A stretch of 64,000 bases of DNA, from the NCBI GenBank assembly GCA_964360965.1, contig CAYHYM010000003.1, positions 29 through 64,028 on the forward strand. Direction: 5' to 3'. Under the pieces are notes generated by a model. The model did no database searches. It worked only from the letters and a program-made list of their open reading frames with translations, and was not told where the DNA came from. This document shows positions 1 through 64,000 of this stretch, one piece after another. Numbering within the stretch: position 1 is the first letter of the stretch; each line of letters begins with the position of its first letter. This stretch comes from an uncultured Gammaproteobacteria bacterium. GTDB lineage: Bacteria; Patescibacteriota; Microgenomatia; Daviesbacterales; UBA10151. A program made the position numbers and the translations under genes.

Positions 1-541
1 TGGTAAAAATCCCCCCTCCCAGCCTGGCAAAAACAGAAATCAGCGACCCTCCAAATCCCAGACCAATTAAAGCTCGCAGGTCTCCACCTGAATACTGATA
101 AAAACCCCAAACTGCCCCCAAAGCCAATCCTGCCACCAAAAATCCGGTTACTGCCCCGCCTCTAAAAGCCAGTGAAAAAGCAGGAGATAATCCCTTTTTG
201 GCAGCCTCGGTTACCCTGACATTGGCCCGGACAGCCACACTCATACCCGCAAATCCTGCCAAAGCTGATAAAGCGGCTCCCACCAAAAACCCCAAGGCAC
301 TATTTGTACCTAAAAATTGGTAGATGAAAGCAGCAAAAACCACCGCCACCAGTGCTACCACCGCATACTGCCTTTTCAGATATGCTGCAGCACCCTCTTG
401 GATGGCAGAGGCAATCTCTTGCATTTTAGAATCCCCTGCAGGATGTTTTAAAATATCAACTATCAACCATAGACCATAGAGTAAAGAAACCCCAACCGAG
501 ACCCAAATGATATTGTTAACATTATCTAAAATAACTTCCAT
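1..541 (-). CDS. hppA: Membrane-bound proton/sodium-translocating pyrophosphatase, N-terminal ~180 aa. The gene continues beyond the window start.
   Basis: Reverse-strand translation from ATG at 541..539 reads [10 protein letters not shown]...[10 protein letters not shown]...[48 protein letters not shown]...[24 protein letters not shown]. These are classic H+-PPase N-terminal motifs (RANVRT..AA..G, GGGI(F/Y)TKAADVGADL). Not in the ORF track because it is truncated. Confidence 0.8.
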   Translation of the reverse strand, partial: [180 protein letters not shown]

Positions 542-546
542 AAAAT

Positions 547-2961
547 TCATGCCAAGGCTGGTTGGTGGATAATGGGCAGTTCTTTTTGTATTCGAAGCTG
601 TAGCTGGCCAGTTAAGGCCACTTTTAACACCTCATCCATATGTTTGACAAAGACAAATTTTAGATCCTTTTGCACATAATCAGGAATATCCTCCAAATCC
701 TTTTCATTATCTTTGGGAATTATTACAGTTTTAACTCCGGCCCTGTGGGCTGCCAAGACTTTTTCTTTCAAACCGCCAATTTCCAAGACCCGGCCTCGCA
801 AAGTCACCTCACCTGTCATGGCCACATCACGTCTGACTGGGATTCTGATAAAAGCAGACACAATGGCTGAAGTTAAAGCTATTCCTGCTGACGGCCCATC
901 TTTGGGAATGGCTCCTTCCGGCACATGAATATGAATATCAAACTTATGAAAAAATTTCTCGGGTAGACCTAACTCTCCCCAATGAGACCTGACATAAGAC
1001 ATGGCTGCCTGGCCTGATTCTTTCATCACATCTCCCAAATGCCCTGTTAAAAGCAAATTTCCTCTGCCCGGCATCAGAGTCACTTCAATAAAAAGTACGT
1101 GCCCTCCACCCTCATCAACTGCCAAACCTGTAGCCATACCTATCTCATCCTCTTTTTCTGATAAAATGGATAAAAATTTGATCGGCCCAAGGTAAGTGTG
1201 AATGTCTGCCGGGGAAATTTTAAAGGATTTATGGCCATCCCCTTCAGCAATTTTTCTGGCCACTTTACGAAGGATTGAGGCAATTTCCCGCTCCAAATTT
1301 CTTACCCCTGCCTCTCTGGTATACTCTGTGATGATGGTATGTATGGCAGAATCCTCAAACTCCACTCCTCTTACCTTCAGTCCATGACTGTCAATCTGCT
1401 TGGGGATTAAAAAACTTTTGGCAATGTGGAATTTTTCATCCTCAGTGTAGCCTGGATAGCGAATTACTTCTAATCTGTCTCTTAGAGCTGGTGGGACAGT
1501 ATCTAAAATATTGGCTGTGGTGATAAACATCACATTTGATAAATCATATGGCACCTCCAAATAATGATCGGAAAAGGCAAAATTTTGCTCAGGGTCTAAA
1601 GCCTCCAGCAAAGCAGCAGAAGGATCTCCCCTAAAATCCACTCCAATTTTATCAATCTCATCCAGCATAAAAACAGGGTTGATAGTTCCTGCAGTTTTTA
1701 TCCCCTGAATTATCCTTCCCGGCATTGATCCCACATAAGTTCTCCTGTGACCTCTAATTTCAGCCTCATCCCTGATTCCTCCCAGAGACATTTTGACAAA
1801 TTTTTTGCCCATGGCCCGGGCTATAGATTTTCCAATAGAGGTTTTACCTGTTCCTGGGGGACCGACAAAACAAAGAATAGGACCCCTGACTTTTCCAGAC
1901 AGTTTATGAACTGCCAAATATTCAATGATCCTCTCTTTTACTTTAGACAACCCAAAATGATCTTCATCTAAAATTTGTTGGGCCTTTTTCAAATCAAGCT
2001 TGGTCCTGCTGCCATTTTTCCAGGGAAGGTCTGTTAACCACTCCAGGTAATTTCTAATATAGCCTGCCTCAGGGTTATAGGTGGACATTTTGGAAAGTCT
2101 GGAAAGTTCTTTATGGGCTTTTTCTTGTACCTCTTTGGGCATTCCTCCCTTTTTAATTTTTAGCTCCAGTTCCCGAATCTCCTGATTCTCACCTCCTTCA
2201 TCTAATTCCTCCTGGATGCTTTTCATTTGCTCCCTAAGTATTGCCTCTTTGGTCAGTTTTGATACTCTTTCTTGGGTTTGAGAAGAAATTTTTTGGGAAA
2301 TTTCCAAAATTCTGATCTCTTTTGCCAAAAGTTCGGAAACTCTCTGCAATCTTTCTGCTGCAGAAACCATCTCCAAAAGCTGTTGTTTGTCAATAGTTTT
2401 AAATTCTATAACATGGTGGGCTATTGCATTTACCAGCTGGTTTGGATCATCAGTATAGCCAAAAATAGACCAGTTAGAAAAACCTCCAATCTCAAACATG
2501 GGACTACCTCCAAGCCCTATAAAGCGTTTGAGTTGCTCTCTGACTGTTCTTATTAAAGCTTCAGTCTGATCAGACTTTTCATAAAGTTCAGGGATTTCCT
2601 CAATTTCTGCCTCAAGGTATGGTTCTATTTGGGTAAAACTCTTGATATAAACTCTGCTTAAGCCTTGTGCTTGAAGAGTATATTCACCTTCGGGAGAAAC
2701 CACTACCCTTTTTATTAAACAAACTGTTCCAACCCTGTATAAATCTTTTTCTGCGGGATCTTCTATTTTGGCATTTTTTTGGGTGACAAAAACAATCAAT
2801 TTATCCAAGTTCCAAGCCACATCCAAGGCTGCTTTTGATTTTTGGCGGCCTGATATGATTGGTACAAAATTACCCGGGAAAATAACTGTATCACGAAGGG
2901 GACCTACCGGCATGGTGGGATTAAGTTTAACTGGTTGGGAAAAAGACTTTGAATAATCCAT
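547..2961 (-). CDS. lon: ATP-dependent protease Lon
   Basis: 804 aa. N-terminal LON substrate-binding domain, AAA+ Walker [11 protein letters not shown]-terminal proteolytic domain with catalytic Ser motif PKDGPSAG. Confidence 0.95.
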
Positions 2962-2991
2962 TTATAAATTAGCAGTTTACATCATTGACTG

Positions 2992-3525
2992 CTAAAAGTC
3001 AACACCTTTTCTGGCCATGATTCCCTGTTGATACGGATGTTTTATCTGCTTCATTTCTGTTACCAAATCTGCCATGTCAATAAGTTTTTTATGGGCATGA
3101 TGGCCAGTTAAAACCAAATCCAACTGTTGGGGTTTGGCCTTTATTAATTTTACCACATTTGCCAAAGGCAAAACACCAGCAGAATTGGCTCCCACTATCT
3201 CATCTGCTACTATTATATCCCACTTTGGGGATTTTATCTCATTATACAGTATATCAAAAGCCTCTTTGGCTGCCTTTTTGTGTTGTGTAAGAGGAACTTT
3301 ATCTCCCAAAATATTCAAAAACCCCTTGCCTCCTTGAATAATTTTAACCAAAGGTGAAAGTAATTTAGCTCCCACCAACTCCCCGGTAAACCAGGCTTTT
3401 CCAAACTGCACTATTAAACATTTTTTCTTGTACCCCACTGCGCGCAGTACCAATCCCAACGCGGCCGTGGTCTTCCCTTTCCCCTCCCCGGTATATAAAA
3501 TAACTAACCCTTTTTCATCATTCAT
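2992..3525 (-). CDS. cobO: Corrinoid (cob(I)alamin) adenosyltransferase, CobA/CobO/BtuR family
   Basis: 177 aa. P-loop YTGEGKGKTTAALGLVLRAVG and C-terminal LVLTGHHAHKKLIDMADLVTEMKQIKHPYQQGIMARKGVDF align with BtuR (IITGRGCHRDILDLADTVSELRPVKHAFDAGVKAQMGIDY). Confidence 0.8.
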   Translation of the reverse strand: MNDEKGLVILYTGEGKGKTTAALGLVLRAVGYKKKCLIVQFGKAWFTGELVGAKLLSPLVKIIQGGKGFLNILGDKVPLTQHKKAAKEAFDILYNEIKSPKWDIIVADEIVGANSAGVLPLANVVKLIKAKPQQLDLVLTGHHAHKKLIDMADLVTEMKQIKHPYQQGIMARKGVDF

Positions 3526-3561
3526 GCGCCCATTTTACCAAACTGGAAACAAAGCGTATGG

Positions 3562-4310
3562 ACACCCTTGGGGTGTATTCGTATTGACACCTGCGGATAT
3601 TTGAGATATGCTAGGCTCAAATGCCTTCCAGAATTTTCCCCTTTGTAAATGGGCAGTATTACCACATCTATAATAGGGGTGTAGAAAAAAGAACTATCTT
3701 TGAAAAAAGCTGGGACTACTCAAGACTTAAAAAGACAATGCAGTATTATCAGCTTCTCGGCCCTAAGCCAAGGCTATCTAAATTCCTATTAGGCTCAATT
3801 CTCAAGCCAGATACCAATAAGAAGATCGTGGACATTATTTGCTACTGTTTAATGCCAAATCATTTTCACTTTCTTATAAAACAGTTAAAAGAGGGTGGAA
3901 TTACAGAATTTGTTAGTAAATTAAGTAACAGTTATACCAAATATTACAATGTAAAATATAAACGGGTTGGACCCTTACTACAGGGAGAATTTAAAGCTGT
4001 ATTAGTAGAATCTGATGAACAATTGCTACATGTTTCTCGCTATATTCATTTGAACCCGATTGCTTCTTTTTTGGTAAAAGACTTAAATCTCTATGAATGG
4101 TCTTCTTATAAAGAATATACTAATAACCATAAAGGTATTTGTAATACGGAAGAAATTATGGGCTTTTTTAAAGATAGCTCCTCTTATCAAAAATTTTGTT
4201 TGGACCAAGTTGAATATGCCCAAAAACTGGAACTAATTAAGCATCAATTATTGGAAGAAGAATAATACACCCTTGGGGTGTATTTGTATTGACACCTGCG
4301 GATTTTTGAG
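3562..4310 (+). mobile_element. IS200/IS605-like minimal element. A Y1 transposase gene is flanked by ~44-bp imperfect direct repeats, each starting with a small hairpin.
   Basis: Left copy 3562..3606 ACACCCTTGGGGTGTATTCGTATTGACACCTGCGGATATTTGAGA and right copy 4267..4310 ACACCCTTGGGGTGTATTTGTATTGACACCTGCGGATTTTTGAG. Each begins with the palindrome ACACCC-TTG-GGGTGT. Subterminal hairpins in the same orientation at both ends are the hallmark of IS200-family ends. Confidence 0.6.
3621..4265 (+). CDS. tnpA: HUH Y1 tyrosine transposase (IS200-like / RAYT-like TnpA)
   Basis: 214 aa. HuH motif CYCLMPNHFHFLIK, catalytic Tyr region LHVSRYIHLNP, N-terminal YHIYNRG typical of PF01797 Y1_Tnp. It is longer than canonical 140-aa IS200 TnpA, closer to the RAYT-like subgroup. 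Confidence 0.75.
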   Translation: MPSRIFPFVNGQYYHIYNRGVEKRTIFEKSWDYSRLKKTMQYYQLLGPKPRLSKFLLGSILKPDTNKKIVDIICYCLMPNHFHFLIKQLKEGGITEFVSKLSNSYTKYYNVKYKRVGPLLQGEFKAVLVESDEQLLHVSRYIHLNPIASFLVKDLNLYEWSSYKEYTNNHKGICNTEEIMGFFKDSSSYQKFCLDQVEYAQKLELIKHQLLEEE

Positions 4311-4343
4311 AAAATTTGACCGGCACCCTTGAAGGGAAGATAA

Positions 4344-4907
4344 CTATTTAATCAAATTACTAAAGCAGAGCGGGCATAAAAACTTCCTATAGATATTTGA
4401 TTTAGCCATAGTAGCACCTGGATGCATTACACACTTCGGATCTCTGCAGTGAGCACCCTGATCAAATATAGACTTGGCATAGTCATCAAAATGATCCTGA
4501 TTTTTAACTGCCCAATGACCTACTTCATGAACAGTTAAGTTCTTTATCCTACGTTCGTATTCTTTTTTGCTAACTCTTAGAACAGAACTGTCTTCTCCTT
4601 TTAATCCGCGCAGTCTGGCCAATGAAATTATCACACTTTTTGTTTTAGGACTTGAAACCCCATAACAAAAATCCTCTACTGATTTAGGATAAGCAGATAA
4701 GATTTGGTTGCCAGTTACATATACGGTATTAACAACTTTTGCTGGAAAATTAACCCGATAAATTCCAAACTCCTCATCGAACTCTAAAAAATCCTGATGC
4801 TCTTTTTTTCTTACAGATACTTTATATCCGAATATCTTTTTAATTATATCAGCGACTATTAAACCTTCTTTTCTAATATACGGGTCATAATCAACTGATA
4901 ATTTCAC
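4344..4907 (-). CDS. Archaemetzincin-like zinc metallopeptidase (peptidase M54)
   Basis: 187 aa. HEVGHWAVKNQDHFDDYAKSIFDQGAHCRDPKCVMHPGATMAKSNIYRKFLCPLC matches the HExxHxxGxxH...C...CxM...CxxC archaemetzincin signature. Confidence 0.7.
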   Translation of the reverse strand: MKLSVDYDPYIRKEGLIVADIIKKIFGYKVSVRKKEHQDFLEFDEEFGIYRVNFPAKVVNTVYVTGNQILSAYPKSVEDFCYGVSSPKTKSVIISLARLRGLKGEDSSVLRVSKKEYERRIKNLTVHEVGHWAVKNQDHFDDYAKSIFDQGAHCRDPKCVMHPGATMAKSNIYRKFLCPLCFSNLIK

Positions 4908-4925
4908 AACTTGAGTATACCAGAC

Positions 4926-7511
4926 TTAACACTTACTATATCCACAGGAGTAGCAGGTTTGGCAGCCTTCTTCCAGCACAAAAGAAGCAGTACCACACTC
5001 TGGACACAAATCCGCAGTGGCAGAAATATGCATCTGTCCCAAGGGCATCTTTTCTCCTCCATTACTCTGAGTTAAGTCTAGGGGTACTTGTTCTGGTGTT
5101 TGAGAACTACCATTTAAAGCTAAATCTTCTGCTAAAGCCTTAGCTATAGCATCAGCTAAACTCATCACTCTATCTTTACCAAACCCAATTTGAGATGATC
5201 CACCAATTCCCTTTAGTTGAGAAACTACCTTTACTGCAATTTCTTTTGAATTTGGCCTAGAGATCCTTAAAGCCAAAGAGACCAACCTACCAATAGCTTC
5301 TGCATCAGCTGATGTATGCATACCAGCCTTACCTATTGTCACAAACACCTCAAACGGGTGATCTTCGCTATCGCGATTGATTGTAACAAAGGCCTCTCCA
5401 ACCGGAGTCATCATTTTATAAGTTCTGCCTCTTAAGATTACTGGTCGCTCACCCATAGTATCAGCGCTATTTGTTTCTGTCTTAATTTCTCCGTTAGTAA
5501 GAGTTCCAGTTGAAAAATTAGTCCCTACGGCCAGCTGATCATAATAAGAATTATCTTTTTTAACCTCCAAGACCTGCTTTTCCCGGGATCCATCCCGATA
5601 AATGGTAATTCCTTTACAGCCTGTTTCATAAACCATCATATAGGCTCTTCGGACATCTTCTACGGTTGCTTCATGGGCAAAATTAATGGTTTTAGAGATG
5701 GCATTATCCACATGTTTTTGAAAAGCAGCCTGCATTTTAACATGTTCCTCAGGCAAAATATCATGAGCCACCACAAATACCTGCTGCCATTTTTCCGGCA
5801 CCTCACTCAAGCCTTGGACTGATCCGTAATTTTGCTCAATCTTCTCCATCAGTTGTTCCGAATAAAAACCTTCTGCCTGAGCTATTTGCAAAAATATCGG
5901 GTTAGTATTAAAAAGCCTTTTCCCTTCAATGGTATTTTTGGCGAAAGACAGACCAAAATACGGTTCAATTCCGGATGAGGCATCAGCCAGCATGGAGATG
6001 GTACCGGTTGGGGCTATGGTGGTCACAGCCCCGTTTCTAATTTTTAGGTTTTGTCCTAAAAAGTAGGGGCTTTTGGGATCAAAAATTGATCCACTCCAGG
6101 CCGGGAAAACTCCTCTTTCCCTGGCCAGATCTAAGCTTGCTATCTTGGCTGCCTTTTGAATACAGTCCATTATATCCTCTGCCACCTGTAAACCCTTATC
6201 TGTGTTATAACCCACCCCCAGCTTAAACAGGGCATCGGCAAATCCCATCACCCCCAAACCTATTCTTCTAATATTTCTGGTTGTTTGGGCAATTTCTTCT
6301 ACCGGGTAATTATTCATATCCAAAACATTGTCCAAAAAGTGAACTGACTGCCTGGTTACCTCTTCCAAACCCGCATAATCAATCTGGCCATCTGTGACAA
6401 ACTTACCCACATTGATAGACCCCAAGGTACAAGCATCATACGGTAACAGGGGCTGTTCCCCACAGGGATTAGTAGCCTCAATCATGCCAATTTGAGGAGT
6501 GGGGTTGGCCCCTGATTTATTAATCCGATCAATCATAATCATACCTGGATCACCATAGTGCCAGGCCAGCTGGGTGATAAGCAAAAATACCTTTTTGGCA
6601 TTTAATCTACCAGTCACCTGACCGGTTCTGGGATTAATTAACTCATATCCTTCATCCTTATGCCTCGCCCGGACCAGATCATATAATTTGGCCACCCCAT
6701 CCTCTACCTTTTTTAGCTTCAAATCAATATCACGGATGGCTTGAGCAGCCTTTATTTCCTTCACAATCTCTTCCCAATCCGGCTCACTTAAAACGTATCT
6801 GCTATCCTTTTTCACCTGTTCCATCCACTCCTCAGTGACAGTGACCGAGATATTAAAATTAGTCAGGGAAAATTCATCTACCTTCATCACTGCAAAACGC
6901 AAAATATCCGGATGAGTAATATATAAAATACCCATATTGGCGCCGCGCCTGACCCCTCCCTGTTTAATCTGAGAAGTCACATCATTATAAGCTTGCAAAA
7001 ATGAACATGGCCCCACTGTTTTACCGCCAGAGGAAGAAATCACATCTCCAAAAGGACGCAGTCTGGAGAAAGAAAATCCAGTGCCGCCGCCGGATTTGTG
7101 AATCATTACCATATCCACCATGGTTTTGGCAATTGATTTCATATCATCTTCAATAGGCAGCACAAAACAGGCGGACAGCTGCTGCATTCTCTTACCTGCA
7201 TTAAGCATGGTGGGGGTGTTGGGAACAAACTGCTGACAGGACATGATTTTATAAAACTGTCTGGCTAAATCTGTAACTTCTTTTTTACCTTCACCATAAA
7301 ACAGATCAGCTGATGCAATGTTATAGGCCACTCTCCAAAACATCTCTTTGGCATCCTCAACTGGCTCGCCTTTTTCATCGCGAAAAGCGTAACGGGTTCT
7401 GCCAACATATAAAGCATTTTCAGAAAGCTCAGGCTCCGTCAAATCTAGCGGTGCAGTGGGAATTTGTTGGCCAATTTTCCAGACATCTGCTAATTTATAT
7501 TTCTTTTTCAT
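4926..7511 (-). CDS. nrdJ: Class II (adenosylcobalamin-dependent) ribonucleotide reductase
   Basis: 861 aa. Active-site region NPCGEQPLLPYDACTLGSINV, C-terminal Zn-ribbon-like CPECG...CQTCYSCGYSKC. No N-terminal ATP-cone. Confidence 0.9.
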   Translation of the reverse strand: MKKKYKLADVWKIGQQIPTAPLDLTEPELSENALYVGRTRYAFRDEKGEPVEDAKEMFWRVAYNIASADLFYGEGKKEVTDLARQFYKIMSCQQFVPNTPTMLNAGKRMQQLSACFVLPIEDDMKSIAKTMVDMVMIHKSGGGTGFSFSRLRPFGDVISSSGGKTVGPCSFLQAYNDVTSQIKQGGVRRGANMGILYITHPDILRFAVMKVDEFSLTNFNISVTVTEEWMEQVKKDSRYVLSEPDWEEIVKEIKAAQAIRDIDLKLKKVEDGVAKLYDLVRARHKDEGYELINPRTGQVTGRLNAKKVFLLITQLAWHYGDPGMIMIDRINKSGANPTPQIGMIEATNPCGEQPLLPYDACTLGSINVGKFVTDGQIDYAGLEEVTRQSVHFLDNVLDMNNYPVEEIAQTTRNIRRIGLGVMGFADALFKLGVGYNTDKGLQVAEDIMDCIQKAAKIASLDLARERGVFPAWSGSIFDPKSPYFLGQNLKIRNGAVTTIAPTGTISMLADASSGIEPYFGLSFAKNTIEGKRLFNTNPIFLQIAQAEGFYSEQLMEKIEQNYGSVQGLSEVPEKWQQVFVVAHDILPEEHVKMQAAFQKHVDNAISKTINFAHEATVEDVRRAYMMVYETGCKGITIYRDGSREKQVLEVKKDNSYYDQLAVGTNFSTGTLTNGEIKTETNSADTMGERPVILRGRTYKMMTPVGEAFVTINRDSEDHPFEVFVTIGKAGMHTSADAEAIGRLVSLALRISRPNSKEIAVKVVSQLKGIGGSSQIGFGKDRVMSLADAIAKALAEDLALNGSSQTPEQVPLDLTQSNGGEKMPLGQMHISATADLCPECGTASFVLEEGCQTCYSCGYSKC

Positions 7512-7951
7512 GGTAGACTTTTTAACTCGCTTAAGAAATCTTTTGGATTACCAAAATCCCGATAAACACTGGCAAAACGAAGGTAAGCCACCCCGTCTAT
7601 TCTTTTAAGCTCAGATAACACCCATTTACCCAAGGTAACCGATGGCACTTCTTTTAAACCCCTGACCCTAATTCTACCTTCTATTTTATCAACCACTCTC
7701 TGAGCCCTGTCAATACCAGGTCTTTTCTGAAGGGCTTTTAAAATCCCCGTCTTTAACTTTTCAGTAGAAAAAGGCTCCCTTTTACCATCCTTTTTGATCA
7801 CCTGTAAAGACAAATGAGCCAGTTGTTCATAGGTGGTAAAACGTTTGCTGCAGTGTAAACATTCCCTACGGCGTCTGATCTCTCCCCTGCCGGCAACTGT
7901 ACGTTTGTCAACTACCTTGCTTTGTAAACTGTCACAAAAAGGACAATGCAC
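7508..7951 (-). CDS. nrdR: Transcriptional repressor NrdR (zinc ribbon plus ATP-cone); GTG start
   Basis: 147 aa, MHCPFCDS...CLHCSKRFTTYE followed by an ATP-cone. It overlaps the nrdJ start by 4 nt, forming an operon. The first codon is GTG. Confidence 0.9.
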   Translation of the reverse strand: MHCPFCDSLQSKVVDKRTVAGRGEIRRRRECLHCSKRFTTYEQLAHLSLQVIKKDGKREPFSTEKLKTGILKALQKRPGIDRAQRVVDKIEGRIRVRGLKEVPSVTLGKWVLSELKRIDGVAYLRFASVYRDFGNPKDFLSELKSLP

Positions 7952-7961
7952 TGATTAAAAC

Positions 7962-8011
7962 ATAACATATTGTTATTCAGACATGTCAAGATACAAGATA
8001 TAGTGTCTTGT
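7962..8011. promoter_or_regulatory. Two candidate NrdR boxes upstream of nrdR-nrdJ
   Basis: Perfect palindrome ATAACATATTGTTAT (7962..7976) and ACAAGATATAGTGTCTTGT (7993..8011). Both resemble the acaCwAtATaTwGtgt NrdR box. Centres are ~33 bp (three helical turns) apart, as typical for tandem NrdR boxes. Divergent TTGACA-like hexamers overlap them. Confidence 0.45.
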
Positions 8012-8042
8012 CAATAAGCTTACCTAAATTGACAATGACAGA

Positions 8043-10934
8043 GTGAAATTGCTGCCCCTTTTAATTTTTCTATTCACTTTTATTACGCTTCCCTCCCCAA
8101 TCTATGCTGTCACCATTGCTGAGCAAACCCAAAACTTTGGAAATCAGCTAAATGTCTGGCAGGCAATTCAAGAGCTGGGCAGCTTGCTTGATGGCAAGGC
8201 CGGTTCCTTTACTTTCAGGGTACGTACCACTAAGACCAACCTTGAAATGTTTGATTATACTGCTCAAAATACCAAGATTTATGATAAGGACACAAACACC
8301 AAAGTTGCCAACGGCTGCCACACAGGTTCTGCCTCTGATCCTTTGGGTGGCTTGACCTTTACCACAGCCGGGGTACCTGTTGGTTTTGAAGACGTGACAA
8401 TTGATTTTTCATCCTGTAACTCTTACTCCTTCACTCAAGGACATAAATATTTAATTATTATAAGTAATGCCAATATGGCACAATTTGGTGGAAGTTTAAT
8501 CTATTTTGCAGCCGCTGCTTACGGGTCAAGCAGCACTGACCATTTTAATGGTGGGGGTTTAAGGTATGCTTTTGATAATAAATTTTGCAACCCAATCACT
8601 TACCAATGGAATTCTTCAATAAGTAATGCAAATGAAGACCAATGTAATATTTGGACCACACCCAAAGATGACCTTTATTTTATTTTAGCCAACACCTCCC
8701 CTCCTCCCAAAACCCCGGTTATTTTTATACCCGGGATAGGGGGGTCTGAATTTAAAGCAGGGCAGGATATTATCTGGGCAGATCAGGATGATGGACATGG
8801 AGGAAAGTTTTCTCATGCTTATACATCTGGGGAGAAAATTTGGGTCAATGAGGGTAAGGCGGCCGAACTGGGGGAGGATGATTATTTTGATGTATTAAGA
8901 TTAAAATCTGATGGAGTAACTTCTGAGGCTTCTCTAAGTTTAACAGGAGATCTGACTTCTTTTGGTTATGGGGATATTGATTCATTTTTTACCGGATTGG
9001 GGTATGAGAAAGGTAAAAATTTCTTTGTTTTTCCCTATGATTGGAGAAAGGATGTGAGAGTTACCAAAGATAGTTTGGATGCCTTAATTGAGGAGGCAAA
9101 AACCAAATCAGGACAAACTAAGGTTAATCTAGTGGCCCATTCCATGGGAGGCTTGGTAGCCAGATATTATATTGCTGATTCAGGGAGAGCTTCTAAGGTT
9201 AATAAGCTAATTTCTATGGGAGTTCCCCATTTGGGAGCAACAAAAGCTTTGAAAACCCTAATGTATGGAGATGAAATAAAGAAGGATGTATTTGGTATAT
9301 TTGCACTAGGAATCCCATCAAGTGAGGTCAAAGACGTATTCCAAAATCTCCCCAGCGCATTCCAGCTTTTACCTTCCAAAAAATTTTATGATTTCTATGA
9401 CAACTCTGCTCAGAAACCTTTCCCGTTTAGCGACGAAAGAGATATTGACAGTAACAAAGTTACTGGAGCACTAAACTTTATTCAAATCAAAGGATTGCTG
9501 GAAAATTTAATACACAATATGACAGTATTTGACTTTGGAGAACAACTTCATAATTTAGCTGATCCATTACTTAATCAATCTTCAACAGTCAAGTTGTATA
9601 ACATAGCTGGTACCAGCCAACCTACTTTAGGACAAATCAGGGAAACGTGGTTAATACAGTGGCCTATTAATTTAATCTCTATAAGAGACGAGGTCTTTAT
9701 TAACGGAGACAATACAGTGCCGCTCTATAGTGCCTCACTTAAAAGTGATTCTTTAGATTTTTCAGGCAGTGCAACTATTTATTATGTGGAACAAAAACAC
9801 AGTGATCTGGTTTCAAAAGATGGCACAGCTATGCAAACAGTAAAGTCTATTTTAGAAGAATCTGATTTACCTGTTGAGGTTAAATCCGAAAAGATTGATT
9901 TGGAAGGACAGCATGTGTCTTTGGATGATGGGGAATTGGAATTGTATGATGATGAAGGAAAACATACTGGCATAAAAGATGACGGAGAAATTGAAACCAA
10001 TATTCCTGAAACTTTTTATTCAACATCAGGTAAAACTAAACATGCTTTTGTTAAAAAGAAAGCTAAAAAAGTGAAAGTGAGGGCTACTCGAAAAAAGAAA
10101 ACCTCATCAGATCCCAAAACAACCAATCTAAAAATTAGAAGTTATAAACAGGATAAGGTTTCTAAAACCACAATTTATAGAGATGTCTTAATTGCTGAAA
10201 CAGCCAAAGTTGAATTTGATCTGGATCCAGCAATTGATACTTCTCCAACCCTTGCATTATTTCCTGATTCCACCAAATCTGACAGCACAAATATTAATCT
10301 CACTAGTGAGGTATCAGGTGGTCCTGCCTTAGACCAAACATCACCTTCTACAAAGATAGAACTATCAGGAAGTAAAGATTCATTAGGCAAGTTTATATCC
10401 TCTGCCACAGTAACCTTAAGTTCCTCTGATTCTGAATCGGGAATTTTAAAAACAGAATATAGTTTGGATAATGGTAAGACTGTTCAAACGTACAGTAATC
10501 CATTCACTGTCTCAACTCCTGGTAAAACTACTTTACAGGTAAAGTCTATTGATAAATTAGGTAATGAGGAAATACCACAAGAAAAGGTCATAGAGATTGC
10601 TTCATCAACTTCTAGCTCATCTTCTTCCAGCTCATCTGGCAATAACTCATCAAGCACTGCACAATCCACCTCTGAGGAGTCCGTTCCGGTCACCTCCGAG
10701 GTGTTACGAAGTGACTCCTCGGAGGTGGATAGCACAAGCTCATCACAAGATATCCTGGGACTTAGCACCCAAAATCCAGTTTCATCTGCTCAATTAAAAC
10801 CTCTAACTAACAACCAACCTAATCTACTAACAAGCAGTATGTTGATCTTAACAATGTTTATGGCCCAAAGCGGAATAATTCTTTTGTCATCCTTAAGATC
10901 AGTTCTTTCTTTTCTTAAACCAACCCCAAAATAG
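8043..10934 (+). CDS. Large secreted, C-terminally membrane-anchored alpha/beta-hydrolase (lipase/LCAT-like) with Ser-rich low-complexity linker
   Basis: 963 aa, GTG start. Signal peptide MKLLPLLIFLFTFITLPSPIYA, PVIFIPGIGGSEF oxyanion region, nucleophile elbow VAHSMGGLVARYY, Lys-rich segment, poly-Ser stretch and C-terminal hydrophobic anchor LLTSSMLILTMFMAQSGIILLSSL. Confidence 0.6.
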   Translation: MKLLPLLIFLFTFITLPSPIYAVTIAEQTQNFGNQLNVWQAIQELGSLLDGKAGSFTFRVRTTKTNLEMFDYTAQNTKIYDKDTNTKVANGCHTGSASDPLGGLTFTTAGVPVGFEDVTIDFSSCNSYSFTQGHKYLIIISNANMAQFGGSLIYFAAAAYGSSSTDHFNGGGLRYAFDNKFCNPITYQWNSSISNANEDQCNIWTTPKDDLYFILANTSPPPKTPVIFIPGIGGSEFKAGQDIIWADQDDGHGGKFSHAYTSGEKIWVNEGKAAELGEDDYFDVLRLKSDGVTSEASLSLTGDLTSFGYGDIDSFFTGLGYEKGKNFFVFPYDWRKDVRVTKDSLDALIEEAKTKSGQTKVNLVAHSMGGLVARYYIADSGRASKVNKLISMGVPHLGATKALKTLMYGDEIKKDVFGIFALGIPSSEVKDVFQNLPSAFQLLPSKKFYDFYDNSAQKPFPFSDERDIDSNKVTGALNFIQIKGLLENLIHNMTVFDFGEQLHNLADPLLNQSSTVKLYNIAGTSQPTLGQIRETWLIQWPINLISIRDEVFINGDNTVPLYSASLKSDSLDFSGSATIYYVEQKHSDLVSKDGTAMQTVKSILEESDLPVEVKSEKIDLEGQHVSLDDGELELYDDEGKHTGIKDDGEIETNIPETFYSTSGKTKHAFVKKKAKKVKVRATRKKKTSSDPKTTNLKIRSYKQDKVSKTTIYRDVLIAETAKVEFDLDPAIDTSPTLALFPDSTKSDSTNINLTSEVSGGPALDQTSPSTKIELSGSKDSLGKFISSATVTLSSSDSESGILKTEYSLDNGKTVQTYSNPFTVSTPGKTTLQVKSIDKLGNEEIPQEKVIEIASSTSSSSSSSSSGNNSSSTAQSTSEESVPVTSEVLRSDSSEVDSTSSSQDILGLSTQNPVSSAQLKPLTNNQPNLLTSSMLILTMFMAQSGIILLSSLRSVLSFLKPTPK
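10691..10728. repeat. Family-A GC-rich palindromic module (CACCTCCGAGG-N15-CCTCGGAGGTG) inserted in-frame in the Ser-rich region of the lipase-like CDS
   Basis: 11-bp stem, 15-nt loop. Encodes VTSEVLRSDSSEVDS. The same arm sequences recur at 37955, 40767, 49149 and 54015. Confidence 0.6.
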
Positions 10935-11174
10935 ATGGATAATCCAAAACCAGAAAGTAATGTTTATTAGGTATACTAACAATATTTTTATCTTTTCATA
11001 ATGCTGCAAACATAATGCAACTGGGTATCCTGTAACTGTACACGAACTACCTAAAAGCGAGAAACCTTGTGGCCAATAGCTAGAATTAAAAAGTTGTATA
11101 AAATTACTTACCACCCATACCAATATACTTATACCCAAAGTAACAAAAAATCTTTTTTTAGAAAATCCCCACAT
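10899..11174 (-). CDS. Small hypothetical membrane protein (uncertain)
   Basis: 91-aa hydrophobic ORF overlapping the 3' end of the lipase-like gene by 36 nt. No motif support. Confidence 0.25.
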   Translation of the reverse strand: MWGFSKKRFFVTLGISILVWVVSNFIQLFNSSYWPQGFSLLGSSCTVTGYPVALCLQHYEKIKILLVYLINITFWFWIIHLFWGWFKKRKN

Positions 11175-11209
11175 GTATTAAGAATAACATAAACTTAATT
11201 AAAAAATAC

Positions 11210-12139
11210 TTAAGAACCTAATTTCTTAAAGGAGTAATCCAATAGTTCTCTGGCCTCATCCCTTCTGTTTTCAGAGCCCAAAATTACTCCCAAAACCTCC
11301 TGGCCATTTTTACGGGCCAAAGTTATTAAAACCAATCCAGCCTCCGGAGTATAACCTGTTTTAAATCCTAAAACTCCAGGATAAGTGGTAATTAAATTTA
11401 TCCCTGAGTACATATCATAATCCTGATGCTGGGGAGTCCCTTCAATAAAAATATGTTCAGTTTTTGAGATTTCCACCAAAACCGGATAATTCCTGATGGC
11501 ATATCTTGCCAAAATGGCCATATCATAGGCTGTTGAGTATGAATTTTGGCCGTCCTCATCCAGCCCTGTGGGATTAACAATATGCGTATTTTTCATCCCC
11601 AATTGCAAAGTCTTATCATTCATCAGTTTGATAAATTCCTTCAGATCTCCTGTTGTACCTTGGGCTAAAACCTCTGCCGCATCGTTGGCTGAAATTAAAA
11701 ATATGCCATATAAAAGTTCTTTTAAAGTTAATCTTTCTCCTGGAATTAAAAGCATCTTGTCAGGTTCCATATCAGCTGCTCTTTGAGAAACCACATACTG
11801 ATCATCCAAGCTTTTATGTTCCAAAGCAATCAAAGCTGTCATGACTTTGACCAAAGATGCAATTGGTAATTTTTCATGAGCATTTTTATCATAAAGCACC
11901 TGACCAGTTTTAGTGTCCACCAAAAAGGCCGCTTTGGCTGTGATTTGCGGAGCATTAATTTGCACCCCTAAAGTATTTTGAGGAAACCACAAATTTATTC
12001 CCAAACTTTTACCACTTTTTAAAACAGGGGCTATTAGTGTACCATCACCTTCTTGCCTAAAAGAAATAATAAAAAGAACCGTCAAGGCAATTGTTAAGAT
12101 ACCAATTAAAAAGGTGTAGCCTAACTTGCCTCTTGACAT
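11210..12139 (-). CDS. D-alanyl-D-alanine carboxypeptidase (peptidase S11, PBP5-like)
   Basis: SxxK (ASLVKVMTA), SxN (LISANDAA), KTG (KTGYT). N-terminal TM anchor. Confidence 0.85.
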   Translation of the reverse strand: MSRGKLGYTFLIGILTIALTVLFIISFRQEGDGTLIAPVLKSGKSLGINLWFPQNTLGVQINAPQITAKAAFLVDTKTGQVLYDKNAHEKLPIASLVKVMTALIALEHKSLDDQYVVSQRAADMEPDKMLLIPGERLTLKELLYGIFLISANDAAEVLAQGTTGDLKEFIKLMNDKTLQLGMKNTHIVNPTGLDEDGQNSYSTAYDMAILARYAIRNYPVLVEISKTEHIFIEGTPQHQDYDMYSGINLITTYPGVLGFKTGYTPEAGLVLITLARKNGQEVLGVILGSENRRDEARELLDYSFKKLGS

Positions 12140-12168
12140 AATATTAAATATTACTACACACTGAAATT

Positions 12169-12873
12169 ATGCTCCATCGTTTTCTGCCTCTTACCGCAGT
12201 CTTATTTTTAATAAGCCTTATCGCTTTTAATTTTCCAACTGTTAAGAGGGATCTATCATATAAGTTAAATCTGGATAATGATCCTACCACCTCCTGTTGC
12301 AAGCTGAATCAGATATCCAAAACCGGTGAATTTGATGAAAATGCCTCTTTGGCTGTCTTTAACAACCAATCCATTGATTATCCTAAAACTTCCCTTGCTT
12401 ATGGCAGTATACCTTATGAGTACAACCCCAATGTTTTGGGTACCACCAATGCAGCCGGGGAGGAGAAATGGATTGAGGTATCTTTAGATGACCAAAAAGT
12501 CAGAGCCTGGGAGGGGAATAAAATGATAATTGAATTTCCTATCTCATCCGGTAAATGGGCTCCCACCCCCAAGGGAGATTTTAGAATCTGGTATAAAACC
12601 AGGAATCAAAAAATGGAGGGAGGGTCAAAAGAACTGGGAACCTATTATAATCTACCCAATGTGCCGCACAGCATGTTTTTTTATCAAGCATATGCTCTAC
12701 ATGGAGCTTATTGGCATAACAACTTTGGCCAACCAATGAGCCACGGCTGTGTTAATGCTCCTTTGGCCAATGCGGCCGAAATTTTTGAATGGGCAGGACC
12801 GGTACTGCCACCGGGAGTAAATGCACTGCGAGCTTCTGCTGATAACCCCGGCACCCGAGTCTTTGTACATTAG
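12169..12873 (+). CDS. L,D-transpeptidase (YkuD domain)
   Basis: 234 aa, N-terminal TM. Catalytic HGAYWHNNFGQPMSHGCVNAP (H...SHGC) motif. Confidence 0.75.
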   Translation: MLHRFLPLTAVLFLISLIAFNFPTVKRDLSYKLNLDNDPTTSCCKLNQISKTGEFDENASLAVFNNQSIDYPKTSLAYGSIPYEYNPNVLGTTNAAGEEKWIEVSLDDQKVRAWEGNKMIIEFPISSGKWAPTPKGDFRIWYKTRNQKMEGGSKELGTYYNLPNVPHSMFFYQAYALHGAYWHNNFGQPMSHGCVNAPLANAAEIFEWAGPVLPPGVNALRASADNPGTRVFVH

Positions 12874-13139
12874 GATATATCCCTGTGGGTGGTGTACATA
12901 AAGGCTGCATCTTTGTTTAGATGTTTTAGTTCCTCCCCAACTTTTCTGAAAATTTGATCACTAGTCATTTCCTCTTTCCCCTCCAGCCACTTTTTCACTT
13001 CCTTTATCACAAGATTTGCCGTTACTGCTGCCTCCTCTTTATCAATATTGGCAGATAAACAGGCAGCATAAACAGAAGCATACAATTTACGCTCATCAAA
13101 TTTTTGTTTATGCCCCTTACGTTTGACAATATGTGTCAT
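12870..13139 (-). CDS. Stand-alone ATP-cone domain protein
   Basis: 89 aa. IVKRKGHKQKFDERKLYASV...DAAFMYTTHRD matches the ATP-cone profile (ViKRdGr.e.Fd..KI......aYi.YR). Confidence 0.6.
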   Translation of the reverse strand: MTHIVKRKGHKQKFDERKLYASVYAACLSANIDKEEAAVTANLVIKEVKKWLEGKEEMTSDQIFRKVGEELKHLNKDAAFMYTTHRDIS

Positions 13140-13157
13140 GTTTTTCCAGGTGTCTTA

Positions 13158-13862
13158 CTATCCAAAATTAATCGTACCATTGGCAATCAGAATCAACAAC
13201 CATCCCAAGCCTACCAAAAGCAGTCCTATGGCAAGTCTCATTAAACCTCTTGATTCCTGTTTCCAACTCTTAACAGCAGGCAATTTGGTACCCCCGGCAA
13301 CCATCAGTAAAATTACAACAAGTGGCAAAACAAACACTATGTTGTATAAAACCAGCATTAGAAAAGCCATGAAATTAAAATTTGTAGATAAAATTGTGAT
13401 AATTGCCAAATAGGGCGCGCCTGTACAAGGCAGTTCCACCCCTGCCACAAAAGCCCCGGTTAAAATTACCCCAGGCACGGTGACATTTTTGGCCAAATCA
13501 TGAATTTTTTTGACAAAATATACAGGAATCCCTAAAGAAAAACCCCTGCCGTACCAAAAGTAATCTTTGACCTCCACCAAACCTAAAAGAACAATTATTG
13601 TCCCCACAGCAATGGAGATGTATTCAGTTACAAGCAAAGGGATGGATCCCAAGAAAAATAGCAAACCCAGCCCTGCCAGAAGGTAAGTCACAAAAATAGA
13701 AAAAATATAAAGCCCGCCCAAATAAAGCATTCTGCCCACGGATTTATGACCACCCAAAATCACAGAAATCATCAGTATTAAAACCCCAATAGCGCAAGGG
13801 TTTATGGAATCAATGGCAGCAGAGCCAAGAACCAGTCCTAATGTTGGTAAATGAATATCCAT
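13158..13862 (-). CDS. DsbD/CcdA-family thiol:disulfide-transfer membrane protein
   Basis: 234 aa polytopic. Conserved Cys in TM segments DSINPCAIGVL and VELPCTGAPYL (DsbD_2-like). Confidence 0.5.
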   Translation of the reverse strand: MDIHLPTLGLVLGSAAIDSINPCAIGVLILMISVILGGHKSVGRMLYLGGLYIFSIFVTYLLAGLGLLFFLGSIPLLVTEYISIAVGTIIVLLGLVEVKDYFWYGRGFSLGIPVYFVKKIHDLAKNVTVPGVILTGAFVAGVELPCTGAPYLAIITILSTNFNFMAFLMLVLYNIVFVLPLVVILLMVAGGTKLPAVKSWKQESRGLMRLAIGLLLVGLGWLLILIANGTINFG

Positions 13863-13868
13863 ATTATG

Positions 13869-14507
13869 TCATTCTGAGCGCAGCGAAGAATCTAACTTTT
13901 CTATTAGTTCCCCCTTCTCCACTGACACCTGGTAAAAATTACAAAGCTTATTAGTTTTTTCTTTAGGTTTATCTAGTTCAATAATGATACAATCCCCGGG
14001 TGGAACTTGTGGATGAGGTGAGAGTATATGGGAAGCAGGATCAGCTAATTTTTTCTGATGAAAATTACTGCCAGAAGTTTGATATACAAAAACCTGTAAC
14101 TCCCCTGGTAAACCATTACATATCACACCACTTTCTAAACTAACCACTCCATTATTAGTAGGCGCAACCAATGAACTTGCAGTCATTCTTCCACCTATCA
14201 CTTTAAAAAATTCACCCAAACTAATATCTTTATACTCTATCACCGGTCCCTCAACATGAATCCTATTATCATTATGCTCATGTAGAATTGGTGTGCCAAT
14301 TTTGTTAGATAATCCCTTGGGGTCTATTAAGTCCACTTTGTTTCCGCAGTTCCAAATTCCAAAATCAGCATGCCAGTGAACAGGACCACCAGTAACAGAG
14401 GTTTGGTTTGTGGAGATGGTTGACCAAACAAGATAAGCTGTAATTCCCAAAACCAGCAAAACAATTGTAAGAAATAAAAAATATTTTAAAATTTCTCTTT
14501 TTTCCAT
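13869..14507 (-). CDS. Exported or membrane-anchored hypothetical protein with His-rich motifs and 4 Cys
   Basis: The track ORF extends to 14576. The probable start is the internal MEKREILKYFLFLTIVLLVLG (signal anchor). Motifs HWHADF and HEHNDNRIH. It is divergent from the P-type ATPase gene. Confidence 0.4.
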   Translation of the reverse strand: MEKREILKYFLFLTIVLLVLGITAYLVWSTISTNQTSVTGGPVHWHADFGIWNCGNKVDLIDPKGLSNKIGTPILHEHNDNRIHVEGPVIEYKDISLGEFFKVIGGRMTASSLVAPTNNGVVSLESGVICNGLPGELQVFVYQTSGSNFHQKKLADPASHILSPHPQVPPGDCIIIELDKPKEKTNKLCNFYQVSVEKGELIEKLDSSLRSE

Positions 14508-14557
14508 CCATTTTCCACTATACCATCCAGTACTTATGTAATACAATTTAATTTGTA

Positions 14558-17161
14558 GTGGAAAAGGCATATACAAAAACCGCTGAGCAAGTTATTAAAG
14601 ATCTAAAAACTGATCTTAAAGACGGGCTGACATCAGCCCAAGCCCAAAAAAGATTAGCACAATATGGCCCAAATGTCTTAAAAGAAGAGATCGGTAAAAA
14701 TCCTTTGCTGATTTTATTTTCCCAGTTCAGAAGCTTTTTGGTGATTATTTTAATAGTTGCCTCCATCATCTCATATCTGTTGGGTCATAGCCTTGACGCC
14801 TTGATGATTTTGGCCATTGTCGCAATTAATGCTGTCTTAGGCTTTATTCAAGAATATCGGGCAGAGGAATCCATCAAACATCTGAAAAAACTGGTCACTG
14901 CCAATGTCCAGGTGATCAGAGATGGCCGGTTAGTAGAGATTCCCCACTTTCAACTGGTACCAGGAGATTTGGTAATTGTAAGTGACGGCCAAAAAGTCCC
15001 GGCTGATTTAAGAGTAACACAATCCATCTATCTGCACCTTAATGAAGCACCACTGACCGGAGAATCAATTCCTGTCACCAAAGTAACAGACAGCTTACCC
15101 CCCAACACCAACATAGCTGATCAAAAAAATATGCTTTTTGCAGGCACCTCAGTCTCTTCTGGCAAGGGTATGGGGATAGTTGTATCAACAGCTATGAAAA
15201 CAGAAATTGGCCAAATTGCCCATCTGGTATCACAAGAGGTGGAACCAGAAACCCCCCTCAAACAAAAGCTGGATCGTTTGGGCAAACTTTTGGGCAGAAT
15301 TGTTTTAATCGTCGCCTCCTTAATTGCCCTGGAACAAATAATATTGGGTGAACCAGTTATTGAAGCTCTCATCTCATCAGTGGCCTTGGCAGTAGCAGCC
15401 ATACCAGAAGGCTTGCCTGCCATTGTCACCATCTCTTTGGCTTTGGGCACCAAAAGGCTTCTTAAACAACGTGCCTTAATCAGAAATTTGCCTGCCTCAG
15501 AAACCTTAGGATCAACAGAGGTAATATGTGTAGACAAAACTGGCACCCTAACAGAAGGAGAAATGTCTGTGAGAGAGATTTACGGCGCAAATATTCAAAA
15601 AATTCTCACTGTGGGGATACTTTCAAGCAATGCCAGAAAAAATAAAGACAGAATTATTGGAGATGCCACTGAGGCAGCTTTAATACAAAAGGCCATAGAT
15701 TCAGGACTGGATCAGGATCAATTGGATAAAAAATTTCCTCGAGTACAAGAAATACCCTTTTCTTCAGACAGAAAAATGATGACCACCATCTGCAAAGAGG
15801 ATAATCAATACCGGGTGACCAGCAAAGGTGCAACCGAAGTCATCTTGGACAAATGTTCACATATTGAGGAGAATGGCCAGGTTATACCATTAACTGAGGA
15901 GAAAAAAGAACAGATTTTAAAAGTTAATGACCAAATGGCCCAAGATGCCTTGAGGATTTTGGCTTTTGCCGAGAAGCGCATACACCTTGCAGGTGAAGAA
16001 AATGCAGTTACACCTGCGAGGTGGAAAGAAGAAGAGATAGAAAAAGATCTGATCTTTCTAGGCCTTCAGGGAATGATGGATCCACCAAGGGAAGGTGTTA
16101 AAGAGGCTATTGAGGTTTGTCAAAGAAAAGCAGGAATTAAAGTAATAATGATCACCGGAGATCACCTGTTAACTGCCCAATCCATTGCCAAAGAAATTGG
16201 TATCAAGGGGGAGAGCATCAGCGGTCAAGAGCTTGACAATCTTTCTGAAGAAGAATTTGTCAAAAAAGTTCAGGAAATTAACATCTATGCCAGGGTCAGC
16301 CCCACTCATAAAATTAGGATCATCAAGGCCCTAAAAGCCCGCGGTCATCAGGTGGCCATGACAGGTGATGGGGTCAATGATGCTCCGGCCTTAAAGGCTG
16401 CTGATACTGGGGTGGCCATGGGGGTTACGGGCACCGACGTGGCCAAAGATGCCTCAGATATAATTTTACTGGATGATAATTTCACCACCATTGTGCAAGC
16501 CATAAAAGAAGGAAGGACAATTTTTGACAACATCAGAAAATTTGTTAATTACCTGTTATCTTCAAACATTATGGAAATAATGGTGATATCTTTGGCTGTA
16601 ATTTTGGGTGGGGGACATTTGCCGCTTTTACCTATTCATCTTTTATGGATCAATCTGGTCACTGATGGGCTGCCGGCCCTGGCTTTGGGAGTTGATCCGC
16701 CCAGAGCAGACATCATGAGTTTACCGCCCCAAAATTTTAGGCAGCAGATATTGGGTGGTAGATCTTTAGGGCCTTTAACTGCCGTCAGTGTACTTTTAAC
16801 CATAGCTATCCTTGCTATTTTCTTTATCTATCAAAAAGATCCAATTTATGAACAAACCATGGTTTTTACATCCATTGTCTTTTATGAAATGTTAAGAATT
16901 ATTGCCATAAGGTCTGAATATAAACTGCCGTTTTTCTCAAATAAATTCTTAATCCTTGCTATAGCTGGATCATTAGCACTGCATCTTGTGATTCTTTATC
17001 TACCATTCTCTTTTGCAGGAGTAACATTGCAAGAATTATTTAAAGTTCAGCCGTTAAATCTTTTTGACTGGGTACTACTGCTTGGAATTGGCATCTTCCT
17101 TCTATTTATCATGAGAATCTTGGTCATTACACCTGTATTTAATTTTTTAAAAAAGCCTTGA
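14558..17161 (+). CDS. P-type cation-transporting ATPase, type IIA (Ca2+/SERCA-like)
   Basis: 867 aa. DKTGTLT, PEGLPA, TGDGVNDAPAL, 10 TM segments. Carries an in-frame palindromic insertion at 15983..16023. Confidence 0.9.
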   Translation: MEKAYTKTAEQVIKDLKTDLKDGLTSAQAQKRLAQYGPNVLKEEIGKNPLLILFSQFRSFLVIILIVASIISYLLGHSLDALMILAIVAINAVLGFIQEYRAEESIKHLKKLVTANVQVIRDGRLVEIPHFQLVPGDLVIVSDGQKVPADLRVTQSIYLHLNEAPLTGESIPVTKVTDSLPPNTNIADQKNMLFAGTSVSSGKGMGIVVSTAMKTEIGQIAHLVSQEVEPETPLKQKLDRLGKLLGRIVLIVASLIALEQIILGEPVIEALISSVALAVAAIPEGLPAIVTISLALGTKRLLKQRALIRNLPASETLGSTEVICVDKTGTLTEGEMSVREIYGANIQKILTVGILSSNARKNKDRIIGDATEAALIQKAIDSGLDQDQLDKKFPRVQEIPFSSDRKMMTTICKEDNQYRVTSKGATEVILDKCSHIEENGQVIPLTEEKKEQILKVNDQMAQDALRILAFAEKRIHLAGEENAVTPARWKEEEIEKDLIFLGLQGMMDPPREGVKEAIEVCQRKAGIKVIMITGDHLLTAQSIAKEIGIKGESISGQELDNLSEEEFVKKVQEINIYARVSPTHKIRIIKALKARGHQVAMTGDGVNDAPALKAADTGVAMGVTGTDVAKDASDIILLDDNFTTIVQAIKEGRTIFDNIRKFVNYLLSSNIMEIMVISLAVILGGGHLPLLPIHLLWINLVTDGLPALALGVDPPRADIMSLPPQNFRQQILGGRSLGPLTAVSVLLTIAILAIFFIYQKDPIYEQTMVFTSIVFYEMLRIIAIRSEYKLPFFSNKFLILAIAGSLALHLVILYLPFSFAGVTLQELFKVQPLNLFDWVLLLGIGIFLLFIMRILVITPVFNFLKKP
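15983..16023. repeat. Family-B 41-bp hairpin module (CACCTYGCAGGTG-AAGAAAATGCAGTTA-CACCTGCGAGGTG) inserted in-frame in the P-type ATPase CDS
   Basis: 13-bp perfect stem with 15-nt loop. 35 nt are identical to the intergenic copy at 40403..40443. Encodes RIHLAGEENAVTPARW in the cytoplasmic domain. Confidence 0.7.
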
Positions 17162-17197
17162 CAGATTTAATTAAATTTATTTATTATGAAATACAAT

Positions 17198-17332
17198 ATG
17201 GCCCAAAAAAGATGTGTTAAGTGCGGCAAAGTTATCAAACTTGGGCAAAAGTATACCCATCAAGGAGAGGTTTATTGTTGTGAAAATTGTTGCAAGATCA
17301 AGAATACTCCTGGAGTTTGTGAATTTTGCTAG
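17198..17332 (+). CDS. 44-aa Cys-rich TRASH/YHS-like metal-binding mini-protein
   Basis: MAQKRCVKCGKVIKLGQKYTHQGEVYCCENCCKIKNTPGVCEFC. C-x2-C-x17-C-x3-C fits the TRASH/YHS pattern (CxxC-x19-22-CxxxC), plus an extra C-terminal CxxC. Promoter-like TTGACA(17158)-18-TATTAT(17182) gives a nearly leaderless transcript. Not in the ORF track (<60 aa). Confidence 0.5.
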   Translation: MAQKRCVKCGKVIKLGQKYTHQGEVYCCENCCKIKNTPGVCEFC

Positions 17333-17544
17333 GATTTTTTAAACCATCGCCTCATTAACCCCTTGAACTTATCATGGTCAACTATTAATTCAGAAAATAC
17401 AGCAAAAGGTAATGCCACAAAAAAGGCAATCCAAAATATCCTAAAATCGATTGGTTCCCCAGTAACCAAAAAAATGGCAATTAAATCCTCTATTACCCCT
17501 AAAGCAAGTCCCACTATAAAGAATTCTAGGAATCTATTTAACAT
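17329..17544 (-). CDS. Small 2-TM hypothetical membrane protein
   Basis: 71 aa, hydrophobic, tandem with the next membrane ORF. Confidence 0.35.
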   Translation of the reverse strand: MLNRFLEFFIVGLALGVIEDLIAIFLVTGEPIDFRIFWIAFFVALPFAVFSELIVDHDKFKGLMRRWFKKS

Positions 17545-17554
17545 AATTTTAAGA

Positions 17555-18112
17555 CTAAATCACTTTAGCCACTGATGCAATCATTAAAATTCCCACAGAG
17601 TTTGAGATATAGGATATTAAAATAAATCTTGCCTCGGACATTTTGGAAATTCCCAAAAGGGATACTCCCAGCTCATCAGGCAGTGGCGAGGCAATTATAA
17701 ATACACCTATTATGGGAAGAGTCCAAGCAATATATTTTGAATGAAGTAAAGCTTTTATATGCGATGTTTCTTGCTTGCCAAAAAGTATAGCCAACTCCTC
17801 TTGCAGACGACTCCTTACCAACTTAAAAACCAGATAGTCTCCCCAAACCGCTCCCACACCACCAATCAAAGCAATTGCCATGGGATGTAAATTTTGAGTC
17901 ATGATGGCAATAACTACTGTTGAGATGGCCACAGTGAATGAGGAAACAAAAAGCATCCCGGCAATTAAAGCTCCAATATATTCCAAGGATCCTAACCCTA
18001 AAAGCCAGTTTTTAAAGGCTTCATTTTGTGCCAATATTATGGCCAATAGAATACTTATTAAAACAGCAGTCAAATACGGATATCTCCACTTTTTCCAGAA
18101 ATTAGGCACCAT
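17555..18112 (-). CDS. Hypothetical polytopic membrane protein
   Basis: 185 aa, 5-6 TM segments. No confident family assignment. Confidence 0.45.
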   Translation of the reverse strand: MVPNFWKKWRYPYLTAVLISILLAIILAQNEAFKNWLLGLGSLEYIGALIAGMLFVSSFTVAISTVVIAIMTQNLHPMAIALIGGVGAVWGDYLVFKLVRSRLQEELAILFGKQETSHIKALLHSKYIAWTLPIIGVFIIASPLPDELGVSLLGISKMSEARFILISYISNSVGILMIASVAKVI

Positions 18113-19157
18113 GGTGTGCCTCCGCAGCCGGGCTTTGTTTTTTCCGCTTCAATAAATAATTATATGCAGCCAAGGCAGCCCTTACCCCATCACCTGCAGA
18201 AATATTATTTTGTTTATAAGGATCATTGGTGACGTCCCCACAAGCAAAAACCCCGGGATGGGAGGTGGTGGCATGTTGAAAATTCACCATGATTTGTCCA
18301 TGGTCATCAATTTGTACCAAATCTTTAACCATCTCAGAGTTAGGAACTGAGCCTATTTCCACAAATATCCCGCCCACTTCCAAAGTCTTTTCTTCTGCAC
18401 TTCCACTCCCGATGTGGGATTGAGCTGACACATCGGGAGTGTGTATTCGGTATTTGAGCCCGGTTACCAATGCTTCCCCCACCACTTCCACAGTTTGGGC
18501 ATTAAGAATAATTTGTCTAAGTTTGGGGTTTTTCTTGATTTCCTCAATAGTTGCCGGATCAGCTCTTAAGATCTCACCCCTCTCCATCAGGTAAATTTCT
18601 GATGCATAGGGAAAAAGGTCCTGTACTGCCTCGAGTCCGGCATTTCCTCCACCAACAACTGCCACCTTTTTATCGCGAAAAAGGGGAGCATCGCATGTTG
18701 AGCAATATACCACACCCCTACCTTCAAACTTATCCTCCCCTGGAATGCCTAGTTTCCTACGTCTGGCACCTGAGGCCACAATGACGGTTTTCCCCTGATA
18801 TACTTGTCCTGAGCCTGTCGAAGGATCTGTAGTCACCTCAAAATCACAGATCCTCCCAGCAGACACCTCGGATGGTGTGGACTCAGTAGACCTGCATGCA
18901 ACAGATTTTACCTTCACCACCTTTTCTGTTTTTATATCAACAATATCTGGATAAGCTCTAACATGAGCTTCCAGTTTTTTAGCTAAATTGAGTCCAGAAA
19001 TATGTACCTCTCCTATCCAGTTTTGAATATCATCTGAGACAATTGACTGCCCGCCAAAAGATTCTGTAATAAGGAGAGTTTTCATCTGCTTTCTTGCCGC
19101 ATAAACAGCAGCAGCACAAGCTGCAGGTCCTCCACCAATGATAATTACGTCATACAT
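18102..19157 (-). CDS. trxB: Thioredoxin-disulfide reductase carrying two in-frame palindromic insertions
   Basis: 351 aa. FAD site IIGGGPAACAAAVYAAR, redox-active YCSTCD, NAD(P) site VAVVGGGNAGLE. It is ~40 aa longer than typical TrxB because of insertions at 18405..18440 and 18801..18824. Confidence 0.8.
   Translation of the reverse strand: MYDVIIIGGGPAACAAAVYAARKQMKTLLITESFGGQSIVSDDIQNWIGEVHISGLNLAKKLEAHVRAYPDIVDIKTEKVVKVKSVACRSTESTPSEVSAGRICDFEVTTDPSTGSGQVYQGKTVIVASGARRRKLGIPGEDKFEGRGVVYCSTCDAPLFRDKKVAVVGGGNAGLEAVQDLFPYASEIYLMERGEILRADPATIEEIKKNPKLRQIILNAQTVEVVGEALVTGLKYRIHTPDVSAQSHIGSGSAEEKTLEVGGIFVEIGSVPNSEMVKDLVQIDDHGQIMVNFQHATTSHPGVFACGDVTNDPYKQNNISAGDGVRAALAAYNYLLKRKKQSPAAEAHHGA
18405..18440. 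repeat. Family-D hairpin module (ACTCCCGATGTG-N12-CACATCGGGAGT) in-frame in trxB
   Basis: 12-bp perfect stem. Encodes SAQSHIGSGSAEE. A near-identical copy at 20492..20528 sits in an unrelated aldolase gene and encodes HTQSHIGSGTTKA. Confidence 0.7.
18801..18824. repeat. Family-E module (TACTTGTMCTGAGCYTGTCGAAG) in-frame in trxB
   Basis: Encodes DPSTGSGQV. Related copies lie at 24398..24429 (cop[11 protein letters not shown]) and 47781..47806 (DUF3048 protein, STSSVQV). Confidence 0.6.
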
Positions 19158-19159
19158 AC

Positions 19160-20119
19160 TTATACCTTAACAGGAGTAAGTGGAGGTTGTCCAGATAAAA
19201 CCGCAATTATATTTTTGGCTGCCAATTCTCCCATGGCTGAACGGGCTTCTATTGTTGCAGAAGCAATATGAGGAGTTAGAATCACATTTTCTAAATCCAC
19301 CATACCAGCAGCCCATTTAGGTTCTGTTTCACCCACATCTAAAGCTGATCCGGCAATGACTTTATTTTTCAAGGCTTCGACAAGCTCAGCCTCATCAACC
19401 ACAGGACCACGGGAAGTATTGACCAGATAGGCCGTGGATTTCATCATCTTCAGATGCTCGGCGTTAATTAAATGTCTTGTAGAATCAAGTAGGGGGACGT
19501 GAATTGAAACCACATCTGATGTGGAAAGTAGTTCTTCAGGTGTTGCTTTAAAGACTGCTCCCACCTTAGTTTCAAAATCCGGATTTTGTTTAACATCGTA
19601 ATAGATCACATTCATACCAAAACTTTTCCCAATCTCAGCCACCCTTGAACCAATCCTGCCGAGTCCTAAAACCCCCAAGGTTTTATCTTTAAGTTCCATC
19701 CCCAACATGACTTCCGGACCAAACTGCGCAGACTCTGTAAGAGCCAATTTATGGGCTTCAACAACTCTTCTTGAGATTGCCATTATCAGTGCAAATGTAT
19801 GTTCAGCAACAGCCTCTGTTAACACATCCGGGGTGTTGGTGACCACAATACTTCGCGACAAAAGGGCGGGGAGGTCTAAATTATCTGTACCTACAGCGTA
19901 ATTGGCAACTATTTTTAAATTAGCCCCAGCAGCGTTAATAAACTCCTGATCCACCTTATCAGTCAACATGCTCAACACCCCATCTGCACCCTGTATAAAA
20001 TTCAAAAGTTCCTGTCTTTCCAAAGGCCGATCATGTGGTGAAACCACCACTTCATACCCAGCATCCTGCAACATCTTTATCCCACTGCCGGGAATTTTTC
20101 TGGTAACTACAACTTTCAT
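19160..20119 (-). CDS. D-isomer-specific 2-hydroxyacid dehydrogenase (glycerate/phosphoglycerate dehydrogenase-like)
   Basis: 319 aa. NAD-binding GLGRIGSRVAEIGKSFGMNVIYYD, catalytic His region. SD GGAGGTG lies 7 nt upstream. Confidence 0.85.
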   Translation of the reverse strand: MKVVVTRKIPGSGIKMLQDAGYEVVVSPHDRPLERQELLNFIQGADGVLSMLTDKVDQEFINAAGANLKIVANYAVGTDNLDLPALLSRSIVVTNTPDVLTEAVAEHTFALIMAISRRVVEAHKLALTESAQFGPEVMLGMELKDKTLGVLGLGRIGSRVAEIGKSFGMNVIYYDVKQNPDFETKVGAVFKATPEELLSTSDVVSIHVPLLDSTRHLINAEHLKMMKSTAYLVNTSRGPVVDEAELVEALKNKVIAGSALDVGETEPKWAAGMVDLENVILTPHIASATIEARSAMGELAAKNIIAVLSGQPPLTPVKV

Positions 20120-20143
20120 CTTCTTCCACCTCCGAGGTGTTTT

Positions 20144-20989
20144 CTAATCCATCATAACAACTTCTGTTAAAACTTTAAATCTTTCTGGTAAGGTTTTTGT
20201 TAAAAACTGTTGTTTTTCTTCCCCTTGCAAACTGCAAACCTCCTGCCACAGCGCCCTTCCTGCTAAAAAGCCTTTGGCCCCTGCTTTTATTGCAACTTTC
20301 AAATTTTCTTTAAAAACCTCAAAACTATCTCCTCCTGTAAGTAAAATCCATGGAGTATCACCTACCATATTGGTAATTTCCACGCATACATCCAAATCAC
20401 CCGGATATTCCAACTTCCACACATCTGGAACTATCCTAACCTCCTTAAAAATTTTCACTGACTCGATCACCAACCCTGCTTTAGTGGTCCCACTCCCGAT
20501 GTGAGATTGAGTATGCACATCGGGAGTGTACGTGACAATTTCTAAAAAAAATGGGAAATCATGAATCTTACAATCCTCTAAAACTTTCCTGGCAGTTTCC
20601 AGCTGTTTTTTTGCACTTTCTAAGTTTGGATTAAAATAAATCAAAAGTTTGGCCCCAGAAGCCCCCAGCTCTTTTAACTGCCCAACTATGTATTCCAACT
20701 CCGTAATTCTTTCTCCAGCCTGGTTAACGTATCCGCTTTTTTCTAAAGGTAATAAAAATGGTTTTGTTTGGCAAGCTTCTTTACATGCCTCTATGCCATA
20801 GTGTTCATCAATCAACAGTCCTGAAACTTGACCTGCTAAAGCATTGATAATTTCTGATTTCAGGGAAACAACAGTCTCATCAGAAACACTATCAGCATCC
20901 TGTGGATTTATTAATTTCTTAAATGATCCCCTATGGTCCAAAGCCAACATCAAAAATTTGCCATCAGATGTAAACTTACTTAAATCCAT
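20144..20989 (-). CDS. Class I aldolase of the tagatose-bisphosphate aldolase (LacD)/DhnA-like family
   Basis: 281 aa. N-terminal GKFLMLALDHRGSFKKL resembles LacD ALAFDQRG. Carries Family-D insertion 20492..20528. Confidence 0.55.
   Translation of the reverse strand: MDLSKFTSDGKFLMLALDHRGSFKKLINPQDADSVSDETVVSLKSEIINALAGQVSGLLIDEHYGIEACKEACQTKPFLLPLEKSGYVNQAGERITELEYIVGQLKELGASGAKLLIYFNPNLESAKKQLETARKVLEDCKIHDFPFFLEIVTYTPDVHTQSHIGSGTTKAGLVIESVKIFKEVRIVPDVWKLEYPGDLDVCVEITNMVGDTPWILLTGGDSFEVFKENLKVAIKAGAKGFLAGRALWQEVCSLQGEEKQQFLTKTLPERFKVLTEVVMMD
20492..20528. repeat. Family-D hairpin module copy, in-frame in the aldolase gene
   Basis: ACTCCCGATGTG-AGATTGAGTATG-CACATCGGGAGTG. Same stem as 18405..18440; the loop differs at 4 positions. 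Confidence 0.7.
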
Positions 20990-20992
20990 AAT

Positions 20993-21976
20993 CTAAATTT
21001 CCTTGGCTATTATTTTAGAATTTTCTTTTAATTTTTCCTGCATCTTATCATAAGTTAAAAGACCTGCTTGAGGACCAATTTGTTCAACCACAGCTGCTCC
21101 ATTGGCAGCTCCCCACCGCATAGCCTCTGGTAAATCTTTACCATAAAAAAGTCCTGCTAATACTCCTGTAGCATACCCGTCTCCTGCCCCTGTCATTTCC
21201 AAAAGTTTGGCTGGAAAAATCCCCAAATGATAATATTTGCTTCCATCAAACCCATATGAACCTTCCTCACCATCTGTAATAATAATCATTCTTGGTCCTA
21301 AATCACAAAGTCCTTTCAGCAATTTTTTAATGGCTATATCTTCCTCATCTTGATATCCTAATATTCTTTTGGCTTCCTCTTCGTTCACTATAAATAGTTC
21401 TGTTAGCAACAGCAGCTGTGGACTCTTTTTAATTCCTGCCTGAATTTGATAAGTACCGGGATTATATAGTAGCTTGCCTCCAACTCTTTGTAAATATTGT
21501 ACCAGCTGGCTGATTATATTAGATTGAGTAAATGAGCGCGACACGGAGGTAAAATATACCCATTTTGTTCTATCCAGATCTGGCAGATCATACTTCCAAG
21601 CCTGATGATAAACCAAGATTGTCCTTTCCCCCTGAAAGTTGATAACCGTTGATAAGTTGGACTCCATTCCCTTATTTATTAATACATACTGCGGACTGAC
21701 TCCTTCTTGTTTAAACTTATCCAATATTTGTTTGCCAGCTGGGTCTGAACCAACGTTGACATAAATTGCGCTGTTAAGCTTAAGTCTTGCTCCACCAACT
21801 GCATTATTGGCAGCATTGCCAGCCACCAGATGTGTCAGCTTATCAACCGCAATCTTATCCCCGTAATCAATGCAAAGTTTGCAGTCTTCTTTATTTAGGC
21901 TGCACCTGACTTCTGCATCTTGAATTTGCACAAAATTATCAATAGTTGCATCACCAACTGAGATTAAATCATACAT
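20993..21976 (-). CDS. PfkB-family carbohydrate kinase (ribokinase/phosphofructokinase-like)
   Basis: 327 aa. GG motif near the N-terminus and C-terminal anion hole TGAGDGYATGVLAGL. Confidence 0.8.
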   Translation of the reverse strand: MYDLISVGDATIDNFVQIQDAEVRCSLNKEDCKLCIDYGDKIAVDKLTHLVAGNAANNAVGGARLKLNSAIYVNVGSDPAGKQILDKFKQEGVSPQYVLINKGMESNLSTVINFQGERTILVYHQAWKYDLPDLDRTKWVYFTSVSRSFTQSNIISQLVQYLQRVGGKLLYNPGTYQIQAGIKKSPQLLLLTELFIVNEEEAKRILGYQDEEDIAIKKLLKGLCDLGPRMIIITDGEEGSYGFDGSKYYHLGIFPAKLLEMTGAGDGYATGVLAGLFYGKDLPEAMRWGAANGAAVVEQIGPQAGLLTYDKMQEKLKENSKIIAKEI

Positions 21977-21978
21977 AA

Positions 21979-22010
21979 AGTTAGGGTCTAGGGTATAGCG
22001 TATAGGGTAT
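21979..22010. repeat. Tandem direct repeat TAGGGTATAG x2 (with partial third) between copZ and the sugar-kinase operon
   Basis: TAGGGTCTAGGGTATAGCGTATAGGGTATAG lies immediately upstream of the PfkB kinase start. Candidate operator. Confidence 0.3.
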
Positions 22011-22014
22011 AGTT

Positions 22015-22236
22015 TTAAAAATCAACTGGCTCTGCCTTATAGCCGGATTTTTTAATAGTCTCCAGAATCAGTTGGCCAGTTACCTTATCTGGATCAAATT
22101 CTATTTCTGTTTCTGCTTTAGCATAACTGGTCTTGACGCTCTTTACTCCTTCTACCTCCTCCAAATCCATATCTATGGTTAGGGCGCAAGAAGTACAGTG
22201 CATATCAGTTATTTTAAATTTCTTTTTAATCATCAT
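22015..22236 (-). CDS. copZ: Copper chaperone CopZ (HMA domain)
   Basis: 73 aa, MHCTSCAL (MxCxxC) metal-binding motif. Confidence 0.85.
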   Translation of the reverse strand: MMIKKKFKITDMHCTSCALTIDMDLEEVEGVKSVKTSYAKAETEIEFDPDKVTGQLILETIKKSGYKAEPVDF

Positions 22237-23264
22237 ATTATCTCTATAGTCCCACTGTACATCCCCATAGAACAGGTCCAGGTAAGTTTACCGGGAGTTG
22301 TTGGAGTAAATTCAACCGGAGTAGTAACATTCTGAGCAAGCGTCTTACTAAGTCCCAGTTGAGGAATCCTAAAAGCTGCTGTGCATCCATATCCTCCTTT
22401 GGGTGTCAAATTAAGTCTTACTGGTAAACCAGACTGAACTTTAATATTGTTTGGAGTATAACTTGTGGGAAAAACTGTGATATCTGCAACTTGCACCCCT
22501 TCCTCATTTCGAACTAAAGATTCTGAAGTGGATTCTCCAGACAAATCAATATAAATTGGGATGGCATCTCTTATTGTGGCAAGGGTAATTGGAGATCCTG
22601 CCAAAACCAAGCTACTGTTAAATGTGGTAATTCCCAAATACATAACCAGAGCTCCTGATAACTTAAAAAACTTAAGTTTAAAAGCATCTCCCAAAGTTGT
22701 TGTTAAAAACCCCAAGCCAAAAAACAATGGCACTGTTCCTATAGTAAATACCCCCAAAATAGCTGCTCCCAAAATTGGGGAGCCGGAAGATATAGCAAAA
22801 GCTTCCATGGCCAAGGTGGTGCCACAAGGAATAAATACTGTCAGAGCTCCCAAGAGTGCCGGAGCAAATAGGTCACGGCTTTTAGTGGTATCCTTAACCA
22901 TTATCATCATAAACCTGGGAGGTTGAATAATTGCATACCTGAAAACGGGATGAATATTTAAAAGATTCAAAGCCACAGCAATCATATAAACCCCAGCCAG
23001 TAGTTGCATTACAATCCTAGCTGTATCTGATAAAGCCAAGGCAGAGCCAAATGCTCCTAGTATAAAACCTAAAGTGACATAGGCTAAAAATTTGGTAGTC
23101 AAGAAGGCCAAAATAGGAAAGAGATTGTGTTTTCTCCGGCTACCTTCTTCCAAATCCTGTTCCTCGCGTACAGCAATAGTTGATGCCAAAAGCCCACCCT
23201 GTACTGCCAAACAGGTAAGTCCTCCAACAGTTAAACCAGTTAAAAATATAAGCCAAAGATCCAT
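22233..23264 (-). CDS. Polytopic membrane protein with paired-Cys TM motifs and a C-terminal cupredoxin-like domain (copper operon)
   Basis: 343 aa. TM motifs GLTCLAVQGGLL and FIPCGTTLAME (DsbD/CcdA-like). C-terminal LTWTCSMGMYSGTIEII is paralogous to the C-terminus of the 119-aa protein at 25276..25635 (YTYSCGMNMFHGKIIVK). Confidence 0.45.
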   Translation of the reverse strand: MDLWLIFLTGLTVGGLTCLAVQGGLLASTIAVREEQDLEEGSRRKHNLFPILAFLTTKFLAYVTLGFILGAFGSALALSDTARIVMQLLAGVYMIAVALNLLNIHPVFRYAIIQPPRFMMIMVKDTTKSRDLFAPALLGALTVFIPCGTTLAMEAFAISSGSPILGAAILGVFTIGTVPLFFGLGFLTTTLGDAFKLKFFKLSGALVMYLGITTFNSSLVLAGSPITLATIRDAIPIYIDLSGESTSESLVRNEEGVQVADITVFPTSYTPNNIKVQSGLPVRLNLTPKGGYGCTAAFRIPQLGLSKTLAQNVTTPVEFTPTTPGKLTWTCSMGMYSGTIEII

Positions 23265-23265
23265 A

Positions 23266-25272
23266 CTATATTTTCACTCTTTTTAATAATAACGAATTAG
23301 TAACAACAGATATAGAACTTGTGGCCATAGCAACTGATGCAAAAATCGGATTCAATAGTAAATGAAAGAATGAATAGAGAATTCCCATAGCAACAGGTAT
23401 CAGTATAATATTATATCCAAAAGCCCAAAACAGATTCAACTTAATAGTTCTCATGGTTTTTTGGGATAACTCAACTGCATGAGCTACGGATTTTAAGTCT
23501 TTATTGATTAGTGTAATATCAGCAGCTTCTATTGCTACATCCGTACCAGTTCCCATGGCAATGCCTATATCTGCAGCAGCCAGAGCTGGAGCATCGTTAA
23601 TCCCATCACCAACCATAGCAACTTTTTTACCCTCTGCCTGAATTTTTTTCACCTCTGCTTCTTTCTGATCTGGTAAGACTTCTGCCAAAACTCTTTTAAT
23701 ACCCACTTGATCTGCAATAGCGTCAGCAGTCCTCTTATTATCTCCTGTAATCATCACAACTTCTATGCCCATTTTTTGCAATGACTGCACACCTTCTCTG
23801 GCAGTGTCTTTTAAAGTATCGGCCACAGCAATTAAACCCGCTAATTTTCTATTTGCAGCCAGCATCATTACTGTCTTACCATCATTTTCAAATTTCTCAA
23901 TATCTGTGAGATTTTTTTCATAAATCACGTTCTCCCTGTCCATAAGCTTGCGATTTCCCAGGAAAACTTTCTGGTTGTTAACTACCCCTTCTATCCCAAA
24001 TCCAGGGATTGCTTTAAAATATTTAACCTTCGGAATAGTCTCACCCTCTATGCCAAGATTTCTTCCATACTCTAAAATTGCTTCTGCAAGAGAATGTTCT
24101 GAAGACTTTTCCAGAGCAACTGCCCGAGAAAGTATTAGCATATCACTGTTATACATTCTATTACCCGTTGTCTTAATATCTGTAACCACTGGTTTCCCTT
24201 TGGTGAGTGTTCCTGTTTTATCAAAAATCACGGTATTTATTTTATGGGCTGTTTCCAAGCTTTCTGCATCTTTTATTAAAATCCCATGCTCTGCCCCAAT
24301 CCCTGTTCCCACCATAATAGCTGTGGGAGTAGCCAGACCCATGGCACAAGGGCAGGCAATAATTAAAACTGCTATGGCATTTAACATGGCAAATAAGAGG
24401 GGGACCTGCCCTGAGCTTGTCGAAGGGCCAAACACATACCAACCGACAAATGTGACAATTGCCAGCATAATCACAATGGGCACAAAATAAGAGGAAATTA
24501 AATCTGCAATCCTTTGGATTGGAGCTTTAGAGCCTTGTGCTTCCTGGACTAACTTAATAATTTGAGCGAGCATGGTATCAGAACCTACTTTTGTGGCTTT
24601 ATAAGTAAAAGTGCCTGATTTATTAATTGTTGCCCCGACAACTATATCTCCTTTAGCTTTATCAACCGGCATACTCTCACCAGTTATCATTGACTCATCT
24701 ATAGAGGATTCACCTTCAACTATCACTCCATCTACTGGAATTTTCTCACCAGGTCTGACTCTGATTACATTACCAACCACAACCTGATCAATAGGTATAT
24801 CTTTTTCCTGACCATCAACTAGAACCCTGGCAGTTTTAGCTTGTAATCCAATTAATTTTTTAATAGCTTCAGAAGTTCCAGCTTTGGCTTTGGCCTCAAA
24901 ATAACGGCCAAGCAAAATCAAACCGATAATAATTGTGGAAACATCAAAATACGGTTCCGGTTTGATGCCAATATTTTCCATCACTTGAGGAAAAATAGTC
25001 ACAAAGGCGGAATAGGAAAAAGCCACACTAGTACCAATGGCAACCAGTGTGTCCATATTGGCAGTACGATGACGCAGTGCAGGCAGTGTTGCTTGATAAA
25101 ATTCCCATCCTGCCCAAAATTGAACTGGGGTGGCCAAAAGCAGTTGTACCCAGAAGTTTTGTAAAATAGTTGGGGAAGTTACCATTAATCCTGGAAAAGA
25201 ACCCCATAAAATCAGTCCACCTAAAACCAAACTTATTACCACTTTAATTTGTAAATCCTTCTCTCTGTTCAT
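23266..25272 (-). CDS. copA: Cu+-exporting P1B-type ATPase (no N-terminal HMA domain)
   Basis: 668 aa. TM CPC motif [29 protein letters not shown]. Carries Family-E insertion 24398..24429. Confidence 0.9.
24398..24429. repeat. Family-E module copy, in-frame in copA
   Basis: GGGGGACCTGCCCTGAGCTTGTCGAAGGGCC shares the CTGAGCTTGTCGAAG core with 18801 and 47781. Encodes [10 protein letters not shown] between TM helices. Confidence 0.6.
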
Positions 25273-25275
25273 AAG

Positions 25276-25635
25276 TTATTTCACAATAATCTTTCCATGA
25301 AACATGTTCATCCCACAGGAATAGGTATATTCACCCGTATTTTGTGGGGTTATTTCTACAGTTACTTTTTCATTCAAAGGTAAGTATTGGCGGATTCTAA
25401 AATCACCCAACACAACCTCTTCTAAACAACTACCTGGATCTTTACGGATAAAATTAATCTTTGTCAGTTTTCCTTTAGGTATAGAAATCATCTCTGGAGA
25501 ATAACCACCTTCAACCACAACATCCACCTCGTTCTCCACTACCACCTCTTTTTCTTTCTTCATCAGGAAAAACCAATAAGTAAAGATTATTCCAGCTATT
25601 CCCATAAACAATACCAATAACTTATCAAAACTCAT
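25276..25635 (-). CDS. Membrane-anchored cupredoxin-like copper-binding protein
   Basis: 119 aa, N-terminal TM. C-terminal YTYSCGMNMFHGKIIVK (Cys/Met/His ligand cluster). Confidence 0.5.
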   Translation of the reverse strand: MSFDKLLVLFMGIAGIIFTYWFFLMKKEKEVVVENEVDVVVEGGYSPEMISIPKGKLTKINFIRKDPGSCLEEVVLGDFRIRQYLPLNEKVTVEITPQNTGEYTYSCGMNMFHGKIIVK

Positions 25636-25901
25636 TGTGATTTTTTAAAAACGTTCATAATTTCAAAAATGGCTTCCTTTTGCCGACCTGCTTTAATAGC
25701 TTTTGCAGCACAAGTTTTTAAATGATTTTCTAAAGTTAAGGCATCTGCTTCCTGCAAGGCTCTTTGGACTGCTTTAGATTGATGAATCACATCAATACAG
25801 TATTCACCACCCTCTACCATCTTAATAACCCTCTTTAGGTGTCCCTGAGAAATCTTTAGTCTATGAAGAATTCTTTCCTGAGTATCCTTAGGTCTATACA
25901 T
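25632..25901 (-). CDS. csoR: Copper-sensing transcriptional repressor CsoR
   Basis: 89 aa. RLKISQGHLKRVIKMVEGGEYCIDVIHQSKAVQRALQEADALTLENHLKTC is the CsoR/RcnR (DUF156) fold with the Cys-His-Cys ligand set. Confidence 0.85.
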   Translation of the reverse strand: MYRPKDTQERILHRLKISQGHLKRVIKMVEGGEYCIDVIHQSKAVQRALQEADALTLENHLKTCAAKAIKAGRQKEAIFEIMNVFKKSQ

Positions 25902-25910
25902 AATACCTAT

Positions 25911-25939
25911 ACTATATCCCCCGGTAGGGGATATGTCAA
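25911..25939 (-). promoter_or_regulatory. Copper-operon promoter with a CsoR-type GC-rich palindromic operator filling the spacer
   Basis: Read on the minus strand: TTGACA (25939..25934), a 17-bp spacer containing the palindrome ATATCCCC-CGGTA-GGGGATAT (25914..25934), TATAGT (25916..25911), then csoR ATG at 25901. The G/C-tract inverted repeat resembles known CsoR operators. Confidence 0.55.
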
Positions 25940-26072
25940 GTCAACGAAAATACTTATTTTCTCCCTTTCTTAATTCCGGAATCAGTCAGTTTTTCTTAAA
26001 GCCCGCAGTGTAAAGAGGTGTAGGAAACTCTAAAGCTAAATTCTTTTGCGGACTAGGAGTTGACAATTAGAT

Positions 26073-27005
26073 TTGAATACTGATATCATTAAATTAATGC
26101 TCACTTCAGCTAAATTCAGTGTAAACGGACAAAAAGGATTTATCTATACTCCAATTTTAGTAGTCTTAATTACTGTAGTTACTGTGGGTACTATGTTAGC
26201 CAGCCAAAATCCCCTCCCAGATGTTAAAGGAACATTAATTGCCAAGGATGATGATTCATCTGGATCATCAGGAAGTGGAACAGGTGGAGATAACACCAAA
26301 ACTGAAACCACCACCCCAGAAGGAGTAAGAATAAAAGCCAAAACAGATGAAGATAAACAAAAGACAGAAATAAGATTTGGTGAAGGTGAAAAGATCAAGA
26401 CTAAAGTTGAAGAAGGGAGAACCAGAATTGATGTTTATTCGGGTGGAATAAAAGTCAGATATGAGGTTAGAGATGGTAGAGTAACAATTAAGGCTAAAAC
26501 AGAAGGAGGTGAAAATGTAGAAGAACAGGAACTTTTCAAAATTGTAGATAGACTTAATAAAACAGGTATAAAAGTGGCCACAGAAGGAGGTAAACTTTTG
26601 GTAGTAAGAAATAATATAGGAGCTCTATCCAATTTTCCACTATCGGTTGATCTAAATACCAATCAACTAATTGCCTCAACCTCTGCAGGGACAAGAGTAT
26701 TAACAGTTCTTCCTGATCAAGCAGTCCAAAACATGCTTGCGGCAAATGTTATCTCTAGGCTTGGTCCAAAGGCAATTACAGAGGCTGCAAGGACAGGACA
26801 GGCAACCACTGTAAGTAGCATTATTCAACTTGGATTAAGAAATAATATTCCTGTTTATGAAATTCTAGGAATACGCGACTTCCGATTGTTGGGATTCATC
26901 CCAATATCTTTACCTGTTACAGCAGTAGTTTCTGCAGAAACAGGAGATTTAGTTAATGTAGATCAACCATTAACTACCACCATAGTAGACTTACTTTCCC
27001 CTTAA
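26073..27005 (+). CDS. Secreted or anchored hypothetical protein with Gly/Ser/Thr-rich linker
   Basis: 310 aa. The track start is TTG; ATG at 26097 (MLTSAKFSVNG...) is more likely. N-terminal TM, then DDDSSGSSGSGTGGDNTKTETTTPEG. Promoter-like TTGACA 26059..26064. Confidence 0.5.
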   Translation: MNTDIIKLMLTSAKFSVNGQKGFIYTPILVVLITVVTVGTMLASQNPLPDVKGTLIAKDDDSSGSSGSGTGGDNTKTETTTPEGVRIKAKTDEDKQKTEIRFGEGEKIKTKVEEGRTRIDVYSGGIKVRYEVRDGRVTIKAKTEGGENVEEQELFKIVDRLNKTGIKVATEGGKLLVVRNNIGALSNFPLSVDLNTNQLIASTSAGTRVLTVLPDQAVQNMLAANVISRLGPKAITEAARTGQATTVSSIIQLGLRNNIPVYEILGIRDFRLLGFIPISLPVTAVVSAETGDLVNVDQPLTTTIVDLLSP

Positions 27006-27715
27006 CTTCCTCTAATAACTTTGACTAACTGTCTAAGACGATTTGGATCAAAATCTTCAGTTCCTGGGACAAGCAAACTGGTAGCTACTAAGAAAGCATC
27101 GGTATAAGGCATATAAACTTCTACGTTTTTGGGGGAGATGCCACTGGCGATAGCTAAAGGGTAATTACCAATAGCTTCTCTGAATATCCTAATTTTTTCT
27201 GGATCAGCCTCTTGTCCAGTGGCAGGACCAGAGGTAGTAATTACATCAGTATAGACCATAGTTTTTCTGGCAGCCTCACCTAACATATCTTTGGGAACTG
27301 GACGCTGATATTTAAAAGCTACCCCGCCAAAGTCTAATCCCTCCCAGCCACTATTCTCCCTTACCTTTTTATTTCTTTCTGCCATGACTTGCTCCTCCAA
27401 CCTCTCATCGACCTCGACATTATCGAACCATAAACCTGGTACTCCCTGGCTTAAATACCTAAATACCAAAGGTGTCTCTGCACCCAAATAATTTACTCCC
27501 ACCCAAAAATCAGGTATTTGCTGCTGAACTACCTGGTGTACATTCCACAGATTTCTATGATCCATCCCCCTCATGCTAATCAGGAACGCTCCATTGCAAC
27601 CAGTATCTTGAGCAATTCTGATATTATGTACTGCTTGAGTAACATTTTCTACATGAACAACAGACAAGATAGTATGTTCACTGGTAAAAACTTCTCTGAA
27701 ATTAGCCATCATCAC
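27002..27715 (-). CDS. BtpA/SgcQ-family TIM-barrel protein
   Basis: 237 aa. C-terminal VITTSGPATGQEADPEKIRIFREAIGNYPLAIASGISPKNVEV...DAFLVATSL matches the BtpA profile (vtGkaTG...PvlvGSGvtpeNv...DgaiVGtsfK). Confidence 0.55.
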   Translation of the reverse strand: MMMANFREVFTSEHTILSVVHVENVTQAVHNIRIAQDTGCNGAFLISMRGMDHRNLWNVHQVVQQQIPDFWVGVNYLGAETPLVFRYLSQGVPGLWFDNVEVDERLEEQVMAERNKKVRENSGWEGLDFGGVAFKYQRPVPKDMLGEAARKTMVYTDVITTSGPATGQEADPEKIRIFREAIGNYPLAIASGISPKNVEVYMPYTDAFLVATSLLVPGTEDFDPNRLRQLVKVIRGS

Positions 27716-27727
27716 CAGGAGTATAGG

Positions 27728-28750
27728 TTATTTATCCTTCATGCGCAAGACCGCAGTCACAGCTTTAATAATAGCCTCTTTGCCCAAGCCAAATTTTTCC
27801 ATTAGTTCACTGGGTTCTCCACTTTCTCCAAACCTATCTTCCACCCCTACTCTTTTAATTGGTACTGGATAATTTTCAGACAAAACTTCTGCTACTGCCC
27901 CACCTAAACCACCAATTATTTGGTGTTCTTCAACTGTTACTATTGCCCCACAATCTTTTGCAGCTTGTAGGATCGTCTTTTTATCCAAAGGTTTTAAGGT
28001 GTGGGAATTTATTACTCGAACACTTATTTTGTGCGATTCTAGCTCTTTTGCAGCCAATAGAGCCTGATAAACTAAAGGCCCACAGGCGATTAGACAAACA
28101 TCTAATCGTCCTGAGCGAACATCGTGAGTCGAGGGACCACCATCCCAGAGTACTTCAGCCCTACCTATCTCAAATGGCGAATCCTCTGTGGTGAATACAG
28201 GTGTTTTTTCTCTAGTAAATCTAAGATAAGTAGGCTTACCATTAAATGCTGCAGCAAGGGTGGCTTTCTTGGCTTCAATGCTATCACAAGGGGCAATCAC
28301 CATTATATTAGGCACAGCCCGCATGATGGCCATGTCTTCCAGTTGTTGATGAGTAGCCCCATCAGGACCAACAGAAATCCCGGCATGGGCTCCGGCAATC
28401 TTAACCGGCACATCGTTTATAGCAATGGTGGTTCTGATCTGTTCCCAATTTCTGCCTGGTGAGAAAGCAGCATATGATGAGATAAAAGGAATTTTGCCAT
28501 AATTGGCCATTCCTGCTGCCACTGTAGCCATCATTTGCTCTGCCACCCCAACTTCAATAAAACGATCAGGGAATTTTTCTTTAAAAAGAATAGACCTGGT
28601 AGACTCTGTTAAATCCGCACATAAAACCACTACCCTTTCATCCCTCTCTCCAGCCAAGACTAATCCCTCCCCATACCCTTCCCTGGTCGGTATTTGTTCA
28701 ATATCCTGATCAAATATTTTTGGATTAAGATGAGCGTTTTTGTTTACCAT
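27728..28750 (-). CDS. tkt: Transketolase, C-terminal subunit (pyrimidine-binding plus C-terminal domains)
   Basis: 340 aa, split-type transketolase B subunit. The partner N-terminal subunit is at 29636..30493. Confidence 0.9.
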   Translation of the reverse strand: MVNKNAHLNPKIFDQDIEQIPTREGYGEGLVLAGERDERVVVLCADLTESTRSILFKEKFPDRFIEVGVAEQMMATVAAGMANYGKIPFISSYAAFSPGRNWEQIRTTIAINDVPVKIAGAHAGISVGPDGATHQQLEDMAIMRAVPNIMVIAPCDSIEAKKATLAAAFNGKPTYLRFTREKTPVFTTEDSPFEIGRAEVLWDGGPSTHDVRSGRLDVCLIACGPLVYQALLAAKELESHKISVRVINSHTLKPLDKKTILQAAKDCGAIVTVEEHQIIGGLGGAVAEVLSENYPVPIKRVGVEDRFGESGEPSELMEKFGLGKEAIIKAVTAVLRMKDK

Positions 28751-28753
28751 ATT

Positions 28754-29260
28754 TTATCCCCACATATCTTTTAAAGCTGGAAATCTCTCAATATTTAATA
28801 AATCCATTAAAGCCAAGTTCCACCCAGTGTGTAATATCTCATGATCATTTAACCCATAAAGCATGGTAACTGCTGAAACTGGTTCTTGACTCCAAGGAAC
28901 TATAATAAGTTTGTTTGCAATATCATCATTAGAAAGTTCCTCTATCAGTTTTTTATCCAATTCCTGAAGTCTTTGTAATGCTTCTTCTCTGCTTAATGAT
29001 TTAAGGTTTTTATCATCACCAGAAACAAATTCTAATTTGCCGGTCTCCAATGCAATTACATAATCTCTCTCAGCTCCAATTTGATGACCCAAACTTTCCC
29101 TTATGGAGTCAGCTTTTCTGTCTGGATTATCAACCATTCTAAAATCTAGTTTATCTTCCGGAACTCTTTTATAGAATTCAATATTAATATTTCTATTGGT
29201 CAGAAACTGTGTAAGAAAACTTTTTACTTTAGAATTAGTAATTTTTTTAATTTCATCCAT
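28754..29260 (-). CDS. DinB/YfiT-like (DinB_2 superfamily) putative metal-dependent protein
   Basis: 168 aa. His at ~57 (ESLGHQIGAERDY) and H143/H147 (NDHEILHTGWN) fit the DinB_2 three-His/Asp pattern. Lies between the two tkt halves. Confidence 0.4.
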   Translation of the reverse strand: MDEIKKITNSKVKSFLTQFLTNRNINIEFYKRVPEDKLDFRMVDNPDRKADSIRESLGHQIGAERDYVIALETGKLEFVSGDDKNLKSLSREEALQRLQELDKKLIEELSNDDIANKLIIVPWSQEPVSAVTMLYGLNDHEILHTGWNLALMDLLNIERFPALKDMWG

Positions 29261-29280
29261 GTTTATATTCCTTACTTAAC

Positions 29281-29630
29281 TTGTCATCCCCGCGCAGGCG
29301 GGGATCCATTTAAATGACCTGACTATATAAATCAGACCATTCTGGATTAAACTTATTAATTAGCTTCATCTTCCAGTATCTTTTCCATTTCTTCATTTGT
29401 TTCTCTCTCAATATAGCATCATTAATATTCTGATGCTGTTCATAATACACCAGTTCATGTACTCCATATTTTTCAGTAAATCCCTTCACTAAATTATTTT
29501 TATGTTCCCAAACCCTTCTTACCAAATTATCTGTTACTCCTATGTAAAAAGTCCCGTTTTTTCCGCTAGCCAGTATATAAACATAATATTCCATTTGTTA
29601 AGTGGATTCCTGCTTTCGCAGGAATGACAA
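29281..29630. mobile_element. GIY-YIG nuclease cassette bounded by ~27-bp hairpin-containing inverted repeats
   Basis: Left end 29281..29307 TGTCATCCCCGCGCAGGCGGGGATCCA. Right end 29603..29630 reverse-complements to TTGTCATTCCTGCGAAAGCAGGAATCCA. Each end is itself an 8-bp-stem hairpin. The element occupies exactly the gap between the tktN stop and the DinB-like start. Confidence 0.5.
29310..29594 (-). CDS. Stand-alone GIY-YIG nuclease-family protein
   Basis: 94 aa. MEYYVYILASGKNGTFYIGVTDNLVRRVWEH...KYGVHELVYYE has GIY/YIG and the conserved Arg/Glu. Confidence 0.8.
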   Translation of the reverse strand: MEYYVYILASGKNGTFYIGVTDNLVRRVWEHKNNLVKGFTEKYGVHELVYYEQHQNINDAILREKQMKKWKRYWKMKLINKFNPEWSDLYSQVI

Positions 29631-29635
29631 AATCA

Positions 29636-30493
29636 CTATTCATGTTCGCCTTTGATCTTGCCACCTAGTGTCCTTAGTTGATGTAGAGCTTTTTTGGCTT
29701 CCTCAGGATTTGGTGGCTTGCTATGCCAAGCTGGATTCCACTCCATGAAATCAACTCCTTTTCCTGGAATTGTGTGAGCAATAATCACAGAAGGTTTACC
29801 ATATTCAGATTTGGCATGACCCACAGCATCCGTGAACTCCACAATGTTATGACCATCAACATGCAAAACATGCCAACCAAAAGCCTCATACTTCTCAACC
29901 AAAGGCTCAAGCGGCATCACATCTTCTGTATGGCCGTCTATTTGAATATTGTTTCTATCAACTACAACTATTAAGTTTGACAGTTTGTATTTGCCGGCAA
30001 AAAGTACTGCCTCCCAGTGATTACCAGCATCATGCTCCCCATCAGAACAGATACAATAAACCCAAAATCTTTTTTTATCCATCCTGGCAGCATATGCATA
30101 ACCTGAAGCTTGGGCAAGGCCAGAGCCTAATGGTCCAGATGTTGTCTCAACTCCAGGCAATTTGGTTCTTTCAGGATGACCCTGTAACCTAGTTCCAAGT
30201 TTTCTGAATGTTTTAAGTTCTTCAATGGGAAAATACCCAGAATGAGCCATGGCCACATACCTGACCGGACAAATATGGCCATTGGATAAAAATAATCTAT
30301 CTCTCTCTTCCCATTCTGGATTTTTTGGATCATGGTTTAAGATATTAAAATAAAAGGCAGTGAAAATATCTGCCATCCCCAAAGGTCCTGCAGAGTGCCC
30401 AGACCCTGCCTCAAGGAGCATCTTGATAATATCCTGGCGAATTTCATTAGCTTTTTCCTCTAACTGGTGGATGTCATGACTTAAGATGGACAT
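29636..30493 (-). CDS. tkt: Transketolase, N-terminal (thiamine-diphosphate-binding) subunit
   Basis: 285 aa. GSGHSAGPLGMADIFTAFYF, GDG...N motif region CSDGEHDAGNHWEA. Confidence 0.9.
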   Translation of the reverse strand: MSILSHDIHQLEEKANEIRQDIIKMLLEAGSGHSAGPLGMADIFTAFYFNILNHDPKNPEWEERDRLFLSNGHICPVRYVAMAHSGYFPIEELKTFRKLGTRLQGHPERTKLPGVETTSGPLGSGLAQASGYAYAARMDKKRFWVYCICSDGEHDAGNHWEAVLFAGKYKLSNLIVVVDRNNIQIDGHTEDVMPLEPLVEKYEAFGWHVLHVDGHNIVEFTDAVGHAKSEYGKPSVIIAHTIPGKGVDFMEWNPAWHSKPPNPEEAKKALHQLRTLGGKIKGEHE

Positions 30494-30498
30494 ATTTT

Positions 30499-31158
30499 TT
30501 AAATTGTAAAGGCATTTTCCCCATCACTGGTCACTGCAAGATGGGCATGTTTGCCTTCTTTAATTTCTTTACCAAATTGAGTAATATTTACCAGTACCTC
30601 ATGTGGAGAATTGGCAATTTTAAAAACCAGCAGGTCATCCCCTCTTAAATTCATATTTTTTTTAAAAGCTTCAATAATCTCATGCCAAAATGATCCATAT
30701 AAAATCAAGGGTTTGTGATGGCCAAAATATAATCTGGCCAGCCCCCAGGCCATGCCAAATTCAGAAATGGTGCCAGTCCCACCATTAAAAATAACATAAA
30801 CCTGTCCTCTTTCCAAAAGTTTTAGTGTTCTTTCCACATAATTTTGAGTTATAACTTCCTCATCAACATTATTTTGTGGATCTTTTCCTTCAAAATTTGG
30901 TATCTGTTTGGGATAAAAAGTCACTCCCACAACTTTTCCTCCACCTGCCTTTGCCCCATTGGTGGCAGCCAGCATCACTCCCGGACCACCTCCATTAACC
31001 ACCAAATATCCATTTCCAGCTAAAGTTTTTGCCACCCCGTATGCATCTTTATAAAGCAGGTCTTCCTCTTTGGCATCGGCAAAACCAAAAATAGCCACCC
31101 TGTCAATTATATCCGGTTTTTGATGATCCAAAGCATTGTTGCATCCAAAATTATCCAT
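30499..31158 (-). CDS. LOG-family (TIGR00730) nucleotide-binding protein / cytokinin riboside 5'-monophosphate phosphoribohydrolase-like
   Basis: 219 aa. VVNGGGPGVMLAATNGAKAGGGKVVGV and FNGGTGTISEFGMAW. Confidence 0.8.
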   Translation of the reverse strand: MDNFGCNNALDHQKPDIIDRVAIFGFADAKEEDLLYKDAYGVAKTLAGNGYLVVNGGGPGVMLAATNGAKAGGGKVVGVTFYPKQIPNFEGKDPQNNVDEEVITQNYVERTLKLLERGQVYVIFNGGTGTISEFGMAWGLARLYFGHHKPLILYGSFWHEIIEAFKKNMNLRGDDLLVFKIANSPHEVLVNITQFGKEIKEGKHAHLAVTSDGENAFTI

Positions 31159-31822
31159 GGGTTGCCTCCAATATTTTTCTTAAACCTTCTTCCAGATTAT
31201 CATATTTGAAAAGAGCGCCGCCCAAAACCAGATAATCTGCGCCGGCACCGTATAAAACTTTGACATTAGTTTCATTAATTCCCCCATCTACCCCGATGAT
31301 CAAATCCGGCCTCAAGGTTTTTAGCTGTCCAATTTTGGGTACAACTTGCGGGATAAATTCTTGACCTCCAAAACCAGGATTTACACCCATCACCAGCACC
31401 ACATCAAGATCATACAAATATGGTTCAACTAGGTCAACAGCAGTTTCCGGATTTAATGATAATCCCACCTCTATACCGTGATTTTTAATATGTTTAATTC
31501 TTTCTTTAACGCCCTCCGTATCTTCTACCGGAAAAATTATTCTATCTACTTTAATTTTTACCAGTTCATCAATCCAATTTTCCGGATATTCCACCATCAG
31601 TTGCGCTTCCAGTTTTAAACTGGTTGGGTATTTTGCAATAATATCAGGCCCAATACTTTCATTTTGAACAAATTTATTATCCATGAGGTCAATTTGTACC
31701 CATCCTTTGGCCCCAGGGCTAGTCCTTATTTTATTAAGCTTTTCTTTATACTCTTCTTCAGATGTAGCCAAAATAGCTGGAATAATTTGAATCATTTGGT
31801 ATAGTTTAGTGTTTCTCCTCAA
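31151..31822 (-). CDS. rpe: Ribulose-phosphate 3-epimerase
   Basis: 223 aa. QIDLMDNKFV, VMGVNPGFGGQEF, GVDGGIN. Confidence 0.9.
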   Translation of the reverse strand: MRRNTKLYQMIQIIPAILATSEEEYKEKLNKIRTSPGAKGWVQIDLMDNKFVQNESIGPDIIAKYPTSLKLEAQLMVEYPENWIDELVKIKVDRIIFPVEDTEGVKERIKHIKNHGIEVGLSLNPETAVDLVEPYLYDLDVVLVMGVNPGFGGQEFIPQVVPKIGQLKTLRPDLIIGVDGGINETNVKVLYGAGADYLVLGGALFKYDNLEEGLRKILEATHG

Positions 31823-32252
31823 CTTCCTTCATTTCATTCAGTCTTCTAATATGGCGTTCCTCTCCATTAAACTCTGTTTTCAAAAAAGCTTTAACAATCT
31901 CATATAAGTGCTGGTCATCCAAAGTATCAGCAGCAAGGGATATAACATTGGCGTCCTCATGCTCTCTTGCCTGAATAGCCCGGGGAACATCAAAAACTAA
32001 GGCTGATCTGATACCTTTAATTTTATTGGCCACCATATCCACTCCTGCCCCAGATCCGCACAAAATTATGCCGCGGTTACCAATATCACCAACCACAGCC
32101 TCAGCCACACTACTCGCAAAATCAACATAATCATCTTGCGGATCTAAATGATCATTTCCCAAATCAGTCACCTTATATCCATCATCCAAAAGTCTTTTTA
32201 GAAGCCTTTCTTTTAGCTCAAACCCTCTATGATCAGCCCCCAAATAAATCAT
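31806..32252 (-). CDS. rpiB: Ribose-5-phosphate isomerase B (RpiB/LacAB family)
   Basis: 148 aa. MIYLGADHRGFELK...ILCGSGAGVDMVANK. Confidence 0.85.
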   Translation of the reverse strand: MIYLGADHRGFELKERLLKRLLDDGYKVTDLGNDHLDPQDDYVDFASSVAEAVVGDIGNRGIILCGSGAGVDMVANKIKGIRSALVFDVPRAIQAREHEDANVISLAADTLDDQHLYEIVKAFLKTEFNGEERHIRRLNEMKEVEEKH

Positions 32253-32512
32253 TTACTACCTCCTACAATTTCCAAGACCTCATCCAGTTTTGTTTTGTCA
32301 AAGCCCAATATGGTAATTGGAGAACTGCCATCTTTTTTGATAACAGTAAAAGGCACTCCCATCTGTCCTGAAATTTTAACCATCTCCTCTGCCTCTTTTG
32401 GGTCTTGATCAACGTAAATTTCCTCAAATTTTATACCTTTGCTGTTTAAATATTCTGTCTCCATTTTACAAAAGGGACAGGTTGTAGTTTTATATATTTT
32501 CACACTAACCAT
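32249..32512 (-). CDS. Glutaredoxin-like small redox protein
   Basis: 87 aa, thioredoxin fold with TCPFC active site. Confidence 0.7.
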   Translation of the reverse strand: MVSVKIYKTTTCPFCKMETEYLNSKGIKFEEIYVDQDPKEAEEMVKISGQMGVPFTVIKKDGSSPITILGFDKTKLDEVLEIVGGSK

Positions 32513-32574
32513 TTAAATACCTCCCTTCTATATTATTGTATCATGATAGATTTTTGATGTGGTAAACTGATCTT

Positions 32575-33357
32575 ATGTATCTACTTTTTGATATTGGGGG
32601 AACAAAAATAAGATTAACTACATCTGACGGTAAAACCATTAACTCTCCTCAGGTTTCACCAACTCCCATAAACTATCAAGATGGTCTTAAAATTTTTAGA
32701 AATTTTATAAAAGATAAAAAAGTAACAGCTGTCTCAGGAGGAATACCCGGTCCTCTTGATCATCAAAAAACAAAACTGGAAGACTCTCCCCAACTGCCAA
32801 ATTGGATAAATAAGCCTTTAAAGATAGACCTTTCAAAAATTATCAAAGCTCCTGTTTTTTTGGAAAATGATGCGGCGTTGGCAGGACTGGGAGAAGCCAT
32901 ACGAGGCGGCGGTAAAGGTTATTCTGTGGTGGCATATTTAACAGTGAGCACCGGAGTAGGGGGAGCAAAAATAGTTGATGGCAGAATTGATAAAAATGTT
33001 CATGGTTTTGAACCAGGACAGATGATGGTCAAAGACGGAAAACTGGGCCAGTTTGTCTCCGGTATGGCTCTGGAGAAAAAATATAAAATGAAGCCCGAAC
33101 AAATAAAAGATCCAAAGATATGGGGTAAGGTGGCAAAAGTCTTGGCAGAAGGAATAAACAATTTAATACTTGACTGGTCACCTAATGTTGTTGTTTTGGG
33201 AGGATCAATCATGAAAAGCATAGATATTAAAAAAGTAGAAAAATATTTAAGGTCAGATTTAACAATTTATAAAGACATCCCTTCTCTAAAACTGGCTTCT
33301 TTGGAGAATTTGAGCGGTCTTTATGGAGCTTTGGAATATTTAAAGCAGATGCTCTAA
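32575..33357 (+). CDS. ROK-family sugar kinase (glucokinase-like)
   Basis: 260 aa. MYLLFDIGGTKIRL, ENDAALAGLGEA. Confidence 0.8.
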   Translation: MYLLFDIGGTKIRLTTSDGKTINSPQVSPTPINYQDGLKIFRNFIKDKKVTAVSGGIPGPLDHQKTKLEDSPQLPNWINKPLKIDLSKIIKAPVFLENDAALAGLGEAIRGGGKGYSVVAYLTVSTGVGGAKIVDGRIDKNVHGFEPGQMMVKDGKLGQFVSGMALEKKYKMKPEQIKDPKIWGKVAKVLAEGINNLILDWSPNVVVLGGSIMKSIDIKKVEKYLRSDLTIYKDIPSLKLASLENLSGLYGALEYLKQML

Positions 33358-33386
33358 TAAAAATTGAATGACTGCGGCTTTATCGC

Positions 33387-33402
33387 CAAATTCGAATTTG
33401 GA
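33387..33402. terminator. Bidirectional hairpin between the convergent ROK kinase gene and tRNA-Gln
   Basis: Perfect 16-bp palindrome CCAAATTCGAATTTGG, weak flanking T/A tracts. A near-twin AT-rich palindrome occurs at 61417..61432. Confidence 0.4.
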
Positions 33403-33409
33403 ACTCTAG

Positions 33410-33480
33410 CTGCGGAGCAGGGATTCGAACCCCAATACCGACATTCAGAGTGTCGTGTCCTACCATTAGACGACTCCGCA
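33410..33480 (-). tRNA. tRNA-Gln (anticodon CUG), no encoded 3' CCA
   Basis: Minus-strand read UGCGGAGUCGUCUAAUGGUAGGACACGACACUCUGAAUGUCGGUAUUGGGGUUCGAAUCCCUGCUCCGCAG. 7-bp acceptor stem (U1:A72 as in E. coli tRNA-Gln), D-arm GUCUAAUGGUAGGAC, anticodon loop CUCUGAA, T-loop UUCGAAU. The 3' end is followed by TAG, not CCA. Confidence 0.85.
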
Positions 33481-33509
33481 ATATTTTGAAATTATATCAG
33501 ATTTTTACA

Positions 33510-34883
33510 TCACTCGGGGAATTTGCGAAGAAAAAAGCCCACTGCTCTTAATCTTACCATAGTTTCCTCTTCTCCCAAAATTTTAATGCTTTCAAATAAG
33601 GGTGGAGTAACAGTTTGTCCTGAAATGGCTACTCTGATTAACTGAAAAGTTTGAGTAGCAGATAAACCATGTTCTTCGCCAAATTGCCTAAATCTCTTTT
33701 CAAAATCATCAGGACTCCAAGGTCTTTTCATTTTTTCCAGAGTTTCCAGTATACCTCGCATAATACTTTTTAAATCTTGAGATTCTTCGCGGAGTTTACA
33801 CTGAGCGAAGCGAATGTGCTCAGAATGACGTACGAGGATCTTTTTAAAAACATCCTTTTTATATTCCGGTTTTTCAAAAAGAAAATCAGTCAGTGGCACA
33901 AAATCAGATAACTTTTTAATCCTCTCTTTTATTAAAGGGACAACTGGTGCAATTTTTTCCTTATTGGGATGACCCGCTTCGTCTGCGTAGCGAGGCGAGT
34001 CTACCAAGAACTCCTGCAGTCTTTGGGTTAACTCTTTATCAGACATCGCTCTTATATACTCCCCATTCATCCACTCCAATTTAGTTAAATCAAAAACTGC
34101 TGCTGAGCTGTTAATATCTTTGATCTTAAAAAGTGAAGTCATCTCTTCTAAACTTAATAACTCCTTAGCTTGTGGTGGCATCCATCCTAAAAGTGCCAAA
34201 AAGTTAACCAAGGCTTCTGGCAAAAATCCATCTTTTTTAAAATCTAACACCCCAATGCTGCCGTGTCTTTTGGATAGTTTACTTCTGTCTGTTGCTAAAA
34301 TATTGGGAAAATGTCCAAATTGGGGTAAAGCCCAGCCAAAGGCTTGATAAAGCATAATGTGCTTGGGGGTTGATGAAATCCAGTCTTCGCCTCGAAGTAC
34401 ATGAGAGATATCCATTAAATGATCATCCACCACACTGGCCAAATGATAAGTAGGGAAACCATCAGATTTTAAAATTACAAAATCCTCCTGAATACTATTG
34501 TCAAACTCAATTTTCTTATTTCCCACTAAATCTATCCAGGAAGTTTTACCGCTCTTTGGGGTTTTGAAATAGATAGCTTCATCTTGCTCATAGCTTAAGT
34601 CTTTATCCACCAGTTTTTTTGCATGCTCTTTATAAAAAGAGAGTCGTTCAGATTGTAAGATCGGACCTTCATCCCAATTAAGCTTTAACCATTTTAAACT
34701 CTCATAAATTGCTTCATAACTTTCCCTGACCTCTCTTTTTTTATCAGTATCTTCAACCCGTAAGATAAACTTACCATTTTGGCTTTTGGCAAAAAGAAAA
34801 TCAAACAAAGCAGTTCTAATATTGCCTACATGTGGATTACCGGTTGGTGACGGAGCAAATCTAACCCTGATCATAGTGTCCAT
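33510..34883 (-). CDS. gltX: Glutamyl-tRNA synthetase
   Basis: Start placed at MDTMIRVRFAPSPTGNPHVGNIRTALF (HIGH-class motif); the track ORF extends further to 34982. KLSKRHG (KMSKS). Carries GC-rich in-frame modules at 33801..33823 and 33973..33999. Confidence 0.9.
   Translation of the reverse strand: MDTMIRVRFAPSPTGNPHVGNIRTALFDFLFAKSQNGKFILRVEDTDKKREVRESYEAIYESLKWLKLNWDEGPILQSERLSFYKEHAKKLVDKDLSYEQDEAIYFKTPKSGKTSWIDLVGNKKIEFDNSIQEDFVILKSDGFPTYHLASVVDDHLMDISHVLRGEDWISSTPKHIMLYQAFGWALPQFGHFPNILATDRSKLSKRHGSIGVLDFKKDGFLPEALVNFLALLGWMPPQAKELLSLEEMTSLFKIKDINSSAAVFDLTKLEWMNGEYIRAMSDKELTQRLQEFLVDSPRYADEAGHPNKEKIAPVVPLIKERIKKLSDFVPLTDFLFEKPEYKKDVFKKILVRHSEHIRFAQCKLREESQDLKSIMRGILETLEKMKRPWSPDDFEKRFRQFGEEHGLSATQTFQLIRVAISGQTVTPPLFESIKILGEEETMVRLRAVGFFLRKFPE
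33973..33999. repeat. Family-C module (CCCGCTTCG...GCGAGGCGAG) in-frame in gltX
   Basis: GACCCGCTTCGTCTGCGTAGCGAGGCGAGTCTACC encodes SPRYADEAGH. The related copy in miaA (54029..54050) encodes SPRCEAGH. A second gltX module at 33801..33823 is CTGAGC-GAAGCGAATGTG-GCTCAG. Confidence 0.55.
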
Positions 34884-34917
34884 ATTATATCTTCGATTTC
34901 TGTATAATAGAAGGGGT

Positions 34918-35907
34918 ATGACTCTAACTGCCGTTGCCAGAATAACACGCTGGACACTTTTTTTTATTATCATATTTTCCATCCTTTCTTTGGGTGGGTT
35001 TGCGGCCTATCGGATATGGTATAACAATTACCTAACATCCCTTCCTTTGGTTGAAGAAAAACCAGATACTAAATTTGGAATACTGCCATATCCTGATTTT
35101 AAAAAAAGTGATGTTTCTTCCTCCAATTTTTCCTACTCGCTGGATACTGTAACAGGAGGCTTACCAGCTTTTGAAAAAATTATCAAAGTTTATTTTATTC
35201 CCAAATCATATGTCAGCTTTCTTGCCCCGGAAAAAGCTGAAAGTTTGGCCCGGCAATTTGAGTTAGATACACAACCTGAAATTTTATCCGAAACCAAATA
35301 CATATTTAAAAAAAATGACAAGAGTTTAACTTTAGATACTGACAGCGGAAATTTTATTTTTGAGAGGGAAGCAACAGCAGCAGCTCGAGCACCTGCGGAT
35401 GATGAACAAAAGCTGATCCAAGATTTTAAAAATTTACTGGAAAAACAGCAGCTACTTTCGGAAGAGTTAAAAAAAGGGCCACATAAAATTAAATATCTGG
35501 AGGATCAAACAATGGATATTTCTCTTTGGCAGGAAAATATTGAGGATAAACCAATAGCCAACCCCACTTTTATCCATTCTTTAGTCAGGGCAAAAGTGCT
35601 GGGATCCGCATTGGATATTAAAAATTATTTATCTTTAAATTATACCTGGTGGAAGGTTGATAAAAATACTTTTGCCACATATCCAATAAAAACAGCTCAG
35701 CAAGCATATGAAGATTTAAAATCAGGCAAAGCCTCCATTGTAATAAACCCTTCTCAACCTCAAGTTTCCATCACTTCAGTATACCTTGGATATTATCTTA
35801 GTGAAAATTACACTCCCTATCTGATGCCAATCTTTATTTTTGAAGGACCTTCCTTTGTGGCATATGTACCAGCTATTTCCGGACAATTTATTGAGCAGGC
35901 CAGATAA
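34918..35907 (+). CDS. Hypothetical membrane-anchored/exported protein
   Basis: Start placed at MTLTAVARITRWTLFFIIIFSILSLGGFAAY (SD GAAGGGG upstream); the track ORF starts at 34786. Divergent from gltX with a 34-bp gap. Confidence 0.5.
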   Translation: MTLTAVARITRWTLFFIIIFSILSLGGFAAYRIWYNNYLTSLPLVEEKPDTKFGILPYPDFKKSDVSSSNFSYSLDTVTGGLPAFEKIIKVYFIPKSYVSFLAPEKAESLARQFELDTQPEILSETKYIFKKNDKSLTLDTDSGNFIFEREATAAARAPADDEQKLIQDFKNLLEKQQLLSEELKKGPHKIKYLEDQTMDISLWQENIEDKPIANPTFIHSLVRAKVLGSALDIKNYLSLNYTWWKVDKNTFATYPIKTAQQAYEDLKSGKASIVINPSQPQVSITSVYLGYYLSENYTPYLMPIFIFEGPSFVAYVPAISGQFIEQAR

Positions 35908-36805
35908 AATTATTAAATACCCATTCAATAATCTGTTTAGTTTCCTCAAATCTATCATCTGATCCCAAAAGCACTATTAAAACTTGATGTCCCTCTCGCT
36001 CCACCAGGGTAACTAAATTCTCTTTTGACTGCGGTGTTGTCCCTGTCTTCACTCCCAAAACTCCTATCACTTCAGATAAAAGTTTATTTAAATTTTGTAA
36101 TTTATGTTGATATTTTTTATCCAAAGATAAAACTTCTGTTTCTTTGGTGGCAAAAATTCTTTTCAGCTGAGAATCTTTTAAAGCCTCCTGAGTAATTTTG
36201 GCAATATCTTCCGCGGTTGAAAAATGATCTGCAGAATCAAAACCTGCCGGATTATCAAAATGGCTATTTTTAAGGGATAAACTAACCGCTTTTTCATTCA
36301 TTTTATTTATAAATTCTTTTTCTCCTCCGGCATAATTTTGGGCAATGGTATAGGCAGCATCATTGCCGGAAGGCAGCAACATTCCGAAAAGTAACGCCCG
36401 AAAAGTTAATGATTCCCCTTTTACCAAACCTATCCTTGTTCCGGATATTTGAGTTCCTTGATATATCAGCACCGAGTTGGGTCTAAAATATTCTACTCCC
36501 ACCAGCGCTGTCATAATTTTGGTAAGAGAACCAACAGCTAATTTTAAATTTGCATCTTTTTGATAAAGTACCTCATCTGTTGCCAAGTCTTTAATTAGCA
36601 TCGCCCGGGCAAAAATATAAGGAGGAGGAATATTTAAACTTACGGGAGGAAGATTGTATTTTTGCACTCCTGCAATTTGGGCATTATTTTGAGGAATTTG
36701 TAAAGATAAAAGTATATCCTCTGTTGAGTCTATTAGTATTGGAATGCTATTTACCACAATGATTGCACATATAATAAACACTACGGAATACAGATAATGC
36801 TTCAT
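35888..36805 (-). CDS. D-alanyl-D-alanine carboxypeptidase (S11), second paralog
   Basis: 305 aa. SxxK (GSLTKIMTA), SxN (LPSGNDAA), KTG (KTGTT). Confidence 0.8.
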   Translation of the reverse strand: MKHYLYSVVFIICAIIVVNSIPILIDSTEDILLSLQIPQNNAQIAGVQKYNLPPVSLNIPPPYIFARAMLIKDLATDEVLYQKDANLKLAVGSLTKIMTALVGVEYFRPNSVLIYQGTQISGTRIGLVKGESLTFRALLFGMLLPSGNDAAYTIAQNYAGGEKEFINKMNEKAVSLSLKNSHFDNPAGFDSADHFSTAEDIAKITQEALKDSQLKRIFATKETEVLSLDKKYQHKLQNLNKLLSEVIGVLGVKTGTTPQSKENLVTLVEREGHQVLIVLLGSDDRFEETKQIIEWVFNNFIWPAQ

Positions 36806-38160
36806 TTAGTTAATCTAACATCCACTCTTTCCATATCTCTGGGAAAAAGCGAAGCTTGCCTGATATTAGAAAGGTTTAAGACGTGCATGGTAATTCTTTC
36901 TAAGCCGAAAGAGAAACCTCCTTCTGACGGCATGCCAAATTTAAAAGCCATCAAATACATCTCAAAATCTTTAGGATCCATCCCATGTGCTTTAATTGAT
37001 TCCACTAATTGTTTATAGTCATTAATTCTTTGAGAACCACTCATTATTTCAACCCCTCTAAATAGAAGGTCATAGCTTAAGGAATAATCCGGATCTTTTG
37101 GATCAGGTTTGGTATAAAAAGGTTTTGATTGGGTTGGAAAATGAGTAATGGTCACAAAATCGCAGTGATGTTTTTCTTTTGCCCATTTGCAGATATCGAT
37201 CTCATCCTGCGGAGTTAAATCTTTTTCTTTCCTGTTATCCCTTCCAAACTCTTTTAATATAACTTCCTGGGCTTCCCTAAGTGTCAATCTCGGAATATCT
37301 CCGAAAGCTATCTGTTCCATTCCAAGTTCTTTTAAAATATCACCACATCCATTTTCAGTTTGCTTTAATGTCTCCACTGCAACTTTTTCTAAAAGATCCA
37401 AAAGATCTTCAAACTCCACAAAACCTATCTCACAATCCATTTGAGTAATTTCCGATAAATGTCTTGTTGTCACAGAAGGTTCTGCTCTATATGCTTTTGT
37501 GATTGTAAAAACTCTTTCAAGGGATGGAACCAACATTTGTTTGTAAAGTTGCGGGCTTTGGGTCAAAAAGGCTTTATGACCATAATAGTCAACTTTAAAC
37601 ACTTGTGCTCCTCCTTCTGTAGATGAGGCGACAATGGTTGGAACAACAATCTCAGTGCAACCAATTTCTTTTGCAGCCTTTCTGAATCCTTCCAAAATAC
37701 TCGCTTGAACTCTAAATATTGCTTTAACTTTTGGATGGCGCAAAGTGAGAGAGCGAAAATCCAAAAGGGTTGGTAGTTGTAAATCCAAATCTTTTCCTCC
37801 CATATCAAACGGTAGCTCTTCTGCTTTTGACAAGATTTCCATGGAATCTGCAGATATTTCTATTTCACCTGTGGGAATATTTTCATTGACCAGATTTTCT
37901 GGCCGCTTGTTAACTTTTCCAGTTATACAAACTACATCTTGGGAGTGTAGGCTACCCACCTCGAAGGTGGGCTCTGACTCCTTCGAGGTAGATTTTGTCT
38001 GTTGTGATACTACCACTTGTATTAATCCACTTCTATCTAAGATATCCAAAAATAAAATCTTGCCATGGTCACGGCGGGTTTGCACCCACCCACAAACCTC
38101 AACAGATTCCCCAACTTTTTTACTACAATCTAGAATGAGAGTACGTTCCATAAATGTCAT
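36802..38160 (-). CDS. aspS: Aspartyl-tRNA synthetase, archaeal/eukaryotic type (class IIb)
   Basis: 452 aa. N-terminal OB fold, class II motifs, motif 3 GGFSFGLERITMHVL. Carries a Family-A in-frame module at 37955..37989. Confidence 0.85.
   Translation of the reverse strand: MTFMERTLILDCSKKVGESVEVCGWVQTRRDHGKILFLDILDRSGLIQVVVSQQTKSTSKESEPTFEVGSLHSQDVVCITGKVNKRPENLVNENIPTGEIEISADSMEILSKAEELPFDMGGKDLDLQLPTLLDFRSLTLRHPKVKAIFRVQASILEGFRKAAKEIGCTEIVVPTIVASSTEGGAQVFKVDYYGHKAFLTQSPQLYKQMLVPSLERVFTITKAYRAEPSVTTRHLSEITQMDCEIGFVEFEDLLDLLEKVAVETLKQTENGCGDILKELGMEQIAFGDIPRLTLREAQEVILKEFGRDNRKEKDLTPQDEIDICKWAKEKHHCDFVTITHFPTQSKPFYTKPDPKDPDYSLSYDLLFRGVEIMSGSQRINDYKQLVESIKAHGMDPKDFEMYLMAFKFGMPSEGGFSFGLERITMHVLNLSNIRQASLFPRDMERVDVRLTK
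37955..37989. repeat. Family-A palindromic module in-frame in the aspS anticodon-binding domain
   Basis: CCCACCT-CGA-AGGTGGG plus outer arms ACCTCGAAGG/CCTTCGAGGT. Encodes STSKESEPTFEVGS. Confidence 0.6.
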
Positions 38161-38182
38161 TCTGGCTTAATCCAGAATCTGA
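38156..38182. repeat. Hairpin GTCATTCTGG-CTTAAT-CCAGAATCTGA overlapping the aspS start codon
   Basis: Same GTCATTC...GAATC architecture as the GIY-YIG cassette ends. A similar string GTCATTCTGAGCGCAGCGAAGAATCT lies at 13869..13894. Confidence 0.4.
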
Positions 38183-38206
38183 TAGCATCATAACAACAGA
38201 GGTTGA

Positions 38207-38238
38207 CTCTTGACAAGATGGCAAGCCAATGCTAATAT
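38207..38238 (+). promoter_or_regulatory. Sigma70-like promoter TTGACA-17-TAATAT
   Basis: TTGACA 38208..38213, spacer 17 nt, TAATAT 38231..38236. Predicted TSS ~38244, only ~5 nt before the ATG of the small peptide ORF. Confidence 0.5.
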
Positions 38239-38248
38239 ACTACAAGAT

Positions 38249-38377
38249 ATGTCAAAAGTTGAAGTTATAGATTTGAAAAGATTTGTCCTGCCGCAGGCAG
38301 TTTCTTTTGAAACAATTTTGCTTGGCCTCCTTTTGGTGCTCATTATGGGCGCCTTTTTGGGAGGTCTTTTTAGGTAA
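38249..38377 (+). CDS. 42-aa single-TM peptide (leaderless or short-leader)
   Basis: MSKVEVIDLKRFVLPQAVSFETILLGLLLVLIMGAFLGGLFR. No SD; it sits immediately after the promoter. Not in the ORF track. Confidence 0.4.
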   Translation: MSKVEVIDLKRFVLPQAVSFETILLGLLLVLIMGAFLGGLFR

Positions 38378-38403
38378 ATAACACCTAAAAAAGATTGAAA
38401 TTA

Positions 38404-38429
38404 GACCTCCCAAATGGGAGGTTTTTTTA
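38404..38429 (+). terminator. Intrinsic terminator (ACCTCCC-AAAT-GGGAGGT then T7)
   Basis: 7-bp GC-rich stem, 4-nt loop, seven consecutive T. It lies between the small peptide ORF and the SD of the next ORF, an attenuator-like arrangement. Confidence 0.6.
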
Positions 38430-38451
38430 TGGATGAAAGGAGGTGGACATT

Positions 38452-38706
38452 ATGAATGAACGTGATATAGCTGAAGGACAAGCAACTCGTGAATGGTATT
38501 TTAACAGATTTGGAGTTGATGAAACACAACCAGCTCAATCAACTAAGACTAGTATACCGCCAACTACAGGAACGGTAAAGGCAGAACCAGATGAAATGCC
38601 TAAGCCAGAAAAGCCTAGGGTGGAAACTGTATATCGAGGAGATCAACCGGTTACAGTATTTAATCCAGGTATAGATTTTACAAAAGGCGGGAGTATACAT
38701 TTCTAA
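38452..38706 (+). CDS. Hypothetical 84-aa soluble protein
   Basis: ATG preceded by a strong SD AAGGAGGTG. MNERDIAEGQATREWYFNRFGVDETQPAQS..., Pro/Thr-rich middle. Confidence 0.5.
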   Translation: MNERDIAEGQATREWYFNRFGVDETQPAQSTKTSIPPTTGTVKAEPDEMPKPEKPRVETVYRGDQPVTVFNPGIDFTKGGSIHF

Positions 38707-38813
38707 TAAATAGCATTGTTGTAAAACTTTACAAGCTGTTATAGGAATTAGTCGCTTTATTTCAGATAAACTTCCAATAAATCATGAGGTTAAATGAAAA
38801 ATATAGTCACAGT

Positions 38814-40394
38814 TCAAACAATGCGAATATCTTTAACTTTAAGTTGTAATTTTTCATTACCATTGTAGCTATCTATTTCTGGTGTATAGGCTAAATCAAT
38901 GGACTGCCCATTAGTTAAGGTATTTGCCAGATCACCCATGCCAAAAGCTATGGCATCTAGACCATCTGCCTTAAATTTTAAATGCTTCCCTTCCCCCACA
39001 GTCCTAATATCTGAAATTTGAACAGCATCTGTGGTAAAAATGGGTCTGGGGTTACCAAAACCAAATGGCTCAAATTTTTTTAAATCATCCACCAAATCTT
39101 TGGTTAATTTATTAACCTTTATTTCCGCCTCAATTTCCAAAACCTGTTCCACTTCATCAGGTAAAGTTATCACCAGTTCCTCTAATCTTTTTTTGAACCC
39201 ATCAATATTTTTAGTTAAAATAGAAAATCCGGCAGCACGGGGATGTCCTCCCACATCTACTAAAATATCAGCATGTTTCCTGATCACCTCCACAATATTA
39301 ATCCCGTTAATTGATCTTGCAGATCCTTTGGATATCTCTTTCCCTAATGATATGGCAATGGTTGGACGATAATATTCTTGAGTAATCCTTCCGGCAATCA
39401 AACCAATAATGCCGGGCGACCAATCCTTACTGCTTAATACATGAATATTATTTTGGGTATCAATTAGTAATTTTGCTTGCTCTACAGCATCTATAGTCAT
39501 TTTTTGCCTCTCAGTGTTTGTCTTAGATAGTAGTTTTGCCAACCCCTTGGCTTTTGCTGGGTCTTTAGTGCATAAAAGTCTTAAAGAATCTATGGCATGC
39601 TCTAACCTTCCCATGGCATTTAATCTTGGACCCAAAATATGACCAATTTCATACGAAGAAATCTCATCTAAACTTATTCCAGATTCGTTAATAAGAGCAA
39701 GCAGTCCAATATTTGTGGTTCTTTGTAAAACCTTTAAACCTTCAGAAACAAAAGCTCTATTTAATCCAACCAGCGGCATTAAATCACAAACTGTTGCCAT
39801 TGCCACAAATTGTAATAATTCATGAGCCAATTCCTTTTTAATAACTTCTCTTACCAGACACCAGGCTACCGCTGCCCCACACATCTTGGTTGAATAAACA
39901 ATTGCATATGCATCAGGTTTCTTCTCCAAAGGGATATGATGATCTGTAATAATCAAATCAAGTCCTATTTCTTTGGCAAACTTTGCTTGAGGTATGGCAA
40001 CTATGCCGTTGTCTACAGTAATCACAACAGTTGCTCCAGAATCCCTAGCAAATTCCAAACCCAATTTTGATAACCCGTATCCTTCTTTTTCTCTATGAGG
40101 AATATAGGGTAAGGCTTTTGCCCCCATAGATGTCAGGGCTTTATAAAGTATTGCGCATCCACAGATCCCGTCCACATCATAATCTCCGTAAACTATTATT
40201 AATTCATTATTTTTTATAGCTTTATTAATTCTTGCCTGCGCTTTCCCAATACCTGAAATATTTAAATCTTTTTCATAGTCTGAAATTTTGGGGTTAAAAA
40301 ATTGTTCTTTTTCTTTAGGAGTTTTTATTCCACGGTTGATTAGCAACTGCTCAGTAATATCATCAGACCTTTTTGGTAATATCTTCCACTTCAT
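38814..40394 (-). CDS. recJ: Single-stranded-DNA-specific exonuclease RecJ
   Basis: 526 aa. DHH motifs IVYGDYDVDGICG and ITDHH, DHHA1 GGHPRAAGF. Confidence 0.9.
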   Translation of the reverse strand: MKWKILPKRSDDITEQLLINRGIKTPKEKEQFFNPKISDYEKDLNISGIGKAQARINKAIKNNELIIVYGDYDVDGICGCAILYKALTSMGAKALPYIPHREKEGYGLSKLGLEFARDSGATVVITVDNGIVAIPQAKFAKEIGLDLIITDHHIPLEKKPDAYAIVYSTKMCGAAVAWCLVREVIKKELAHELLQFVAMATVCDLMPLVGLNRAFVSEGLKVLQRTTNIGLLALINESGISLDEISSYEIGHILGPRLNAMGRLEHAIDSLRLLCTKDPAKAKGLAKLLSKTNTERQKMTIDAVEQAKLLIDTQNNIHVLSSKDWSPGIIGLIAGRITQEYYRPTIAISLGKEISKGSARSINGINIVEVIRKHADILVDVGGHPRAAGFSILTKNIDGFKKRLEELVITLPDEVEQVLEIEAEIKVNKLTKDLVDDLKKFEPFGFGNPRPIFTTDAVQISDIRTVGEGKHLKFKADGLDAIAFGMGDLANTLTNGQSIDLAYTPEIDSYNGNEKLQLKVKDIRIV

Positions 40395-40402
40395 TTGTAT
40401 TT

Positions 40403-40443
40403 CACCTCGCAGGTGAAGAAAATGCAGTTACACCTGCGAGGTG
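40403..40443. repeat. Family-B 41-bp hairpin module, intergenic copy (5' UTR of recJ, upstream of cca)
   Basis: CACCTCGCAGGTG-AAGAAAATGCAGTTA-CACCTGCGAGGTG. On the recJ mRNA the 3' arm GAGGTG lies 8 nt before the recJ ATG, so the SD is sequestered in the stem. Identical over 35 nt to 15983..16023. Confidence 0.7.
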
Positions 40444-40493
40444 TATTATATGGCAAATTGTACCATACTATGTCAGGGTGTAGAATTAAGCTT

Positions 40494-41906
40494 ATGAACT
40501 ACTCATTACCTAACGAGGTTAAAAATATTTTAGAAAAGTTTAAAAAAGCCAAATTTCAAATTTATATTGTGGGAGGAGCTGTCCGTGATCTTTTAATGGA
40601 AAAAGGGGTTAAAGATTGGGATTTCACCACTGATGCCAAACCGGAGGAGATTATAAAATTATTTCCGGAAGGTTTTTACGATAACAAATTTGGAACAGTA
40701 GGAATTCCTATAGAAGTGGGAAAAGACACTTTGGATGGTGGCAGGCTGAAGCGAAGCGTAATCCATGACTCCTCCGAGGTGGAAGTATATGAAATCACCA
40801 CCATGCGAAAGGAAGGAGTATACAAGGATTACAGACACCCAGACAAAGTGGCATGGACAGATAAAATTGAACAAGATCTAGGCAGACGTGACTTTACTGT
40901 TAATGCCATTGCCCTTTCCGTCATCCCGACAAATGTCGGGATCCAATTAACAGATCCATTTAATGGCCAGCAGGATATGAAGGATAAGATAATCAAAGCC
41001 GTGGGTGATCCTGGCAAAAGATTTCAAGAAGATGCTCTTCGTTTAATAAGAGCAATCAGAATTGCCACCCAGTTAGAATTTGACATAGATGAAAAAACTT
41101 ATTCTGCCATCAAAAAAAATGCTCATCTTTTAAAAGAAGTTTCCCGGGAAAGAATTCGTGATGAGCTCTTTAAAATACTTGCATCTGGCAATCCTCACTC
41201 CGGTATAGTGAAATTGAGAGAAACAGGCTTACTACAAATAATCTTACCCGAACTTGAAAGATGTTTTGGCATTGTCCAGGAAGGACCCAAACATGATAGA
41301 GTTTATGATATTGGAAACCATTCCCTGCTCACTCTTCAACATACACCGTCTACTGATCCGTTAACCAGATTTGCAGCACTTTTGCATGATATTGGCAAAC
41401 CGGACACTGTTAACACTGCTCAAGATGGCAATGTCACTTTTTACCATCATGATGTGATTGGTGGAAAATTGATTTTAAAAATTGGGAAAAAGTTTAATTT
41501 ATCGAAAAAGCAAAAAGATAAATTATACCGCTTAGTGAGATGGCACTTATTTACTGTTGATGAAAATCAAACAGACTCTGCCATCAGAAGATTTATAAAA
41601 AATGTGGGGTTAGATTATATAGAAGATATGATGGCATTACGTATTGGAGACAGATTGGGAGGAGGGACCCAAAAAGCTGTCTCTTGGAGAATGGAAAAAT
41701 TCGCTGATCGAATAAAACAAGTCCTTAAAAAACCATTCTCTATTTCTGATCTAAAAGTAAATGGCCATGATGTAATGGAAGTTTTAAAAATCAAACCAGG
41801 CCCCAAGGTTGGTGAAATCCTCCAAAAACTTTTTGAAGAAGTCCTAGAAGATTCATCTAAAAATAATCGGAATTATCTTATTGATAGAATGAAGGAACTT
41901 GGTTAG
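40494..41906 (+). CDS. cca: CCA-adding tRNA nucleotidyltransferase with HD domain
   Basis: Start at MNYSLPNEVKNILEKFKKAKFQIYIVGGAVRDLLM; the track ORF starts at 40395 inside the hairpin. PolyA_pol head GGAVRD, D..D, HD domain LLHDIGKP. Carries a Family-A/C composite in-frame module at 40748..40782 (GRLKRSVIHDSSEVEV). Confidence 0.85.
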   Translation: MNYSLPNEVKNILEKFKKAKFQIYIVGGAVRDLLMEKGVKDWDFTTDAKPEEIIKLFPEGFYDNKFGTVGIPIEVGKDTLDGGRLKRSVIHDSSEVEVYEITTMRKEGVYKDYRHPDKVAWTDKIEQDLGRRDFTVNAIALSVIPTNVGIQLTDPFNGQQDMKDKIIKAVGDPGKRFQEDALRLIRAIRIATQLEFDIDEKTYSAIKKNAHLLKEVSRERIRDELFKILASGNPHSGIVKLRETGLLQIILPELERCFGIVQEGPKHDRVYDIGNHSLLTLQHTPSTDPLTRFAALLHDIGKPDTVNTAQDGNVTFYHHDVIGGKLILKIGKKFNLSKKQKDKLYRLVRWHLFTVDENQTDSAIRRFIKNVGLDYIEDMMALRIGDRLGGGTQKAVSWRMEKFADRIKQVLKKPFSISDLKVNGHDVMEVLKIKPGPKVGEILQKLFEEVLEDSSKNNRNYLIDRMKELG

Positions 41907-43111
41907 GAAGTAGGCTTTAGAGTTTGTTTTGGTAAAATACGCCATCCTTTGGTGAAATCTTCAGGTTGCTGACTAACAACATTAATATTGAGCTGCAATT
42001 TACCTCTACCTGTGAGCACAGGCAAGCTTGTATATTCTATTAGTTTAGAAAAAACTTCTCCCTTTACAATGTTAGCTTTATCGGGATCTAAAAATTCATT
42101 ACTGTAAAGAGTCACATTTAGTACATTAGATAAATTATCTGGATCTTCAATTATTTGTGTCTCTAATTGAAATGGGATATCTAATTTCTCCCTTAAAAAA
42201 TCATAGAATCCAGAAATGGATAACTTCAACCCCGCAAAAATTAGCATACCATCTTCAGGATTTCTACCAATAGCGCTCAAATAAAGGTTTCCTTCATTAT
42301 CTATATTCAGCACACCTTGGTCTCCGGTAACATATCTCACAAGAATGCTCCCCTCATCTCTAAAAGTTGTAGAGATTATATTACCCCTTTGATCAAATAC
42401 TAATTGTCCTGTGCTATCCAATACTTCAATCAGTCGAGTATTAGCAACTCTATATTTAAAATCTTTCTCTGTATCTCCCTCTTTATATCTGTATGTCCCT
42501 ATGATACCGGTATCATTTTGCCCATAAGTGACAACAAAATCCGGCTCAACACCAACAACCTCTCTTAGCTGCGTAAACCATGTCTGAAGCTCTTGAAAAT
42601 TAACAGGTTCTGAACCAATCTCTATAAATAGCTGTTTCCCTTTGAGTTGTTTAATTATTGAAGGATCTTCTTCTAATAAATTCTTAATTTGATACATAAG
42701 CACTCTAAAGGGTGTTACTTCCGTTATAAGATAAATTGTATCTGCCTTCTTCGCATCTTCTAAAAATCCATTAGCATCATTATAAGATTCTAACCCTATG
42801 TCAGGTCGTATTGCTTGTAAGGATTCCTCGATAATTTTGTAATCTATTGACCAACTTCTGTGTAATAAAACAGGAGTTTTACTCTCCTGAATAGTTTTCA
42901 CAAAGGTCTCAGGAAATCGCACAATAAACTCACTTTTGGGAAAATAAAATTCTTTTGGCCTACCGGTTGTCCCAGTAGAAGAAACACGATACATCTCTTC
43001 AGCATTACCTCTCGTAAAACGCTTTGGATCTTGTCCTAACTCCTTAGATCTGACCAATGGAACTTTTAGAGAAAATTCTTTATAAGATATTCCTTGTGGA
43101 TCTAATCCCAA
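41903..43111 (-). CDS. Adenylate-forming enzyme of the PaaK/CapK/F390-synthetase family; start ambiguous
   Basis: 402 aa from a TTG codon. AMP-binding YRVSSTGTTGRPKEF. The frame stays open upstream to 43252 with no ATG. A separate ATG at 43289 (MPEEGTEVGSPLTTVERGMDT) is in another frame and overlaps, suggesting a frameshift or non-ATG start. Confidence 0.5.
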   Translation of the reverse strand: MGLDPQGISYKEFSLKVPLVRSKELGQDPKRFTRGNAEEMYRVSSTGTTGRPKEFYFPKSEFIVRFPETFVKTIQESKTPVLLHRSWSIDYKIIEESLQAIRPDIGLESYNDANGFLEDAKKADTIYLITEVTPFRVLMYQIKNLLEEDPSIIKQLKGKQLFIEIGSEPVNFQELQTWFTQLREVVGVEPDFVVTYGQNDTGIIGTYRYKEGDTEKDFKYRVANTRLIEVLDSTGQLVFDQRGNIISTTFRDEGSILVRYVTGDQGVLNIDNEGNLYLSAIGRNPEDGMLIFAGLKLSISGFYDFLREKLDIPFQLETQIIEDPDNLSNVLNVTLYSNEFLDPDKANIVKGEVFSKLIEYTSLPVLTGRGKLQLNINVVSQQPEDFTKGWRILPKQTLKPTS

Positions 43112-43373
43112 TGGTTCTATTACTTCTTGACCATAAGGTGTTTCATAAACAGCTTCAAACGTTTTTACTAATTGAGGTCTTTTACCCTCAAAATAGCGCT
43201 CATATAGGTCTGCTTCACCTCTCTCAGGTGTCCATCCCTCTCTCCACAGTAGTTAATGGCGATCCAACTTCTGTACCCTCTTCTGGCATAACAAAGTTAG
43301 TATATCAGGATAAGAAATTATTTATCAAATTGATATCAGGTTAAGTTATTAGTTATGGTAAAATTTTAGAAAG

Positions 43374-44258
43374 TTAATGGCCTAATTTTTCTTCCCACCA
43401 AACAAGTAAGGCTGTGGCATTAAAGATTGAGGAATAAGTCCCAGAAACAATTCCCACCAGAAGTGCCACCACAAACCATTTGATGGTTTCCCCACCAAAT
43501 AAAAGTAAGGCTACCAGTACAAATACCACTGTCAAAGAGGTATTTAAAGACCTTCCTAAAGTCTGGATTACAGATATATTGGCCACCTCTATAAATTTTT
43601 TGCCAATATTTTTTAAAAGGTTTTCTCTAATTCTATCAAACACCACAATGGTATCGTGTACTGAAAAGCCAATTACTGTTAAAAGAGCTGTCACAAATAA
43701 TATATCAACTTCCACTCCCAGAAATTTTCCTAAAATGGCAAACACTCCCACTACCAATAAGACATCATGCGCTAAAGCCACAATGGCTGCAATACCAAAT
43801 CTTAAAGAAGATGCAGGTTTGGGAACTTTTCTAAAAGAAAAGGCAATATATAAAACTATGGCAATACTTGCCAAAATTATAGCCATTAATGCTTTTTGTC
43901 CAAGTTCTCTCCCTATTACCGGGCCAACATTTTCCACTCTTCTTTCTTCCAAGGATCCAAATTTTTTCTCCAGCACAACTCTCAAGGAGTTTATTTTTCC
44001 CTGTTCTGCCGGTTTAGTCCTGATAATTAAGCTTCCGTTTCCTCCTTCCTGTATTTGTCTTACCTCTAAACCTTCTTGCAAAATAGTTTTTGTTAAAATC
44101 TCATTTTTAATTTGTTTTTCAAATTTGTACTCAAGCAAAGCTCCTCCTGTAAAGTCAATTCCTAAGTTCAACCCTGAAGTTAGTAAAAAATAAATCCCAG
44201 GTAAAATTAGAATTAAAGAAAATATAAAATAAAATATTTTGTAACGCATTAAATCCAT
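43374..44258 (-). CDS. secF: Protein-export membrane protein SecF
   Basis: 294 aa. N-terminal MDLMRYKIFYFIFSLILILPGIYFLLTSGLNLGIDFTGG and 6 TM. Confidence 0.9.
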   Translation of the reverse strand: MDLMRYKIFYFIFSLILILPGIYFLLTSGLNLGIDFTGGALLEYKFEKQIKNEILTKTILQEGLEVRQIQEGGNGSLIIRTKPAEQGKINSLRVVLEKKFGSLEERRVENVGPVIGRELGQKALMAIILASIAIVLYIAFSFRKVPKPASSLRFGIAAIVALAHDVLLVVGVFAILGKFLGVEVDILFVTALLTVIGFSVHDTIVVFDRIRENLLKNIGKKFIEVANISVIQTLGRSLNTSLTVVFVLVALLLFGGETIKWFVVALLVGIVSGTYSSIFNATALLVWWEEKLGH

Positions 44259-44260
44259 AC

Positions 44261-44590
44261 CTATTTGACCTTTTTTACCTCCTTTAAATCCTTATACATT
44301 TGAGTCACCAGTTCATCTGCCACTTTTTTAATTCTTTCTTCCACATTCTCTATTTTCTCTTTTAAAAACTTAAGTAATTTTTCATCTTCAGGATTTTCAT
44401 GCAATAATTTTAAAAATAATTTTTTATCTTGCGTCTTTAAATTAGATAAAATTTCATCCAAAATGGCATGATATATTGATGAATCCAAAAGATTTGTCAA
44501 ATGGTGTTTTTCTTCATCTGATAAATCCAGAAGGTGGAGTTCTGCCAAGATTGGATCAATGACAATAATTTTTTGATAAAAATAAATCAT
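44261..44590 (-). CDS. Hypothetical coiled-coil protein between secD and secF
   Basis: 109 aa, Lys/Glu-rich, no family assignment. Confidence 0.4.
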   Translation of the reverse strand: MIYFYQKIIVIDPILAELHLLDLSDEEKHHLTNLLDSSIYHAILDEILSNLKTQDKKLFLKLLHENPEDEKLLKFLKEKIENVEERIKKVADELVTQMYKDLKEVKKVK

Positions 44591-45474
44591 ATTATCTTGG
44601 GTCCCAAAGGAACTTGATCCTGCGGGTCATCAATAAAAAAATAAAATACCGGACCTTGTCTCGGACCGGATGCCAATCCTAAATAATGCATCACCTCGGG
44701 TGATCCGCCTAAGTGTTTGCCGGTCCACTCGGCAGGTCCGGCATCCCCCACCACCGCCACCACAGCCTGTCCTGTTTTGGCATTTACCACCAGCATTTTT
44801 CTAAATTTAAAAAAATCTCTATATTTGTCAACATTCTCGGCAAAACCCGGAGCAAGGAAGGTTTGAACTGCCAAATAATATTTTTCCCTCATTTTGTCTT
44901 TTTCGGAAAATTCTGATTCTGTCGGGGTAAAATATCCCCAGGCTCCCAGAGCGGGCGCAATGCCGGATGATCCATACATGGCCCATTCAGTAAAATTTTG
45001 CGCATGTTTGTATAAATTATCACCGGGAAAACGATAAAGATGCTGCTCTCCTCCAATAATACCATAACTTCTGTTAAGCCTTATTCCCTCCAAAAAGGCA
45101 CTCACTCTCAAGTTAAAATTTTTTGAAAGAATATCCTCCACTTCTTTTTCCTCATCATTTGTTAAAGATTTAGCATCTTTGGGGATTCCAAAAAGTTGCC
45201 GGGCAACTTTTTGGTTTTCATCAATTTGTGCTGTAATGTGCTGGTTGGGTAAAAGTAAAGGAGGCTGGGATAAATAACCTACCGGTTGAGCAAGAAGCAT
45301 CAAAGACCCCAGTGATGAAACTGCCAGCTGTCTTACGGGGATGCTTTTAGTTAACCAGTCAAGAGAACTTTTGTGTTTTTCCCAAACTTTATTTTGGATA
45401 GCCCGATGACGACCGGTCCATCTTTTCTTTAAATATTCATAATGTGGCCTTTTAGATATAAATTTCCTTGTCAT
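44587..45474 (-). CDS. Exported RlpA-like double-psi beta-barrel (DPBB/3D-like) domain protein, putative peptidoglycan-binding/lytic
   Basis: 295 aa, N-terminal signal anchor. C-terminal MLVVNAKTGQAVVAVVGDAGPAEW...GLASGPRQGPVFYFF resembles the RlpA DPBB core (V.V.D.GP...). Confidence 0.4.
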   Translation of the reverse strand: MTRKFISKRPHYEYLKKRWTGRHRAIQNKVWEKHKSSLDWLTKSIPVRQLAVSSLGSLMLLAQPVGYLSQPPLLLPNQHITAQIDENQKVARQLFGIPKDAKSLTNDEEKEVEDILSKNFNLRVSAFLEGIRLNRSYGIIGGEQHLYRFPGDNLYKHAQNFTEWAMYGSSGIAPALGAWGYFTPTESEFSEKDKMREKYYLAVQTFLAPGFAENVDKYRDFFKFRKMLVVNAKTGQAVVAVVGDAGPAEWTGKHLGGSPEVMHYLGLASGPRQGPVFYFFIDDPQDQVPLGPKII

Positions 45475-46733
45475 CAGGTCCTTATAATCAATCTTAAAAA
45501 TGTTCTAGTTACCACATAGGCCGTAAAAATGGACACCAAAACTCCAATTGAAAGAGTGATGGCGAAACCGCGAACCAGTGATGTACCAAAATAATAAAGG
45601 ATGGCAGCAGTAATTAAAGAAGAAACATTGGAAGCCCAAATTGAGACCCAGGCTCTTTTAAAACCCAACTCCATTGCCATAGTTTTACTTTTCCCCCACC
45701 GTATCTCTTCTTTTATTCTCTCAAATATTAAAATATTGGCATCAACAGCCATTCCTACGGACAGAATAAATCCCGCAATACCGGCCAGTGTTAAAGTTAC
45801 CGGAGGCAGAATAAAAAAACCGCTTTTAAAAATTGCCAAAACTAAAAGTGCATAAATTAAGAGGGCAAAATCTGCTACCATTCCCAAAACACCATAATAT
45901 AGCCCCATATAAATCACCACCACAGAAAGACCGATCGCACCAGCTATAAAACTATTCTTGACAGATTCTGCTCCTAAAGTTGGACCAATAAATCTTTGCT
46001 CAATTATTTTAATTGGCACAGGCAGCGCTCCGGCATTGAGCTGGATACTCAAATCACGAGCTTCTTGGGTGGTAAATTGTCCGGTAATAACAGCAGACCC
46101 TCCCACTATTTCCTGCTGTACCACCGGAGCGGATACCAGTTGATCATCCAGAAAAATAGCCAATGGTTTGCCCAAATTTTTCTTGGTAATTTGGGCAAAC
46201 TTCTCAGAGCCCTCTTGAGTAAATTCAATTGCTACCTGTGGCCCTGCTGCCGACCCCTGACCTGACCCAAAAGTAACCTGAGCCTTTTTTAAATCTGCTC
46301 CTGTTAATCCTGTTGGTGTAAACAGCAATGGGATAGCTGAATCAGTTGATTGCCCGGAGGCAGTGGCTGGTAATTCCCGAAAATCCAGTTGTGCAGTTCT
46401 ACCAACCAACTTTGCTGCTGAAGACGCATCTTTTAATCCCGGAAGTTCAACTAAAATTCTCCTATCCCCCGAAACTTTGGAAGTTTGAACAACAGCCTCT
46501 GTTACCCCAAATAAATTAACTCTTTTTTCAATTACCTCTCTGGCAGACTCCAAAGCGGATTCATAATCTTTGGGGTCAATTTTCCCCATATCAGTTAAAA
46601 GAATCATCTGTATACCACCCTTAAGATCAAGCCCCAATTTTAATGGAAAATTAAAAGATAACTTGGGAATGTTAATAAATATAGCAAAAACAGTAGCAGT
46701 AATAATGATCAATAAACTTAACCTGAGATTCAT
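45474..46733 (-). CDS. secD: Protein-export membrane protein SecD
   Basis: 419 aa. MNLRLSLLIIITATVFAIF...LGLDLKGG, periplasmic domain, 6 C-terminal TM. Confidence 0.9.
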   Translation of the reverse strand: MNLRLSLLIIITATVFAIFINIPKLSFNFPLKLGLDLKGGIQMILLTDMGKIDPKDYESALESAREVIEKRVNLFGVTEAVVQTSKVSGDRRILVELPGLKDASSAAKLVGRTAQLDFRELPATASGQSTDSAIPLLFTPTGLTGADLKKAQVTFGSGQGSAAGPQVAIEFTQEGSEKFAQITKKNLGKPLAIFLDDQLVSAPVVQQEIVGGSAVITGQFTTQEARDLSIQLNAGALPVPIKIIEQRFIGPTLGAESVKNSFIAGAIGLSVVVIYMGLYYGVLGMVADFALLIYALLVLAIFKSGFFILPPVTLTLAGIAGFILSVGMAVDANILIFERIKEEIRWGKSKTMAMELGFKRAWVSIWASNVSSLITAAILYYFGTSLVRGFAITLSIGVLVSIFTAYVVTRTFLRLIIRT

Positions 46734-46736
46734 TTA

Positions 46737-47324
46737 CTAAACAATCACACCTTCTAAAAGTTCCTCCTCGCTTCCAAAAAGCATTATTTTGGGCTGGACC
46801 ACAACCCGCAGAATAAACGGATCTCTTCTACGCACCCTAAAACGAAACTCTTCCTCATTCATCACCGAATAGTTAACCTCAGCTTCTTTTTTGGCCTGCT
46901 CATCAGAAATGATGGATTGAAGTTCTGCCAGCACGACCTGACCAACTACCAAAAGATCAATATCTTCAGAACCTGCAGGTTTTCCCTGTAAAAAACGGGT
47001 TGAAATAAAGACAAATTTTATTTTGCCCAGTTTATTTTTGTTTTTTATAATGTTTCCGCCCAAACCAGTTGTTTTGGCTGCCAGGCTTAAAAGCTCATTA
47101 TAAAAAATATAATCCTTGCGAAAACGATATAACCTTCTGTTGGCCCGCCACTCAGATGTAACCATGCCATATTTCTCCATTCTGGCAAGTTCACGCCTGA
47201 CTGCGTTAATCTCCTCTTGAGTGCGCCTGACTATCTCTCTGACATGAAAAAGCTGATCTTGGTGAGATAAAAACAACTGCAATATTTTCACCCTAACACG
47301 GGAGACAAAAAGTTCTTCTAGCAT
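46737..47324 (-). CDS. Putative winged-helix transcriptional regulator with uncharacterised C-terminal domain
   Basis: 195 aa. N-terminal wHTH-like segment VREIVRRTQEEINAVRRELARMEKYGMVTSE. Confidence 0.35.
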   Translation of the reverse strand: MLEELFVSRVRVKILQLFLSHQDQLFHVREIVRRTQEEINAVRRELARMEKYGMVTSEWRANRRLYRFRKDYIFYNELLSLAAKTTGLGGNIIKNKNKLGKIKFVFISTRFLQGKPAGSEDIDLLVVGQVVLAELQSIISDEQAKKEAEVNYSVMNEEEFRFRVRRRDPFILRVVVQPKIMLFGSEEELLEGVIV

Positions 47325-47351
47325 TTATTTTCACCACCTCCCTGAGCAGTT

Positions 47352-48566
47352 TTAATAACTTATCTTTGCGCCTTCCGGCACAGTCTGAATCCAAATCTGA
47401 CCAGGATTAAATTCTATTTCCTTACCATTGCTACTGACAAATTTAGTTCTATCTACTCTTTTATTTTTAACCCATTTACCTTCTATCGCAACACCGTCTT
47501 GAAAAATTAAAGCTTTACCAGTTCCTGTTGTACCATAAAGTAAATGGATATTGCCCGGATATCCGTCATTGGCATTTGCCTCCCTCTGAAATTGAACAAC
47601 TATATTTTTGGCTGCAAGCTGACGCTTATTGTTTAAATCAGTTTGTTCTATACCGCCATTTTTTCTTTTATAAGAATTTGAGACAGCATCATAAATCCAC
47701 TCCACACCATATTCACCCTGTCCTTCCCAGAAACTGACTGTAATTTTACTTATTTGCCCTTTAGTCTCTTGTGGTGAGCGTACTTGTACTGAGCTTGTCG
47801 AAGTAGTCGAACCATTAAACTTCCAAGGTACATAATTTTTGTCCCAGGAATCTCCATCCTCATCTTTTTCTACCCACCCTCTTTTGGCTGCTGTCTCCCA
47901 CAGCTTTTGGGTGGTGGAATACATGGTATGTTCTGTTGCCACCGGATGACCCAGTCTTTGATAATCCCTCCAAAAAATAGGAAAACCAATGCTAAATTGA
48001 TTTAAATCTTTGATTTTATATGCAATAATTTGAGAAAGCGCATCTGCCGGACCTGGGGTATTTGCTCCGCCAACATGGGCATATAAAGCATCATATTCTG
48101 AAAGCCAGTCCAGATAATAAGTCCGAGCAGATCTGACCGGTCCCACCTGAATATCAGACAAACGACAGTAAAAAATAGCCATAAATCTGGTAATTCCACC
48201 TTCTGCCACCGCCTCATAAATAATATCTGCAGAGGATAATCCTGATTGAGGTCTGGCCTCTGAGTGATTTTCAATCATTATTGCCAAGGGCCTTCTTTTC
48301 TCCCAAGCCTCTTTAGCCGCCTTGGTATGTAGACTGCCATTTAAAGGACATTTTTCTGTTTTTGGCTCTTTTTCATCTTCTTCAACAACGCTTGAGGGTC
48401 CCGGCAAAGAACTGATTAGCTCTCCGTTTAATGAGGGTGAGGTAGAGGAGAATACCGAATAAGAAAGTGTGGCGGAGGCACCGTAAATAAAAATTGATAA
48501 AATTATACCTACCAAAATCTGCTGCAGTTTAGTTAATTTTTGAAATGTTTCCAAAATACTGTTCAT
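47352..48566 (-). CDS. DUF3048 (YerB-like) secreted protein
   Basis: 404 aa. Signal anchor, then RPLAIMIENHSEARPQSGLSSADIIYEAVAEGGITRFMAIFY...VGPVRSARTYY matches the YerB/DUF3048 core. Carries Family-E module 47781..47806. Confidence 0.6.
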   Translation of the reverse strand: MNSILETFQKLTKLQQILVGIILSIFIYGASATLSYSVFSSTSPSLNGELISSLPGPSSVVEEDEKEPKTEKCPLNGSLHTKAAKEAWEKRRPLAIMIENHSEARPQSGLSSADIIYEAVAEGGITRFMAIFYCRLSDIQVGPVRSARTYYLDWLSEYDALYAHVGGANTPGPADALSQIIAYKIKDLNQFSIGFPIFWRDYQRLGHPVATEHTMYSTTQKLWETAAKRGWVEKDEDGDSWDKNYVPWKFNGSTTSTSSVQVRSPQETKGQISKITVSFWEGQGEYGVEWIYDAVSNSYKRKNGGIEQTDLNNKRQLAAKNIVVQFQREANANDGYPGNIHLLYGTTGTGKALIFQDGVAIEGKWVKNKRVDRTKFVSSNGKEIEFNPGQIWIQTVPEGAKISY

Positions 48567-48575
48567 GTTAAATTT

Positions 48576-49049
48576 CTAATTTTTTAAAGCTTCTTTAACC
48601 ACCTGATCTTCCTCCTCTGAAAACTGGTATTTATAAGCTTTACCAAGCTTTACAGATTTGGCAAAAACTCTGGTTTCTGATCTGGAATGAAGGCTGGTTA
48701 TAACTATCCCTGATCCTTCATTATCTAAAAAGACAACTGAAAAACTCATATTCCCTCCAGTATCATCATAAGGGTTGTAGCGCAAAAGTGCCACCTTTTG
48801 AATATGTTCCAATCCATCTTTTTCCAATCTTTCCAAAGTTCCCTTGATCTCATCAATACCCTTACCAAAACCCTCTACTTCTTTTAAAACTTCTTCAAAC
48901 TTTTTTCTAACATCCCGTTCACCACTCTTTGGAAAAAGAGATTTTAAAAAATTCCTTTGCTGCCATGCCAAAATTGTCAAAACCGTAAGCCATATAAAAA
49001 CTGCCACTGGCAGCAGCCATCCGGCAAAGTCGAACCAATCCGAATACAT
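48576..49049 (-). CDS. DUF4446-like membrane-anchored protein
   Basis: 157 aa, N-terminal TM. VALLRYNPYDDTGGNMSFSVVFLDNEGSGIVITSLHSRSETRVFAKSV resembles the DUF4446 consensus. Confidence 0.4.
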   Translation of the reverse strand: MYSDWFDFAGWLLPVAVFIWLTVLTILAWQQRNFLKSLFPKSGERDVRKKFEEVLKEVEGFGKGIDEIKGTLERLEKDGLEHIQKVALLRYNPYDDTGGNMSFSVVFLDNEGSGIVITSLHSRSETRVFAKSVKLGKAYKYQFSEEEDQVVKEALKN

Positions 49050-49092
49050 AAGTTACTCTTTTAATATAACTTATGAGTACAATTGTTGTCAA

Positions 49093-49129
49093 CTACGTTC
49101 ATGTAAACGTTCATGTAAACTGAACATAG
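49093..49129. repeat. Reverse-orientation, internally duplicated copy of the rnpB P3 hairpin
   Basis: Reverse complement CTATGTTCAGTTTACATGAACGT-TTACATGAACGT-AG versus rnpB P3 CTACGTTCAGTTTACATGAACGTAG (52398..52422). 19 nt are identical, plus a 12-nt tandem duplication. A Family-A module follows at 49149..49175. Confidence 0.55.
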
Positions 49130-49175
49130 TCAATCAAGTAAAATTTAACACCTCGGAGGTGGACTCTAACTCCTA

Positions 49176-49712
49176 TCAGAAAGTGACTAAGATTGGGCAA
49201 AAAACTAAATAGGTTCTTAAACTATCAATAGCCTTCGTAATTCTTTCAATAGTGAAATAAAATCTTTTACCTTTCCAGGGATCAATAATCACAATTTTAT
49301 CTCCAATCATTTTCTCAACTAACACAAAATGTGGAGCATGTACACTATGTCTTAAGTAATATATGTCTAAGTGTAAAATAAATAATTTTTGCTTATGAAT
49401 TATTTTCTGAATAAAGGGAATATTAATTCTTTGAAATTCTATCTCAAGCTTTCGATTAACAGGTAGATTTTTTAAGACTTTAGTGAAATATTTGTTACCT
49501 ACCCATACTTTCAAGGGAAGATTAAATTTTGTTGAGAACTCATTTAAAATACCTATATGGTAAATCTCTCTCGCAAACAGTATTCCTTTAAACAAAAGTT
49601 CTTGTTCATCCTCCAGCTTAAAACTGGTTCCTTTTATGTAAGATAACCACATCAGCAAACAGGCAGGAAGACAACTTTCGCAGGTGGTCTGTTTATAGGG
49701 AATAATTCTCAT
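49176..49712 (-). CDS. Stand-alone C39-like (papain-fold) cysteine peptidase domain protein
   Basis: 178 aa. QTTCESCLPACLLMWLSYIKG fits the C39 Q..C..ACL.M.L..G catalytic-Cys motif. Downstream His HAPHFVLVEKMIGDKIVIIDPW. Confidence 0.55.
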   Translation of the reverse strand: MRIIPYKQTTCESCLPACLLMWLSYIKGTSFKLEDEQELLFKGILFAREIYHIGILNEFSTKFNLPLKVWVGNKYFTKVLKNLPVNRKLEIEFQRINIPFIQKIIHKQKLFILHLDIYYLRHSVHAPHFVLVEKMIGDKIVIIDPWKGKRFYFTIERITKAIDSLRTYLVFCPILVTF

Positions 49713-49867
49713 AAAGATAACTTAGCATTTAAAAATTATTAAACAAGCCCCAAAATTTAGGTTCAAATTGCAACTTGCATATAAATATTTAAATGCTATA
49801 CTCCTTCCACTTTGAATATAAAAAAATGAAATTTTTATAAATTCAAAGTTAAAAGGAGGTGAAAAAT

Positions 49868-50182
49868 ATGTCAGCAGAAAATTCTCCTGAGCATAGTCAA
49901 TTGATAGAATTTGACGTAGCGTTGCCAGAGAATCTAACACTTGGCTCTGACATAATAATTCAATTACTTGATAGATACTCACATGTATGCGTAGAATACT
50001 GGACATATATAAATAGACCAGCACAAGTACACTTTGGTTTAGGAGATGCTGTTTCGAGTATCCAATCTGATGCTGCACATGTGGCAAGCGTAGAAGAATT
50101 AGGAAAAGTTTTAGAAATAATTGGCTTACAGCCGCAGGCCCAAGAAATTTATAATAGGATTGGAGTTGAATTTAAGAGATAG
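49868..50182 (+). CDS. Hypothetical 104-aa protein
   Basis: ATG at 49868 preceded by a perfect SD AAGGAGGTG (the track ORF starts 9 nt earlier at GTG). Promoter-like TTGCAT-16-TATACT at ~49772..49800. The overlapping minus-strand ORF 49722..50087 is rejected. Confidence 0.55.
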   Translation: MSAENSPEHSQLIEFDVALPENLTLGSDIIIQLLDRYSHVCVEYWTYINRPAQVHFGLGDAVSSIQSDAAHVASVEELGKVLEIIGLQPQAQEIYNRIGVEFKR

Positions 50183-50305
50183 TATATCTCCTAGTACTTT
50201 TCTCAGCCATACTAATAGTTTTTCAACAAAAATCCCATAGTTTTAGCCTCATTTGGTGCTTGACAGGCATGTGGGCTTATGATAGGCTCACACTAGGCTC
50301 AAATT

Positions 50306-50587
50306 ATGGCTATCCTTCAAACCAAAAAACAATCTGATTTAGAAAAACGCCTTAAGTTTCTTCGCCAACAAATCTATGGTCGGGAATCAGTAGCTAGTAA
50401 CAAGCAGTATGTAGTAAGTGAAGAAATGACACCAAAAAATACCCATACTACCAACCTACTTACTGATGTAACCTATCTTAAGGGTGATCTTGCCAAAATT
50501 TCTCTTTTAGCAAGTGCAGCCTTGGGCATGCAGATCCTACTATACTTTCTGATGAAAAATCATATTTTAAATTTTATCAAAATTTGA
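50306..50587 (+). CDS. Hypothetical protein with C-terminal TM helix
   Basis: 93 aa, C-terminal ISLLASAALGMQILLYFLM. Confidence 0.4.
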   Translation: MAILQTKKQSDLEKRLKFLRQQIYGRESVASNKQYVVSEEMTPKNTHTTNLLTDVTYLKGDLAKISLLASAALGMQILLYFLMKNHILNFIKI

Positions 50588-50604
50588 AGGGAGGTGATAA
50601 AAAT

Positions 50605-50742
50605 ATGCAGATGTATTGTGTTAAATGCCGCACCAAAAGAGACGCTGAAGATGTCCAACAGGTCACTATGAAAAATGGCAAAAAAGCCAGCAAGGGTCGT
50701 TGTCCTGTTTGCAGCACTTCAATGTTTAGAATTGGCGGCTAA
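50605..50742 (+). CDS. 45-aa zinc-ribbon mini-protein (CxxC...CxxC)
   Basis: Strong SD GAAGGGAGGTGA 7 nt upstream. MQMYCVKCRTKRDAEDVQQVTMKNGKKASKGRCPVCSTSMFRIGG. Resembles DUF5679-type small Zn-ribbon proteins (recalled from memory, unverified). Not in the ORF track. Confidence 0.55.
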   Translation: MQMYCVKCRTKRDAEDVQQVTMKNGKKASKGRCPVCSTSMFRIGG

Positions 50743-50799
50743 TTACTTGGTGATTTGTTCACCATTTCTAAAAAGTCCTCCAAAATGTTGGGGGATTTT

Positions 50800-52353
50800 T
50801 TAGTGACTTTCATCTCTTGACCTGTATTGAAGGGCTTCGGCAATATGTTCAGTTAAAATACTATCCAATCCATCAAGATCAGCAATGGTGCGTGATAATT
50901 TAAGCACCCTATGATAACCTCTGGCTGATAAATTAATTGATGATATTGCCTGTTTTAAAAGCTCCAACCCTTCTTGAGTAATTTGGCAAAAATTCTTGAT
51001 CTCCGCATTTCCCATTTCCGAATTAGTTAAAATATGGCCGGTTTTAAATCTCCCTCTTTGAATCTGGCGGGCTCTAATTACTCTTTTCCTAATGGCCTTG
51101 GAATCCTCAACAGTCAAATCAGCTGATAATTTATCAACATCAACTGCCGGAATTTCCAGATAAATATCAATTCTATCAAGCAAAGGACCGGAAACTCTAC
51201 GCTGATATTTGGCAATCTGACCAGGAAAACAACTACATTGACGCTTTTTGTCACCCAAAAACCCGCATGGACAGGGATTTTGAGCGGCAAGCAATATAAA
51301 TTGCGCAGGAAATGTTAAAGTTCCGGCAGCGCGTGAGATGGTAATATGATGATCCTCCAGCGGTTGACGCAATGCCTCTAAAACATATCTGGGAAATTCA
51401 GGAAACTCATCCAGAAAAAGTACCCCCCTATGAGCCAAAGATATCTCTCCCGGTCTTGGGGTATTTCCTCCGCCAATAAGACCTATATGAGAAGCGCTGT
51501 GATGAGGTGTTCTAAATGGTCTTTGGGTTATCAAAGATTGCCCGTTGCCTAAATTACCGGATATAGAATAAATTTTGGTTACCTCTATCGCTTCATCAAA
51601 GGTAAGCGGAGGCAGTATTGATGGAAATGATCGGGCAAGCATTGTTTTACCGGCTCCCGGAGGACCCTTTAATAGAACATTATGTCCTCCGGCGGCAGCT
51701 ATCTCCAAAGCTCTTTTGGCGTGCTCCTGTCCTTTAATTTGGGAAAAATCATATCCATAATTTATATCCTCCTCAAACTCAATTTTTTGAGGTTTAACTG
51801 GATTTGTTAATTTTTGACCTAATAAAATTTGAGTTACATCTTTTAAACTATTACATGCCAGTACTTTTACCCCTTTAACTATTGCTGCCTCCTGTCCATT
51901 ATCTTTTGGAACAATCATTGTTTTAAAACCCCTCTGTTTGGAAAGTACTGCCAGCGGCAATACTCCCTTAGTTTTTCTTAAATCACCATCCAAAGACAGC
52001 TCACCAACAACCAGGACTCTATCCAAATCCAATCCGTTATCACTACCATTTGGAACCTGTCCTGATGCCAAAAGCAATCCCAAGGCAATTGGCAAATCAT
52101 ATTGCGGCCCCTCTTTGGGAAGATCTGCGGGAGCAAGATTAACAATTATTTTTCTGGATGGAAAATCACCACCTGAGTTTTTGATGGCAGATCTTACTCT
52201 TTCCTTTGATTCCTCAACTGCCCGATCAGCCAACCCTACTATGGTAAAAGAGGGCAGCCCTTGTGAGGCAATATCAACTTCTACCTCAATTGGTACTCCA
52301 TCAAGACCGACATTGGCACCAGATAAAATTTTAGCAAGCATTGGATTTTGCAA
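50800..52353 (-). CDS. comM: YifB/ComM-family AAA+ ATPase (Mg-chelatase-like)
   Basis: 517 aa. N-terminal Lon-like domain, AAA+ Walker A GPPGAGKTMLA, C-terminal Mg_chelatase_C. Confidence 0.9.
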   Translation of the reverse strand: MQNPMLAKILSGANVGLDGVPIEVEVDIASQGLPSFTIVGLADRAVEESKERVRSAIKNSGGDFPSRKIIVNLAPADLPKEGPQYDLPIALGLLLASGQVPNGSDNGLDLDRVLVVGELSLDGDLRKTKGVLPLAVLSKQRGFKTMIVPKDNGQEAAIVKGVKVLACNSLKDVTQILLGQKLTNPVKPQKIEFEEDINYGYDFSQIKGQEHAKRALEIAAAGGHNVLLKGPPGAGKTMLARSFPSILPPLTFDEAIEVTKIYSISGNLGNGQSLITQRPFRTPHHSASHIGLIGGGNTPRPGEISLAHRGVLFLDEFPEFPRYVLEALRQPLEDHHITISRAAGTLTFPAQFILLAAQNPCPCGFLGDKKRQCSCFPGQIAKYQRRVSGPLLDRIDIYLEIPAVDVDKLSADLTVEDSKAIRKRVIRARQIQRGRFKTGHILTNSEMGNAEIKNFCQITQEGLELLKQAISSINLSARGYHRVLKLSRTIADLDGLDSILTEHIAEALQYRSRDESH

Positions 52354-52370
52354 TCATTATATAGTAAAAT
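52341..52370 (+). promoter_or_regulatory. Candidate rnpB promoter TTGGAT-18-TAAAAT
   Basis: -10 TAAAAT 52365..52370 lies ~6 nt before the predicted rnpB 5' end. It overlaps the 5' end of comM on the other strand. Confidence 0.4.
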
Positions 52371-52375
52371 GTATC

Positions 52376-52662
52376 TGCCTAGGAAGAAGGATGATTGCTA
52401 CGTTCAGTTTACATGAACGTAGAGGAAAGTCCAGACAGCAAAGAGCAGGGTGTCCGGCGTAAGACGGAGGTCGTAAGATCCAGTTAGAGCAACAGTGACG
52501 AACCGAGGTAATGCTCGGATGAAACGGGCAATCCTCCCCGCTGCAATCCTAGAATCGGTCAGGTTGCTCGCCTGATGACCGGAGTAAGGAGCATTAGATA
52601 AATGATCATCAATCCTGACTAAATCGGGATGAACAGAATCTGGCTTACTCTCATCCTAGGCA
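52376..52662 (+). ncRNA. rnpB: RNase P RNA (bacterial type, compact)
   Basis: P3 hairpin 52398..52422, then GAGGAAAGTCCAGAC...AGAGCAGGGTG... (P4 5' strand, cf. GAGGAAAGTCCGGGC...CAGGGTGCC). Internal AGAGCAACAGTGACGAA (cf. GTGCAACAGAGAG). 3' ACAGAATCTGGCTTAC (P4 3' strand, cf. ACAGAACCCGGCTTA) then P1 closing TCATCCTAGGCA pairing with TGCCTAGG..ATGA at the 5' end. The 3' end overlaps the stop of the convergent AI-2E gene. Confidence 0.8.
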
Positions 52663-53624
52663 CTTTTTTCTTCTAATACTTCCATCCAAACTACTTGCAA
52701 AACAACCACAATCGGTACCGCCAAAAGTGCTCCCCCAAATCCTAAAAGTCTGGTCCCCACAGCCACAGCCAAAATAATAATTAAGGGATTTAAGCCTACT
52801 GCTCTTTTCATAACTTGCGGCACTATCAGATTATTTTCCAGCTGCTGAATAATAAAATACCAACCGACAACAGCAGCTGTTATAACCGGAGAAATAGTCA
52901 GCGCCAAAATAACTGCCGGAATTGCGGCAATGATCGGTCCAATAACCGGCACCACCTCCATGATTGCAGCAAGTAAAGCCAGAGGTAGCGCATAGGGAAT
53001 ATTTAAAATAATCAGCCCCAAATATACCAGCAATCCAATAATAATACTCAAAAACAACTGGCCCCTTACCCATGCTCCCAGCTTTTCCTCTATTCTGATG
53101 ATAGATTTTCTGATCTGTCCTGATCTTTCTCCAAATAAAGAAGGAGTTTTTTCTTCTAAACTCTCTTTTTCTAAAAGCAGATAGAAGGTTAAAACTAAAA
53201 CAAAAATCACCGTGATAAGATTACTGAATACTTCCAGGGTTATGGAAAAGATATTTTTGGAAAGATTGACCAATTGTGACTGAAAAACCGTGTCGTTAAC
53301 ATCTGACAGGTTAAATTGATCGGCTAGTAAAGGCGGAAGAGCAGAAATTAACCTGTTGCTTTGTTCAATAAGCGGCGGCAATAAAATGGCCAAAATGCCT
53401 GCCACTGCTGCTATTATGAAAATGTATGAAATGATAATTCCCAATGCTTTAGGCAATTTTAACTTAGTAAAAAAATTCACCAGAGGAGAAAGAGCAGACA
53501 TCAAAATTACTGCCACAAATAAAAGGATTAACAGATCTCTTATTAAGTAAAGCACCCAAAGACCCAAAATAAAAATGGTGATAAAAATAATTGTTTTATG
53601 TGAAATATCAATTTTTCTTGGCAT
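52656..53624 (-). CDS. AI-2E family transporter (UPF0118/PerM-like)
   Basis: 322 aa, 8 TM. Conserved LSALSPLV and PVIGPII motifs. Confidence 0.8.
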   Translation of the reverse strand: MPRKIDISHKTIIFITIFILGLWVLYLIRDLLILLFVAVILMSALSPLVNFFTKLKLPKALGIIISYIFIIAAVAGILAILLPPLIEQSNRLISALPPLLADQFNLSDVNDTVFQSQLVNLSKNIFSITLEVFSNLITVIFVLVLTFYLLLEKESLEEKTPSLFGERSGQIRKSIIRIEEKLGAWVRGQLFLSIIIGLLVYLGLIILNIPYALPLALLAAIMEVVPVIGPIIAAIPAVILALTISPVITAAVVGWYFIIQQLENNLIVPQVMKRAVGLNPLIIILAVAVGTRLLGFGGALLAVPIVVVLQVVWMEVLEEKSA

Positions 53625-54633
53625 TTTTTTTATTTATAGCACTATCATACCATTTAGCTACCAAGTTTTCTATTTGAAGAGAGTAATCTTTACCTGTAAT
53701 ATCAAACCAATTAATACTCTTTTCCTTTTTAAACCATGTTAGCTGACGTCTTACATAGCCGTGGATTTTGTTTTGCATTATTCTAATCAGCTCATTCTTA
53801 TTTTTAATTTTACCCTCCAAATAATCTGCCAAAACTCCATACTCTAACCCTAATTCTCTCATTCTTTTAAGCGATAAGCCATTTCCATGAAGTTTTTTTG
53901 CCTCCTCAATCATCCCCTGGTTTATGCGAGCTACAACTCTCTCATCCACTCTTTGATATAAAATCTTACGCGGAGCACTCAACCCTATTTTTAAAACATT
54001 ATAAGATGCAACACCACCTCGGAGGTGGCCCGCTTCGCAGCGAGGCGAGCCGTAAGGACTCCTCCTAGGTGAAATATCAAGCTCGATTGCCCTTATTAAC
54101 CTTCTTGAATTCTCCCTATCAGATTGATTTAAACTTTCCCATTTTTCAGGAGAAACCTTTTTTAACTTTTCTTGTAACTCTGCTTTAGATAATTTAGCCA
54201 GTCTATTTCTTAATTTTTTATCTACAGGTATGGCCAAATTTGGCAACCCCTCAAATATCGCTTTTAGATATAAACCTGTGCCACCCACTATAATTGGCAG
54301 CTTCCCCTTTGCCCTAATTTCCCCAATCACCCTGTCTGCATCTTTAACATAATCAGCCACACTGTATTGTTTTTTTGGAGAAACCACATCATACATCCAA
54401 ATTTTTATTCCATCTATTTCCCAATAACCTATATCATTAGACCTACAAGGTCTTATGCGTTTGACCTCATAGGTCGAATTAGATGGCATCTTGCCGGTGC
54501 CTATATCCAGTCCCCCATATATTTGTCTGGAATCACAAGATACCAACTCACCATTAAATTTCTTGGCCAAGTAAAGTGCCAAATCAGTTTTACCTGTAGC
54601 GGTCGGTCCCAAAATAACTAAAAGTTTTTTCAT
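53608..54633 (-). CDS. miaA: tRNA dimethylallyltransferase
   Basis: 341 aa. P-loop ILGPTATGKTDLAL, SCDSRQIYGGLDIGTGK. ~30 aa longer than usual owing to composite GC-rich insertion 54012..54072. Confidence 0.9.
   Translation of the reverse strand: MKKLLVILGPTATGKTDLALYLAKKFNGELVSCDSRQIYGGLDIGTGKMPSNSTYEVKRIRPCRSNDIGYWEIDGIKIWMYDVVSPKKQYSVADYVKDADRVIGEIRAKGKLPIIVGGTGLYLKAIFEGLPNLAIPVDKKLRNRLAKLSKAELQEKLKKVSPEKWESLNQSDRENSRRLIRAIELDISPRRSPYGSPRCEAGHLRGGVASYNVLKIGLSAPRKILYQRVDERVVARINQGMIEEAKKLHGNGLSLKRMRELGLEYGVLADYLEGKIKNKNELIRIMQNKIHGYVRRQLTWFKKEKSINWFDITGKDYSLQIENLVAKWYDSAINKKNAKKN
54012..54072. repeat. Composite Family-A plus Family-C GC-rich palindromic insertion in-frame in miaA
   Basis: CACCTCGGAGGTGG-CCCGCTTCGCAGCGAGGCGAGC-CGTAAGGACTCCTCCTAGGTG. 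Encodes ISPRRSPYGSPRCEAGHLRGGVAS. Confidence 0.6.
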
Positions 54634-54655
54634 AATTATCCCTTATAATTGATAT

Positions 54656-55885
54656 ATGGCTAGAAATATTATACTGTCTTATCTATTTCTTTTTTTAGTT
54701 GTCATAACATTACTACTTTTAGCCACTCATCCAGCTTATTATCCTCATTTACAAACAGATGTTTTTGTTTTTTACCAGAGGACTTCTTTTTTTATTAGCA
54801 ACTTTTATTTAACTAATTTAACTGGTAATGAATACCCACCAGGAGCAATGCTATTTTTTATACTGACTTCTCCACTGCTATTGATTAATAACTCTTTTGA
54901 AACCTATAAATTAGTATTATTTATAGCCAACTTTATACTAATATTTTTTCTGTCAGTAATTTATATAAAATTTACCAAAGCGGAAAATATTATAATTTTT
55001 GCAATTATTTTATTATTTACAGGACCAATTATATTTTTTAGGTTTGACCTGTTAGTAGTAGCTCTGGTTGCTCTATCTTTTTATTTATGGAAAGAAAAAA
55101 AGACTGCCTTGTCTTTATTTTTATTATCATTTGCTACTTTAATTAAAGTATATCCCATCATATTTATACCTTATCTATTAATTTTAAGTTATAAAAATAA
55201 TGGCTTAAATCAAATTGTAAAGAATTTTTTAATCTATTTGTTGGGAATTATATTTCTGGTATCTCTGTATCTTTTTATTTTTCAAGCTGACATCAAAAAT
55301 TTATACTACAGCTTAAATTACCATACATTGAAGCCTATCGGTCTAGAAAGTGTCTGGGCAACCATCATAATGTTAATCACTTATTTTAAAAATGGCACAA
55401 ATTTTCAAATTATTACCTCAGAAGGTATCTGGGGAATTTCCAGTAATCTTCAAATTGCTCCGTTGTGGTTATATAATTATATATGGATTGTCCCTTTGGC
55501 ACTTCTACATCTTTGGTTTATCAAAAAAATTAACAATAAACTGCTTAATTTTGATATTAAATTCTGCCTAATAAATATTTTACTGTTTTTACTTTTCTCC
55601 AAAGTAATCGCGCCTCAATATATTTTGTGGTTTTCTTTACTTTTACCTCTGGTAGATATTAAAAACTTAATCTTCAAAACTGAATGGATTATTAATCTAT
55701 TCCTCATTTTATTGATTGTATTTTTGTATCAGTACATATATCCGTTAAATTATAGTGAATGGTTAAACATGTTCAAACTCAATATGGGAATAGCTCCTCT
55801 TTTTCTTATCAATGCTTTACGTAATTTTCTATTAGTATTATTAGCAGTTAGATTATTCAACCAGCTAAAATCAGCATATGCTTAA
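54656..55885 (+). CDS. GT-C superfamily membrane glycosyltransferase-like protein (DUF2029/GT87-like)
   Basis: 409 aa, ~11 TM, very hydrophobic. Topology is typical of polyprenyl-phosphate-sugar dependent mannosyltransferases. Confidence 0.45.
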   Translation: MARNIILSYLFLFLVVITLLLLATHPAYYPHLQTDVFVFYQRTSFFISNFYLTNLTGNEYPPGAMLFFILTSPLLLINNSFETYKLVLFIANFILIFFLSVIYIKFTKAENIIIFAIILLFTGPIIFFRFDLLVVALVALSFYLWKEKKTALSLFLLSFATLIKVYPIIFIPYLLILSYKNNGLNQIVKNFLIYLLGIIFLVSLYLFIFQADIKNLYYSLNYHTLKPIGLESVWATIIMLITYFKNGTNFQIITSEGIWGISSNLQIAPLWLYNYIWIVPLALLHLWFIKKINNKLLNFDIKFCLINILLFLLFSKVIAPQYILWFSLLLPLVDIKNLIFKTEWIINLFLILLIVFLYQYIYPLNYSEWLNMFKLNMGIAPLFLINALRNFLLVLLAVRLFNQLKSAYA

Positions 55886-57116
55886 AAAAATTATCAGAAC
55901 AAAAAATCTTTTAATAATTCTCTTAATCTTTACAGCCATAACTAGACTTTATAATTTAAATTATCCCAATACTTATATTTTTGATGAAGTTTATCACGGC
56001 TTTACAGCCAAAGAATATTTAAAGGGTAATAAAGAAGCATGGAGCCCTTGGGGTAAATCTGAACCAGGTGTTGCTTTTGAATGGTTACATCCTCCTATTT
56101 CCAAAGAAATAATGACTGCCTCAATGTTTGTGTTGGGGAGTACTGATGCCTGGGCATGGAGATTACCAGGAATACTTTTGGGAGTATTAAGCGTTTTTCT
56201 AGTATATAAATTGGGTCTTCTCCTTTTCAAAAAAGAATCCGCAGCCTTAATCTCTGCGTTTGTTTTTTCCATTGACGGACTAAATTTTGTCCAATCTAGA
56301 ACCGGCATGAACGATGCTTATCTGGTAGCTTTTGTTTTAACAAGCATTATCTTCTTTCTTAAAGAAAAATATATTCTTTCAGCATTATTTATGGGGGCTG
56401 CTTTAGCAACAAAATGGCCCGGTATATTTCTAGCTTTAATCTATTTCCCCATTCTATGGTCTCAGCGCAGTTTTAAACGATTATCTTATTTTATATTAAT
56501 TCCTCTAATTATTTACCTACTAAGCTATTTGCCTTATTTTTTAATTGGCTATGGGTGGACAGATTTTGTAGAATTACATCAACAAATTTGGTGGTATCAA
56601 ACTAACCTTAAGGCTACTCATGATTATGCTTCACCTTGGTGGTCCTGGCCTCTCAATTTATATCCTGTCTGGTATTTTGTGGATTATCAGAAAGACAAAA
56701 TTGCCAATATTTTTGCCTCAGGAAATCCACTGGTGTTTTGGTTTGGAACACTTGCAATAATTTTAACAGCGTGGGAAGTAATCAAAGGATTTATCCTAAA
56801 CTCAAGTCGAGAAGTTACCCAAAATTTATTAATCATTTTAGCTGGTTTTTTCATTTTTTGGCTGCCATGGGCAGTCTCCCCCAGAATTATGTTTTTATAT
56901 CATTTTTCCCCGGCAGTTCCGTTTTTATCACTTGCTTTGGGATACCAACTCAATCAATTAAGCAAAATAAAAAATGGGACAACCTTAGTAATTATTGCCT
57001 TACTACTCATGATTATTAGCTTTTTATTTTTATATCCCTTCTTGACAGGAATTCCTTTACCTAAAGATTTAGCTAATTTATTCTTTTTAACAAACCTATC
57101 TAAAAACCCCTTTTAA
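55878..57116 (+). CDS. Phospholipid-carrier-dependent glycosyltransferase (GT39/PMT-like)
   Basis: 412 aa. First-loop motif YIFDEVYHGFTAKEYLKG (DE motif of the PMT/GT39 family), multiple TM. Confidence 0.75.
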   Translation: MLKKIIRTKNLLIILLIFTAITRLYNLNYPNTYIFDEVYHGFTAKEYLKGNKEAWSPWGKSEPGVAFEWLHPPISKEIMTASMFVLGSTDAWAWRLPGILLGVLSVFLVYKLGLLLFKKESAALISAFVFSIDGLNFVQSRTGMNDAYLVAFVLTSIIFFLKEKYILSALFMGAALATKWPGIFLALIYFPILWSQRSFKRLSYFILIPLIIYLLSYLPYFLIGYGWTDFVELHQQIWWYQTNLKATHDYASPWWSWPLNLYPVWYFVDYQKDKIANIFASGNPLVFWFGTLAIILTAWEVIKGFILNSSREVTQNLLIILAGFFIFWLPWAVSPRIMFLYHFSPAVPFLSLALGYQLNQLSKIKNGTTLVIIALLLMIISFLFLYPFLTGIPLPKDLANLFFLTNLSKNPF

Positions 57117-57172
57117 ATAAATTTAGGAACCAACGTCTCATATAATCTTTGACGACGACCCCACTGTCAAAC

Positions 57173-57955
57173 TTAACTGCTGGCTGAGGAATATTGTTTT
57201 AATGACCAGTTCCATACTTTTAATGATACATAAAATAAAACTAGAGAGAAAATAACAGCATAGGCAATAAGCTCAGGTGAAAGCAGGCCTAAAAGAGATT
57301 TAACCGGAAAACTCATCATTATCCCCACCGGTATGGCAAAAGTTAAAATCCCCCTGATTGGTTCACTATAAATATCAATTGGCATTCTGCCCATACTCGT
57401 AAAATCCCGATACATCATAATGGCATGATCAATCTCTGTTGTTAAAATTGCCAAAGATAAAACCAGGATATGAAATGATAAGGCAATGATAAACCCTGCT
57501 GCCACCAGCAGGATATAAATTAAGACACCGCCAAATTCAGCAATCTGCAACCTGTTTATAAAATAAATTATTGCACCCATAAGTGGTATCAGGGTGATAA
57601 AATCCAAAAGATCAGGTCCTACTGCCAGTGATCTAAAAAGAGCATTAATCGGTTTAATAAGATAAAAATCAAATGTGCCGGATACAACTGCGCTTCTAAA
57701 TCTGTAAACTTCCCTAAAGAAAAGTTGGGCCAAAATATCTATTAAATTAAATGTTAAAAAGAAAAAAATGGTTTGATCCAGACTATATCCTGCCAAAGCA
57801 TTTATTTTTTTAAGTAAAATGACAATAAAGAATGTAAAAATACCAAATCGCAGTATCTTACCGACCAGAAAAATAGCCAGACTCCAGCGAACCATCAGCT
57901 GGGTCTGAAAAGAATTAATGGCAAATAACCACCACACTTTTAAATATTTAACCAT
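57173..57955 (-). CDS. ABC-2 family transporter permease
   Basis: 260 aa, 6 TM. Confidence 0.6.
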   Translation of the reverse strand: MVKYLKVWWLFAINSFQTQLMVRWSLAIFLVGKILRFGIFTFFIVILLKKINALAGYSLDQTIFFFLTFNLIDILAQLFFREVYRFRSAVVSGTFDFYLIKPINALFRSLAVGPDLLDFITLIPLMGAIIYFINRLQIAEFGGVLIYILLVAAGFIIALSFHILVLSLAILTTEIDHAIMMYRDFTSMGRMPIDIYSEPIRGILTFAIPVGIMMSFPVKSLLGLLSPELIAYAVIFSLVLFYVSLKVWNWSLKQYSSASS

Positions 57956-57956
57956 G

Positions 57957-58751
57957 TTAGTGCCCTACAGCTGTGTAAATTTTAAGTCCTTTCTCTAAAG
58001 TTTTAATCATTAAAAACCACAAAGTAATAACCCAAAAAACTAAAACTGAAAACCCTTGGATAATTTCAACTGATGGCATGGTACCCAAATATAACTTAGA
58101 AGGAAAATAAATAAGATAAGGAAAGGGTGTCAGCAGAATAATTTGAGATAAAGGATTGGGCAAGATATCTATGGGAAAAAGTCCTCCTCCCAAACCTTCT
58201 AAAAAAATCATCAGTAAGAAAAATGGCCCCCAGCTATTTTCTACCCAAAAAGCTGTCATTCCCAAAATAAAACTAATTGTAAAATACAGTATCATTCCCA
58301 AAATTGCGGAAAGGATAAAAAGAGTCAAAAAAAAAGTGTCAGTTTGAAAAGCAATCTGAGGTTTGAGTAAAAAAATCAGCATGGTTATCTCCACTGCCAC
58401 AAATGAAATATTAAGAAGCTTATCAGCTAAATCTCTGGTAAAATAATAAGTAATAAAATCCAAAGGTTTAATTAAAAAATTTACAATACTGCCTTCATTA
58501 ATCTGCCCTGCCACATCCATCACCCGGGATGAAAGAATGATGGCTCTTATCAGTGCTGCCACCAAAATATAGGTTAGTATCAAAGATTGTGTATACCCAA
58601 AAATTTGCTCTTGATTTTGAAAAACAGTCCACCAGATAAAATATGCCAAAAGCAGCTGCAAAATTGACCTTACTCTCCACAGAGCAAAATTTAACCTATA
58701 AACCAATCCTTGCTCCCAAGTAATTTTAAAAACAGCCAAATATTTACTCAT
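57957..58751 (-). CDS. ABC-2 family transporter permease
   Basis: 264 aa, 6 TM. Stop and start overlap with the neighbouring permease and ATPase genes. Confidence 0.6.
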   Translation of the reverse strand: MSKYLAVFKITWEQGLVYRLNFALWRVRSILQLLLAYFIWWTVFQNQEQIFGYTQSLILTYILVAALIRAIILSSRVMDVAGQINEGSIVNFLIKPLDFITYYFTRDLADKLLNISFVAVEITMLIFLLKPQIAFQTDTFFLTLFILSAILGMILYFTISFILGMTAFWVENSWGPFFLLMIFLEGLGGGLFPIDILPNPLSQIILLTPFPYLIYFPSKLYLGTMPSVEIIQGFSVLVFWVITLWFLMIKTLEKGLKIYTAVGH

Positions 58752-59725
58752 GAGCTTTTGCTGAATACCTTTCTTATGACATCTTCAATCGGAGGCTCTT
58801 CAATAGTTAAGTCTAAAACCGGGAAACTATTAAGAAGTTTGCTTGTTCTGTTGGGCACTTCATCTCTGGGGACATGAATTAAGGCATGATGATTGTCAAA
58901 TTCTCTAACTTGCCCTATACCCTCCAACTTCTTCTGATCTATCTGGCCTTCAAATTCAATATTTATTACTTTGTGGGACACAAATTTTTCTACAATATCC
59001 TCAAGCAATCCATCATATAAAATCTTCCCCTGATCTATAATAATTACCCTTTGGCAAAGTTCTTTAACATCACCCATATAATGGGATGTTAATATAATGG
59101 TGGCTTTGTATTTTTGATTATATTGTTTAATAAAATCGCGCATTCTCTTTTGCGCCACCACATCTAAACCTATGGTTGGCTCATCCAAAAATAAAATTTT
59201 GGGTGAGTGCAAAAGTGCTGCCACCAGTTCACATTTCATCCTCTCTCCCAAAGATAATTTTCTTACCTGGACATTTAACAGGTTTTCTATCTCAAGCATT
59301 TCCGACAATTCAGCAACTACTTTTTTAAACTGCTCACCAGACACCTCGTAAATTTCTTTATTTAATACAAAACTTTCCCAAGCCGGCAGATCCCACCATA
59401 GCTGATTTCTTTGTCCCATCACCAGAGCAAATTGTTTTTGAAAATCGGATTGGCGCTTAAATGGTTCATATCCCAAAACACTGACAAATCCTGATCCGGG
59501 ATATAACAGTCCGGAAAGTACTTTTAAGGTGGTCGTTTTACCTGCTCCATTGGGACCAATGAACCCTACCAGCTCACCTTCATTTATTTCAAAAGATACC
59601 CCGTCAACCGCTTTTACATCTACATATTTTCTTTTAAGTAGTGATTTTAGGGAACCCAAAAATCCCGGATCTTTTTGATGAACAGAATAGTATTTTTTTA
59701 AATTTTTAACGGAGATAATACTCAC
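58748..59725 (-). CDS. ABC transporter ATP-binding protein
   Basis: 325 aa. Walker A GPNGAGKTTTLK, signature LSLGERMK, Walker B ILFLDEPT. Confidence 0.9.
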   Translation of the reverse strand: MSIISVKNLKKYYSVHQKDPGFLGSLKSLLKRKYVDVKAVDGVSFEINEGELVGFIGPNGAGKTTTLKVLSGLLYPGSGFVSVLGYEPFKRQSDFQKQFALVMGQRNQLWWDLPAWESFVLNKEIYEVSGEQFKKVVAELSEMLEIENLLNVQVRKLSLGERMKCELVAALLHSPKILFLDEPTIGLDVVAQKRMRDFIKQYNQKYKATIILTSHYMGDVKELCQRVIIIDQGKILYDGLLEDIVEKFVSHKVINIEFEGQIDQKKLEGIGQVREFDNHHALIHVPRDEVPNRTSKLLNSFPVLDLTIEEPPIEDVIRKVFSKSS

Positions 59726-59744
59726 TAAGTAGATATTACCACAA

Positions 59745-60017
59745 TCATTTAATCAGTCTCTTAATGGTTTTGCCTGCAGTAAAACCGGGAAGTTTTTTGC
59801 TGGGGATTTGAATAATCTCTCCTGTCTGAGGATTTCTGCCCCGCCTGGCAGACCTTGATCTTATCAGAAATGTACCAAAACCAGAAATAACCACTTTCTC
59901 GCCACGAACCAAACTATCTCTTACTAAATTAAAGGTAGAATTGACTGCATCTTGAGCTGCTCTTTTGGTCAAACTAGCTTTTTTGGCAACCTTTTCTATT
60001 AATTCGTTTTTAGTCAT
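59745..60017 (-). CDS. hup: DNA-binding protein HU
   Basis: 90 aa. MTKNELIEKVA...GFGTF...RNPQTGE. Confidence 0.9.
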   Translation of the reverse strand: MTKNELIEKVAKKASLTKRAAQDAVNSTFNLVRDSLVRGEKVVISGFGTFLIRSRSARRGRNPQTGEIIQIPSKKLPGFTAGKTIKRLIK

Positions 60018-60060
60018 AGATTTTATATAACAGAAGTTTTAACTTTTGTAAAGCCCCAAA

Positions 60061-61392
60061 TCAGTTTTGGGGAGTGGTCATGGTATATTCAGAAACTCTT
60101 TTCTCTCTGATGGATGTTATTCTAACTGCACCCGGTACCATCACTTCTTTGGATACTCTTGAAGCTATATCATGGGTTAATTTTGGTAGATCTTCATCTG
60201 ATACCTTTTCAGGGATAACAATCACCCTCACCTCTCTACCTGCTTGCAAGGCATAAGCTTTTTCAACACCCTCAAATTCGGTGGCTATTTTTTCAATATC
60301 AGATAATCTTTTGATATATTCTTCTACATCCTCATGTCTTGCCCCAGGTCTTGCTCCGGATATGGCATCAGCAATATAAACAAGTATGGATTCAATTGAG
60401 GAGAATGGTTGATCCTCATGATGCTGGGCAATACAATCTACCACCTCCTGGGGAAAACCAAATTTTTTGGCAAGTTGGACACCTCTTTCTACATGAGTAC
60501 CTTCATCCCAATCAGTCAAAATTTTTCCCACATCATGAAGAAGACAACCAAGCCTTACCACATTAACATTAGCATGGAGTTCTTTGGATAAGGCAATGCC
60601 AATTCTTGTTTCCTCTAGTGTGTGGGTAATCATATTTTGACCATATGAGTATCTGTATTTGAACCTACCCAAAAGACAAACAACTTCTCTTGGCAAATTG
60701 TAAACCCCAACATCATGACAAAGCTTTTCACCTGCCTGACACATCAATTTCTCTAAATCTTGCTTGGTTCTTTCTACGATCTCCTCAATTCTTTGCGGCT
60801 GTATCCTTCCGTCTGCAATCAGTCTCTCCAGCGCCACCTTGGCAATTTCCCGTCTGATGGGATCAAAAGAAGATATAATCAGACTGTTTGGAGTTTCATC
60901 ATCCATCACTACATCGCAACCTGTTGCCTGTTCAAAAGTCCTAATATTCCTTCCTTCCTTACCGATAATTCTTCCTTTAATCTCCTCATCAGGTAGAGAA
61001 ACTACCGATGTAGTAAATTCGCTGATATAATCTGTTGCTCCATGCAGCATCGCATCTGACAAAATCTGTTTAATCCGCTCATCTACCTCAAGTTTTATCT
61101 CATCTTCCGCTTGCTTTACTTTTTTAGAAATTTCTGCTGATAAGTCTTTTTCAATCTGCTCTAGAAGAATTTTTTTGGCCTCTTCCACATTCATCCCTGA
61201 AGCTTTCTCCATTTTCCCGGTCAAGTCTTTGCTTAAGTTTTCCAACTCTGTTAATCTTAAATCAGCTTGAATTTGTTTTTCAGCAATTTGGCGTTCTCTT
61301 TCCTCCAAAATTCCCTCTCTTTTGGCAAGTTCTGCTACATCTGCAGAGACAGATGAAACAACTAAATTTTTAGGACTGAATGTTTTTTGCAT
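60061..61392 (-). CDS. rny: Ribonuclease Y
   Basis: 443 aa. KH domain IKGRIIGKEGRNIR, HD domain LLHDVGK. No N-terminal TM in this ORF. Confidence 0.85.
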   Translation of the reverse strand: MQKTFSPKNLVVSSVSADVAELAKREGILEERERQIAEKQIQADLRLTELENLSKDLTGKMEKASGMNVEEAKKILLEQIEKDLSAEISKKVKQAEDEIKLEVDERIKQILSDAMLHGATDYISEFTTSVVSLPDEEIKGRIIGKEGRNIRTFEQATGCDVVMDDETPNSLIISSFDPIRREIAKVALERLIADGRIQPQRIEEIVERTKQDLEKLMCQAGEKLCHDVGVYNLPREVVCLLGRFKYRYSYGQNMITHTLEETRIGIALSKELHANVNVVRLGCLLHDVGKILTDWDEGTHVERGVQLAKKFGFPQEVVDCIAQHHEDQPFSSIESILVYIADAISGARPGARHEDVEEYIKRLSDIEKIATEFEGVEKAYALQAGREVRVIVIPEKVSDEDLPKLTHDIASRVSKEVMVPGAVRITSIREKRVSEYTMTTPQN

Positions 61393-61416
61393 AACTAATA
61401 GAAACTAGGGGAAACC

Positions 61417-61432
61417 GAAATTAATTTCGGCT
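61417..61432. repeat. Perfect 16-bp AT-rich palindrome CCGAAATTAATTTCGG between recX and rny
   Basis: Twin of CCAAATTCGAATTTGG at 33387..33402. Possible terminator or operator. Confidence 0.35.
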
Positions 61433-61505
61433 CTGAGGAGTAATATAATTATGTAAGTTTATCTCTTTCATAAAACCTCAGTATCTCTAGTTTTCCAAAT
61501 ATAGT

Positions 61506-62198
61506 TTATCTCTTTTCCAAAACATTTGCAACTACATTTTTAACAACGGAATATTCAAACCCTCTTCTTAATAAAAATTCCCATGCTTTTTTCTTCAAAT
61601 CTCGTAGAGATTTCTCGTTCAATTCATCCTCCGGCAAGCTTTTCCATACCTTCATTTTTTTCTCCAAAGCCTGAGAAGCTACCTCTTCTTCACTGTCCCC
61701 TGTACCCTGTTCACTGATCACTTTTTCAATTATTTCCCTATCAATACCTTTTTGATAAAGTTCCTGCTTTAGAGCAATCTTACCTTTTTTTCTAGACCTT
61801 CTCCTTGCCTCAACCCAACTTTTTGCAAACTCTTCATCGGACAAAAGCCCCTTTTGTTTTAATTTAGTAATTAAAAGTTCTATTGCAGCTTCTGAGATTT
61901 CTTCTTTGTCTTTTATTTTTCTTTTAAAAGATAAGTTCTTTAAATATCTTCTAACTTCTTCCTCTGATCTTGCTCTAATATTAAAAAGTCTATACATTCT
62001 TTCCATCAACTTCCCAACTTCTGCCTCAAATAACAACTTTTCCACATCGGATGTGTCAAGTACTTTTTCCACCATTAACCGATGCTCAACCACTAAATCC
62101 TCATCTGCCCCAAAGGCAAACTGCCCATCAAGATAAATATTAAATCTGTGCGGGTTTTTTTTCTGAGGTTCTACTGATGTAATCTTTATCATAGACAA
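61506..62198 (-). CDS. recX: Regulatory protein RecX
   Basis: 230 aa, three-helix repeat RecX fold. Located immediately downstream of recA. Confidence 0.8.
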   Translation of the reverse strand: MSMIKITSVEPQKKNPHRFNIYLDGQFAFGADEDLVVEHRLMVEKVLDTSDVEKLLFEAEVGKLMERMYRLFNIRARSEEEVRRYLKNLSFKRKIKDKEEISEAAIELLITKLKQKGLLSDEEFAKSWVEARRRSRKKGKIALKQELYQKGIDREIIEKVISEQGTGDSEEEVASQALEKKMKVWKSLPEDELNEKSLRDLKKKAWEFLLRRGFEYSVVKNVVANVLEKR

Positions 62199-63701
62199 TT
62201 AATACTTTTCCCTTTTTTGAACTTTAATTGTACCAAACTTTTGCTCTTGGATTACTTTGGAAAAATAATTTTCCTTGTTGATAAAATCCGCAACAATATA
62301 ATCACTAATACCTACCACAGGTTCAATAATCAAAAACCTGGTCAACGGCAAATCTGAGCGGGAAGTTACAATCTTAAGGTTTCCCGGGAAACCTGCTGCC
62401 GCATCCCCCCCCCAAACCGGTAAGATTCCATACCTTTCTTGTCCATACCATTCAAACAAATAACTCCAGGTGGTGTTTACAAAAAGTGGCACTGTCAAAG
62501 CATTTATTGAAAAAGGTTTTCCACCGGCCTTAATATAAATATAATCTATCACCTTTTTTTGATCTGAAATAAACATCCCCGGTTGGATAATGATATCGGA
62601 GTTAGGTCCAGAAATATTATTTTTTAAAATTAAGTGTAAATTACCTACCACTATCATCAGAGTTAAAATAACCGCCGCAATTTTCCACTTTAAAAACAAC
62701 CTGTAAATTAAATAACTTGCCAAAATAATTAAACTAACAGTTGCCCCGCCGCTGTAATAATAGCTGAAACGGGCAGATAAAATATGCGGAAGAAATCCCC
62801 CTACAAACCAGATCAAAAGAAAGACAATTTTTGGCCGAAGATCTCTACTGCGATAAAGCAAAAATAAAATAACAACTGTCAAAACTAAAATTAAATTCAC
62901 CAGCCCATCAACTGCCACCAGGTTATCTTTAAAAAATCGCTGGATGACAGAAAATATATAAGTAAAATCTGATAGATTGGATCCATCAGATTTTGAGAAG
63001 GAATTCAAAATATTAAAAATTGCCTTTGTGGATCTAAAATTAAATTTTAATTCCCCCAAAATAAAAGTGGAAACACTCAAAAGAAAAACTGCTGTTGATA
63101 TTACAATCGTCTTGAGGGTTAAATTTTTAAATTGTTTTCTAAAAGCTATCACTATTAAAAGAAGTACTAAAATTAACAATCCATAAACTGCTTCAAGCTG
63201 AACTGATAATCCCAACCCCATTAAAGCAATCATTAAACCATACTGTTTATTTTTAAATAAAAAAAGAGCCATCCCTAAGTAAAAAATTAAAACCGTTAAA
63301 GGGGAAGGAGAGGGATGTCCAAAAATTAAAGAATACTGTGATTGTTCATAGGATACGGCAAAAAGAAGGGCAGCTAAAAAACCGATCCATTTATTAAAAA
63401 TAATAGACCCCAAACCAAAAGCTAAAAATATACCCAGTGCGTTTATAATACGAAGTAAAAATGAGACAACTTCCGGATTATGAAACCCCAAAAAATATGC
63501 CGGAGCAATCAGATAATAAAACAATACTCCATGGAAAAGACCACTACTTAAAGAGGTTGGAGGACCGACAATTTTTAAATTCCCTGTCAGAATATCTAAG
63601 GCAGCAAAAGAATCTCTAGCGCCATCGTATGAAAAGTAAATATTTTCCGGAAAATATAAAAAACGGATTAAAATGGCAAGGATAAAAATTGCAATTAGCA
63701 T
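62199..63701 (-). CDS. GT-C membrane glycosyltransferase (GT39/ArnT-like)
   Basis: 500 aa. N-terminal YFSYDGARD motif (cf. DxD/DEArY loop of ArnT/PMT), >10 TM. Confidence 0.65.
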   Translation of the reverse strand: MLIAIFILAILIRFLYFPENIYFSYDGARDSFAALDILTGNLKIVGPPTSLSSGLFHGVLFYYLIAPAYFLGFHNPEVVSFLLRIINALGIFLAFGLGSIIFNKWIGFLAALLFAVSYEQSQYSLIFGHPSPSPLTVLIFYLGMALFLFKNKQYGLMIALMGLGLSVQLEAVYGLLILVLLLIVIAFRKQFKNLTLKTIVISTAVFLLSVSTFILGELKFNFRSTKAIFNILNSFSKSDGSNLSDFTYIFSVIQRFFKDNLVAVDGLVNLILVLTVVILFLLYRSRDLRPKIVFLLIWFVGGFLPHILSARFSYYYSGGATVSLIILASYLIYRLFLKWKIAAVILTLMIVVGNLHLILKNNISGPNSDIIIQPGMFISDQKKVIDYIYIKAGGKPFSINALTVPLFVNTTWSYLFEWYGQERYGILPVWGGDAAAGFPGNLKIVTSRSDLPLTRFLIIEPVVGISDYIVADFINKENYFSKVIQEQKFGTIKVQKREKY

Positions 63702-64000
63702 CTATCCTTCTGCAATTGTACCAGTATCTTCTTGATTATCTTCTTTGCCAACTACCAACTCTTTTCCTTCCTTTTGCTTTCCCCAAGCTTCTATAATTTC
63801 TTTTCCCAGTTTTTCAGCTTCTTTTTTATTGGTTTTTAGCCAAACAATAACTGCCTCTCTTCCCTGACCAAGTACCGCCTCATTCCACTTAATAAATGCC
63901 CCGGCTTTAACCAGTATCCCCAGTTCCACCCCCACATCAATTAGCTCTCCTTCATGCGAGATACCTTCCTCATACATATCAAACTCGGCAATTCTAAAAG
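63702..64000 (-). CDS. recA: Recombinase RecA, C-terminal part (gene continues beyond window end)
   Basis: ...GELIDVGVELGILVKAGAFIKWNEAVLGQGREAVIVWLKTNKKEAEKLGKEII is the RecA C-terminal domain. The ORF stays open to the window edge. Confidence 0.85.
   Translation of the reverse strand, partial: FRIAEFDMYEEGISHEGELIDVGVELGILVKAGAFIKWNEAVLGQGREAVIVWLKTNKKEAEKLGKEIIEAWGKQKEGKELVVGKEDNQEDTGTIAEG

Follow-up and report, generated by a model that had tools for sequence, protein, structure and literature searches.

A disulfide reductase gene of an uncultured Candidatus Daviesbacteria (Patescibacteria) from groundwater carries short pieces of repetitive DNA, inserted in frame, at three different sites. 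The insertions, the repeat families to which they belong and the hot spots that receive them are demonstrated by the comparisons reported here, and we think it likely that the inserted pieces are dispersed repeats of the REP or RPE kind, which survive only where both the reading frame and a protein loop tolerate them. All coordinates refer to the window, that is, the whole stretch of 64,000 nucleotides that was analysed, and L numbers denote the loci compared with it.

Insertion sites in a TrxR/AhpF-type reductase

The gene and its three sites are as follows:

18102..19157, minus strand: TrxR/AhpF-type FAD-dependent pyridine-nucleotide disulfide oxidoreductase, 351 aa, ORF intact
18404..18441, minus strand: family D hairpin of 38 nt, with perfect 13-nt arms CACTCCCGATGTG / CACATCGGGAGTG and a 12-nt loop
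18801..18824, minus strand: CCTTCGACAGGCTCAGGACAAGT(A), the family E module: a 23-nt solo arm that is not palindromic and encodes PSTGSGQV (residues 112-119)
18846..18896, minus strand: hypervariable loop C88-C104 (CRSTESTPSEVSAGRIC), the third insertion site

The protein has the two-domain FAD/NAD(P)H fold, the GxGxxG/A motifs and the CxxC that are common to low-molecular-weight TrxR, TrxB included, and to the C-terminal module of AhpF. GGGPAA (residues 8-13, N-terminal), GGGNAG (residues 169-174) and, in the pyridine-nucleotide domain, CSTC (residues 152-155) are invariant in the alignment of homologs. Pfam reports a Pyr_redox_2 match (3.6e-40), among solved structures 1fl2, the C-terminal core of AhpF, is closest (E = 1.7e-61), and a Foldseek search with the structure model returned AhpF and TrxR structures, the latter with E ~1e-28. 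Identity to E. coli AhpF residues 212-521 is 38%; the AhpF profile match is confined to positions 213-514, as the reductase begins at the FAD domain and the double thioredoxin-fold N-terminal domain of AhpF is absent. Three additional loops and, around the third site, a conserved pair of Cys residues (C88/C104) set it apart from TrxR and AhpF. Its NCBIfam scores lie below the cut-offs of both the TrxB equivalog model (TIGR01292, TRX_reduct; 252.4 bits against 343.45) and the AhpF model (TIGR03140; 288.5 bits against 502.9), which makes the "essential trxB" of the initial annotation an assumption and the name trxB approximate for this ORF. The possible altered function raised there is not indicated by the sequence, in which the CxxC and the motifs for FAD and NAD(P)H are intact.

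The D hairpin, at first placed at 18405..18440, is real; its span encodes residues H239-G252, HTPDVSAQSHIGSG, and the net in-frame insertion is 36 nt (12 codons), encoding HTPDVSAQSHIGS. In a codon alignment these 36 nt are missing from L015 and L016, and the loop is without an insert in 116 of 120 homologs. Each of the four inserted homologs has a different insert, the reductase D copy being unique among the 120; L039, for instance, has a different hairpin of the form CAC-N7-GTG at this site. The E module replaces the K-G (AAAGGT) of E-less reductase alleles, with a net gain of five codons. The short form is found at this site in 113 of the 120 homologs and E in five, which are polyphyletic and fall into at least four clades. 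The closest homologs (86% identity) have neither D nor E, E. coli AhpF is gapped at D, E and the third site, and the codon alignments contain no target-site duplication at the D and E junctions. D and E are insertions, as had been proposed, and not lineage-wide TrxB features.

The same proposal spoke of two palindromic insertions. This describes D well, which is a perfect hairpin and folds as RNA at -23.6 kcal/mol (z = -4.7), but it does not describe E, since no inverted repeat was found in the reductase E copy and its fold has z = +1.6. The number also has to be raised to three, the site at 18846-18896 and the recurrent use of such loops as hot spots having been overlooked. Among the 120 homologs the third-site loop varies from 6 to 36 residues. 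The window copy contains CACCTCGGATGG (18864-18875), which is what remains of a decayed CACCTCSGAGGTG-type palindrome, and its fold is not significant (z = -0.9); L042 has an intact element, CACCTCCGAGGTG...CACCTCGGAGGTG, at the same site, and L015 and L036 have one 13-mer each. In the structure model all three sites are low-pLDDT loops between beta-strands, D between strands E231-239 and E254-259, E between E103-110 and E119-128, and the third site with pLDDT < 50 at residues 92-100, a placement which for D and E agrees with the surface loops initially expected.

It could be argued that these segments are ordinary lineage-specific loop extensions, as the varying length of the third site throughout the enzyme family would allow, or else assembly artefacts. 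The data already contradict this reading, which is hardly credible: D and E are missing from homologs as close as those mentioned above, identical DNA occurs in unrelated genes, and E-like sequence is found in finished isolate genomes. Three independent Hainich groundwater assemblies contain the same reductase protein, which means that the insertions are not an artefact.

Repeat families in unrelated genes

Copies of D and E, and of related hairpins, occur elsewhere in the window:

20491..20528, minus strand: twin of the family D hairpin, within ORF 20144-20989 (tagatose-bisphosphate-type aldolase); encodes TPDVHTQSHIGS
24404..24426, minus strand: twin of the family E module, within ORF 23266-25272 (CopA-like P-type ATPase); encodes PSTSSGQV
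47781..47803, minus strand: twin of the family E module, within ORF 47352-48566 (DUF3048 protein); encodes TSTSSVQV
15983..16023, plus strand: CAC-N7-GTG hairpin CACCTTGCAGGTG...CACCTGCGAGGTG, in frame in a P-type ATPase
10667..10727, plus strand: three-arm CACCTCYGAGGWG element in a lipase-like ORF, of the same arm family as the reductase third-site element in relatives
37957..37990, minus strand: CACCTCGAAGGTG hairpin within an Asn/Asp-tRNA synthetase ORF

The initial annotation was right that both D and E belong to repeat families occurring in unrelated genes, and the twins that it named are real. The D twin, reported at 20492..20528, encodes the peptide YTPDVHTQSHIGSGTTKA as stated; the two copies are identical at 35 of 40 positions (18403-18442 against 20490-20529), and the D pattern, with two sites in the window, did not appear in 100 shuffles. 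The two copies, 2 kb apart, share a strand within a single gene string, PfkB-aldolase-dehydrogenase-reductase, and the aldolase D loop carries CTCAATC, which is related to the loop of the reductase copy. L011 and L022 carry orthologous aldolase D copies with invariant arms. Exact D arms are also present in a UvrC-like gene of L019, from the same sample, and, in another reading frame, in membrane proteins of other members of the Candidate Phyla Radiation (CPR). In a scan of genome and metagenome collections, exact D hairpins were confined to a handful of genomes, and many of the matches were unrelated terminator-like hairpins of high-GC taxa.

Template switching during replication can create and perfect inverted repeats, and one might suppose that the D palindrome was formed locally in the reductase as a quasi-palindrome and not from a pre-existing element. 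The D-less L015 and L037 do read GATCGTGTCAGC, which matches at 11 of 12 positions GAT-GTGTCAGC, the stretch of the window copy that runs across the end of the arm and the start of the loop. Such an origin is close to refuted by the shared arms, the same 13-nt arms with a related loop being found in the aldolase and the arms again in other genes and genomes. In addition, TPDVSLQSHIGS is encoded by variants of the aldolase, which makes the TCAGC-like start of the loop a probable part of the D family consensus. We regard a local origin as highly improbable.

The aldolase loop that holds D ranges from 16 to 45 residues among 120 homologs and contains many different hairpin-coded inserts, its occupants being D, CAATCCCGGTTTG, CAAACCCGGTTTG or CACCTCCGAGGTG hairpins. 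The reductase and aldolase loops are recurrent insertion hot spots across lineages.

D itself is part of a hairpin superfamily, ~37-50 nt long, with 13-nt arms of the form CAC-N7-GTG. Six such hairpins, with up to two mismatches allowed, occur in the window, all within ORFs except perhaps the copy at 40403-40443, which may be in a 5' UTR and is 98% identical to the ATPase hairpin at 15983-16023. The latter has an orthologous copy in L041 and is missing from L016 and L040. No CAC-N7-GTG hairpin was found in the 21 kb of L016, which means that hairpin density differs among relatives. The window has six perfect, GC-rich stems that are 10 nt or longer, against 0-1 in 20 shuffles.

A codon-palindrome test on the inserts at the protein level did not discriminate, four-codon stems giving a shuffle p of ~0.1, and arm pairing was therefore analysed on the DNA of a few loci. 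Across nine copies, all 13 arm pairs are 100% paired; four of them have undergone compensatory double changes, one-sided changes number zero, and there are no G-U pairs. Between orthologous copies the arms are invariant despite a third-codon identity of ~0.5. Conservation and compensatory change of the arms at the level of DNA are shown by these observations, and at an orthologous site they could instead reflect selection for a function of the hairpin. The hairpins would then be cis-elements under selection and not selfish DNA, with the protein inserts as a by-product: a protein-bound DNA or RNA structure, or a signal for mRNA stability, processing, or transcription/translation pausing in the PfkB-aldolase-dehydrogenase-reductase string. 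Arms that stay invariant across species in the aldolase, the fully paired compensatory substitutions, the retention of the ATPase hairpin in both the window and L041, and the position of two D copies on one strand of one gene string are all as such a function would have it. The reductase D copy has no counterpart among the 120 homologs, however, the same loop holds different families in different lineages, and the same element is met in unrelated genes and in different frames. A constraint on RNA would, moreover, tolerate the G-U pairs that are absent here, Rfam gave no match at the reductase repeat sites, and no T-tract was found behind the D stem. We consider the cis-element reading rather unlikely.

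The window copies of family E are solo arms. The core of the family is CTTCGACARGCTCAG, and the 16-nt core, with up to two mismatches, has four matches in the window where 0.05 are expected. Its twins do not appear by exact 11-mer sharing in the window, and a mismatch-tolerant BLAST was needed to detect them. One of the four core matches, at 19374-19389, was rejected as a chance resemblance, since it falls within EAELVEAL, a conserved motif of the 2-hydroxyacid dehydrogenase that L016 also has. Compared with CopA of A. fulgidus (3j08), the CopA-like twin inserts six residues into the loop ahead of the CPC helix, and the DUF3048-protein twin sits between two DUF3048 domains. Copies number three in the 64 kb of the window, three in the 21 kb of L016, where E occurs in a peptidase (in another frame) and in an intergenic spacer, and one in the 8 kb of L011. 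Among the five reductase carriers, a 26-nt E block is identical in four, from at least three clades, with all eight third-codon positions kept while overall third-codon identity is only 0.43-0.56; the fifth copy, in L036, has undergone ordinary synonymous decay.

Wide scans for E covered viral and plasmid collections. The exact 22-mer was found in 32 viral-collection contigs (GC 0.32-0.70), where it is read in several frames and lies in both orientations, and cultured Sphingobium, Polaromonas, Comamonas, Nitratireductor and cyanobacteria have E in their replicons, finished isolate genomes included. In Sphingobium and other Proteobacteria and in cyanobacteria, an unnamed long intergenic hairpin repeat with CTTCGACAAGCTCAGGG has one arm of which 20-23 nt are identical to E. 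The Sphingobium repeat is a complete intergenic hairpin with ~26-nt arms, for which Rfam gave sub-threshold generic hairpin matches only, whereas E in the window is a solo arm inside ORFs and is read mostly in a single frame (PSTSSGQV).

Known DNA uptake sequences occur at ~1 per kb, as one oriented word. E has been kept letter for letter in carriers of several clades, is placed at the same codon in at least four, and is spread over viral contigs of varied GC, frame and orientation as well as over proteobacterial and cyanobacterial replicons, all of which would suit a functional DNA word, uptake-signal-like or recombination-related, that is spread by biased uptake or recombination. Its density of only ~1 per 7-20 kb is far under that of uptake sequences, no long identical flanks point to recombination tracts, and in Sphingobium the sequence forms one arm of an ordinary, long hairpin repeat between genes, which is consistent with mobile palindromic DNA. 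That E is such a word is, in our view, very unlikely.

Possible routes of mobilisation

On the reading that we prefer, the reductase would have gained three short GC-rich repeat pieces, namely the 38-nt D hairpin, the 23-nt E solo arm and the decayed remnant at the third site, as miniature mobile DNA of the REP/RPE type, new copies of which would appear at new loci. The survivors would be those copies that are in frame, without stop codons and in tolerant surface loops, and this restriction would lead the same few loops to gather different elements across lineages. What keeps the arms perfect might be intramolecular template switching, or else their recognition. Going by distribution alone, D and E may be mobile and "selfish"; the loci analysed do not define a transposition event, a target-site rule or a target duplication. 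Mobilisation could proceed through single-stranded hairpin DNA, by a Y1 (HUH) transposase of the RAYT/IS200-like type such as the following:

3621-4265 (element 3562..4311), plus strand: Y1 (HUH) transposase gene, RAYT-like, a candidate mobiliser

Its protein scores 35.7 bits with Pfam Y1_Tnp (cut-off 23) and has the NHFHFL and YIHLNP motifs, as expected of a Y1/HUH enzyme with a catalytic Tyr. The sole NCBIfam match is REP_Tyr_transpos, at 47.8 bits below the RAYT cut-off of 80. A Y1 gene of L016 that adjoins the trxB neighbourhood shares 39% identity with it, and L041 contains a further Y1 gene. Short palindromes flank the Y1_Tnp genes in the window, L016 and L041, and they differ from D and E. 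In the window, 45-nt direct repeats (3562-3606 and 4267-4311) on either side of the gene contain the hairpin ACACCCTTGGGGTGT; neither the repeats nor the hairpin have a copy away from the gene within the 64 kb, so the flanking REPs typical of a RAYT are not seen, and the L016 palindrome occurs only at and inside the L016 Y1 gene. An attempt to connect D and E with the window Y1 through the flanking hairpin failed, as this hairpin is not dispersed in the window. The arrangement thus differs from RAYT systems, both in that the hairpins flanking Y1 genes are not the dispersed families and in the low score with the RAYT model. The Y1 gene is a candidate for mobilising D and E, to which its link is putative.

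In at least four clades E occupies the same codon and has identical boundaries, which is hard to explain by random insertion and selection. Another reading is that the hairpins and the E word are actively maintained DNA-level elements, with a Y1/HUH enzyme or some other conserved protein recognising them. Active maintenance would explain how the arms stay strictly Watson-Crick through compensatory change, how the same protein loops serve as landing pads across Daviesbacteria, and how an identical 22-mer comes to be in CPR, Proteobacteria, cyanobacteria and viral contigs. If this is true, protein loops would be remodelled by a cross-phylum system of short, targeted DNA insertions that has not been described before. 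We hold this to be unlikely.

Comparison with known palindromic repeats

In Rickettsia, the insertion of palindromic repeats in frame is textbook knowledge, and it has also been recorded for certain REPs. Our literature searches on CPR with RAYT or palindromes, on the encoded peptides and on the E DNA words found nothing relevant, and as far as we found, in-frame palindromic repeats have not previously been described in the CPR. CPR genomes are tiny and gene-dense and leave little intergenic space, and the REP-sized elements sit in core enzymes, namely the reductase, the aldolase, P-type ATPases, a tRNA synthetase and UvrC. Together, the repeated use of loops, the perfect covariation of arms and the cross-phylum module offer a natural map of insertion-tolerant loops and make this system a tractable case for studying how hairpins spread. 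The inserts lengthen CPR proteins and can mislead annotation and alignment.

RPEs (Ogata et al. 2000, 2002, summarised in PMC10969869 and PMC3733652) are palindromic repeat families of ~100-150 bp, which add 30-50 residues in frame to the products of unrelated housekeeping genes, fit the fold and function of the host protein, and may be inserted more than once per gene. D is likewise a palindromic repeat family in frame in unrelated protein genes; in both systems the genome of the host is small and one gene may carry several insertions. The elements described here are shorter, D (a 38-nt hairpin) adding 12 residues and E five, their host is a CPR bacterium, and their sequences are probably unrelated to those of RPEs. 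They also differ from RPEs in the recurrent use of the same loops by different families and in the compensatory evolution of arms at orthologous sites.

The likeness to REPs and REPINs is closer in size, both comprising dispersed, GC-rich palindromes of 20-40 nt with several families per genome, and Y1/HUH genes flanked by short palindromes occur in both; copy number per family is low here, at 2-3 in 64 kb. Unlike REPs, D is without a GTAG or CGTC tag, its arm ends being CAC...GTG with variable flanking bases, and GTAG arises in two copies only through the overlap of GTG with TAG. The window hairpins also lie within ORFs, in contrast to extragenic REPs. MITEs have terminal inverted repeats, target-site duplications and lengths of 70-300 bp, and the present elements, of less than 50 nt and without a duplication at the D and E junctions, do not fit this description. 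REPs inside coding regions have been reported for uvrA, uvrB and recB (Di Nocera et al. 2013; PMC3733652), two Xanthomonas species having different REPs at about the same recB site (PMC3733652), and the D copy in a UvrC-like gene resembles the intragenic REPs of uvrA and uvrB.

The reductase and its three insertion sites

The minus-strand ORF at 18102-19157, encoding a 351-aa protein, was called trxB in the initial annotation. Pfam assigns it to Pyr_redox_2, and its best NCBIfam models are AhpF, matched in the C-terminal part alone (288 bits; cut-off 503), and TrxB (252 bits; cut-off 343). The nearest solved structure is the E. coli AhpF catalytic core (1fl2, E = 1.7e-61), with TrxRs of archaea and bacteria next, and the AlphaFold model (mean pLDDT 71.6) retrieves the same structures in a structure search. 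The profile scores and structural matches therefore identify a disulfide reductase of the TrxR/AhpF type that lacks the N-terminal domain of AhpF; this is not a proven TrxB, and both that name and the essentiality of the enzyme are assumptions. Its glycine motifs for FAD and NAD(P)H are intact, as is the CxxC (CSTC, residues 152-155); all are invariant in relatives, and homologs occur in Candidatus Daviesbacteria and other Microgenomates/Patescibacteria. An identical protein is present in three independent assemblies from Hainich groundwater, well H51, which rules out an assembly artefact. The family is also variable at its N terminus, with low-complexity extensions of 40-50 residues (MDSQ...PVQPDIGSS...) or a glutaredoxin domain in some orthologs (P0005, P0007, P0010, P0011, P0026-P0029, P0061, P0067, P0112).

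Reductase sites: residues in the 120 closest homologs, and position in the predicted model
Site 1, loop C88-C104: 6 to 36 residues (25 in the window); turn E80-89 / E103-110
Site 2, E: 14-15 residues in 113/120, PSTGSGQ[VA] in 5; turn E103-110 / E119-128
Site 3, D: 15 or 17 residues between fixed anchors in 116/120, the 4 others longer, each with a different insert; turn E231-239 / E254-259

In a codon alignment with the nearest relative, L015 (86% protein identity), D amounts to exactly 36 additional nucleotides and the E module stands in place of AAAGGT, while E. coli AhpF is gapped at all three sites. Such comparisons show, as had been proposed, that D and E are insertions and not lineage-wide features of the reductase family, and their expected location in loops agrees with the model, where all three sites are predicted as low-confidence turns joining beta-strands. 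Two insertions had been counted; both hold, yet there are three sites, and at the first the window keeps no more than a decayed remnant (18864-18875, CACCTCGGATGG). Site 1 carries an intact element, CACCTCCGAGGTG...CACCTCGGAGGTG, in L042 and a single 13-mer in L015 and L036. At the D site, L039 has another member of the CAC-N7-GTG hairpin group, CACCTTCCAGGTG...CACCTGGAAGGTG, and L040 an unrelated insert rich in hairpins. The hypervariable site 1 loop (window 18846-18896) is enclosed by the nearly invariant cysteines C88 and C104, and homologs P0053 and P0074 have neither loop nor cysteines; the loop may be stapled by a disulfide or bind metal, as a feature particular to this reductase family.

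Families D and E

Repeat copies in the window
10691-10727, CAC-N7-GTG hairpin inside an ORF
15983-16023, CAC-N7-GTG hairpin inside a P-type ATPase ORF
18404-18441, CAC-N7-GTG hairpin (D) inside the reductase ORF; 13-nt arms CACTCCCGATGTG and CACATCGGGAGTG, perfectly complementary, 12-nt loop
20491-20528, CAC-N7-GTG hairpin (D twin) inside the aldolase ORF, next but one to the reductase gene
37957-37990, CAC-N7-GTG hairpin inside an Asn/Asp-tRNA synthetase ORF
40403-40443, CAC-N7-GTG hairpin inside a TTG-start ORF, 8 nt from its start
18801-18824, E module in the reductase, encoding PSTGSGQV
24404-24426, E twin in a CopA-like ATPase, encoding PSTSSGQV
47781-47803, E twin in a DUF3048 protein, encoding TSTSSVQV

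The D hairpin and its aldolase twin, both reported initially, are well founded: the copies are identical at 35/40 positions, part of the loop included, and the pattern has two matches in the window versus none in 100 shuffles. As RNA, the reductase hairpin has a folding energy of -23.6 kcal/mol (z = -4.7). Exact D arms recur elsewhere: at least two further Daviesbacteria (L011, = CP066688.1, and L022) have them in the orthologous aldolase, a UvrC-like gene from the window's own sample (L019) has them in the same frame, and membrane proteins of other CPR (LPMW...TSGV) have them in a different one. The aldolase arms are invariant, and third-codon identity between those genes is about 0.5. The L019 hairpin (1285-1322, Hainich H51 sample) encodes YTPDVQLQFHIGS and directly follows the GIY-YIG domain. 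The D-less L015 and L037 read GATCGTGTCAGC at the insertion site, 11/12 identical to window 18412-18425, where the arm of the reductase D copy ends and its loop starts; this likeness could be target microhomology or coincidence.

The E twins were likewise found where they had been described, and all three window copies share one reading frame. The 16-nt core has 4 matches in the window against 0.05 expected; that at 19374-19389 falls in a conserved dehydrogenase motif and was rejected as a chance match. Compared with A. fulgidus CopA, the CopA-like protein has 6 residues inserted by the module. Further copies lie in L011 (PSTSSGQV) and in L016, in a peptidase (read as LRQAQGK) and an intergenic spacer. 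Four of the five carrier genes share the 26-nt block GATCCTTCGACAGGCTCAGGACAAGT without a difference; overall third-codon identity between these genes is just 0.43-0.56, and the fifth, L036, has five synonymous changes in the block. Identity between carriers ends at the module edges, and in a tree built without the insert columns they are spread over at least four clades, with E-less nearest neighbours. An ancient single gain followed by precise losses, recombination tracts and random independent insertion are each a poor fit to this pattern.

E extends beyond CPR. Within the viral collection, 32 contigs (L045-L076; GC 0.32 to 0.70) carry the exact 22-mer, which is read in several frames and lies in either orientation. 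Finished replicons of Sphingobium (up to 12 places per record), Polaromonas, Comamonas, Nitratireductor, Moraxella and cyanobacteria match E over 20-23 nt. Sphingobium has the sequence as an arm of a long hairpin between genes (-27 kcal/mol as DNA, z = -6.5), and the reductase copy is therefore a solo arm from a superfamily of palindromic repeats. The initial description of E as a palindrome fails in the reductase, where no inverted repeat was found and folding is no better than in shuffles (z = +1.6). A complete Sphingobium hairpin lies at 300110-300200 of plasmid AP027342.1 (L077); its E core, CTTCGACARGCTCAGG, is common across phyla and over the GC range 0.32-0.70. Short tandem repeats, such as CAGGGCAAG or GGGAACA, flank the core in cyanobacteria and some viral contigs. 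We found no name for this family in the searchable literature.

CAC-N7-GTG hairpins and the aldolase loop

GC-rich perfect stems of at least 10 nt number six in the window, versus 0-1 in 20 dinucleotide shuffles, and six hairpins have 13-nt arms starting with CAC and ending with GTG (up to 2 mismatches allowed). The 41-nt copies at 15983-16023 and 40403-40443 are 98% identical. The former, in frame, encodes HLAGEENAVTPARW and is common to L041 and absent in L016 and L040; the latter lies in a CCA-adding or poly(A) polymerase-type gene and, being only 8 nt into the ORF, suggests that the TTG start may be miscalled and that the hairpin may occupy a 5' UTR instead of coding sequence. A three-arm CACCTCYGAGGWG element spans 10667-10727 inside a 963-aa lipase-like ORF; L041 has the same arm sequence in its aldolase loop, and L042 has it at reductase site 1. 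The hairpin in the Asn/Asp-tRNA synthetase ORF (36802-38160) is CACCTCGAAGGTG.

The aldolase loop is itself an insertion hot spot, ranging from 16 to 45 residues among 120 homologs, with numerous hairpin-coded inserts. The DNA shows four alternative perfect 13-bp stems at this site, CACTCCCGATGTG, CAATCCCGGTTTG, CAAACCCGGTTTG and CACCTCCGAGGTG, the first three with related 12-nt loops. Over nine copies, arm pairing is 100% standard with no G-U pairs, changes are two-sided in 4/13 pairs and one-sided in none, and the covariation score was matched by 0/500 shuffles. Strict Watson-Crick arms free of G-U hint at a DNA-level process rather than RNA-level selection, a hint only, because the events are few; arm maintenance could then proceed by template switching between arms or by DNA-hairpin recognition.

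Probable mobility and known analogues

Short repeat families of the D and E type are present at non-orthologous loci, orthologs are polymorphic for their presence, the same tolerant loops are used recurrently, and the arms are conserved at the DNA level. This pattern points to the behaviour of REP/RPE-like miniature mobile DNA, with selection presumably filtering for frame and fold. The initial finding is real and was largely read correctly, with four corrections; neither the 'selfish' nature of the insertions nor an altered function is demonstrated. The finding would gain significance should a targeted mechanism prove to underlie the hot-spot behaviour or the cross-phylum E word.

The closest analogues are Rickettsia palindromic elements (RPEs), of about 150 bp in ten families, with 44 in-frame insertions in R. 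conorii genes (PMC10969869), and intragenic REPs. Di Nocera et al. (PMC3733652) report the latter also inside DNA-repair genes, echoed by the D copy in the UvrC-like gene, and at roughly one site of recB in two Xanthomonas species, where the REPs differ. The window elements are shorter than RPEs, have neither of the REP superfamily tags, GTAG and CGTC, and bear an arm signature of their own, CAC...GTG; unlike these analogues, they are intragenic in a CPR genome and show clear compensatory evolution at orthologous sites. No paper on in-frame palindromic inserts in CPR was found in the searchable literature, which leaves most subscription journals outside.

A candidate mobiliser is the Y1/HUH transposase encoded at 3621-4265 (Pfam, 35.7 bits), whose only NCBIfam match is the RAYT model (47.8 bits, below the 80-bit cut-off). 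The gene sits between 45-nt direct repeats with a small hairpin (whole unit 3562-4311), and L016 and L041 have related Y1 genes, with flanking palindromes of their own, close to the reductase gene neighbourhood. The connection to the repeats is circumstantial, because the palindromes flanking the window and L016 genes are unlike D/E and are not dispersed. The 45-nt repeats are 96% identical, with hairpin ACACCCTTGGGGTGT, and contain the word CACCTGCG, also found in the 15983/40403 hairpin arms. In the related Daviesbacteria contig L016 (5543-6203), a 13-nt palindrome, AGGGTCSGACCCT, stands on both sides of the Y1 gene and twice within its coding sequence, read as G-S-D-P. Across the whole window, the only Rfam matches above gathering score are a bacterial RNase P RNA (class A, 125 bits) at 52379-52663 and one tRNA gene at 33410-33480.

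Follow-up and report, generated by a model that had tools for sequence, protein, structure and literature searches.

An Ssn-type GIY-YIG nuclease gene enclosed by inverted hairpin repeats beside the transketolase gene tktN of a Microgenomates bacterium

Directly after tktN in the 64-kb stretch of DNA analyzed here (the window) lies a cassette of 346 bp in which two hairpin motifs of about 28 nt enclose, in inverted orientation, a GIY-YIG nuclease gene. This cassette is not a new kind of element; it fits the Ssn/SRM system of Chenal et al. 2025 (PMC11893778). Very probably it is a module of the Ssn family, a GIY-YIG gene with its cognate SRM/NTS-type hairpins in the SRM-ssn-SRM layout. In the reading that we find most likely, it is an IS-like or REPIN-like element on the path from selfish to domesticated, which would have entered the tktN|tktC junction, been exchanged there among Microgenomates and seeded solo hairpins elsewhere in the genome. 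A preliminary description of this DNA had proposed a discrete hairpin-ended GIY-YIG cassette inserted between tktN and tktC, and solo hairpins at other positions, and our results support it. The window organism is an uncultured groundwater bacterium of the CPR/Patescibacteria (Microgenomates). The locus comprises:

29636 to 30493, minus strand: tktN, transketolase N-terminal subunit, the left neighbour (Pfam Transketolase_N, E 9e-60).
29603 to 29630, minus strand: upstream SRM/NTS-like hairpin, reading 5'-TTGTCATTCCTGCGAAAGCAGGAATCCA; stem 29606-29613/29618-29625, loop GAAA.
29310 to 29594, minus strand: ssn-type gene for a 94-aa single-domain GIY-YIG nuclease (Pfam PF01541, E 1.9e-13).
29281 to 29308, plus strand: downstream SRM hairpin, reading 5'-TTGTCATCCCCGCGCAGGCGGGGATCCA; stem 29286-29293/29298-29305.
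28754 to 29260, minus strand: DinB_2-family gene of 168 aa, in the slot between cassette and tktC (Pfam DinB_2, E 2e-07).
27728 to 28750, minus strand: tktC, pyrimidine-binding plus C-terminal subunit (Transket_pyr E 3.9e-41, Transketolase_C E 7.5e-31).

The nuclease gene stands alone, as had been claimed, and is present in a single copy in the window; PF01541 spans residues 3-75 of its 94-aa product, which has no second domain. The two ends of the cassette had been taken for inverted repeats of each other, and they are: segments 29281-29313 and 29598-29630 form an inverted repeat of 33 nt with 79% complementarity, and their 28-nt cores match at 22 of 28 positions, against a mean of 17.6 (sd 0.7, maximum 19) in 60 shuffles of the region. 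Each end also forms the 8-bp-stem hairpin that had been described, with a perfect stem and a 4-nt loop (-9.7 and -7.8 kcal/mol when folded as single-stranded DNA, z = -3.9 and -3.6), and two differences between the ends, read directly from the sequence, are compensatory C:G to T:A changes of the stem. The GTCAT of both hairpins points outward, away from the nuclease gene. The statement that the cassette fills the gap between the tktN stop and the next gene is nearly exact, since only 5 nt on the tktN side and 20 nt before the next start codon are left over. Its placement between the two halves of a split transketolase stood in part: the cassette does lie at the tktN|tktC junction, but the gene that follows it is the DinB_2 gene and not tktC, so that two genes part tktN from tktC. 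The DinB_2 gene sits outside the inverted repeats of the cassette, occurs at none of 80 GTDB tkt loci and is unique to the window lineage; in other cassette-bearing lineages unrelated small ORFs hold this slot, and among the ORFs beside the cassette only those of loci L089 and L175 are related to each other (E 1e-5). The tktN gene itself aligned over its full length with its relatives.

The Ssn nucleases and their NTS/SRM hairpin repeats were described in 2025 by Chenal et al., who characterized four enzymes, from Neisseria meningitidis, N. elongata, N. wadsworthii and Wolbachia pipientis, and demonstrated hairpin-directed cutting of single-stranded DNA: all four homologs bind the hairpin as ssDNA only and cut a few nucleotides 5' of it, and they do not act in this way on dsDNA or RNA (PMC11893778). 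The N. meningitidis SsnA (CAX49033.1) has 94 aa, is inactive on double-stranded DNA, shows no interaction with RNA and loses its cutting activity in the mutants Y6A, Y17A and E64A (PMC11893778). The marks of the family that we took from this study are 1) a single GIY-YIG domain in a protein of less than 150 aa, 2) a blastp match to Neisseria SsnA that covers 75% or more of the query with E < 1e-10, 3) cd10448 (GIY-YIG_unchar_3) as the top CDD match and 4) at least one SRM within 500 bp on both sides (PMC11893778). Based on a tblastn search of a 7.3-Gb database, the window protein matched the N. gonorrhoeae chromosome over 100% of its length (E 2e-25); it shares 48 of 94 residues (51%) with a gonococcal ORF of 94 aa (L178, 1501-1782), in a gapless alignment with a pairwise E of 3e-36. 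This ORF has NTS copies on its flanks; its orthology to SsnA is deduced from its length and these flanks, and the family membership of the window protein rests on that homolog. Residues Y6, Y17 and E64 of the window protein align with Y, Y and E of the Neisseria homolog.

Concerning the hairpins, SRM-type motifs are present on both the 5' and the 3' side of the gene, well inside the 500-bp distance. The downstream one is an exact match to the published SRM search pattern (29282-29309). The upstream one departs from the 28-nt Neisseria NTS consensus CGTCATTCCCGCGMAVGCGGGAATCYRG (PMC11893778) at three positions (25/28 identical), and a compensatory C:G to T:A pair accounts for two of them. It is this compensated T:A pair that makes the upstream hairpin fail the strict pattern; its GTC and 3' C are intact. 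The window system thus resembles the published one in protein length, in the 51% identity, in the positions of the catalytic residues, in a near-identical motif (GTCAT-ATTCCnGCG-loop-CGCnGGAAT-CC), in hairpins on both sides of the gene and in solo hairpins elsewhere. It differs in that its host belongs to a group, the CPR/Patescibacteria (Microgenomates), that is absent from PMC11893778, in stems where T:A replaces C:G, in a single clean outward-facing inverted pair where Neisseria shows clusters of mixed orientation, in the low number of hairpins (5 in 64 kb) and in one solo hairpin that is in frame inside a gene. By sequence, no solved Ssn structure was found in the PDB, only marginal matches to UPF0213 and SLX1. 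The closest solved structures by sequence are UPF0213/YhbQ proteins (PDB 1ZG2, 1YWL), likewise stand-alone GIY-YIG domains, of about 95-107 aa, which form a different subfamily with marginal similarity (E 0.0018 and 0.025). We know of no association of UPF0213/YhbQ proteins with hairpin repeats.

The published SRM pattern is too strict for AT-rich stems and found only one of the five copies in the window; therefore an anchor-plus-stem scan with shuffles was used. It located 5 anchored hairpin copies in the 64 kb against 0.11 expected, and five copies were reached in none of 300 dinucleotide-preserving shuffles. The solo copies are:

40920 to 40943, plus strand: solo type-1 SRM hairpin GTCATCCCGACAAATGTCGGGATC, 8-bp stem, -7.5 kcal/mol.
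38156 to 38179, plus strand: solo SRM-like hairpin GTCATTCTGGCTTAATCCAGAATC that overlaps the annotated aspS start, with a stem of 7 bp and a loop of 6 nt.
13868 to 13892, plus strand: solo type-2 SRM GTCATTCTGAGCGCAGCGAAGAATC, 5-bp stem, tandem G.A mismatches, 2-bp stem, 3-nt loop.

Two of these had been listed before as copies of the cassette-end architecture, at 38156 and 13869. The first is real, with its 7-bp stem, but the second belongs to another hairpin subtype; and although solo hairpins do exist outside the cassette, the earlier listing had missed the clean copy at 40920-40943. This copy is in frame within the gene of the CCA-adding enzyme (cca), where it codes for VIPTNVGIQ, and according to the alignment the corresponding loop is 5 residues longer than in solved CCA-adding enzymes. 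The ORF at 13869-14576 ends in the complement of 13868-13892, from which it takes its final 7 codons and its TGA stop (DSSLRSE*). The type-2 architecture is also found in L179/L180, L047 and L058, where the inner 2 bp have changed in a compensatory way. Odd tails and starts that recur in annotated peptides, this one and VIPxxxGIQ, are explained as hairpin repeats that overlap coding sequence.

The arrangement is not restricted to the window. Among 75 non-redundant homologous loci, a hairpin is found upstream in the sense orientation at 59, downstream in the antisense orientation at 51 and on both sides at 43, and hairpins of the opposite orientation at only 10 loci per side. Covariation analysis on hairpins selected for perfect stems would be circular, therefore a set defined by its flanking anchors only was substituted; in it all 8 pairs are Watson-Crick in 67 of 80 hairpins and two stem positions covary fully. 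The upstream hairpin is kept in L085, L089, L090, L171 and L170, and the downstream one in every tkt-sited homolog and in L170. Homology of the unit begins at GTCAT and stops at ATGAC in four contexts: the tkt junction, an aaRS|HD junction, a lexA-side position and a recO|aaRS junction, the copies outside tkt being those of L170, L176 and L177. The unit has the same length, 346 bp, at the tkt and aaRS|HD junctions, and the boundaries are also identical in homologs of 78-82% identity that lie at unrelated sites. It is a discrete module: in all four gene contexts the homology stops at the tips of the hairpins. In close relatives the aaRS|HD junction holds the cassette, a gene-less hairpin doublet of 101 nt at exactly the same junction, or nothing; what the empty junction (L182) lacks or has in addition, compared with the filled one (L170, genome GCA_030699125.1), is the cassette and also a remnant, 35 nt long, of another gene. 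Gene-less doublets were found in L179/L180, L047 and L058.

The idea that an ordinary small ORF is enclosed by an inverted repeat through chance, for which the AT-rich background and nothing more would speak, is already refuted by the match of the ends beyond the shuffle maximum, by the excess of anchored motifs and by the recurrence of the arrangement in dozens of homologous loci. We also regard it as very improbable that the hairpins work in RNA, as terminators, attenuators or mRNA-stabilizing stem-loops of the tkt operon, with the nuclease beside them by accident. The stems are stable, and both are probably transcribed because the genes of the region are co-oriented with short spacers. But neither stem is followed by a T-run, and a terminator/promoter scan found no terminator at either hairpin; its lone promoter-like site was disregarded because the -10 element lies inside the ORF. 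Moreover, the non-palindromic flanks (GTCAT, ATCCA) are conserved on opposite strands at the two ends, so that the RNAs of the two hairpins would differ, as a strand-specific DNA-binding protein would produce. The N. meningitidis SsnA shows no RNA interaction (PMC11893778) and Rfam gave no match for the hairpins: over the whole window it returned only RNase P and one tRNA, leaving the cassette empty of introns and other known RNAs.

As had been stated, tktN and tktC are normally contiguous: the gap is at most 97 nt in 45 of 72 CPR relatives, including the closest one, at 87% identity. The cassette is found directly after tktN in six lineages, the window included. Since its closest homologs (79-91%) share this junction in five other lineages, the cassette is a long-standing or site-specific occupant rather than the product of a recent random hop. 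Comparison of the tkt locus in relatives sustained the preliminary description, as the intervening genes differ among them and the inverted repeat survives shuffle statistics. Where the tkt junction is empty (L005, L017 and others), the extra ORF beside the cassette is missing together with the cassette itself; because a variable extra ORF accompanies every tkt-sited copy, filled and empty tkt sites do not differ by the cassette alone. No presence/absence polymorphism of the cassette was seen among four near-identical contigs with identical tktN.

The nuclease gene is under strong purifying selection, with a dN/dS of about 0.03-0.08 against its homologs. Its dN is 0.04-0.11 compared with 0.10-0.26 for tktN/tktC, and in pairs of the window with a relative its third-codon-position identity is 0.63-0.65 compared with 0.44-0.48. 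Nucleotide identity forms an island of 0.78-0.93 whose limits are those of the cassette (85% for the cassette versus about 67% for tktN). In the TktN+TktC tree the window and the other cassette carriers belong to different major clades, and at least 4 gains or losses are required. The cassette thus shows much less divergence than its transketolase neighbours, and it is patchy on the host tree. Nevertheless, the dS of the nuclease gene is 0.7-1.6 for most pairs, and such large values leave room for vertical descent under tight constraint with repeated loss.

A resident, domesticated host gene is a possible explanation, although a doubtful one: the nuclease and its two hairpins would have become fixed a single time, in an ancestor and at the tkt junction, and been inherited vertically with repeated losses, the hairpins serving only as recognition or regulatory sites and nothing moving today. 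The tkt-sited copies are near-monophyletic in the nuclease tree, the purifying selection and the single copy in the window agree with this view, as does the uniformity of the contigs with identical tktN, and dS values of 0.7-1.6 and higher point to a divergence that is not recent. In addition, an old, decayed copy of 25-30 nt of the tktN 3' end flanks the cassette, only in the tkt-sited L085/L088, L089 and L090 (z 3.5-6); in the window such a duplicate is not significant (z -0.1). Against residence stand the many cassette-free lineages between the window, with its transketolase in the other major clade, and the remaining carriers, the excess of cassette over tktN identity, the identical boundaries of the 78-82% homologs at unrelated sites, and the filling of one site alternately by two different hairpin-bounded elements. 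No regular target-site duplication was found across the 40 loci searched, most sites having no direct repeat. That the cassette actually moves is what we infer from these comparisons. Between L085 and L087 the identity jumps from about 50% to 100% in the middle of tktN; this may reflect recombination or a chimeric metagenome contig, and it was therefore kept out of the evidence.

Repeated use of one junction could also recall a free-standing GIY-YIG homing endonuclease of the Seg/Mob kind, which would make a double-strand break at cassette-free tktN|tktC junctions and enter them when the break is repaired by recombination. Six lineages have this junction occupied although their tkt genes share no more than 63-74% identity with those of the window, the distribution is patchy (polyphyletic on the TktN+TktC tree), L070 carries there a GIY-YIG gene that is only distantly related (37% identity) and has terminal inverted repeats of its own, and NCBIfam gave a weak, sub-threshold match to TIGR01453, a group I intron endonuclease model (24.7 bits versus a cutoff of 56). 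We nonetheless consider homing improbable. The 94 aa are all catalytic domain, so that the DNA-binding domain of every characterized GIY-YIG homing enzyme is missing, and the family prototype, N. meningitidis SsnA, did not cut double-stranded DNA (PMC11893778). Furthermore, the 346-bp SRM-ssn-SRM unit also occurs at unrelated sites, no intron RNA was found by Rfam, and a co-conversion test on the last 45 nt of tktN, with noisy data, gave no clear tract. Compared with I-TevI, SegA-G and I-BmoI, the window system shares the GIY-YIG domain, the recurrent use of one junction between essential coding regions and the patchiness, but its protein has neither linker nor DNA-binding domain, and GIY-YIG homing genes are not bounded by hairpin inverted repeats as the cassette is.

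In layout the Ssn-type module resembles REP/REPIN-RAYT systems, in which a single-copy nuclease gene also lies between inverted copies of a hairpin recognized as ssDNA. Inverted hairpins around the nuclease gene (outward-facing at 43 of 75 loci), gene-less doublets dispersed in L179, L047 and L058, and solo hairpins are all found here, and the biology is equally one of domestication versus selfishness. The enzymes differ, however: RAYT is an HUH/Y1 protein (IS200/IS605-like), the window enzyme is GIY-YIG, Y1_Tnp was absent by Pfam, and a covalent tyrosine intermediate is not expected. The 'peel and paste' elements IS200/IS605 have subterminal hairpins recognized in ssDNA and cut a short distance 5', as homology predicts for the window enzyme, yet their ends are on the same strand and are not inverted repeats, whereas those of the cassette are inverted and its enzyme family is different. 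As for the dRS3/NIME arrays and 'minimal mobile elements' of Neisseria (treated in part in the discussion of PMC11893778), they share with the tkt locus conserved flanks around a variable, hairpin-marked slot, which contains DinB in the window and unrelated small ORFs in other lineages. Here a single cassette lies beside the slot instead of repeat arrays, and exchange by transformation is presumed. Among other candidates, neither a known defence system nor an origin from phages finds support, as PADLOC gave no match and phage genomes gave none either.

By homology to the four characterized Ssn enzymes, the GTCAT-stem-loop-stem-ATC motif would fold when the DNA becomes single-stranded, during replication, repair or the entry of transforming DNA. 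The window protein would then bind the folded hairpin in a sequence- and orientation-specific manner and cut the hairpin strand a few nucleotides 5' of GTCAT. Because the two hairpins are on opposite strands and their GTCAT points outward, cuts are predicted immediately beyond both ends of the 346-bp unit. An IS-like NTS-ssnA-NTS layout had already been remarked on, as a hypothesis only, in PMC11893778. We put forward, as a tentative proposal that may well prove wrong, that SRM-ssn-SRM of 346 bp moves as an autonomous element by means of its GIY-YIG single-strand nuclease, as an analogue of REPIN/RAYT or IS200/IS605. Such an element would pass horizontally among Microgenomates lineages, prefer junctions of tightly coupled genes (after tktN, an aaRS gene or recO), leave or mobilize gene-less doublets and solo hairpins, some of them in frame in genes, and be the sign of a slot into which unrelated genes such as DinB or small membrane ORFs are exchanged. 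If this is true, the data on boundaries, site replacement and phylogenetic incongruence would be the first comparative support for the IS-like hypothesis of PMC11893778.

With our analysis the known range of the Ssn nuclease/hairpin system comes to include the Candidate Phyla Radiation, and its recognition hairpin is almost unchanged over a very large phylogenetic distance. Whether SRM-ssn-SRM is mobile was left open by the original paper (PMC11893778). The CPR loci are unusually clean, with one gene, two hairpins, sharp bounds, and filled, doublet and empty forms of one site, and for that reason they are a better natural experiment on this question than Neisseria. Every new enzyme/hairpin pair is also a candidate site-specific tool for cutting ssDNA. 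CPR bacteria are thought to depend on DNA uptake, and a nuclease specific for ssDNA hairpins could therefore shape their gene exchange.

The nuclease gene lies in a region where every gene is transcribed from the minus strand, as follows:

29636-30493, minus strand, tktN (N-terminal transketolase subunit; Pfam Transketolase_N)
29310-29594, minus strand, 94-aa ORF (Pfam GIY-YIG, E 1.9e-13)
28754-29260, minus strand, 168-aa ORF (Pfam DinB_2)
27728-28750, minus strand, tktC (C-terminal transketolase subunit; Pfam Transket_pyr + Transketolase_C)

The best inverted repeat detected by the repeat finder has its arms at 29281-29313 and 29598-29630 (33 nt, 79% complementary), the ends of the nuclease cassette. 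The inverted-repeat relationship proposed in the preliminary description withstood statistical comparison, as the 28-nt cores of both ends match at 22 of 28 positions against 17.6 +/- 0.7, with a maximum of 19, for the shuffled region. That each end is also an 8-bp-stem hairpin was borne out as well: both local stems were recovered by the repeat finder and single-stranded DNA folding gave -9.7 and -7.8 kcal/mol (z about -3.7). The ends differ at six positions, two of them compensatory C:G to T:A changes. The cassette measures 346 bp from GTCAT to ATGAC and, as had been suggested, fits tightly between tktN and the next gene, leaving 5 nt to the tktN stop and 20 nt to the following start codon, but this neighbor is the DinB-like ORF and not tktC. 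As a whole, the earlier reading of a hairpin-ended GIY-YIG cassette with solo hairpins elsewhere proved essentially right.

By sequence comparison, the cassette is a member of the Ssn/SRM family; it is not new in kind, this family having been published in 2025. The Neisseria meningitidis protein SsnA, 94 aa long with a single GIY-YIG domain (cd10448), binds the NTS hairpin repeat CGTCATTCCCGCGMAVGCGGGAATCYRG solely as single-stranded DNA and cuts a few nucleotides upstream of it; it was inactive on both dsDNA and RNA, and cutting is lost in the Y6A, Y17A and E64A mutants (Chenal et al. 2025, PMC11893778). NTS-like SRM motifs occur on both sides in 42% of SsnA homologs (PMC11893778). A tblastn search of a plasmid collection with the window nuclease retrieved N. 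gonorrhoeae chromosomes filed as plasmids, in which a 94-aa ORF surrounded by NTS copies shows 51% identity to the window protein without gaps (E 3e-36), with Y6, Y17 and E64 in register. Every comparison made with this homolog agreed with the assignment. The two 2.17-Mb chromosomes (NZ_CP119140.1 and NZ_CP119142.1) are misfiled in PLSDB, and thanks to this error a Neisseria Ssn homolog could be compared directly. The downstream hairpin of the cassette conforms exactly to the published SRM pattern; the upstream one shares 25 of 28 positions with the NTS consensus, and one of its stem pairs carries a compensated change.

A protein search with the window nuclease retrieved 1795 relatives, the majority of them from CPR and groundwater metagenomes. 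Among 75 non-redundant homolog loci with enough flanking sequence, collected by metagenome scan and contig look-ups, a GTCAY-anchored perfect hairpin was present upstream on the sense strand in 59, downstream on the antisense strand in 51, and on both sides in 43, whereas the opposite orientation was found in only 10 on each side. For covariation, sequences were gathered by flank anchors alone (GTC-N20-CCA) to avoid circularity. All eight Watson-Crick pairs were formed by 67 of these 80 sequences, with stem positions 3 and 6 varying among T:A, C:G, A:T and G:C, which indicates that the hairpin is selected as a structure. Because its flanks are asymmetric, the hairpin also has an orientation, as a strand-specific ssDNA-binding enzyme requires. 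In six loci (L095, L101, L118, L128, L152 and L156), tandem arrays of 18-22-nt units lie just outside the downstream hairpin of the ssn homolog; each unit terminates with the hairpin's 3' half (..GGGAATGACA), and the arrays have the appearance of stuttered half-sites.

Scanning GTDB with TktN yielded 80 CPR loci, 72 of them with tktC downstream. The two transketolase genes are contiguous or overlapping (gap <=97 nt) in 45 of the 72, including the closest relative, L005 (87% identity), in agreement with the earlier statement that these halves are normally adjacent; unrelated inserts of 270-3600 bp separate them in 27. All 80 loci lack a DinB gene at the junction. The homologs most similar to the window nuclease all lie directly after tktN and carry the same two hairpins; their identities to the window protein are 91% (L085-88), 85% (L089 and L171-174), 84% (L175) and 79% (L090), whereas TktN and TktC of these carriers are only 63-74% identical to those of the window. 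At every such locus a different small ORF separates the cassette from tktC, and in three lineages a decayed duplicate of 25-30 nt from the tktN 3' end follows the cassette, and the extra ORF takes its start codon from this duplicate. Cassette-free relatives have neither cassette nor extra ORF and show an ATGA stop/start overlap instead. One junction (L070, 4818-5227) carries an 87-aa distant GIY-YIG gene (37% identity) flanked by long-range inverted repeats, a perfect one of 15 nt and one of 19 nt at 89%, instead of local hairpins. The tktN-tktC junction is a recurrent insertion hot spot where insertions duplicate the overlap region.

Other insertions at this junction, among them a DUF3800 gene (L010), come with duplicated fragments of the tktC 5' or tktN 3' end (L009 1601-1729, L010 6218-6364 and L058 5911-6033). 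In many Parcubacteria-type genomes (L023, L026, L031, L048, L049, L050, L053, L056 and L072), the space between tktN and tktC holds the gene of a conserved Cys/His-rich membrane protein (~80-115 aa; MHGNCKCPHHW...CCG...). Loci L085 and L087 are 100% identical from mid-tktN through cassette, extra ORF and tktC, and only about 40-60% upstream; either recombination or chimeric assembly produced the break, which lies near L085 3300-3330 inside tktN. Several MAGs in GTDB, L005-L009 among them, have clearly CPR-like tkt loci and bear the title 'uncultured Gammaproteobacteria' or 'Candidatus Saccharibacteria'; these titles are probably unreliable.

Nuclease homologs of 78-81% identity reside in other contexts, namely aaRS-HD (L170), near lexA (L176) and recO-aaRS (L177), and when tkt-sited and other-context copies are aligned together, similarity starts at GTCAT and stops at ATGAC. 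The site occupied in L170 holds, in the closest relatives (HD protein 95% identical), a 101-nt gene-less type-2 doublet between identical flanks; in more distant ones it is an empty ATGA overlap or contains an extra HD gene, the first 12 codons of which survive beside the element. Between the window and the carrier L085, nucleotide identity is 0.78-0.93 in the cassette and about 0.67 in tktN, and falls to 0.4-0.5 just beyond the right end of the cassette. The nuclease gene diverges less than its neighbors in dN (0.044 vs 0.26 for tktN and 0.22 for tktC), dS (1.6 vs 2.3-2.5) and third-position identity (0.63 vs 0.45). In a TktN+TktC neighbor-joining tree the window groups with L005 in a major clade separate from the other carriers, which are interleaved with cassette-free loci, so that the distribution requires four or more gains or losses. 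Sharp boundaries, alternative occupants, lower divergence and incongruent trees together favor a horizontal spread of the cassette with preference for the tktN-tktC junction. The nuclease gene nevertheless shows sizeable dS values, and in no case is the cassette the sole difference between a filled and an empty site, so an old insertion at this junction followed by repeated loss is still a live explanation.

A scan for GTCAYYC, a 5-bp outer stem and GRATY located five hairpins in the window: the two cassette ends and copies at 13868, 38156 and 40920. Dinucleotide-preserving shuffles gave a mean of 0.11 copies, and none of 300 reached five. The copy at 38156, noted previously, was confirmed by the scan, and the one placed at 13869 is real but belongs to a second subtype (type 2), in which a 5-bp stem is followed by tandem G.A mismatches, a 2-bp inner stem and a triloop; it folds poorly under standard DNA parameters. 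L179/L180, L047 and L058 share this conserved design, their two inner base pairs differing by compensatory substitutions. Gene-less type-2 doublets in these loci (L179 1393-1480, L180 1338-1425, L047 4838-4891 and L058 2306-2381), outward-facing and inverted, resemble MITEs or REPINs. The 13868-13892 and 38156-38179 repeats coincide with gene boundaries and provide a start or a stop codon there: the ATGAC complement of the former gives the TGA stop of ORF 13869..14576 (tail DSSLRSE*), and in the latter, which overlaps the aspS start, ATGAC, the complement of the GTCAT end, supplies a possible ATG. The additional copy, at 40920-40943, which the preliminary description had overlooked, is a perfect 8-bp hairpin in frame within the CCA-adding enzyme gene (cca ORF 40395-41906); it encodes VIPTNVGIQ within a loop that alignment shows to be five residues longer than in solved CCA-adding enzymes. 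A hairpin in this position is reminiscent of the palindromic elements found in frame in Rickettsia genes. For the NTS, an intragenic location is reported for only about 2% of copies (PMC11893778).

Strong purifying selection acts on the window nuclease gene (dN/dS about 0.03-0.08), and the two cassette hairpins are conserved across lineages, each keeping its own stem variant. No evidence was found at the cassette for an RNA role, a terminator or a group I intron, nor for a known defence system or phage origin. Ssn homologs bind ssDNA in a hairpin- and orientation-specific manner and cut just 5' of the motif (PMC11893778). The predicted cuts would lie on opposite strands, one within the 5-nt and the other within the 20-nt spacer that borders the cassette, and the cassette may spread or be exchanged through single-stranded intermediates or by recombination at the hairpins. 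Solo hairpins and doublets would be its non-autonomous products or targets, and the nuclease may also restrict incoming hairpin-bearing single strands, as in Neisseria. What these loci add to Chenal et al. 2025 is a CPR host, a clean architecture, a conserved residence at the junction of the split transketolase genes and comparative signs of mobility, and they make the question of an SRM-ssn-SRM mobile element testable.

Follow-up and report, generated by a model that had tools for sequence, protein, structure and literature searches.

On the + strand of the window (the whole 64-kb stretch of DNA analysed here), the locus begins with a sigma-70-type promoter at 38210..38238, made up of a -35 TTGACA (38210-38215), a 17-nt spacer and a -10 TAATAT (38233-38238) directly preceded by TG. 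The preliminary description of this DNA had called the promoter strong, and its hexamers and spacing are as claimed. Promoter-like matches in the scanned region numbered 6 vs 6.6 expected, so that a single match is not above chance alone; among related loci with sufficient upstream sequence, TTGACA is kept in 11 of 11, a -10 lies 17-18 nt 3' of it in 10, and the distance from -10 to ATG is 8-14 nt in 8. In the window the -10 hexamer is separated by 10 nt from the ATG (38249) of a leader ORF that has no Shine-Dalgarno (SD) sequence. The expected 5' UTR is therefore ~2-5 nt, and the transcript predicted from this promoter is expected to be leaderless or nearly so, which agrees, after slight correction of the coordinates, with the earlier claim of a near-leaderless 42-codon ORF. 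A divergent promoter-like site for aspS on the - strand (38187..38216; TTGTCA, 18 nt, TATGAT) has the palindromic TCTTGACAAGA in common with the + strand -35; it belongs to the context and lies outside the switch described below.

The leader-peptide ORF (38249..38377, + strand; 42 codons plus TAA) encodes the peptide MSKVEVIDLKRFVLPQAVSFETILLGLLLVLIMGAFLGGLFR. It has no gene call in any source assembly, and the exact peptide sequence found no match in the protein collection. Codons 22-33 (38312..38347, + strand, TILLGLLLVLIM) include 6 Leu codons among 12 and form the putative regulatory codon run. CTC, a rare codon here (3% of Leu codons), is used twice by the leader. Residues 23-41 of the 42 form a 19-residue hydrophobic stretch.

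An intrinsic terminator (38403-38428, + strand) begins 25 nt past the leader stop. Its hairpin, AGACCTCCC-AAAT-GGGAGGTTT at 38403-38424, has a 9-bp stem and a 4-nt loop, and the T7 run occupies 38422-38428; the textbook terminator that had been described within 30 nt of the leader ORF is thus present in stem, loop, T-run and gap. It is exceptional for this genome: a scan of the whole window found only four perfect GC-rich hairpins with a T-run, two of which lie within this element. Service as a bidirectional terminator for recJ was considered and rejected, as recJ is 390 nt away and there is no T-run on the - strand.

Four segments of the + strand are able to pair as 1:2, 2:3 or 3:4. According to RNAalifold, segment 1 (38324..38330, GGCCTCC) forms an anti-antiterminator together with segment 2. 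Segment 2 (38359..38367, GGGAGGTCT), which encodes ...LGGL..., is the antiterminator 5' arm; segment 3 (38403..38411, AGACCTCCC) takes part in both structures, pairing with segment 2 in the antiterminator and with segment 4 in the terminator; and segment 4 with the T7 run (38416..38428, GGGAGGT) supplies the 3' arm of the terminator and doubles as the SD of the start codon that follows. There are two further + strand hairpins: P1 (38335..38353, GGTGCTC-ATTAT-GGGCGCC), inside the leader ORF, and P2 (38367..38391, TTTTTAGGT-AAATAAC-ACCTAAAAA), which holds the leader stop (38375-38377) and is stacked upon 2:3. Of these helices, 1:2, P2 and 3:4 are independently recovered by RNAalifold. The terminator stem had earlier been read as an SD/anti-SD pair, and it is one: the 3' arm is the SD for a start codon 7 nt past the first T of the T-run, a spacing found in most of 26 related elements. 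This double nature of the stem appears to be meaningful.

The start codon in question is that of an eight-codon mini-ORF, MDERRWTL (38429..38455, + strand), whose stop overlaps the start of the following ORF (ATGA). The overlap, which also occurs in the related loci L001, L007, L008 and L010, suggests translational coupling. The following ORF, ORF84 (38452..38706, + strand), has 84 codons and an ATG at 38452, and is the regulated gene in the attenuator model set out below. It had been described as SD-led, and a GGAGG at 38439-38443 indeed lies within the SD region GAAAGGAGGTGG (38435..38446, + strand). No promoter-like site was found between the terminator and ORF84, and its transcription therefore depends on terminator read-through.

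Trained on 7 copies of the element, a covariance model detects a single copy within the window and 13-14 copies in Candidatus Daviesbacteria contigs, with E-values from 1e-10 to 1e-25. A MITE or other repeat was rejected as an explanation, since there is one copy in the window and the element is always 5' of an ORF and has a promoter. Conservation of the leader ORF in related genomes had been proposed as a check on its reality; the frame is kept in 13 Daviesbacteria contigs despite 3-, 6- and 24-nt indels, every one of them in frame, and the terminator is kept as well. All copies retain the ORF start, and in all of them the stop keeps its placement with respect to segment 2. Most copies have a leaderless start; in L031 an SD-led start replaces it, suggesting that leader translation is what is preserved.

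MAFFT alignments misplaced segment 1 and P1, and covariation was counted instead on an alignment fitted to the covariance model, a procedure that favours the structure. On this alignment of 13 sequences, P1 has two-sided changes at 5/5 modelled pairs and P2 has compensatory changes at 3/8 pairs. The terminator helix 3:4 is 99% paired with one compensatory pair, and helix 1:2 is 93% paired with no two-sided change. For the terminator-state structure as a whole, 95.2% of cells are paired with 9 two-sided pairs, which none of 500 shuffles reach. The 9-bp antiterminator 2:3 is formable in all 13 copies and 96.6% paired, with one compensatory pair (U:A to C:G, in L014 and L026); its observed score is reached by 63 of 500 shuffles. 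The covariation of 1:2 and 2:3 is weak because these segments are nearly invariant.

Strong covariation of P1 and P2 in or beside coding sequence is also what would be seen if the element were a riboregulator binding a ligand, a protein or a tRNA (a riboswitch, T-box or TRAP-like element), with the leader ORF incidental. We regard this as extremely unlikely. An Rfam scan at gathering thresholds gave no family in this region (Phe_leader and RNAI matches fell below threshold), and in a permissive scan the best match was Phe_leader (RF01859; 28.8 bits vs a cutoff of 55, E = 0.083), itself a leader-peptide attenuator. A T-box was rejected specifically, there being no Rfam match and no specifier or T-box motifs. 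The loops and junctions of the element are not conserved, while the ORF and its placement relative to segment 2 are, with indels in frame; and the SD-led variant again points to translation.

Across 12 homologs the codon run is 44% L, 15% V and 13% I (72% together), where the background of Leu is 11%. Folding used an in-silico ribosome mask that spanned -12 to +15 nt relative to the P site. In the window, stalls at Leu24-Leu31 gave 2:3, and a ribosome at L37, L40 or the stop codon gave 3:4; without a ribosome, 1:2 and 3:4 were predicted. When folds ended at segment 3, the antitermination window coincided with the L/V/I run in 12/12 homologs. Equilibrium full-length folds kept the terminator at every stall position in 2 of the 12 homologs, so that the argument rests on co-transcriptional order. 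Among the points against an attenuator is that the CCUCC and hairpin sequences already impose some of the Leu-rich codons.

Taken with the paralogous elements described below, these observations make it probable that the element is a ribosome-mediated leader-peptide transcription attenuator sensing charged tRNA-Leu, with some contribution of Val and Ile codons. The preliminary description had offered a leader-peptide attenuator as one of its readings, and the alternative pairings, the mask folding, the Ile and aromatic paralogs at matching genes and the cognate-depleted cargo all support it. The RNA would start 2-5 nt 5' of the AUG and the leader would be translated off a leaderless mRNA. With Leu-tRNA plentiful, the ribosome would reach the UAA in the P2 loop and cover segment 2 (GGGAGGUCU), so that segment 3 (AGACCUCCC) stays available to segment 4 (GGGAGGU and the U7 run), and transcription in vivo would terminate after ~180 nt. 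With Leu-tRNA scarce, the ribosome would stall at codons 22-33 (ILLGLLLVLI), over segment 1 and P1; the free segment 2 would then pair with newly made segment 3, stacking on P2, so that the terminator is blocked and the polymerase continues into ORF84. Antitermination would also expose segment 4, a perfect SD driving the eight-codon mini-ORF. In the absence of any ribosome, 1:2 and 3:4 would form and lead to termination.

Sister elements in the same contigs use the same RNA scaffold, and include ~14 Ile and aromatic paralogs. (i) Ile-rich leaders (MSKQRAQIIIEIIIASPKGGLLR, MHTKAEIIIGIIITSKKGGCLA and MQMYSSDIIEIIITSRKGGCS) are directly followed by a citramalate synthase gene, whose best NCBIfam match is TIGR00977 at 429-460 bits. 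(ii) An aromatic, Phe/Tyr/Trp-rich leader (MKKHSNWFSFTYFYFRKEEAS) precedes an operon with DAHP synthase, a prephenate dehydrogenase/dehydratase and a chorismate mutase. (iii) An element of a Phe-rich subtype precedes a prephenate dehydratase gene. The peptide runs of these paralogs, IIIxIII or WYFYFYF, are broken by charged residues.

The paralogs bear directly on the suggestion, also made in the preliminary description, that the locus encodes a type-I-toxin-like membrane peptide with a downstream partner. Here the 42-aa product of a small gene with its own terminator would be functional, and ORF84 would be a leaky read-through partner. The hydrophobic stretch that had been taken for one TM helix is there, and the peptide sequence of the leader N-terminus, MSKxxxIDLKR, is conserved even where Ser is encoded by synonymous codons, a conservation that is left unexplained by the attenuator model; trans functions are moreover possible for leader peptides, e.g. 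peTrpL. Other features speak against a conserved TM helix. It coincides exactly with the 72% L+V+I stall window, the L033 leader has an Asp in its middle, and the C-terminus differs in frame between homologs (GGLFR vs GRSF). The IIIxIII and WYFYFYF paralogs with their charged residues cannot be TM helices, and since Ile or Phe/Tyr/Trp runs are set in the same scaffold, the TM-like helix is best read as regulatory codons and not as a toxin. The sole Pfam match of the peptide is insignificant (TcpE, E = 0.1). A search for an antisense RNA gene at the locus gave one candidate, a - strand site (38579-38551) that resembles a promoter with a 9/12 match and has no - strand terminator after it, and thus no convincing antisense promoter or terminator; ORF84, the supposed partner, is promoterless. 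A functional membrane peptide would also leave the cognate-depleted cargo (below) unexplained, and we consider it very unlikely. Arrest of the SecM/MifM type finds no targeting or TM segment emerging before the arrest site, the hydrophobic residues being 23-41 of 42; given the length of the exit tunnel, these residues would still be inside it at termination.

Returning to the attenuator, the usual link, by which the cargo belongs to the pathway of the sensed amino acid, holds for the Ile and aromatic paralogs and not for ORF84. In none of 13 loci is a Leu-type leader directly before a recognisable gene for Leu/BCAA biosynthesis, transport or charging; in all 13 the cargo consists of small ORFs that fit no family. 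A tblastn search of the window with the LeuA/CimA-like and IlvB-like proteins of related loci gave no match. For ORF84 and 20 cargo ORFs, searches against Pfam, NCBIfam and PDB sequences returned nothing meaningful, a scan of GTDB genomes for the ORF84 family found no loci, and a scan of JGI metagenomes found only the window's own contig. The earlier statement that neither ORF has recognisable homologs was nevertheless wrong, as both are matched in metagenomes and MAGs, though by no named family.

What the cargo groups have in common is a deficit of the residue that their leaders would sense. ORF84 contains 0 Leu among 84 residues (background 11%) and would therefore be translatable during Leu starvation. 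Leu makes up 3.2% of Leu-type cargo (background 11.1%, p = 2e-21), F+Y+W 4.4% of aromatic-type cargo (background 9.05%, p = 6e-5) and Ile 2.9% of Ile-type cargo (background 8.6%, p = 2.5e-3). Leu depletion separates Leu-type cargo from the other cargo groups (Fisher p = 4e-6), and the Ile content of Leu-type cargo is normal.

This specificity weighs against a further possibility, an attenuator of the erm/cat kind that senses no single amino acid and reports translation of the leaderless ORF as such (by 70S ribosomes, or under general stalling or an antibiotic). The leaderless start would suit it, as would the prediction of 1:2 and 3:4 without a ribosome, the cargo without known biosynthetic role, and segments that are all SD or anti-SD and could also bind 30S subunits. 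The amino-acid runs of three leader classes match the downstream pathway genes, the cargo is depleted specifically in the cognate residue, and no resistance gene lies downstream; we think this explanation unlikely.

Among the closest known systems, the element as an amino-acid attenuator resembles the E. coli/Salmonella leu (leuL) and ilvGMEDA (ilvL) leaders, which likewise have a Leu or Leu/Val/Ile codon run over segment 1, four segments with 1:2, 2:3 and 3:4 pairings, an intrinsic terminator before the regulated gene, and rare Leu codons. It differs from them in having no sequence or Rfam relationship, a leaderless instead of an SD-led start, the extra covarying P1 and P2, stems that all derive from SD/anti-SD sequences, a regulated gene that is no biosynthetic enzyme, and a host from the Candidate Phyla Radiation (CPR). 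For S. aureus ilvD, a Leu-rich attenuator peptide with a terminator has been described and Leu-specific derepression proposed, with genetics in support (PMC5794164). This is a Leu-rich leader with terminator outside Proteobacteria for which the same mechanism is proposed, but there it serves an ilv-leu operon and has genetics behind it, whereas here the case is computational and the cargo is an 84-aa protein without a family. Deinococcus deserti provides precedent for leaderless leader peptides: transcripts start at, or one nucleotide before, the leader start codon, and 14 leaderless leaders of the attenuator kind have been predicted before genes for aaRS or amino-acid biosynthesis (PMC4007540). 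The phylum and sequences differ from ours, and the D. deserti leaders are tied to known aaRS/biosynthesis genes.

Type I toxin-antitoxin systems (hok/sok, tisB/istR, fst) share with the locus a small hydrophobic ORF, a highly structured mRNA and SD/anti-SD pairings. The locus departs from them in having no antisense RNA gene, a hydrophobic run that corresponds to regulatory codons, paralogs that are not hydrophobic helices, and a terminator between the leader ORF and a dependent downstream gene. The terminated rnTrpL sRNA and the peTrpL leader peptide of Sinorhizobium meliloti trpL reportedly have functions of their own. The same may be possible for the terminated RNA or peptide here, because the peptide N-terminus is conserved; unlike in S. 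meliloti, a trans function of the leader peptide is at present a possibility only.

ORF84 itself is a real, conserved small protein without a known family. Its dN/dS relative to L001 is 0.16 in the N-terminal part, 0.83 in a linker and 0.10 in the C-terminal part. An AlphaFold2 model from 6 sequences (mean pLDDT 62, pTM 0.26) was not good enough to search for similar folds; the predicted arrangement runs from an N-terminal helix through a disordered linker to a C-terminal beta-hairpin with a GIDFxKGGSI(H/P)F tail. Perhaps, and we offer this tentatively, Daviesbacteria carry a modular family of leaderless attenuators, one scaffold re-coded for Leu, Ile or aromatics, that drives a few biosynthetic genes and a set of fast-evolving small proteins purged of the sensed residue. 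ORF84 would be the Leu member, with its N-terminal helix (R..W.F.RFGVDE) fused to different C-terminal modules by strain. Were this so, there would be a dedicated small-protein response to starvation for specific amino acids, in an organism believed to rely on others for its supply of them. The unannotated small proteins with no Leu, low Ile or low aromatics, which match their attenuator in composition, are candidate amino-acid-starvation effectors in reduced, host-dependent bacteria.

Full-text literature searches found no paper describing classical ribosome-mediated attenuation in CPR bacteria. The leader-peptide switch is of a known kind, but in CPR bacteria it is apparently undescribed, and its cargo is unusual; the Daviesbacteria switch would be a concrete, testable example. 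It also bears on small-ORF and toxin annotation: what looks like a "conserved small membrane peptide" in such genomes can turn out to be a run of regulatory codons. Rfam has no family for the element, and the 13 Leu-type and ~14 Ile/aromatic copies could seed a new leader family.

The locus sits between two minus-strand genes, aspS (class II AspRS, with Pfam tRNA-synt_2 and OB domains) and recJ (38814-40394 (-), with DHH, DHHA1 and RecJ_OB domains), and the preliminary description of its sequence features proved accurate, with the leader ORF starting at 38249. On the plus strand, a -35 TTGACA (38210-38215) is separated by a 17-nt spacer from a -10 TAATAT (38233-38238); 10 nt further on comes the ATG of the leader ORF (38249-38377, 42 codons, TAA at 38375-38377). 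The terminator hairpin AGACCTCCC-AAAT-GGGAGGTTT (38403-38424 (+)) runs into a T7 (38422-38428) and is followed by the GGAGG SD (38439-38443 (+)) of ORF84 (38452-38706 (+), 84 codons). Promoter-like matches in a scan of the region are at chance level (6 found, 6.6 expected), and none was found between the terminator and ORF84; perfect GC-rich hairpins with a T-run behind them number only four in the 64 kb, the terminator among them. RecJ relatives with 61-76% identity all come from Candidatus Daviesbacteria MAGs or same-clade MAGs (CPR, Microgenomates), and contigs identical to the window derive from the 0.1-µm fraction of Hainich groundwater.

Seven copies of the module were used to build a covariance model, which finds 13-14 copies (E 1e-10 to 1e-25), only one of them in the window. 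Its consensus parts there, all on the plus strand, are segment 1, GGCCTCC (38324-38330); hairpin P1 (38335-38353); segment 2, GGGAGGTCT (38359-38367); hairpin P2 (38367-38391), which includes the leader stop codon; segment 3, AGACCTCCC (38403-38411); and segment 4, GGGAGGT plus the T-run (38416-38428). Segments can pair as 1:2, as 2:3 (antiterminator) or as 3:4 (terminator), and RNAalifold predicts 1:2, P2 and 3:4. For 1:2, P1, P2 and 3:4 together, 95.2% of cells are paired and nine pairs show two-sided changes (all five P1 pairs, three in P2 and one in the terminator), a score reached by 0/500 shuffles, in an alignment that was fitted to the model and so favours the structure. The 2:3 pairing, a 9-bp helix stacked on P2, can form in 13/13 copies, with 96.6% paired, three U:G cases and one compensatory change from U:A to C:G; its score is reached by 63/500 shuffles and is not statistically decisive, because these segments are almost invariant.

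Other copies of the scaffold, with different leader peptides, occur on the same contigs (L012 6960-7121 (-); L032 1410-1545; L033 1730-1890; L017 4640-4790; L014 6249-6400 (-); L025 3440-3590; L031 160-250 and 1069-1160), most with their own TTGACA promoter and leaderless start. Their runs are Ile-rich (IIIxIII) or aromatic (WYFYFYFAF, WFSFTYFYF). The Ile-rich leaders MSKQRAQIIIEIIIASPKGGLLR, MHTKAEIIIGIIITSKKGGCLA and MQMYSSDIIEIIITSRKGGCS lie immediately 5' of a gene best matched in NCBIfam by citramalate synthase (TIGR00977 429-460 bits, cutoff 450, against at most 258 bits for leuA models), the enzyme that opens the citramalate route to isoleucine. The aromatic leader MKKHSNWFSFTYFYFRKEEAS is upstream of DAHP synthase, a prephenate dehydrogenase/dehydratase fusion and chorismate mutase, and in L033 an element of Phe-rich subtype, represented in L032 by MQNLRRYFNFFFTFA, stands upstream of prephenate dehydratase. 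These matches of leader composition to downstream pathway indicate that the scaffold serves as an amino-acid-specific attenuator, and make the window's Leu-rich "TM helix" most likely a stretch of regulatory codons.

Without a ribosome mask, the RNA of 38245-38432 folds in silico into the terminator state, with an energy of -62.6 kcal/mol. When a ribosome was mimicked by forcing 28 nt around the P site unpaired, masks at Leu24 to Leu31 gave 2:3 plus P2 and no terminator in the window, and masks at Leu37, Leu40 or the stop codon gave the terminator. At equilibrium, the folded full-length RNA switches in most but not all homologs; folds ending just 3' of segment 3, which mimic the decision moment, give the antiterminator across a stretch of about 6-17 codons in 12/12 homologs and leave segment 3 free over the last 8-10 codons. 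The codons of the antitermination stretch are 44% Leu, 15% Val and 13% Ile, against 11.1%, 7.1% and 8.6% in the window proteome. Masked folds of the sister elements pass from antiterminator to terminator directly after the Ile or aromatic run. The trp, leu and ilv attenuators share this geometry.

Cargo ORFs, pooled over loci (L013-L016, L025, L026, L031-L033 and window 38452-38706), are depleted of the residue named by their leader: 3.2% Leu (35/1077) in 14 ORFs behind Leu leaders, against a background of 11.1% (p 2e-21); 4.4% F+Y+W in five behind aromatic leaders, against 9.05% (p 6e-5); and 2.9% Ile in two behind Ile leaders, against 8.6% (p 2.5e-3). Not one of the 84 residues of ORF84 itself is Leu (binomial p = 5e-5), and members of its family have 0-2 Leu. 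Leu-type cargo has a normal Ile content (7.7%) and is Leu-depleted relative to the other cargo groups (Fisher p = 4e-6); residues other than the cognate are near normal. That small hydrophilic ORFs are all Leu-poor is ruled out by this reciprocal pattern. Such depletion is expected of proteins whose synthesis has to proceed when the cognate tRNA lacks its amino acid. Neither the existence of three leader classes nor the cargo composition can be explained by a general translation sensor. The preliminary description had offered an attenuator as one reading, which in silico fits the masked-fold geometry, the leader/pathway matches and the cargo depletion.

The same description had found homologs of neither ORF. 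The 42-aa peptide, never called as a gene in the window, has homologs in six protein clusters of 33-45 aa and in uncalled copies on other contigs. Related genomes had been proposed as a check on the leader ORF, and its frame is kept open in every copy, with indels of 3, 6 or 24 nt. In L007 and L016, a 1-nt indel 5' of segment 2 turns the peptide end GGLFR into GRSF while the stop codon remains within P2; what is conserved is thus the position of the stop and not the C-terminal sequence. These frame shifts, an Asp within the hydrophobic stretch of one homolog, and sister leaders that are not TM helices speak against the toxin-like small membrane peptide suggested earlier, and no antisense gene was found as a type I toxin partner; both readings are unlikely. 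The geometry does not allow a force-sensing arrest peptide, since hydrophobic residues 23-41 of 42 would still be within the exit tunnel. The 24-nt in-frame insertion coding VLPQAVSF (38285-38308) is unique to the window lineage, missing from all other homologs, and forms a small hairpin, CTGCCGCAGGCAG, that scans as terminator-like.

By analogy with trpL in Sinorhizobium, which is reportedly a precedent, the terminated RNA or the peptide might function in trans, which might be why the N-terminus, MSKxxxIDLKR, is conserved. Leader codons 8-11 (GAUUUGAAAAGA; GAUUUAAAAAGA in most homologs; 38269-38283) are also complementary to the P2 5' arm UCUUUUUAG (38365-38375); pairing of the two could be one more alternative, and might be the reason for the strong conservation of the DLKR codons.

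TTGACA stands 5' of the leader in 11/11 loci, and in eight the -10 is 8-14 nt from the ATG, distances that point to leaderless initiation as the rule; L031 is an exception, with a 30-nt leader and a AAAGGAGA SD. Of 26 elements, most have a start codon exactly 7 nt past the first T of the T-run, so that the terminator 3' arm (GGGAGG) would be its SD. That start belongs to the main ORF in L016, L025 and L012 (cimA); in the window an 8-codon mini-ORF (38429-38455) begins there, and its TGA overlaps the ATG of ORF84. With the arm doubling as SD, the switch probably controls both translation and transcription.

We consider it quite probable that the element is a classical leader-peptide attenuator in mechanism, its in vivo behaviour being inferred throughout. 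It comes closest to the enterobacterial leuL and ilvL attenuators and to the Leu-rich attenuator peptide found for ilvD in S. aureus (PMC5794164); for leader peptides with leaderless starts, Deinococcus deserti supplies a precedent (PMC4007540). The element belongs to no Rfam family, Rfam scans lend no support to a riboswitch or T-box, and a full-text literature search for leader-peptide attenuation with CPR or Patescibacteria gave no match. Its unusual traits, as read from sequence, are stems built of SD/anti-SD sequences and a terminator arm that would double as SD; the cargo, too, is unusual in being a small protein without known family and not a pathway enzyme.

The motifs R..W.F.RFGVDE (N-terminal) and VxTxYxxxQPxxxFxPGxDFxKGGSI(P/H)F (C-terminal) are common to the homologs of ORF84, and an exhaustive profile search adds more distant members. 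Against the L001 copy (67% identical), dN/dS is 0.16 in the N-terminal third, 0.83 in the linker and 0.10 in the C-terminal third, which argues that ORF84 is a real protein. No relatives were found in Pfam, NCBIfam or PDB, nor a Pfam family for the small unannotated cargo ORFs. A weak AlphaFold2 model (mean pLDDT 62) predicts a helix (3-20), a disordered stretch (26-50) and a beta-hairpin (56-71). In related strains, the first ~30 residues of ORF84 (MNERDIAEGQAAR[ED]WYFNRFGVDETQ) are followed by C-terminal parts of at least three kinds that are unrelated (P0004, L008 152-430; P0005, L009 35-427; P0006, L010 107-550), and P0016 has the W.YNRFGV[DE]E motif twice. The family looks like one of modular, recombining small proteins. 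AbiEii-type nucleotidyltransferase toxin genes adjoin the ORF84/attenuator island in some strains (L006 486-1163, L012 4757-5419), which suggests a variable region between aspS and recJ.

Mechanical ORF calling places the aspS start at 38160 (MTFMERT...); the true start is probably the second ATG, 38151, because the L001 homolog begins at its equivalent (MERTLILDC). The leader -35 lies inside a palindrome, TCTTGACAAGA (38207-38217), whose opposite strand gives TTGTCA-18-TATGAT (38187-38216 (-)) for divergent aspS. The promoter region looks like that 5' of the aromatic leader beside aspS in L014/L022, and the window locus may be a deletion derivative of their larger aspS-...-recJ island.

Besides that of the locus, the only other strong plus-strand intrinsic terminator in the window, AGTCCTCCAAAATGTTGGGGGATTTTTT (50774-50803), comes after a 93-aa ORF (50306-50587) and an SD-led ORF of ~45 aa (50605-50742) that is Cys-rich and zinc-ribbon-like (MQMYCVKCRT...CPVCSTSMFRIGG), and converges on a 517-aa minus-strand gene. 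The bacterial class A RNase P RNA (52379-52663 (+), 125 bits) is apparently short, 285 nt against a 367-position model, and tRNA-Gln(CTG) (33409-33480 (-)) is the sole tRNA in the 64 kb.
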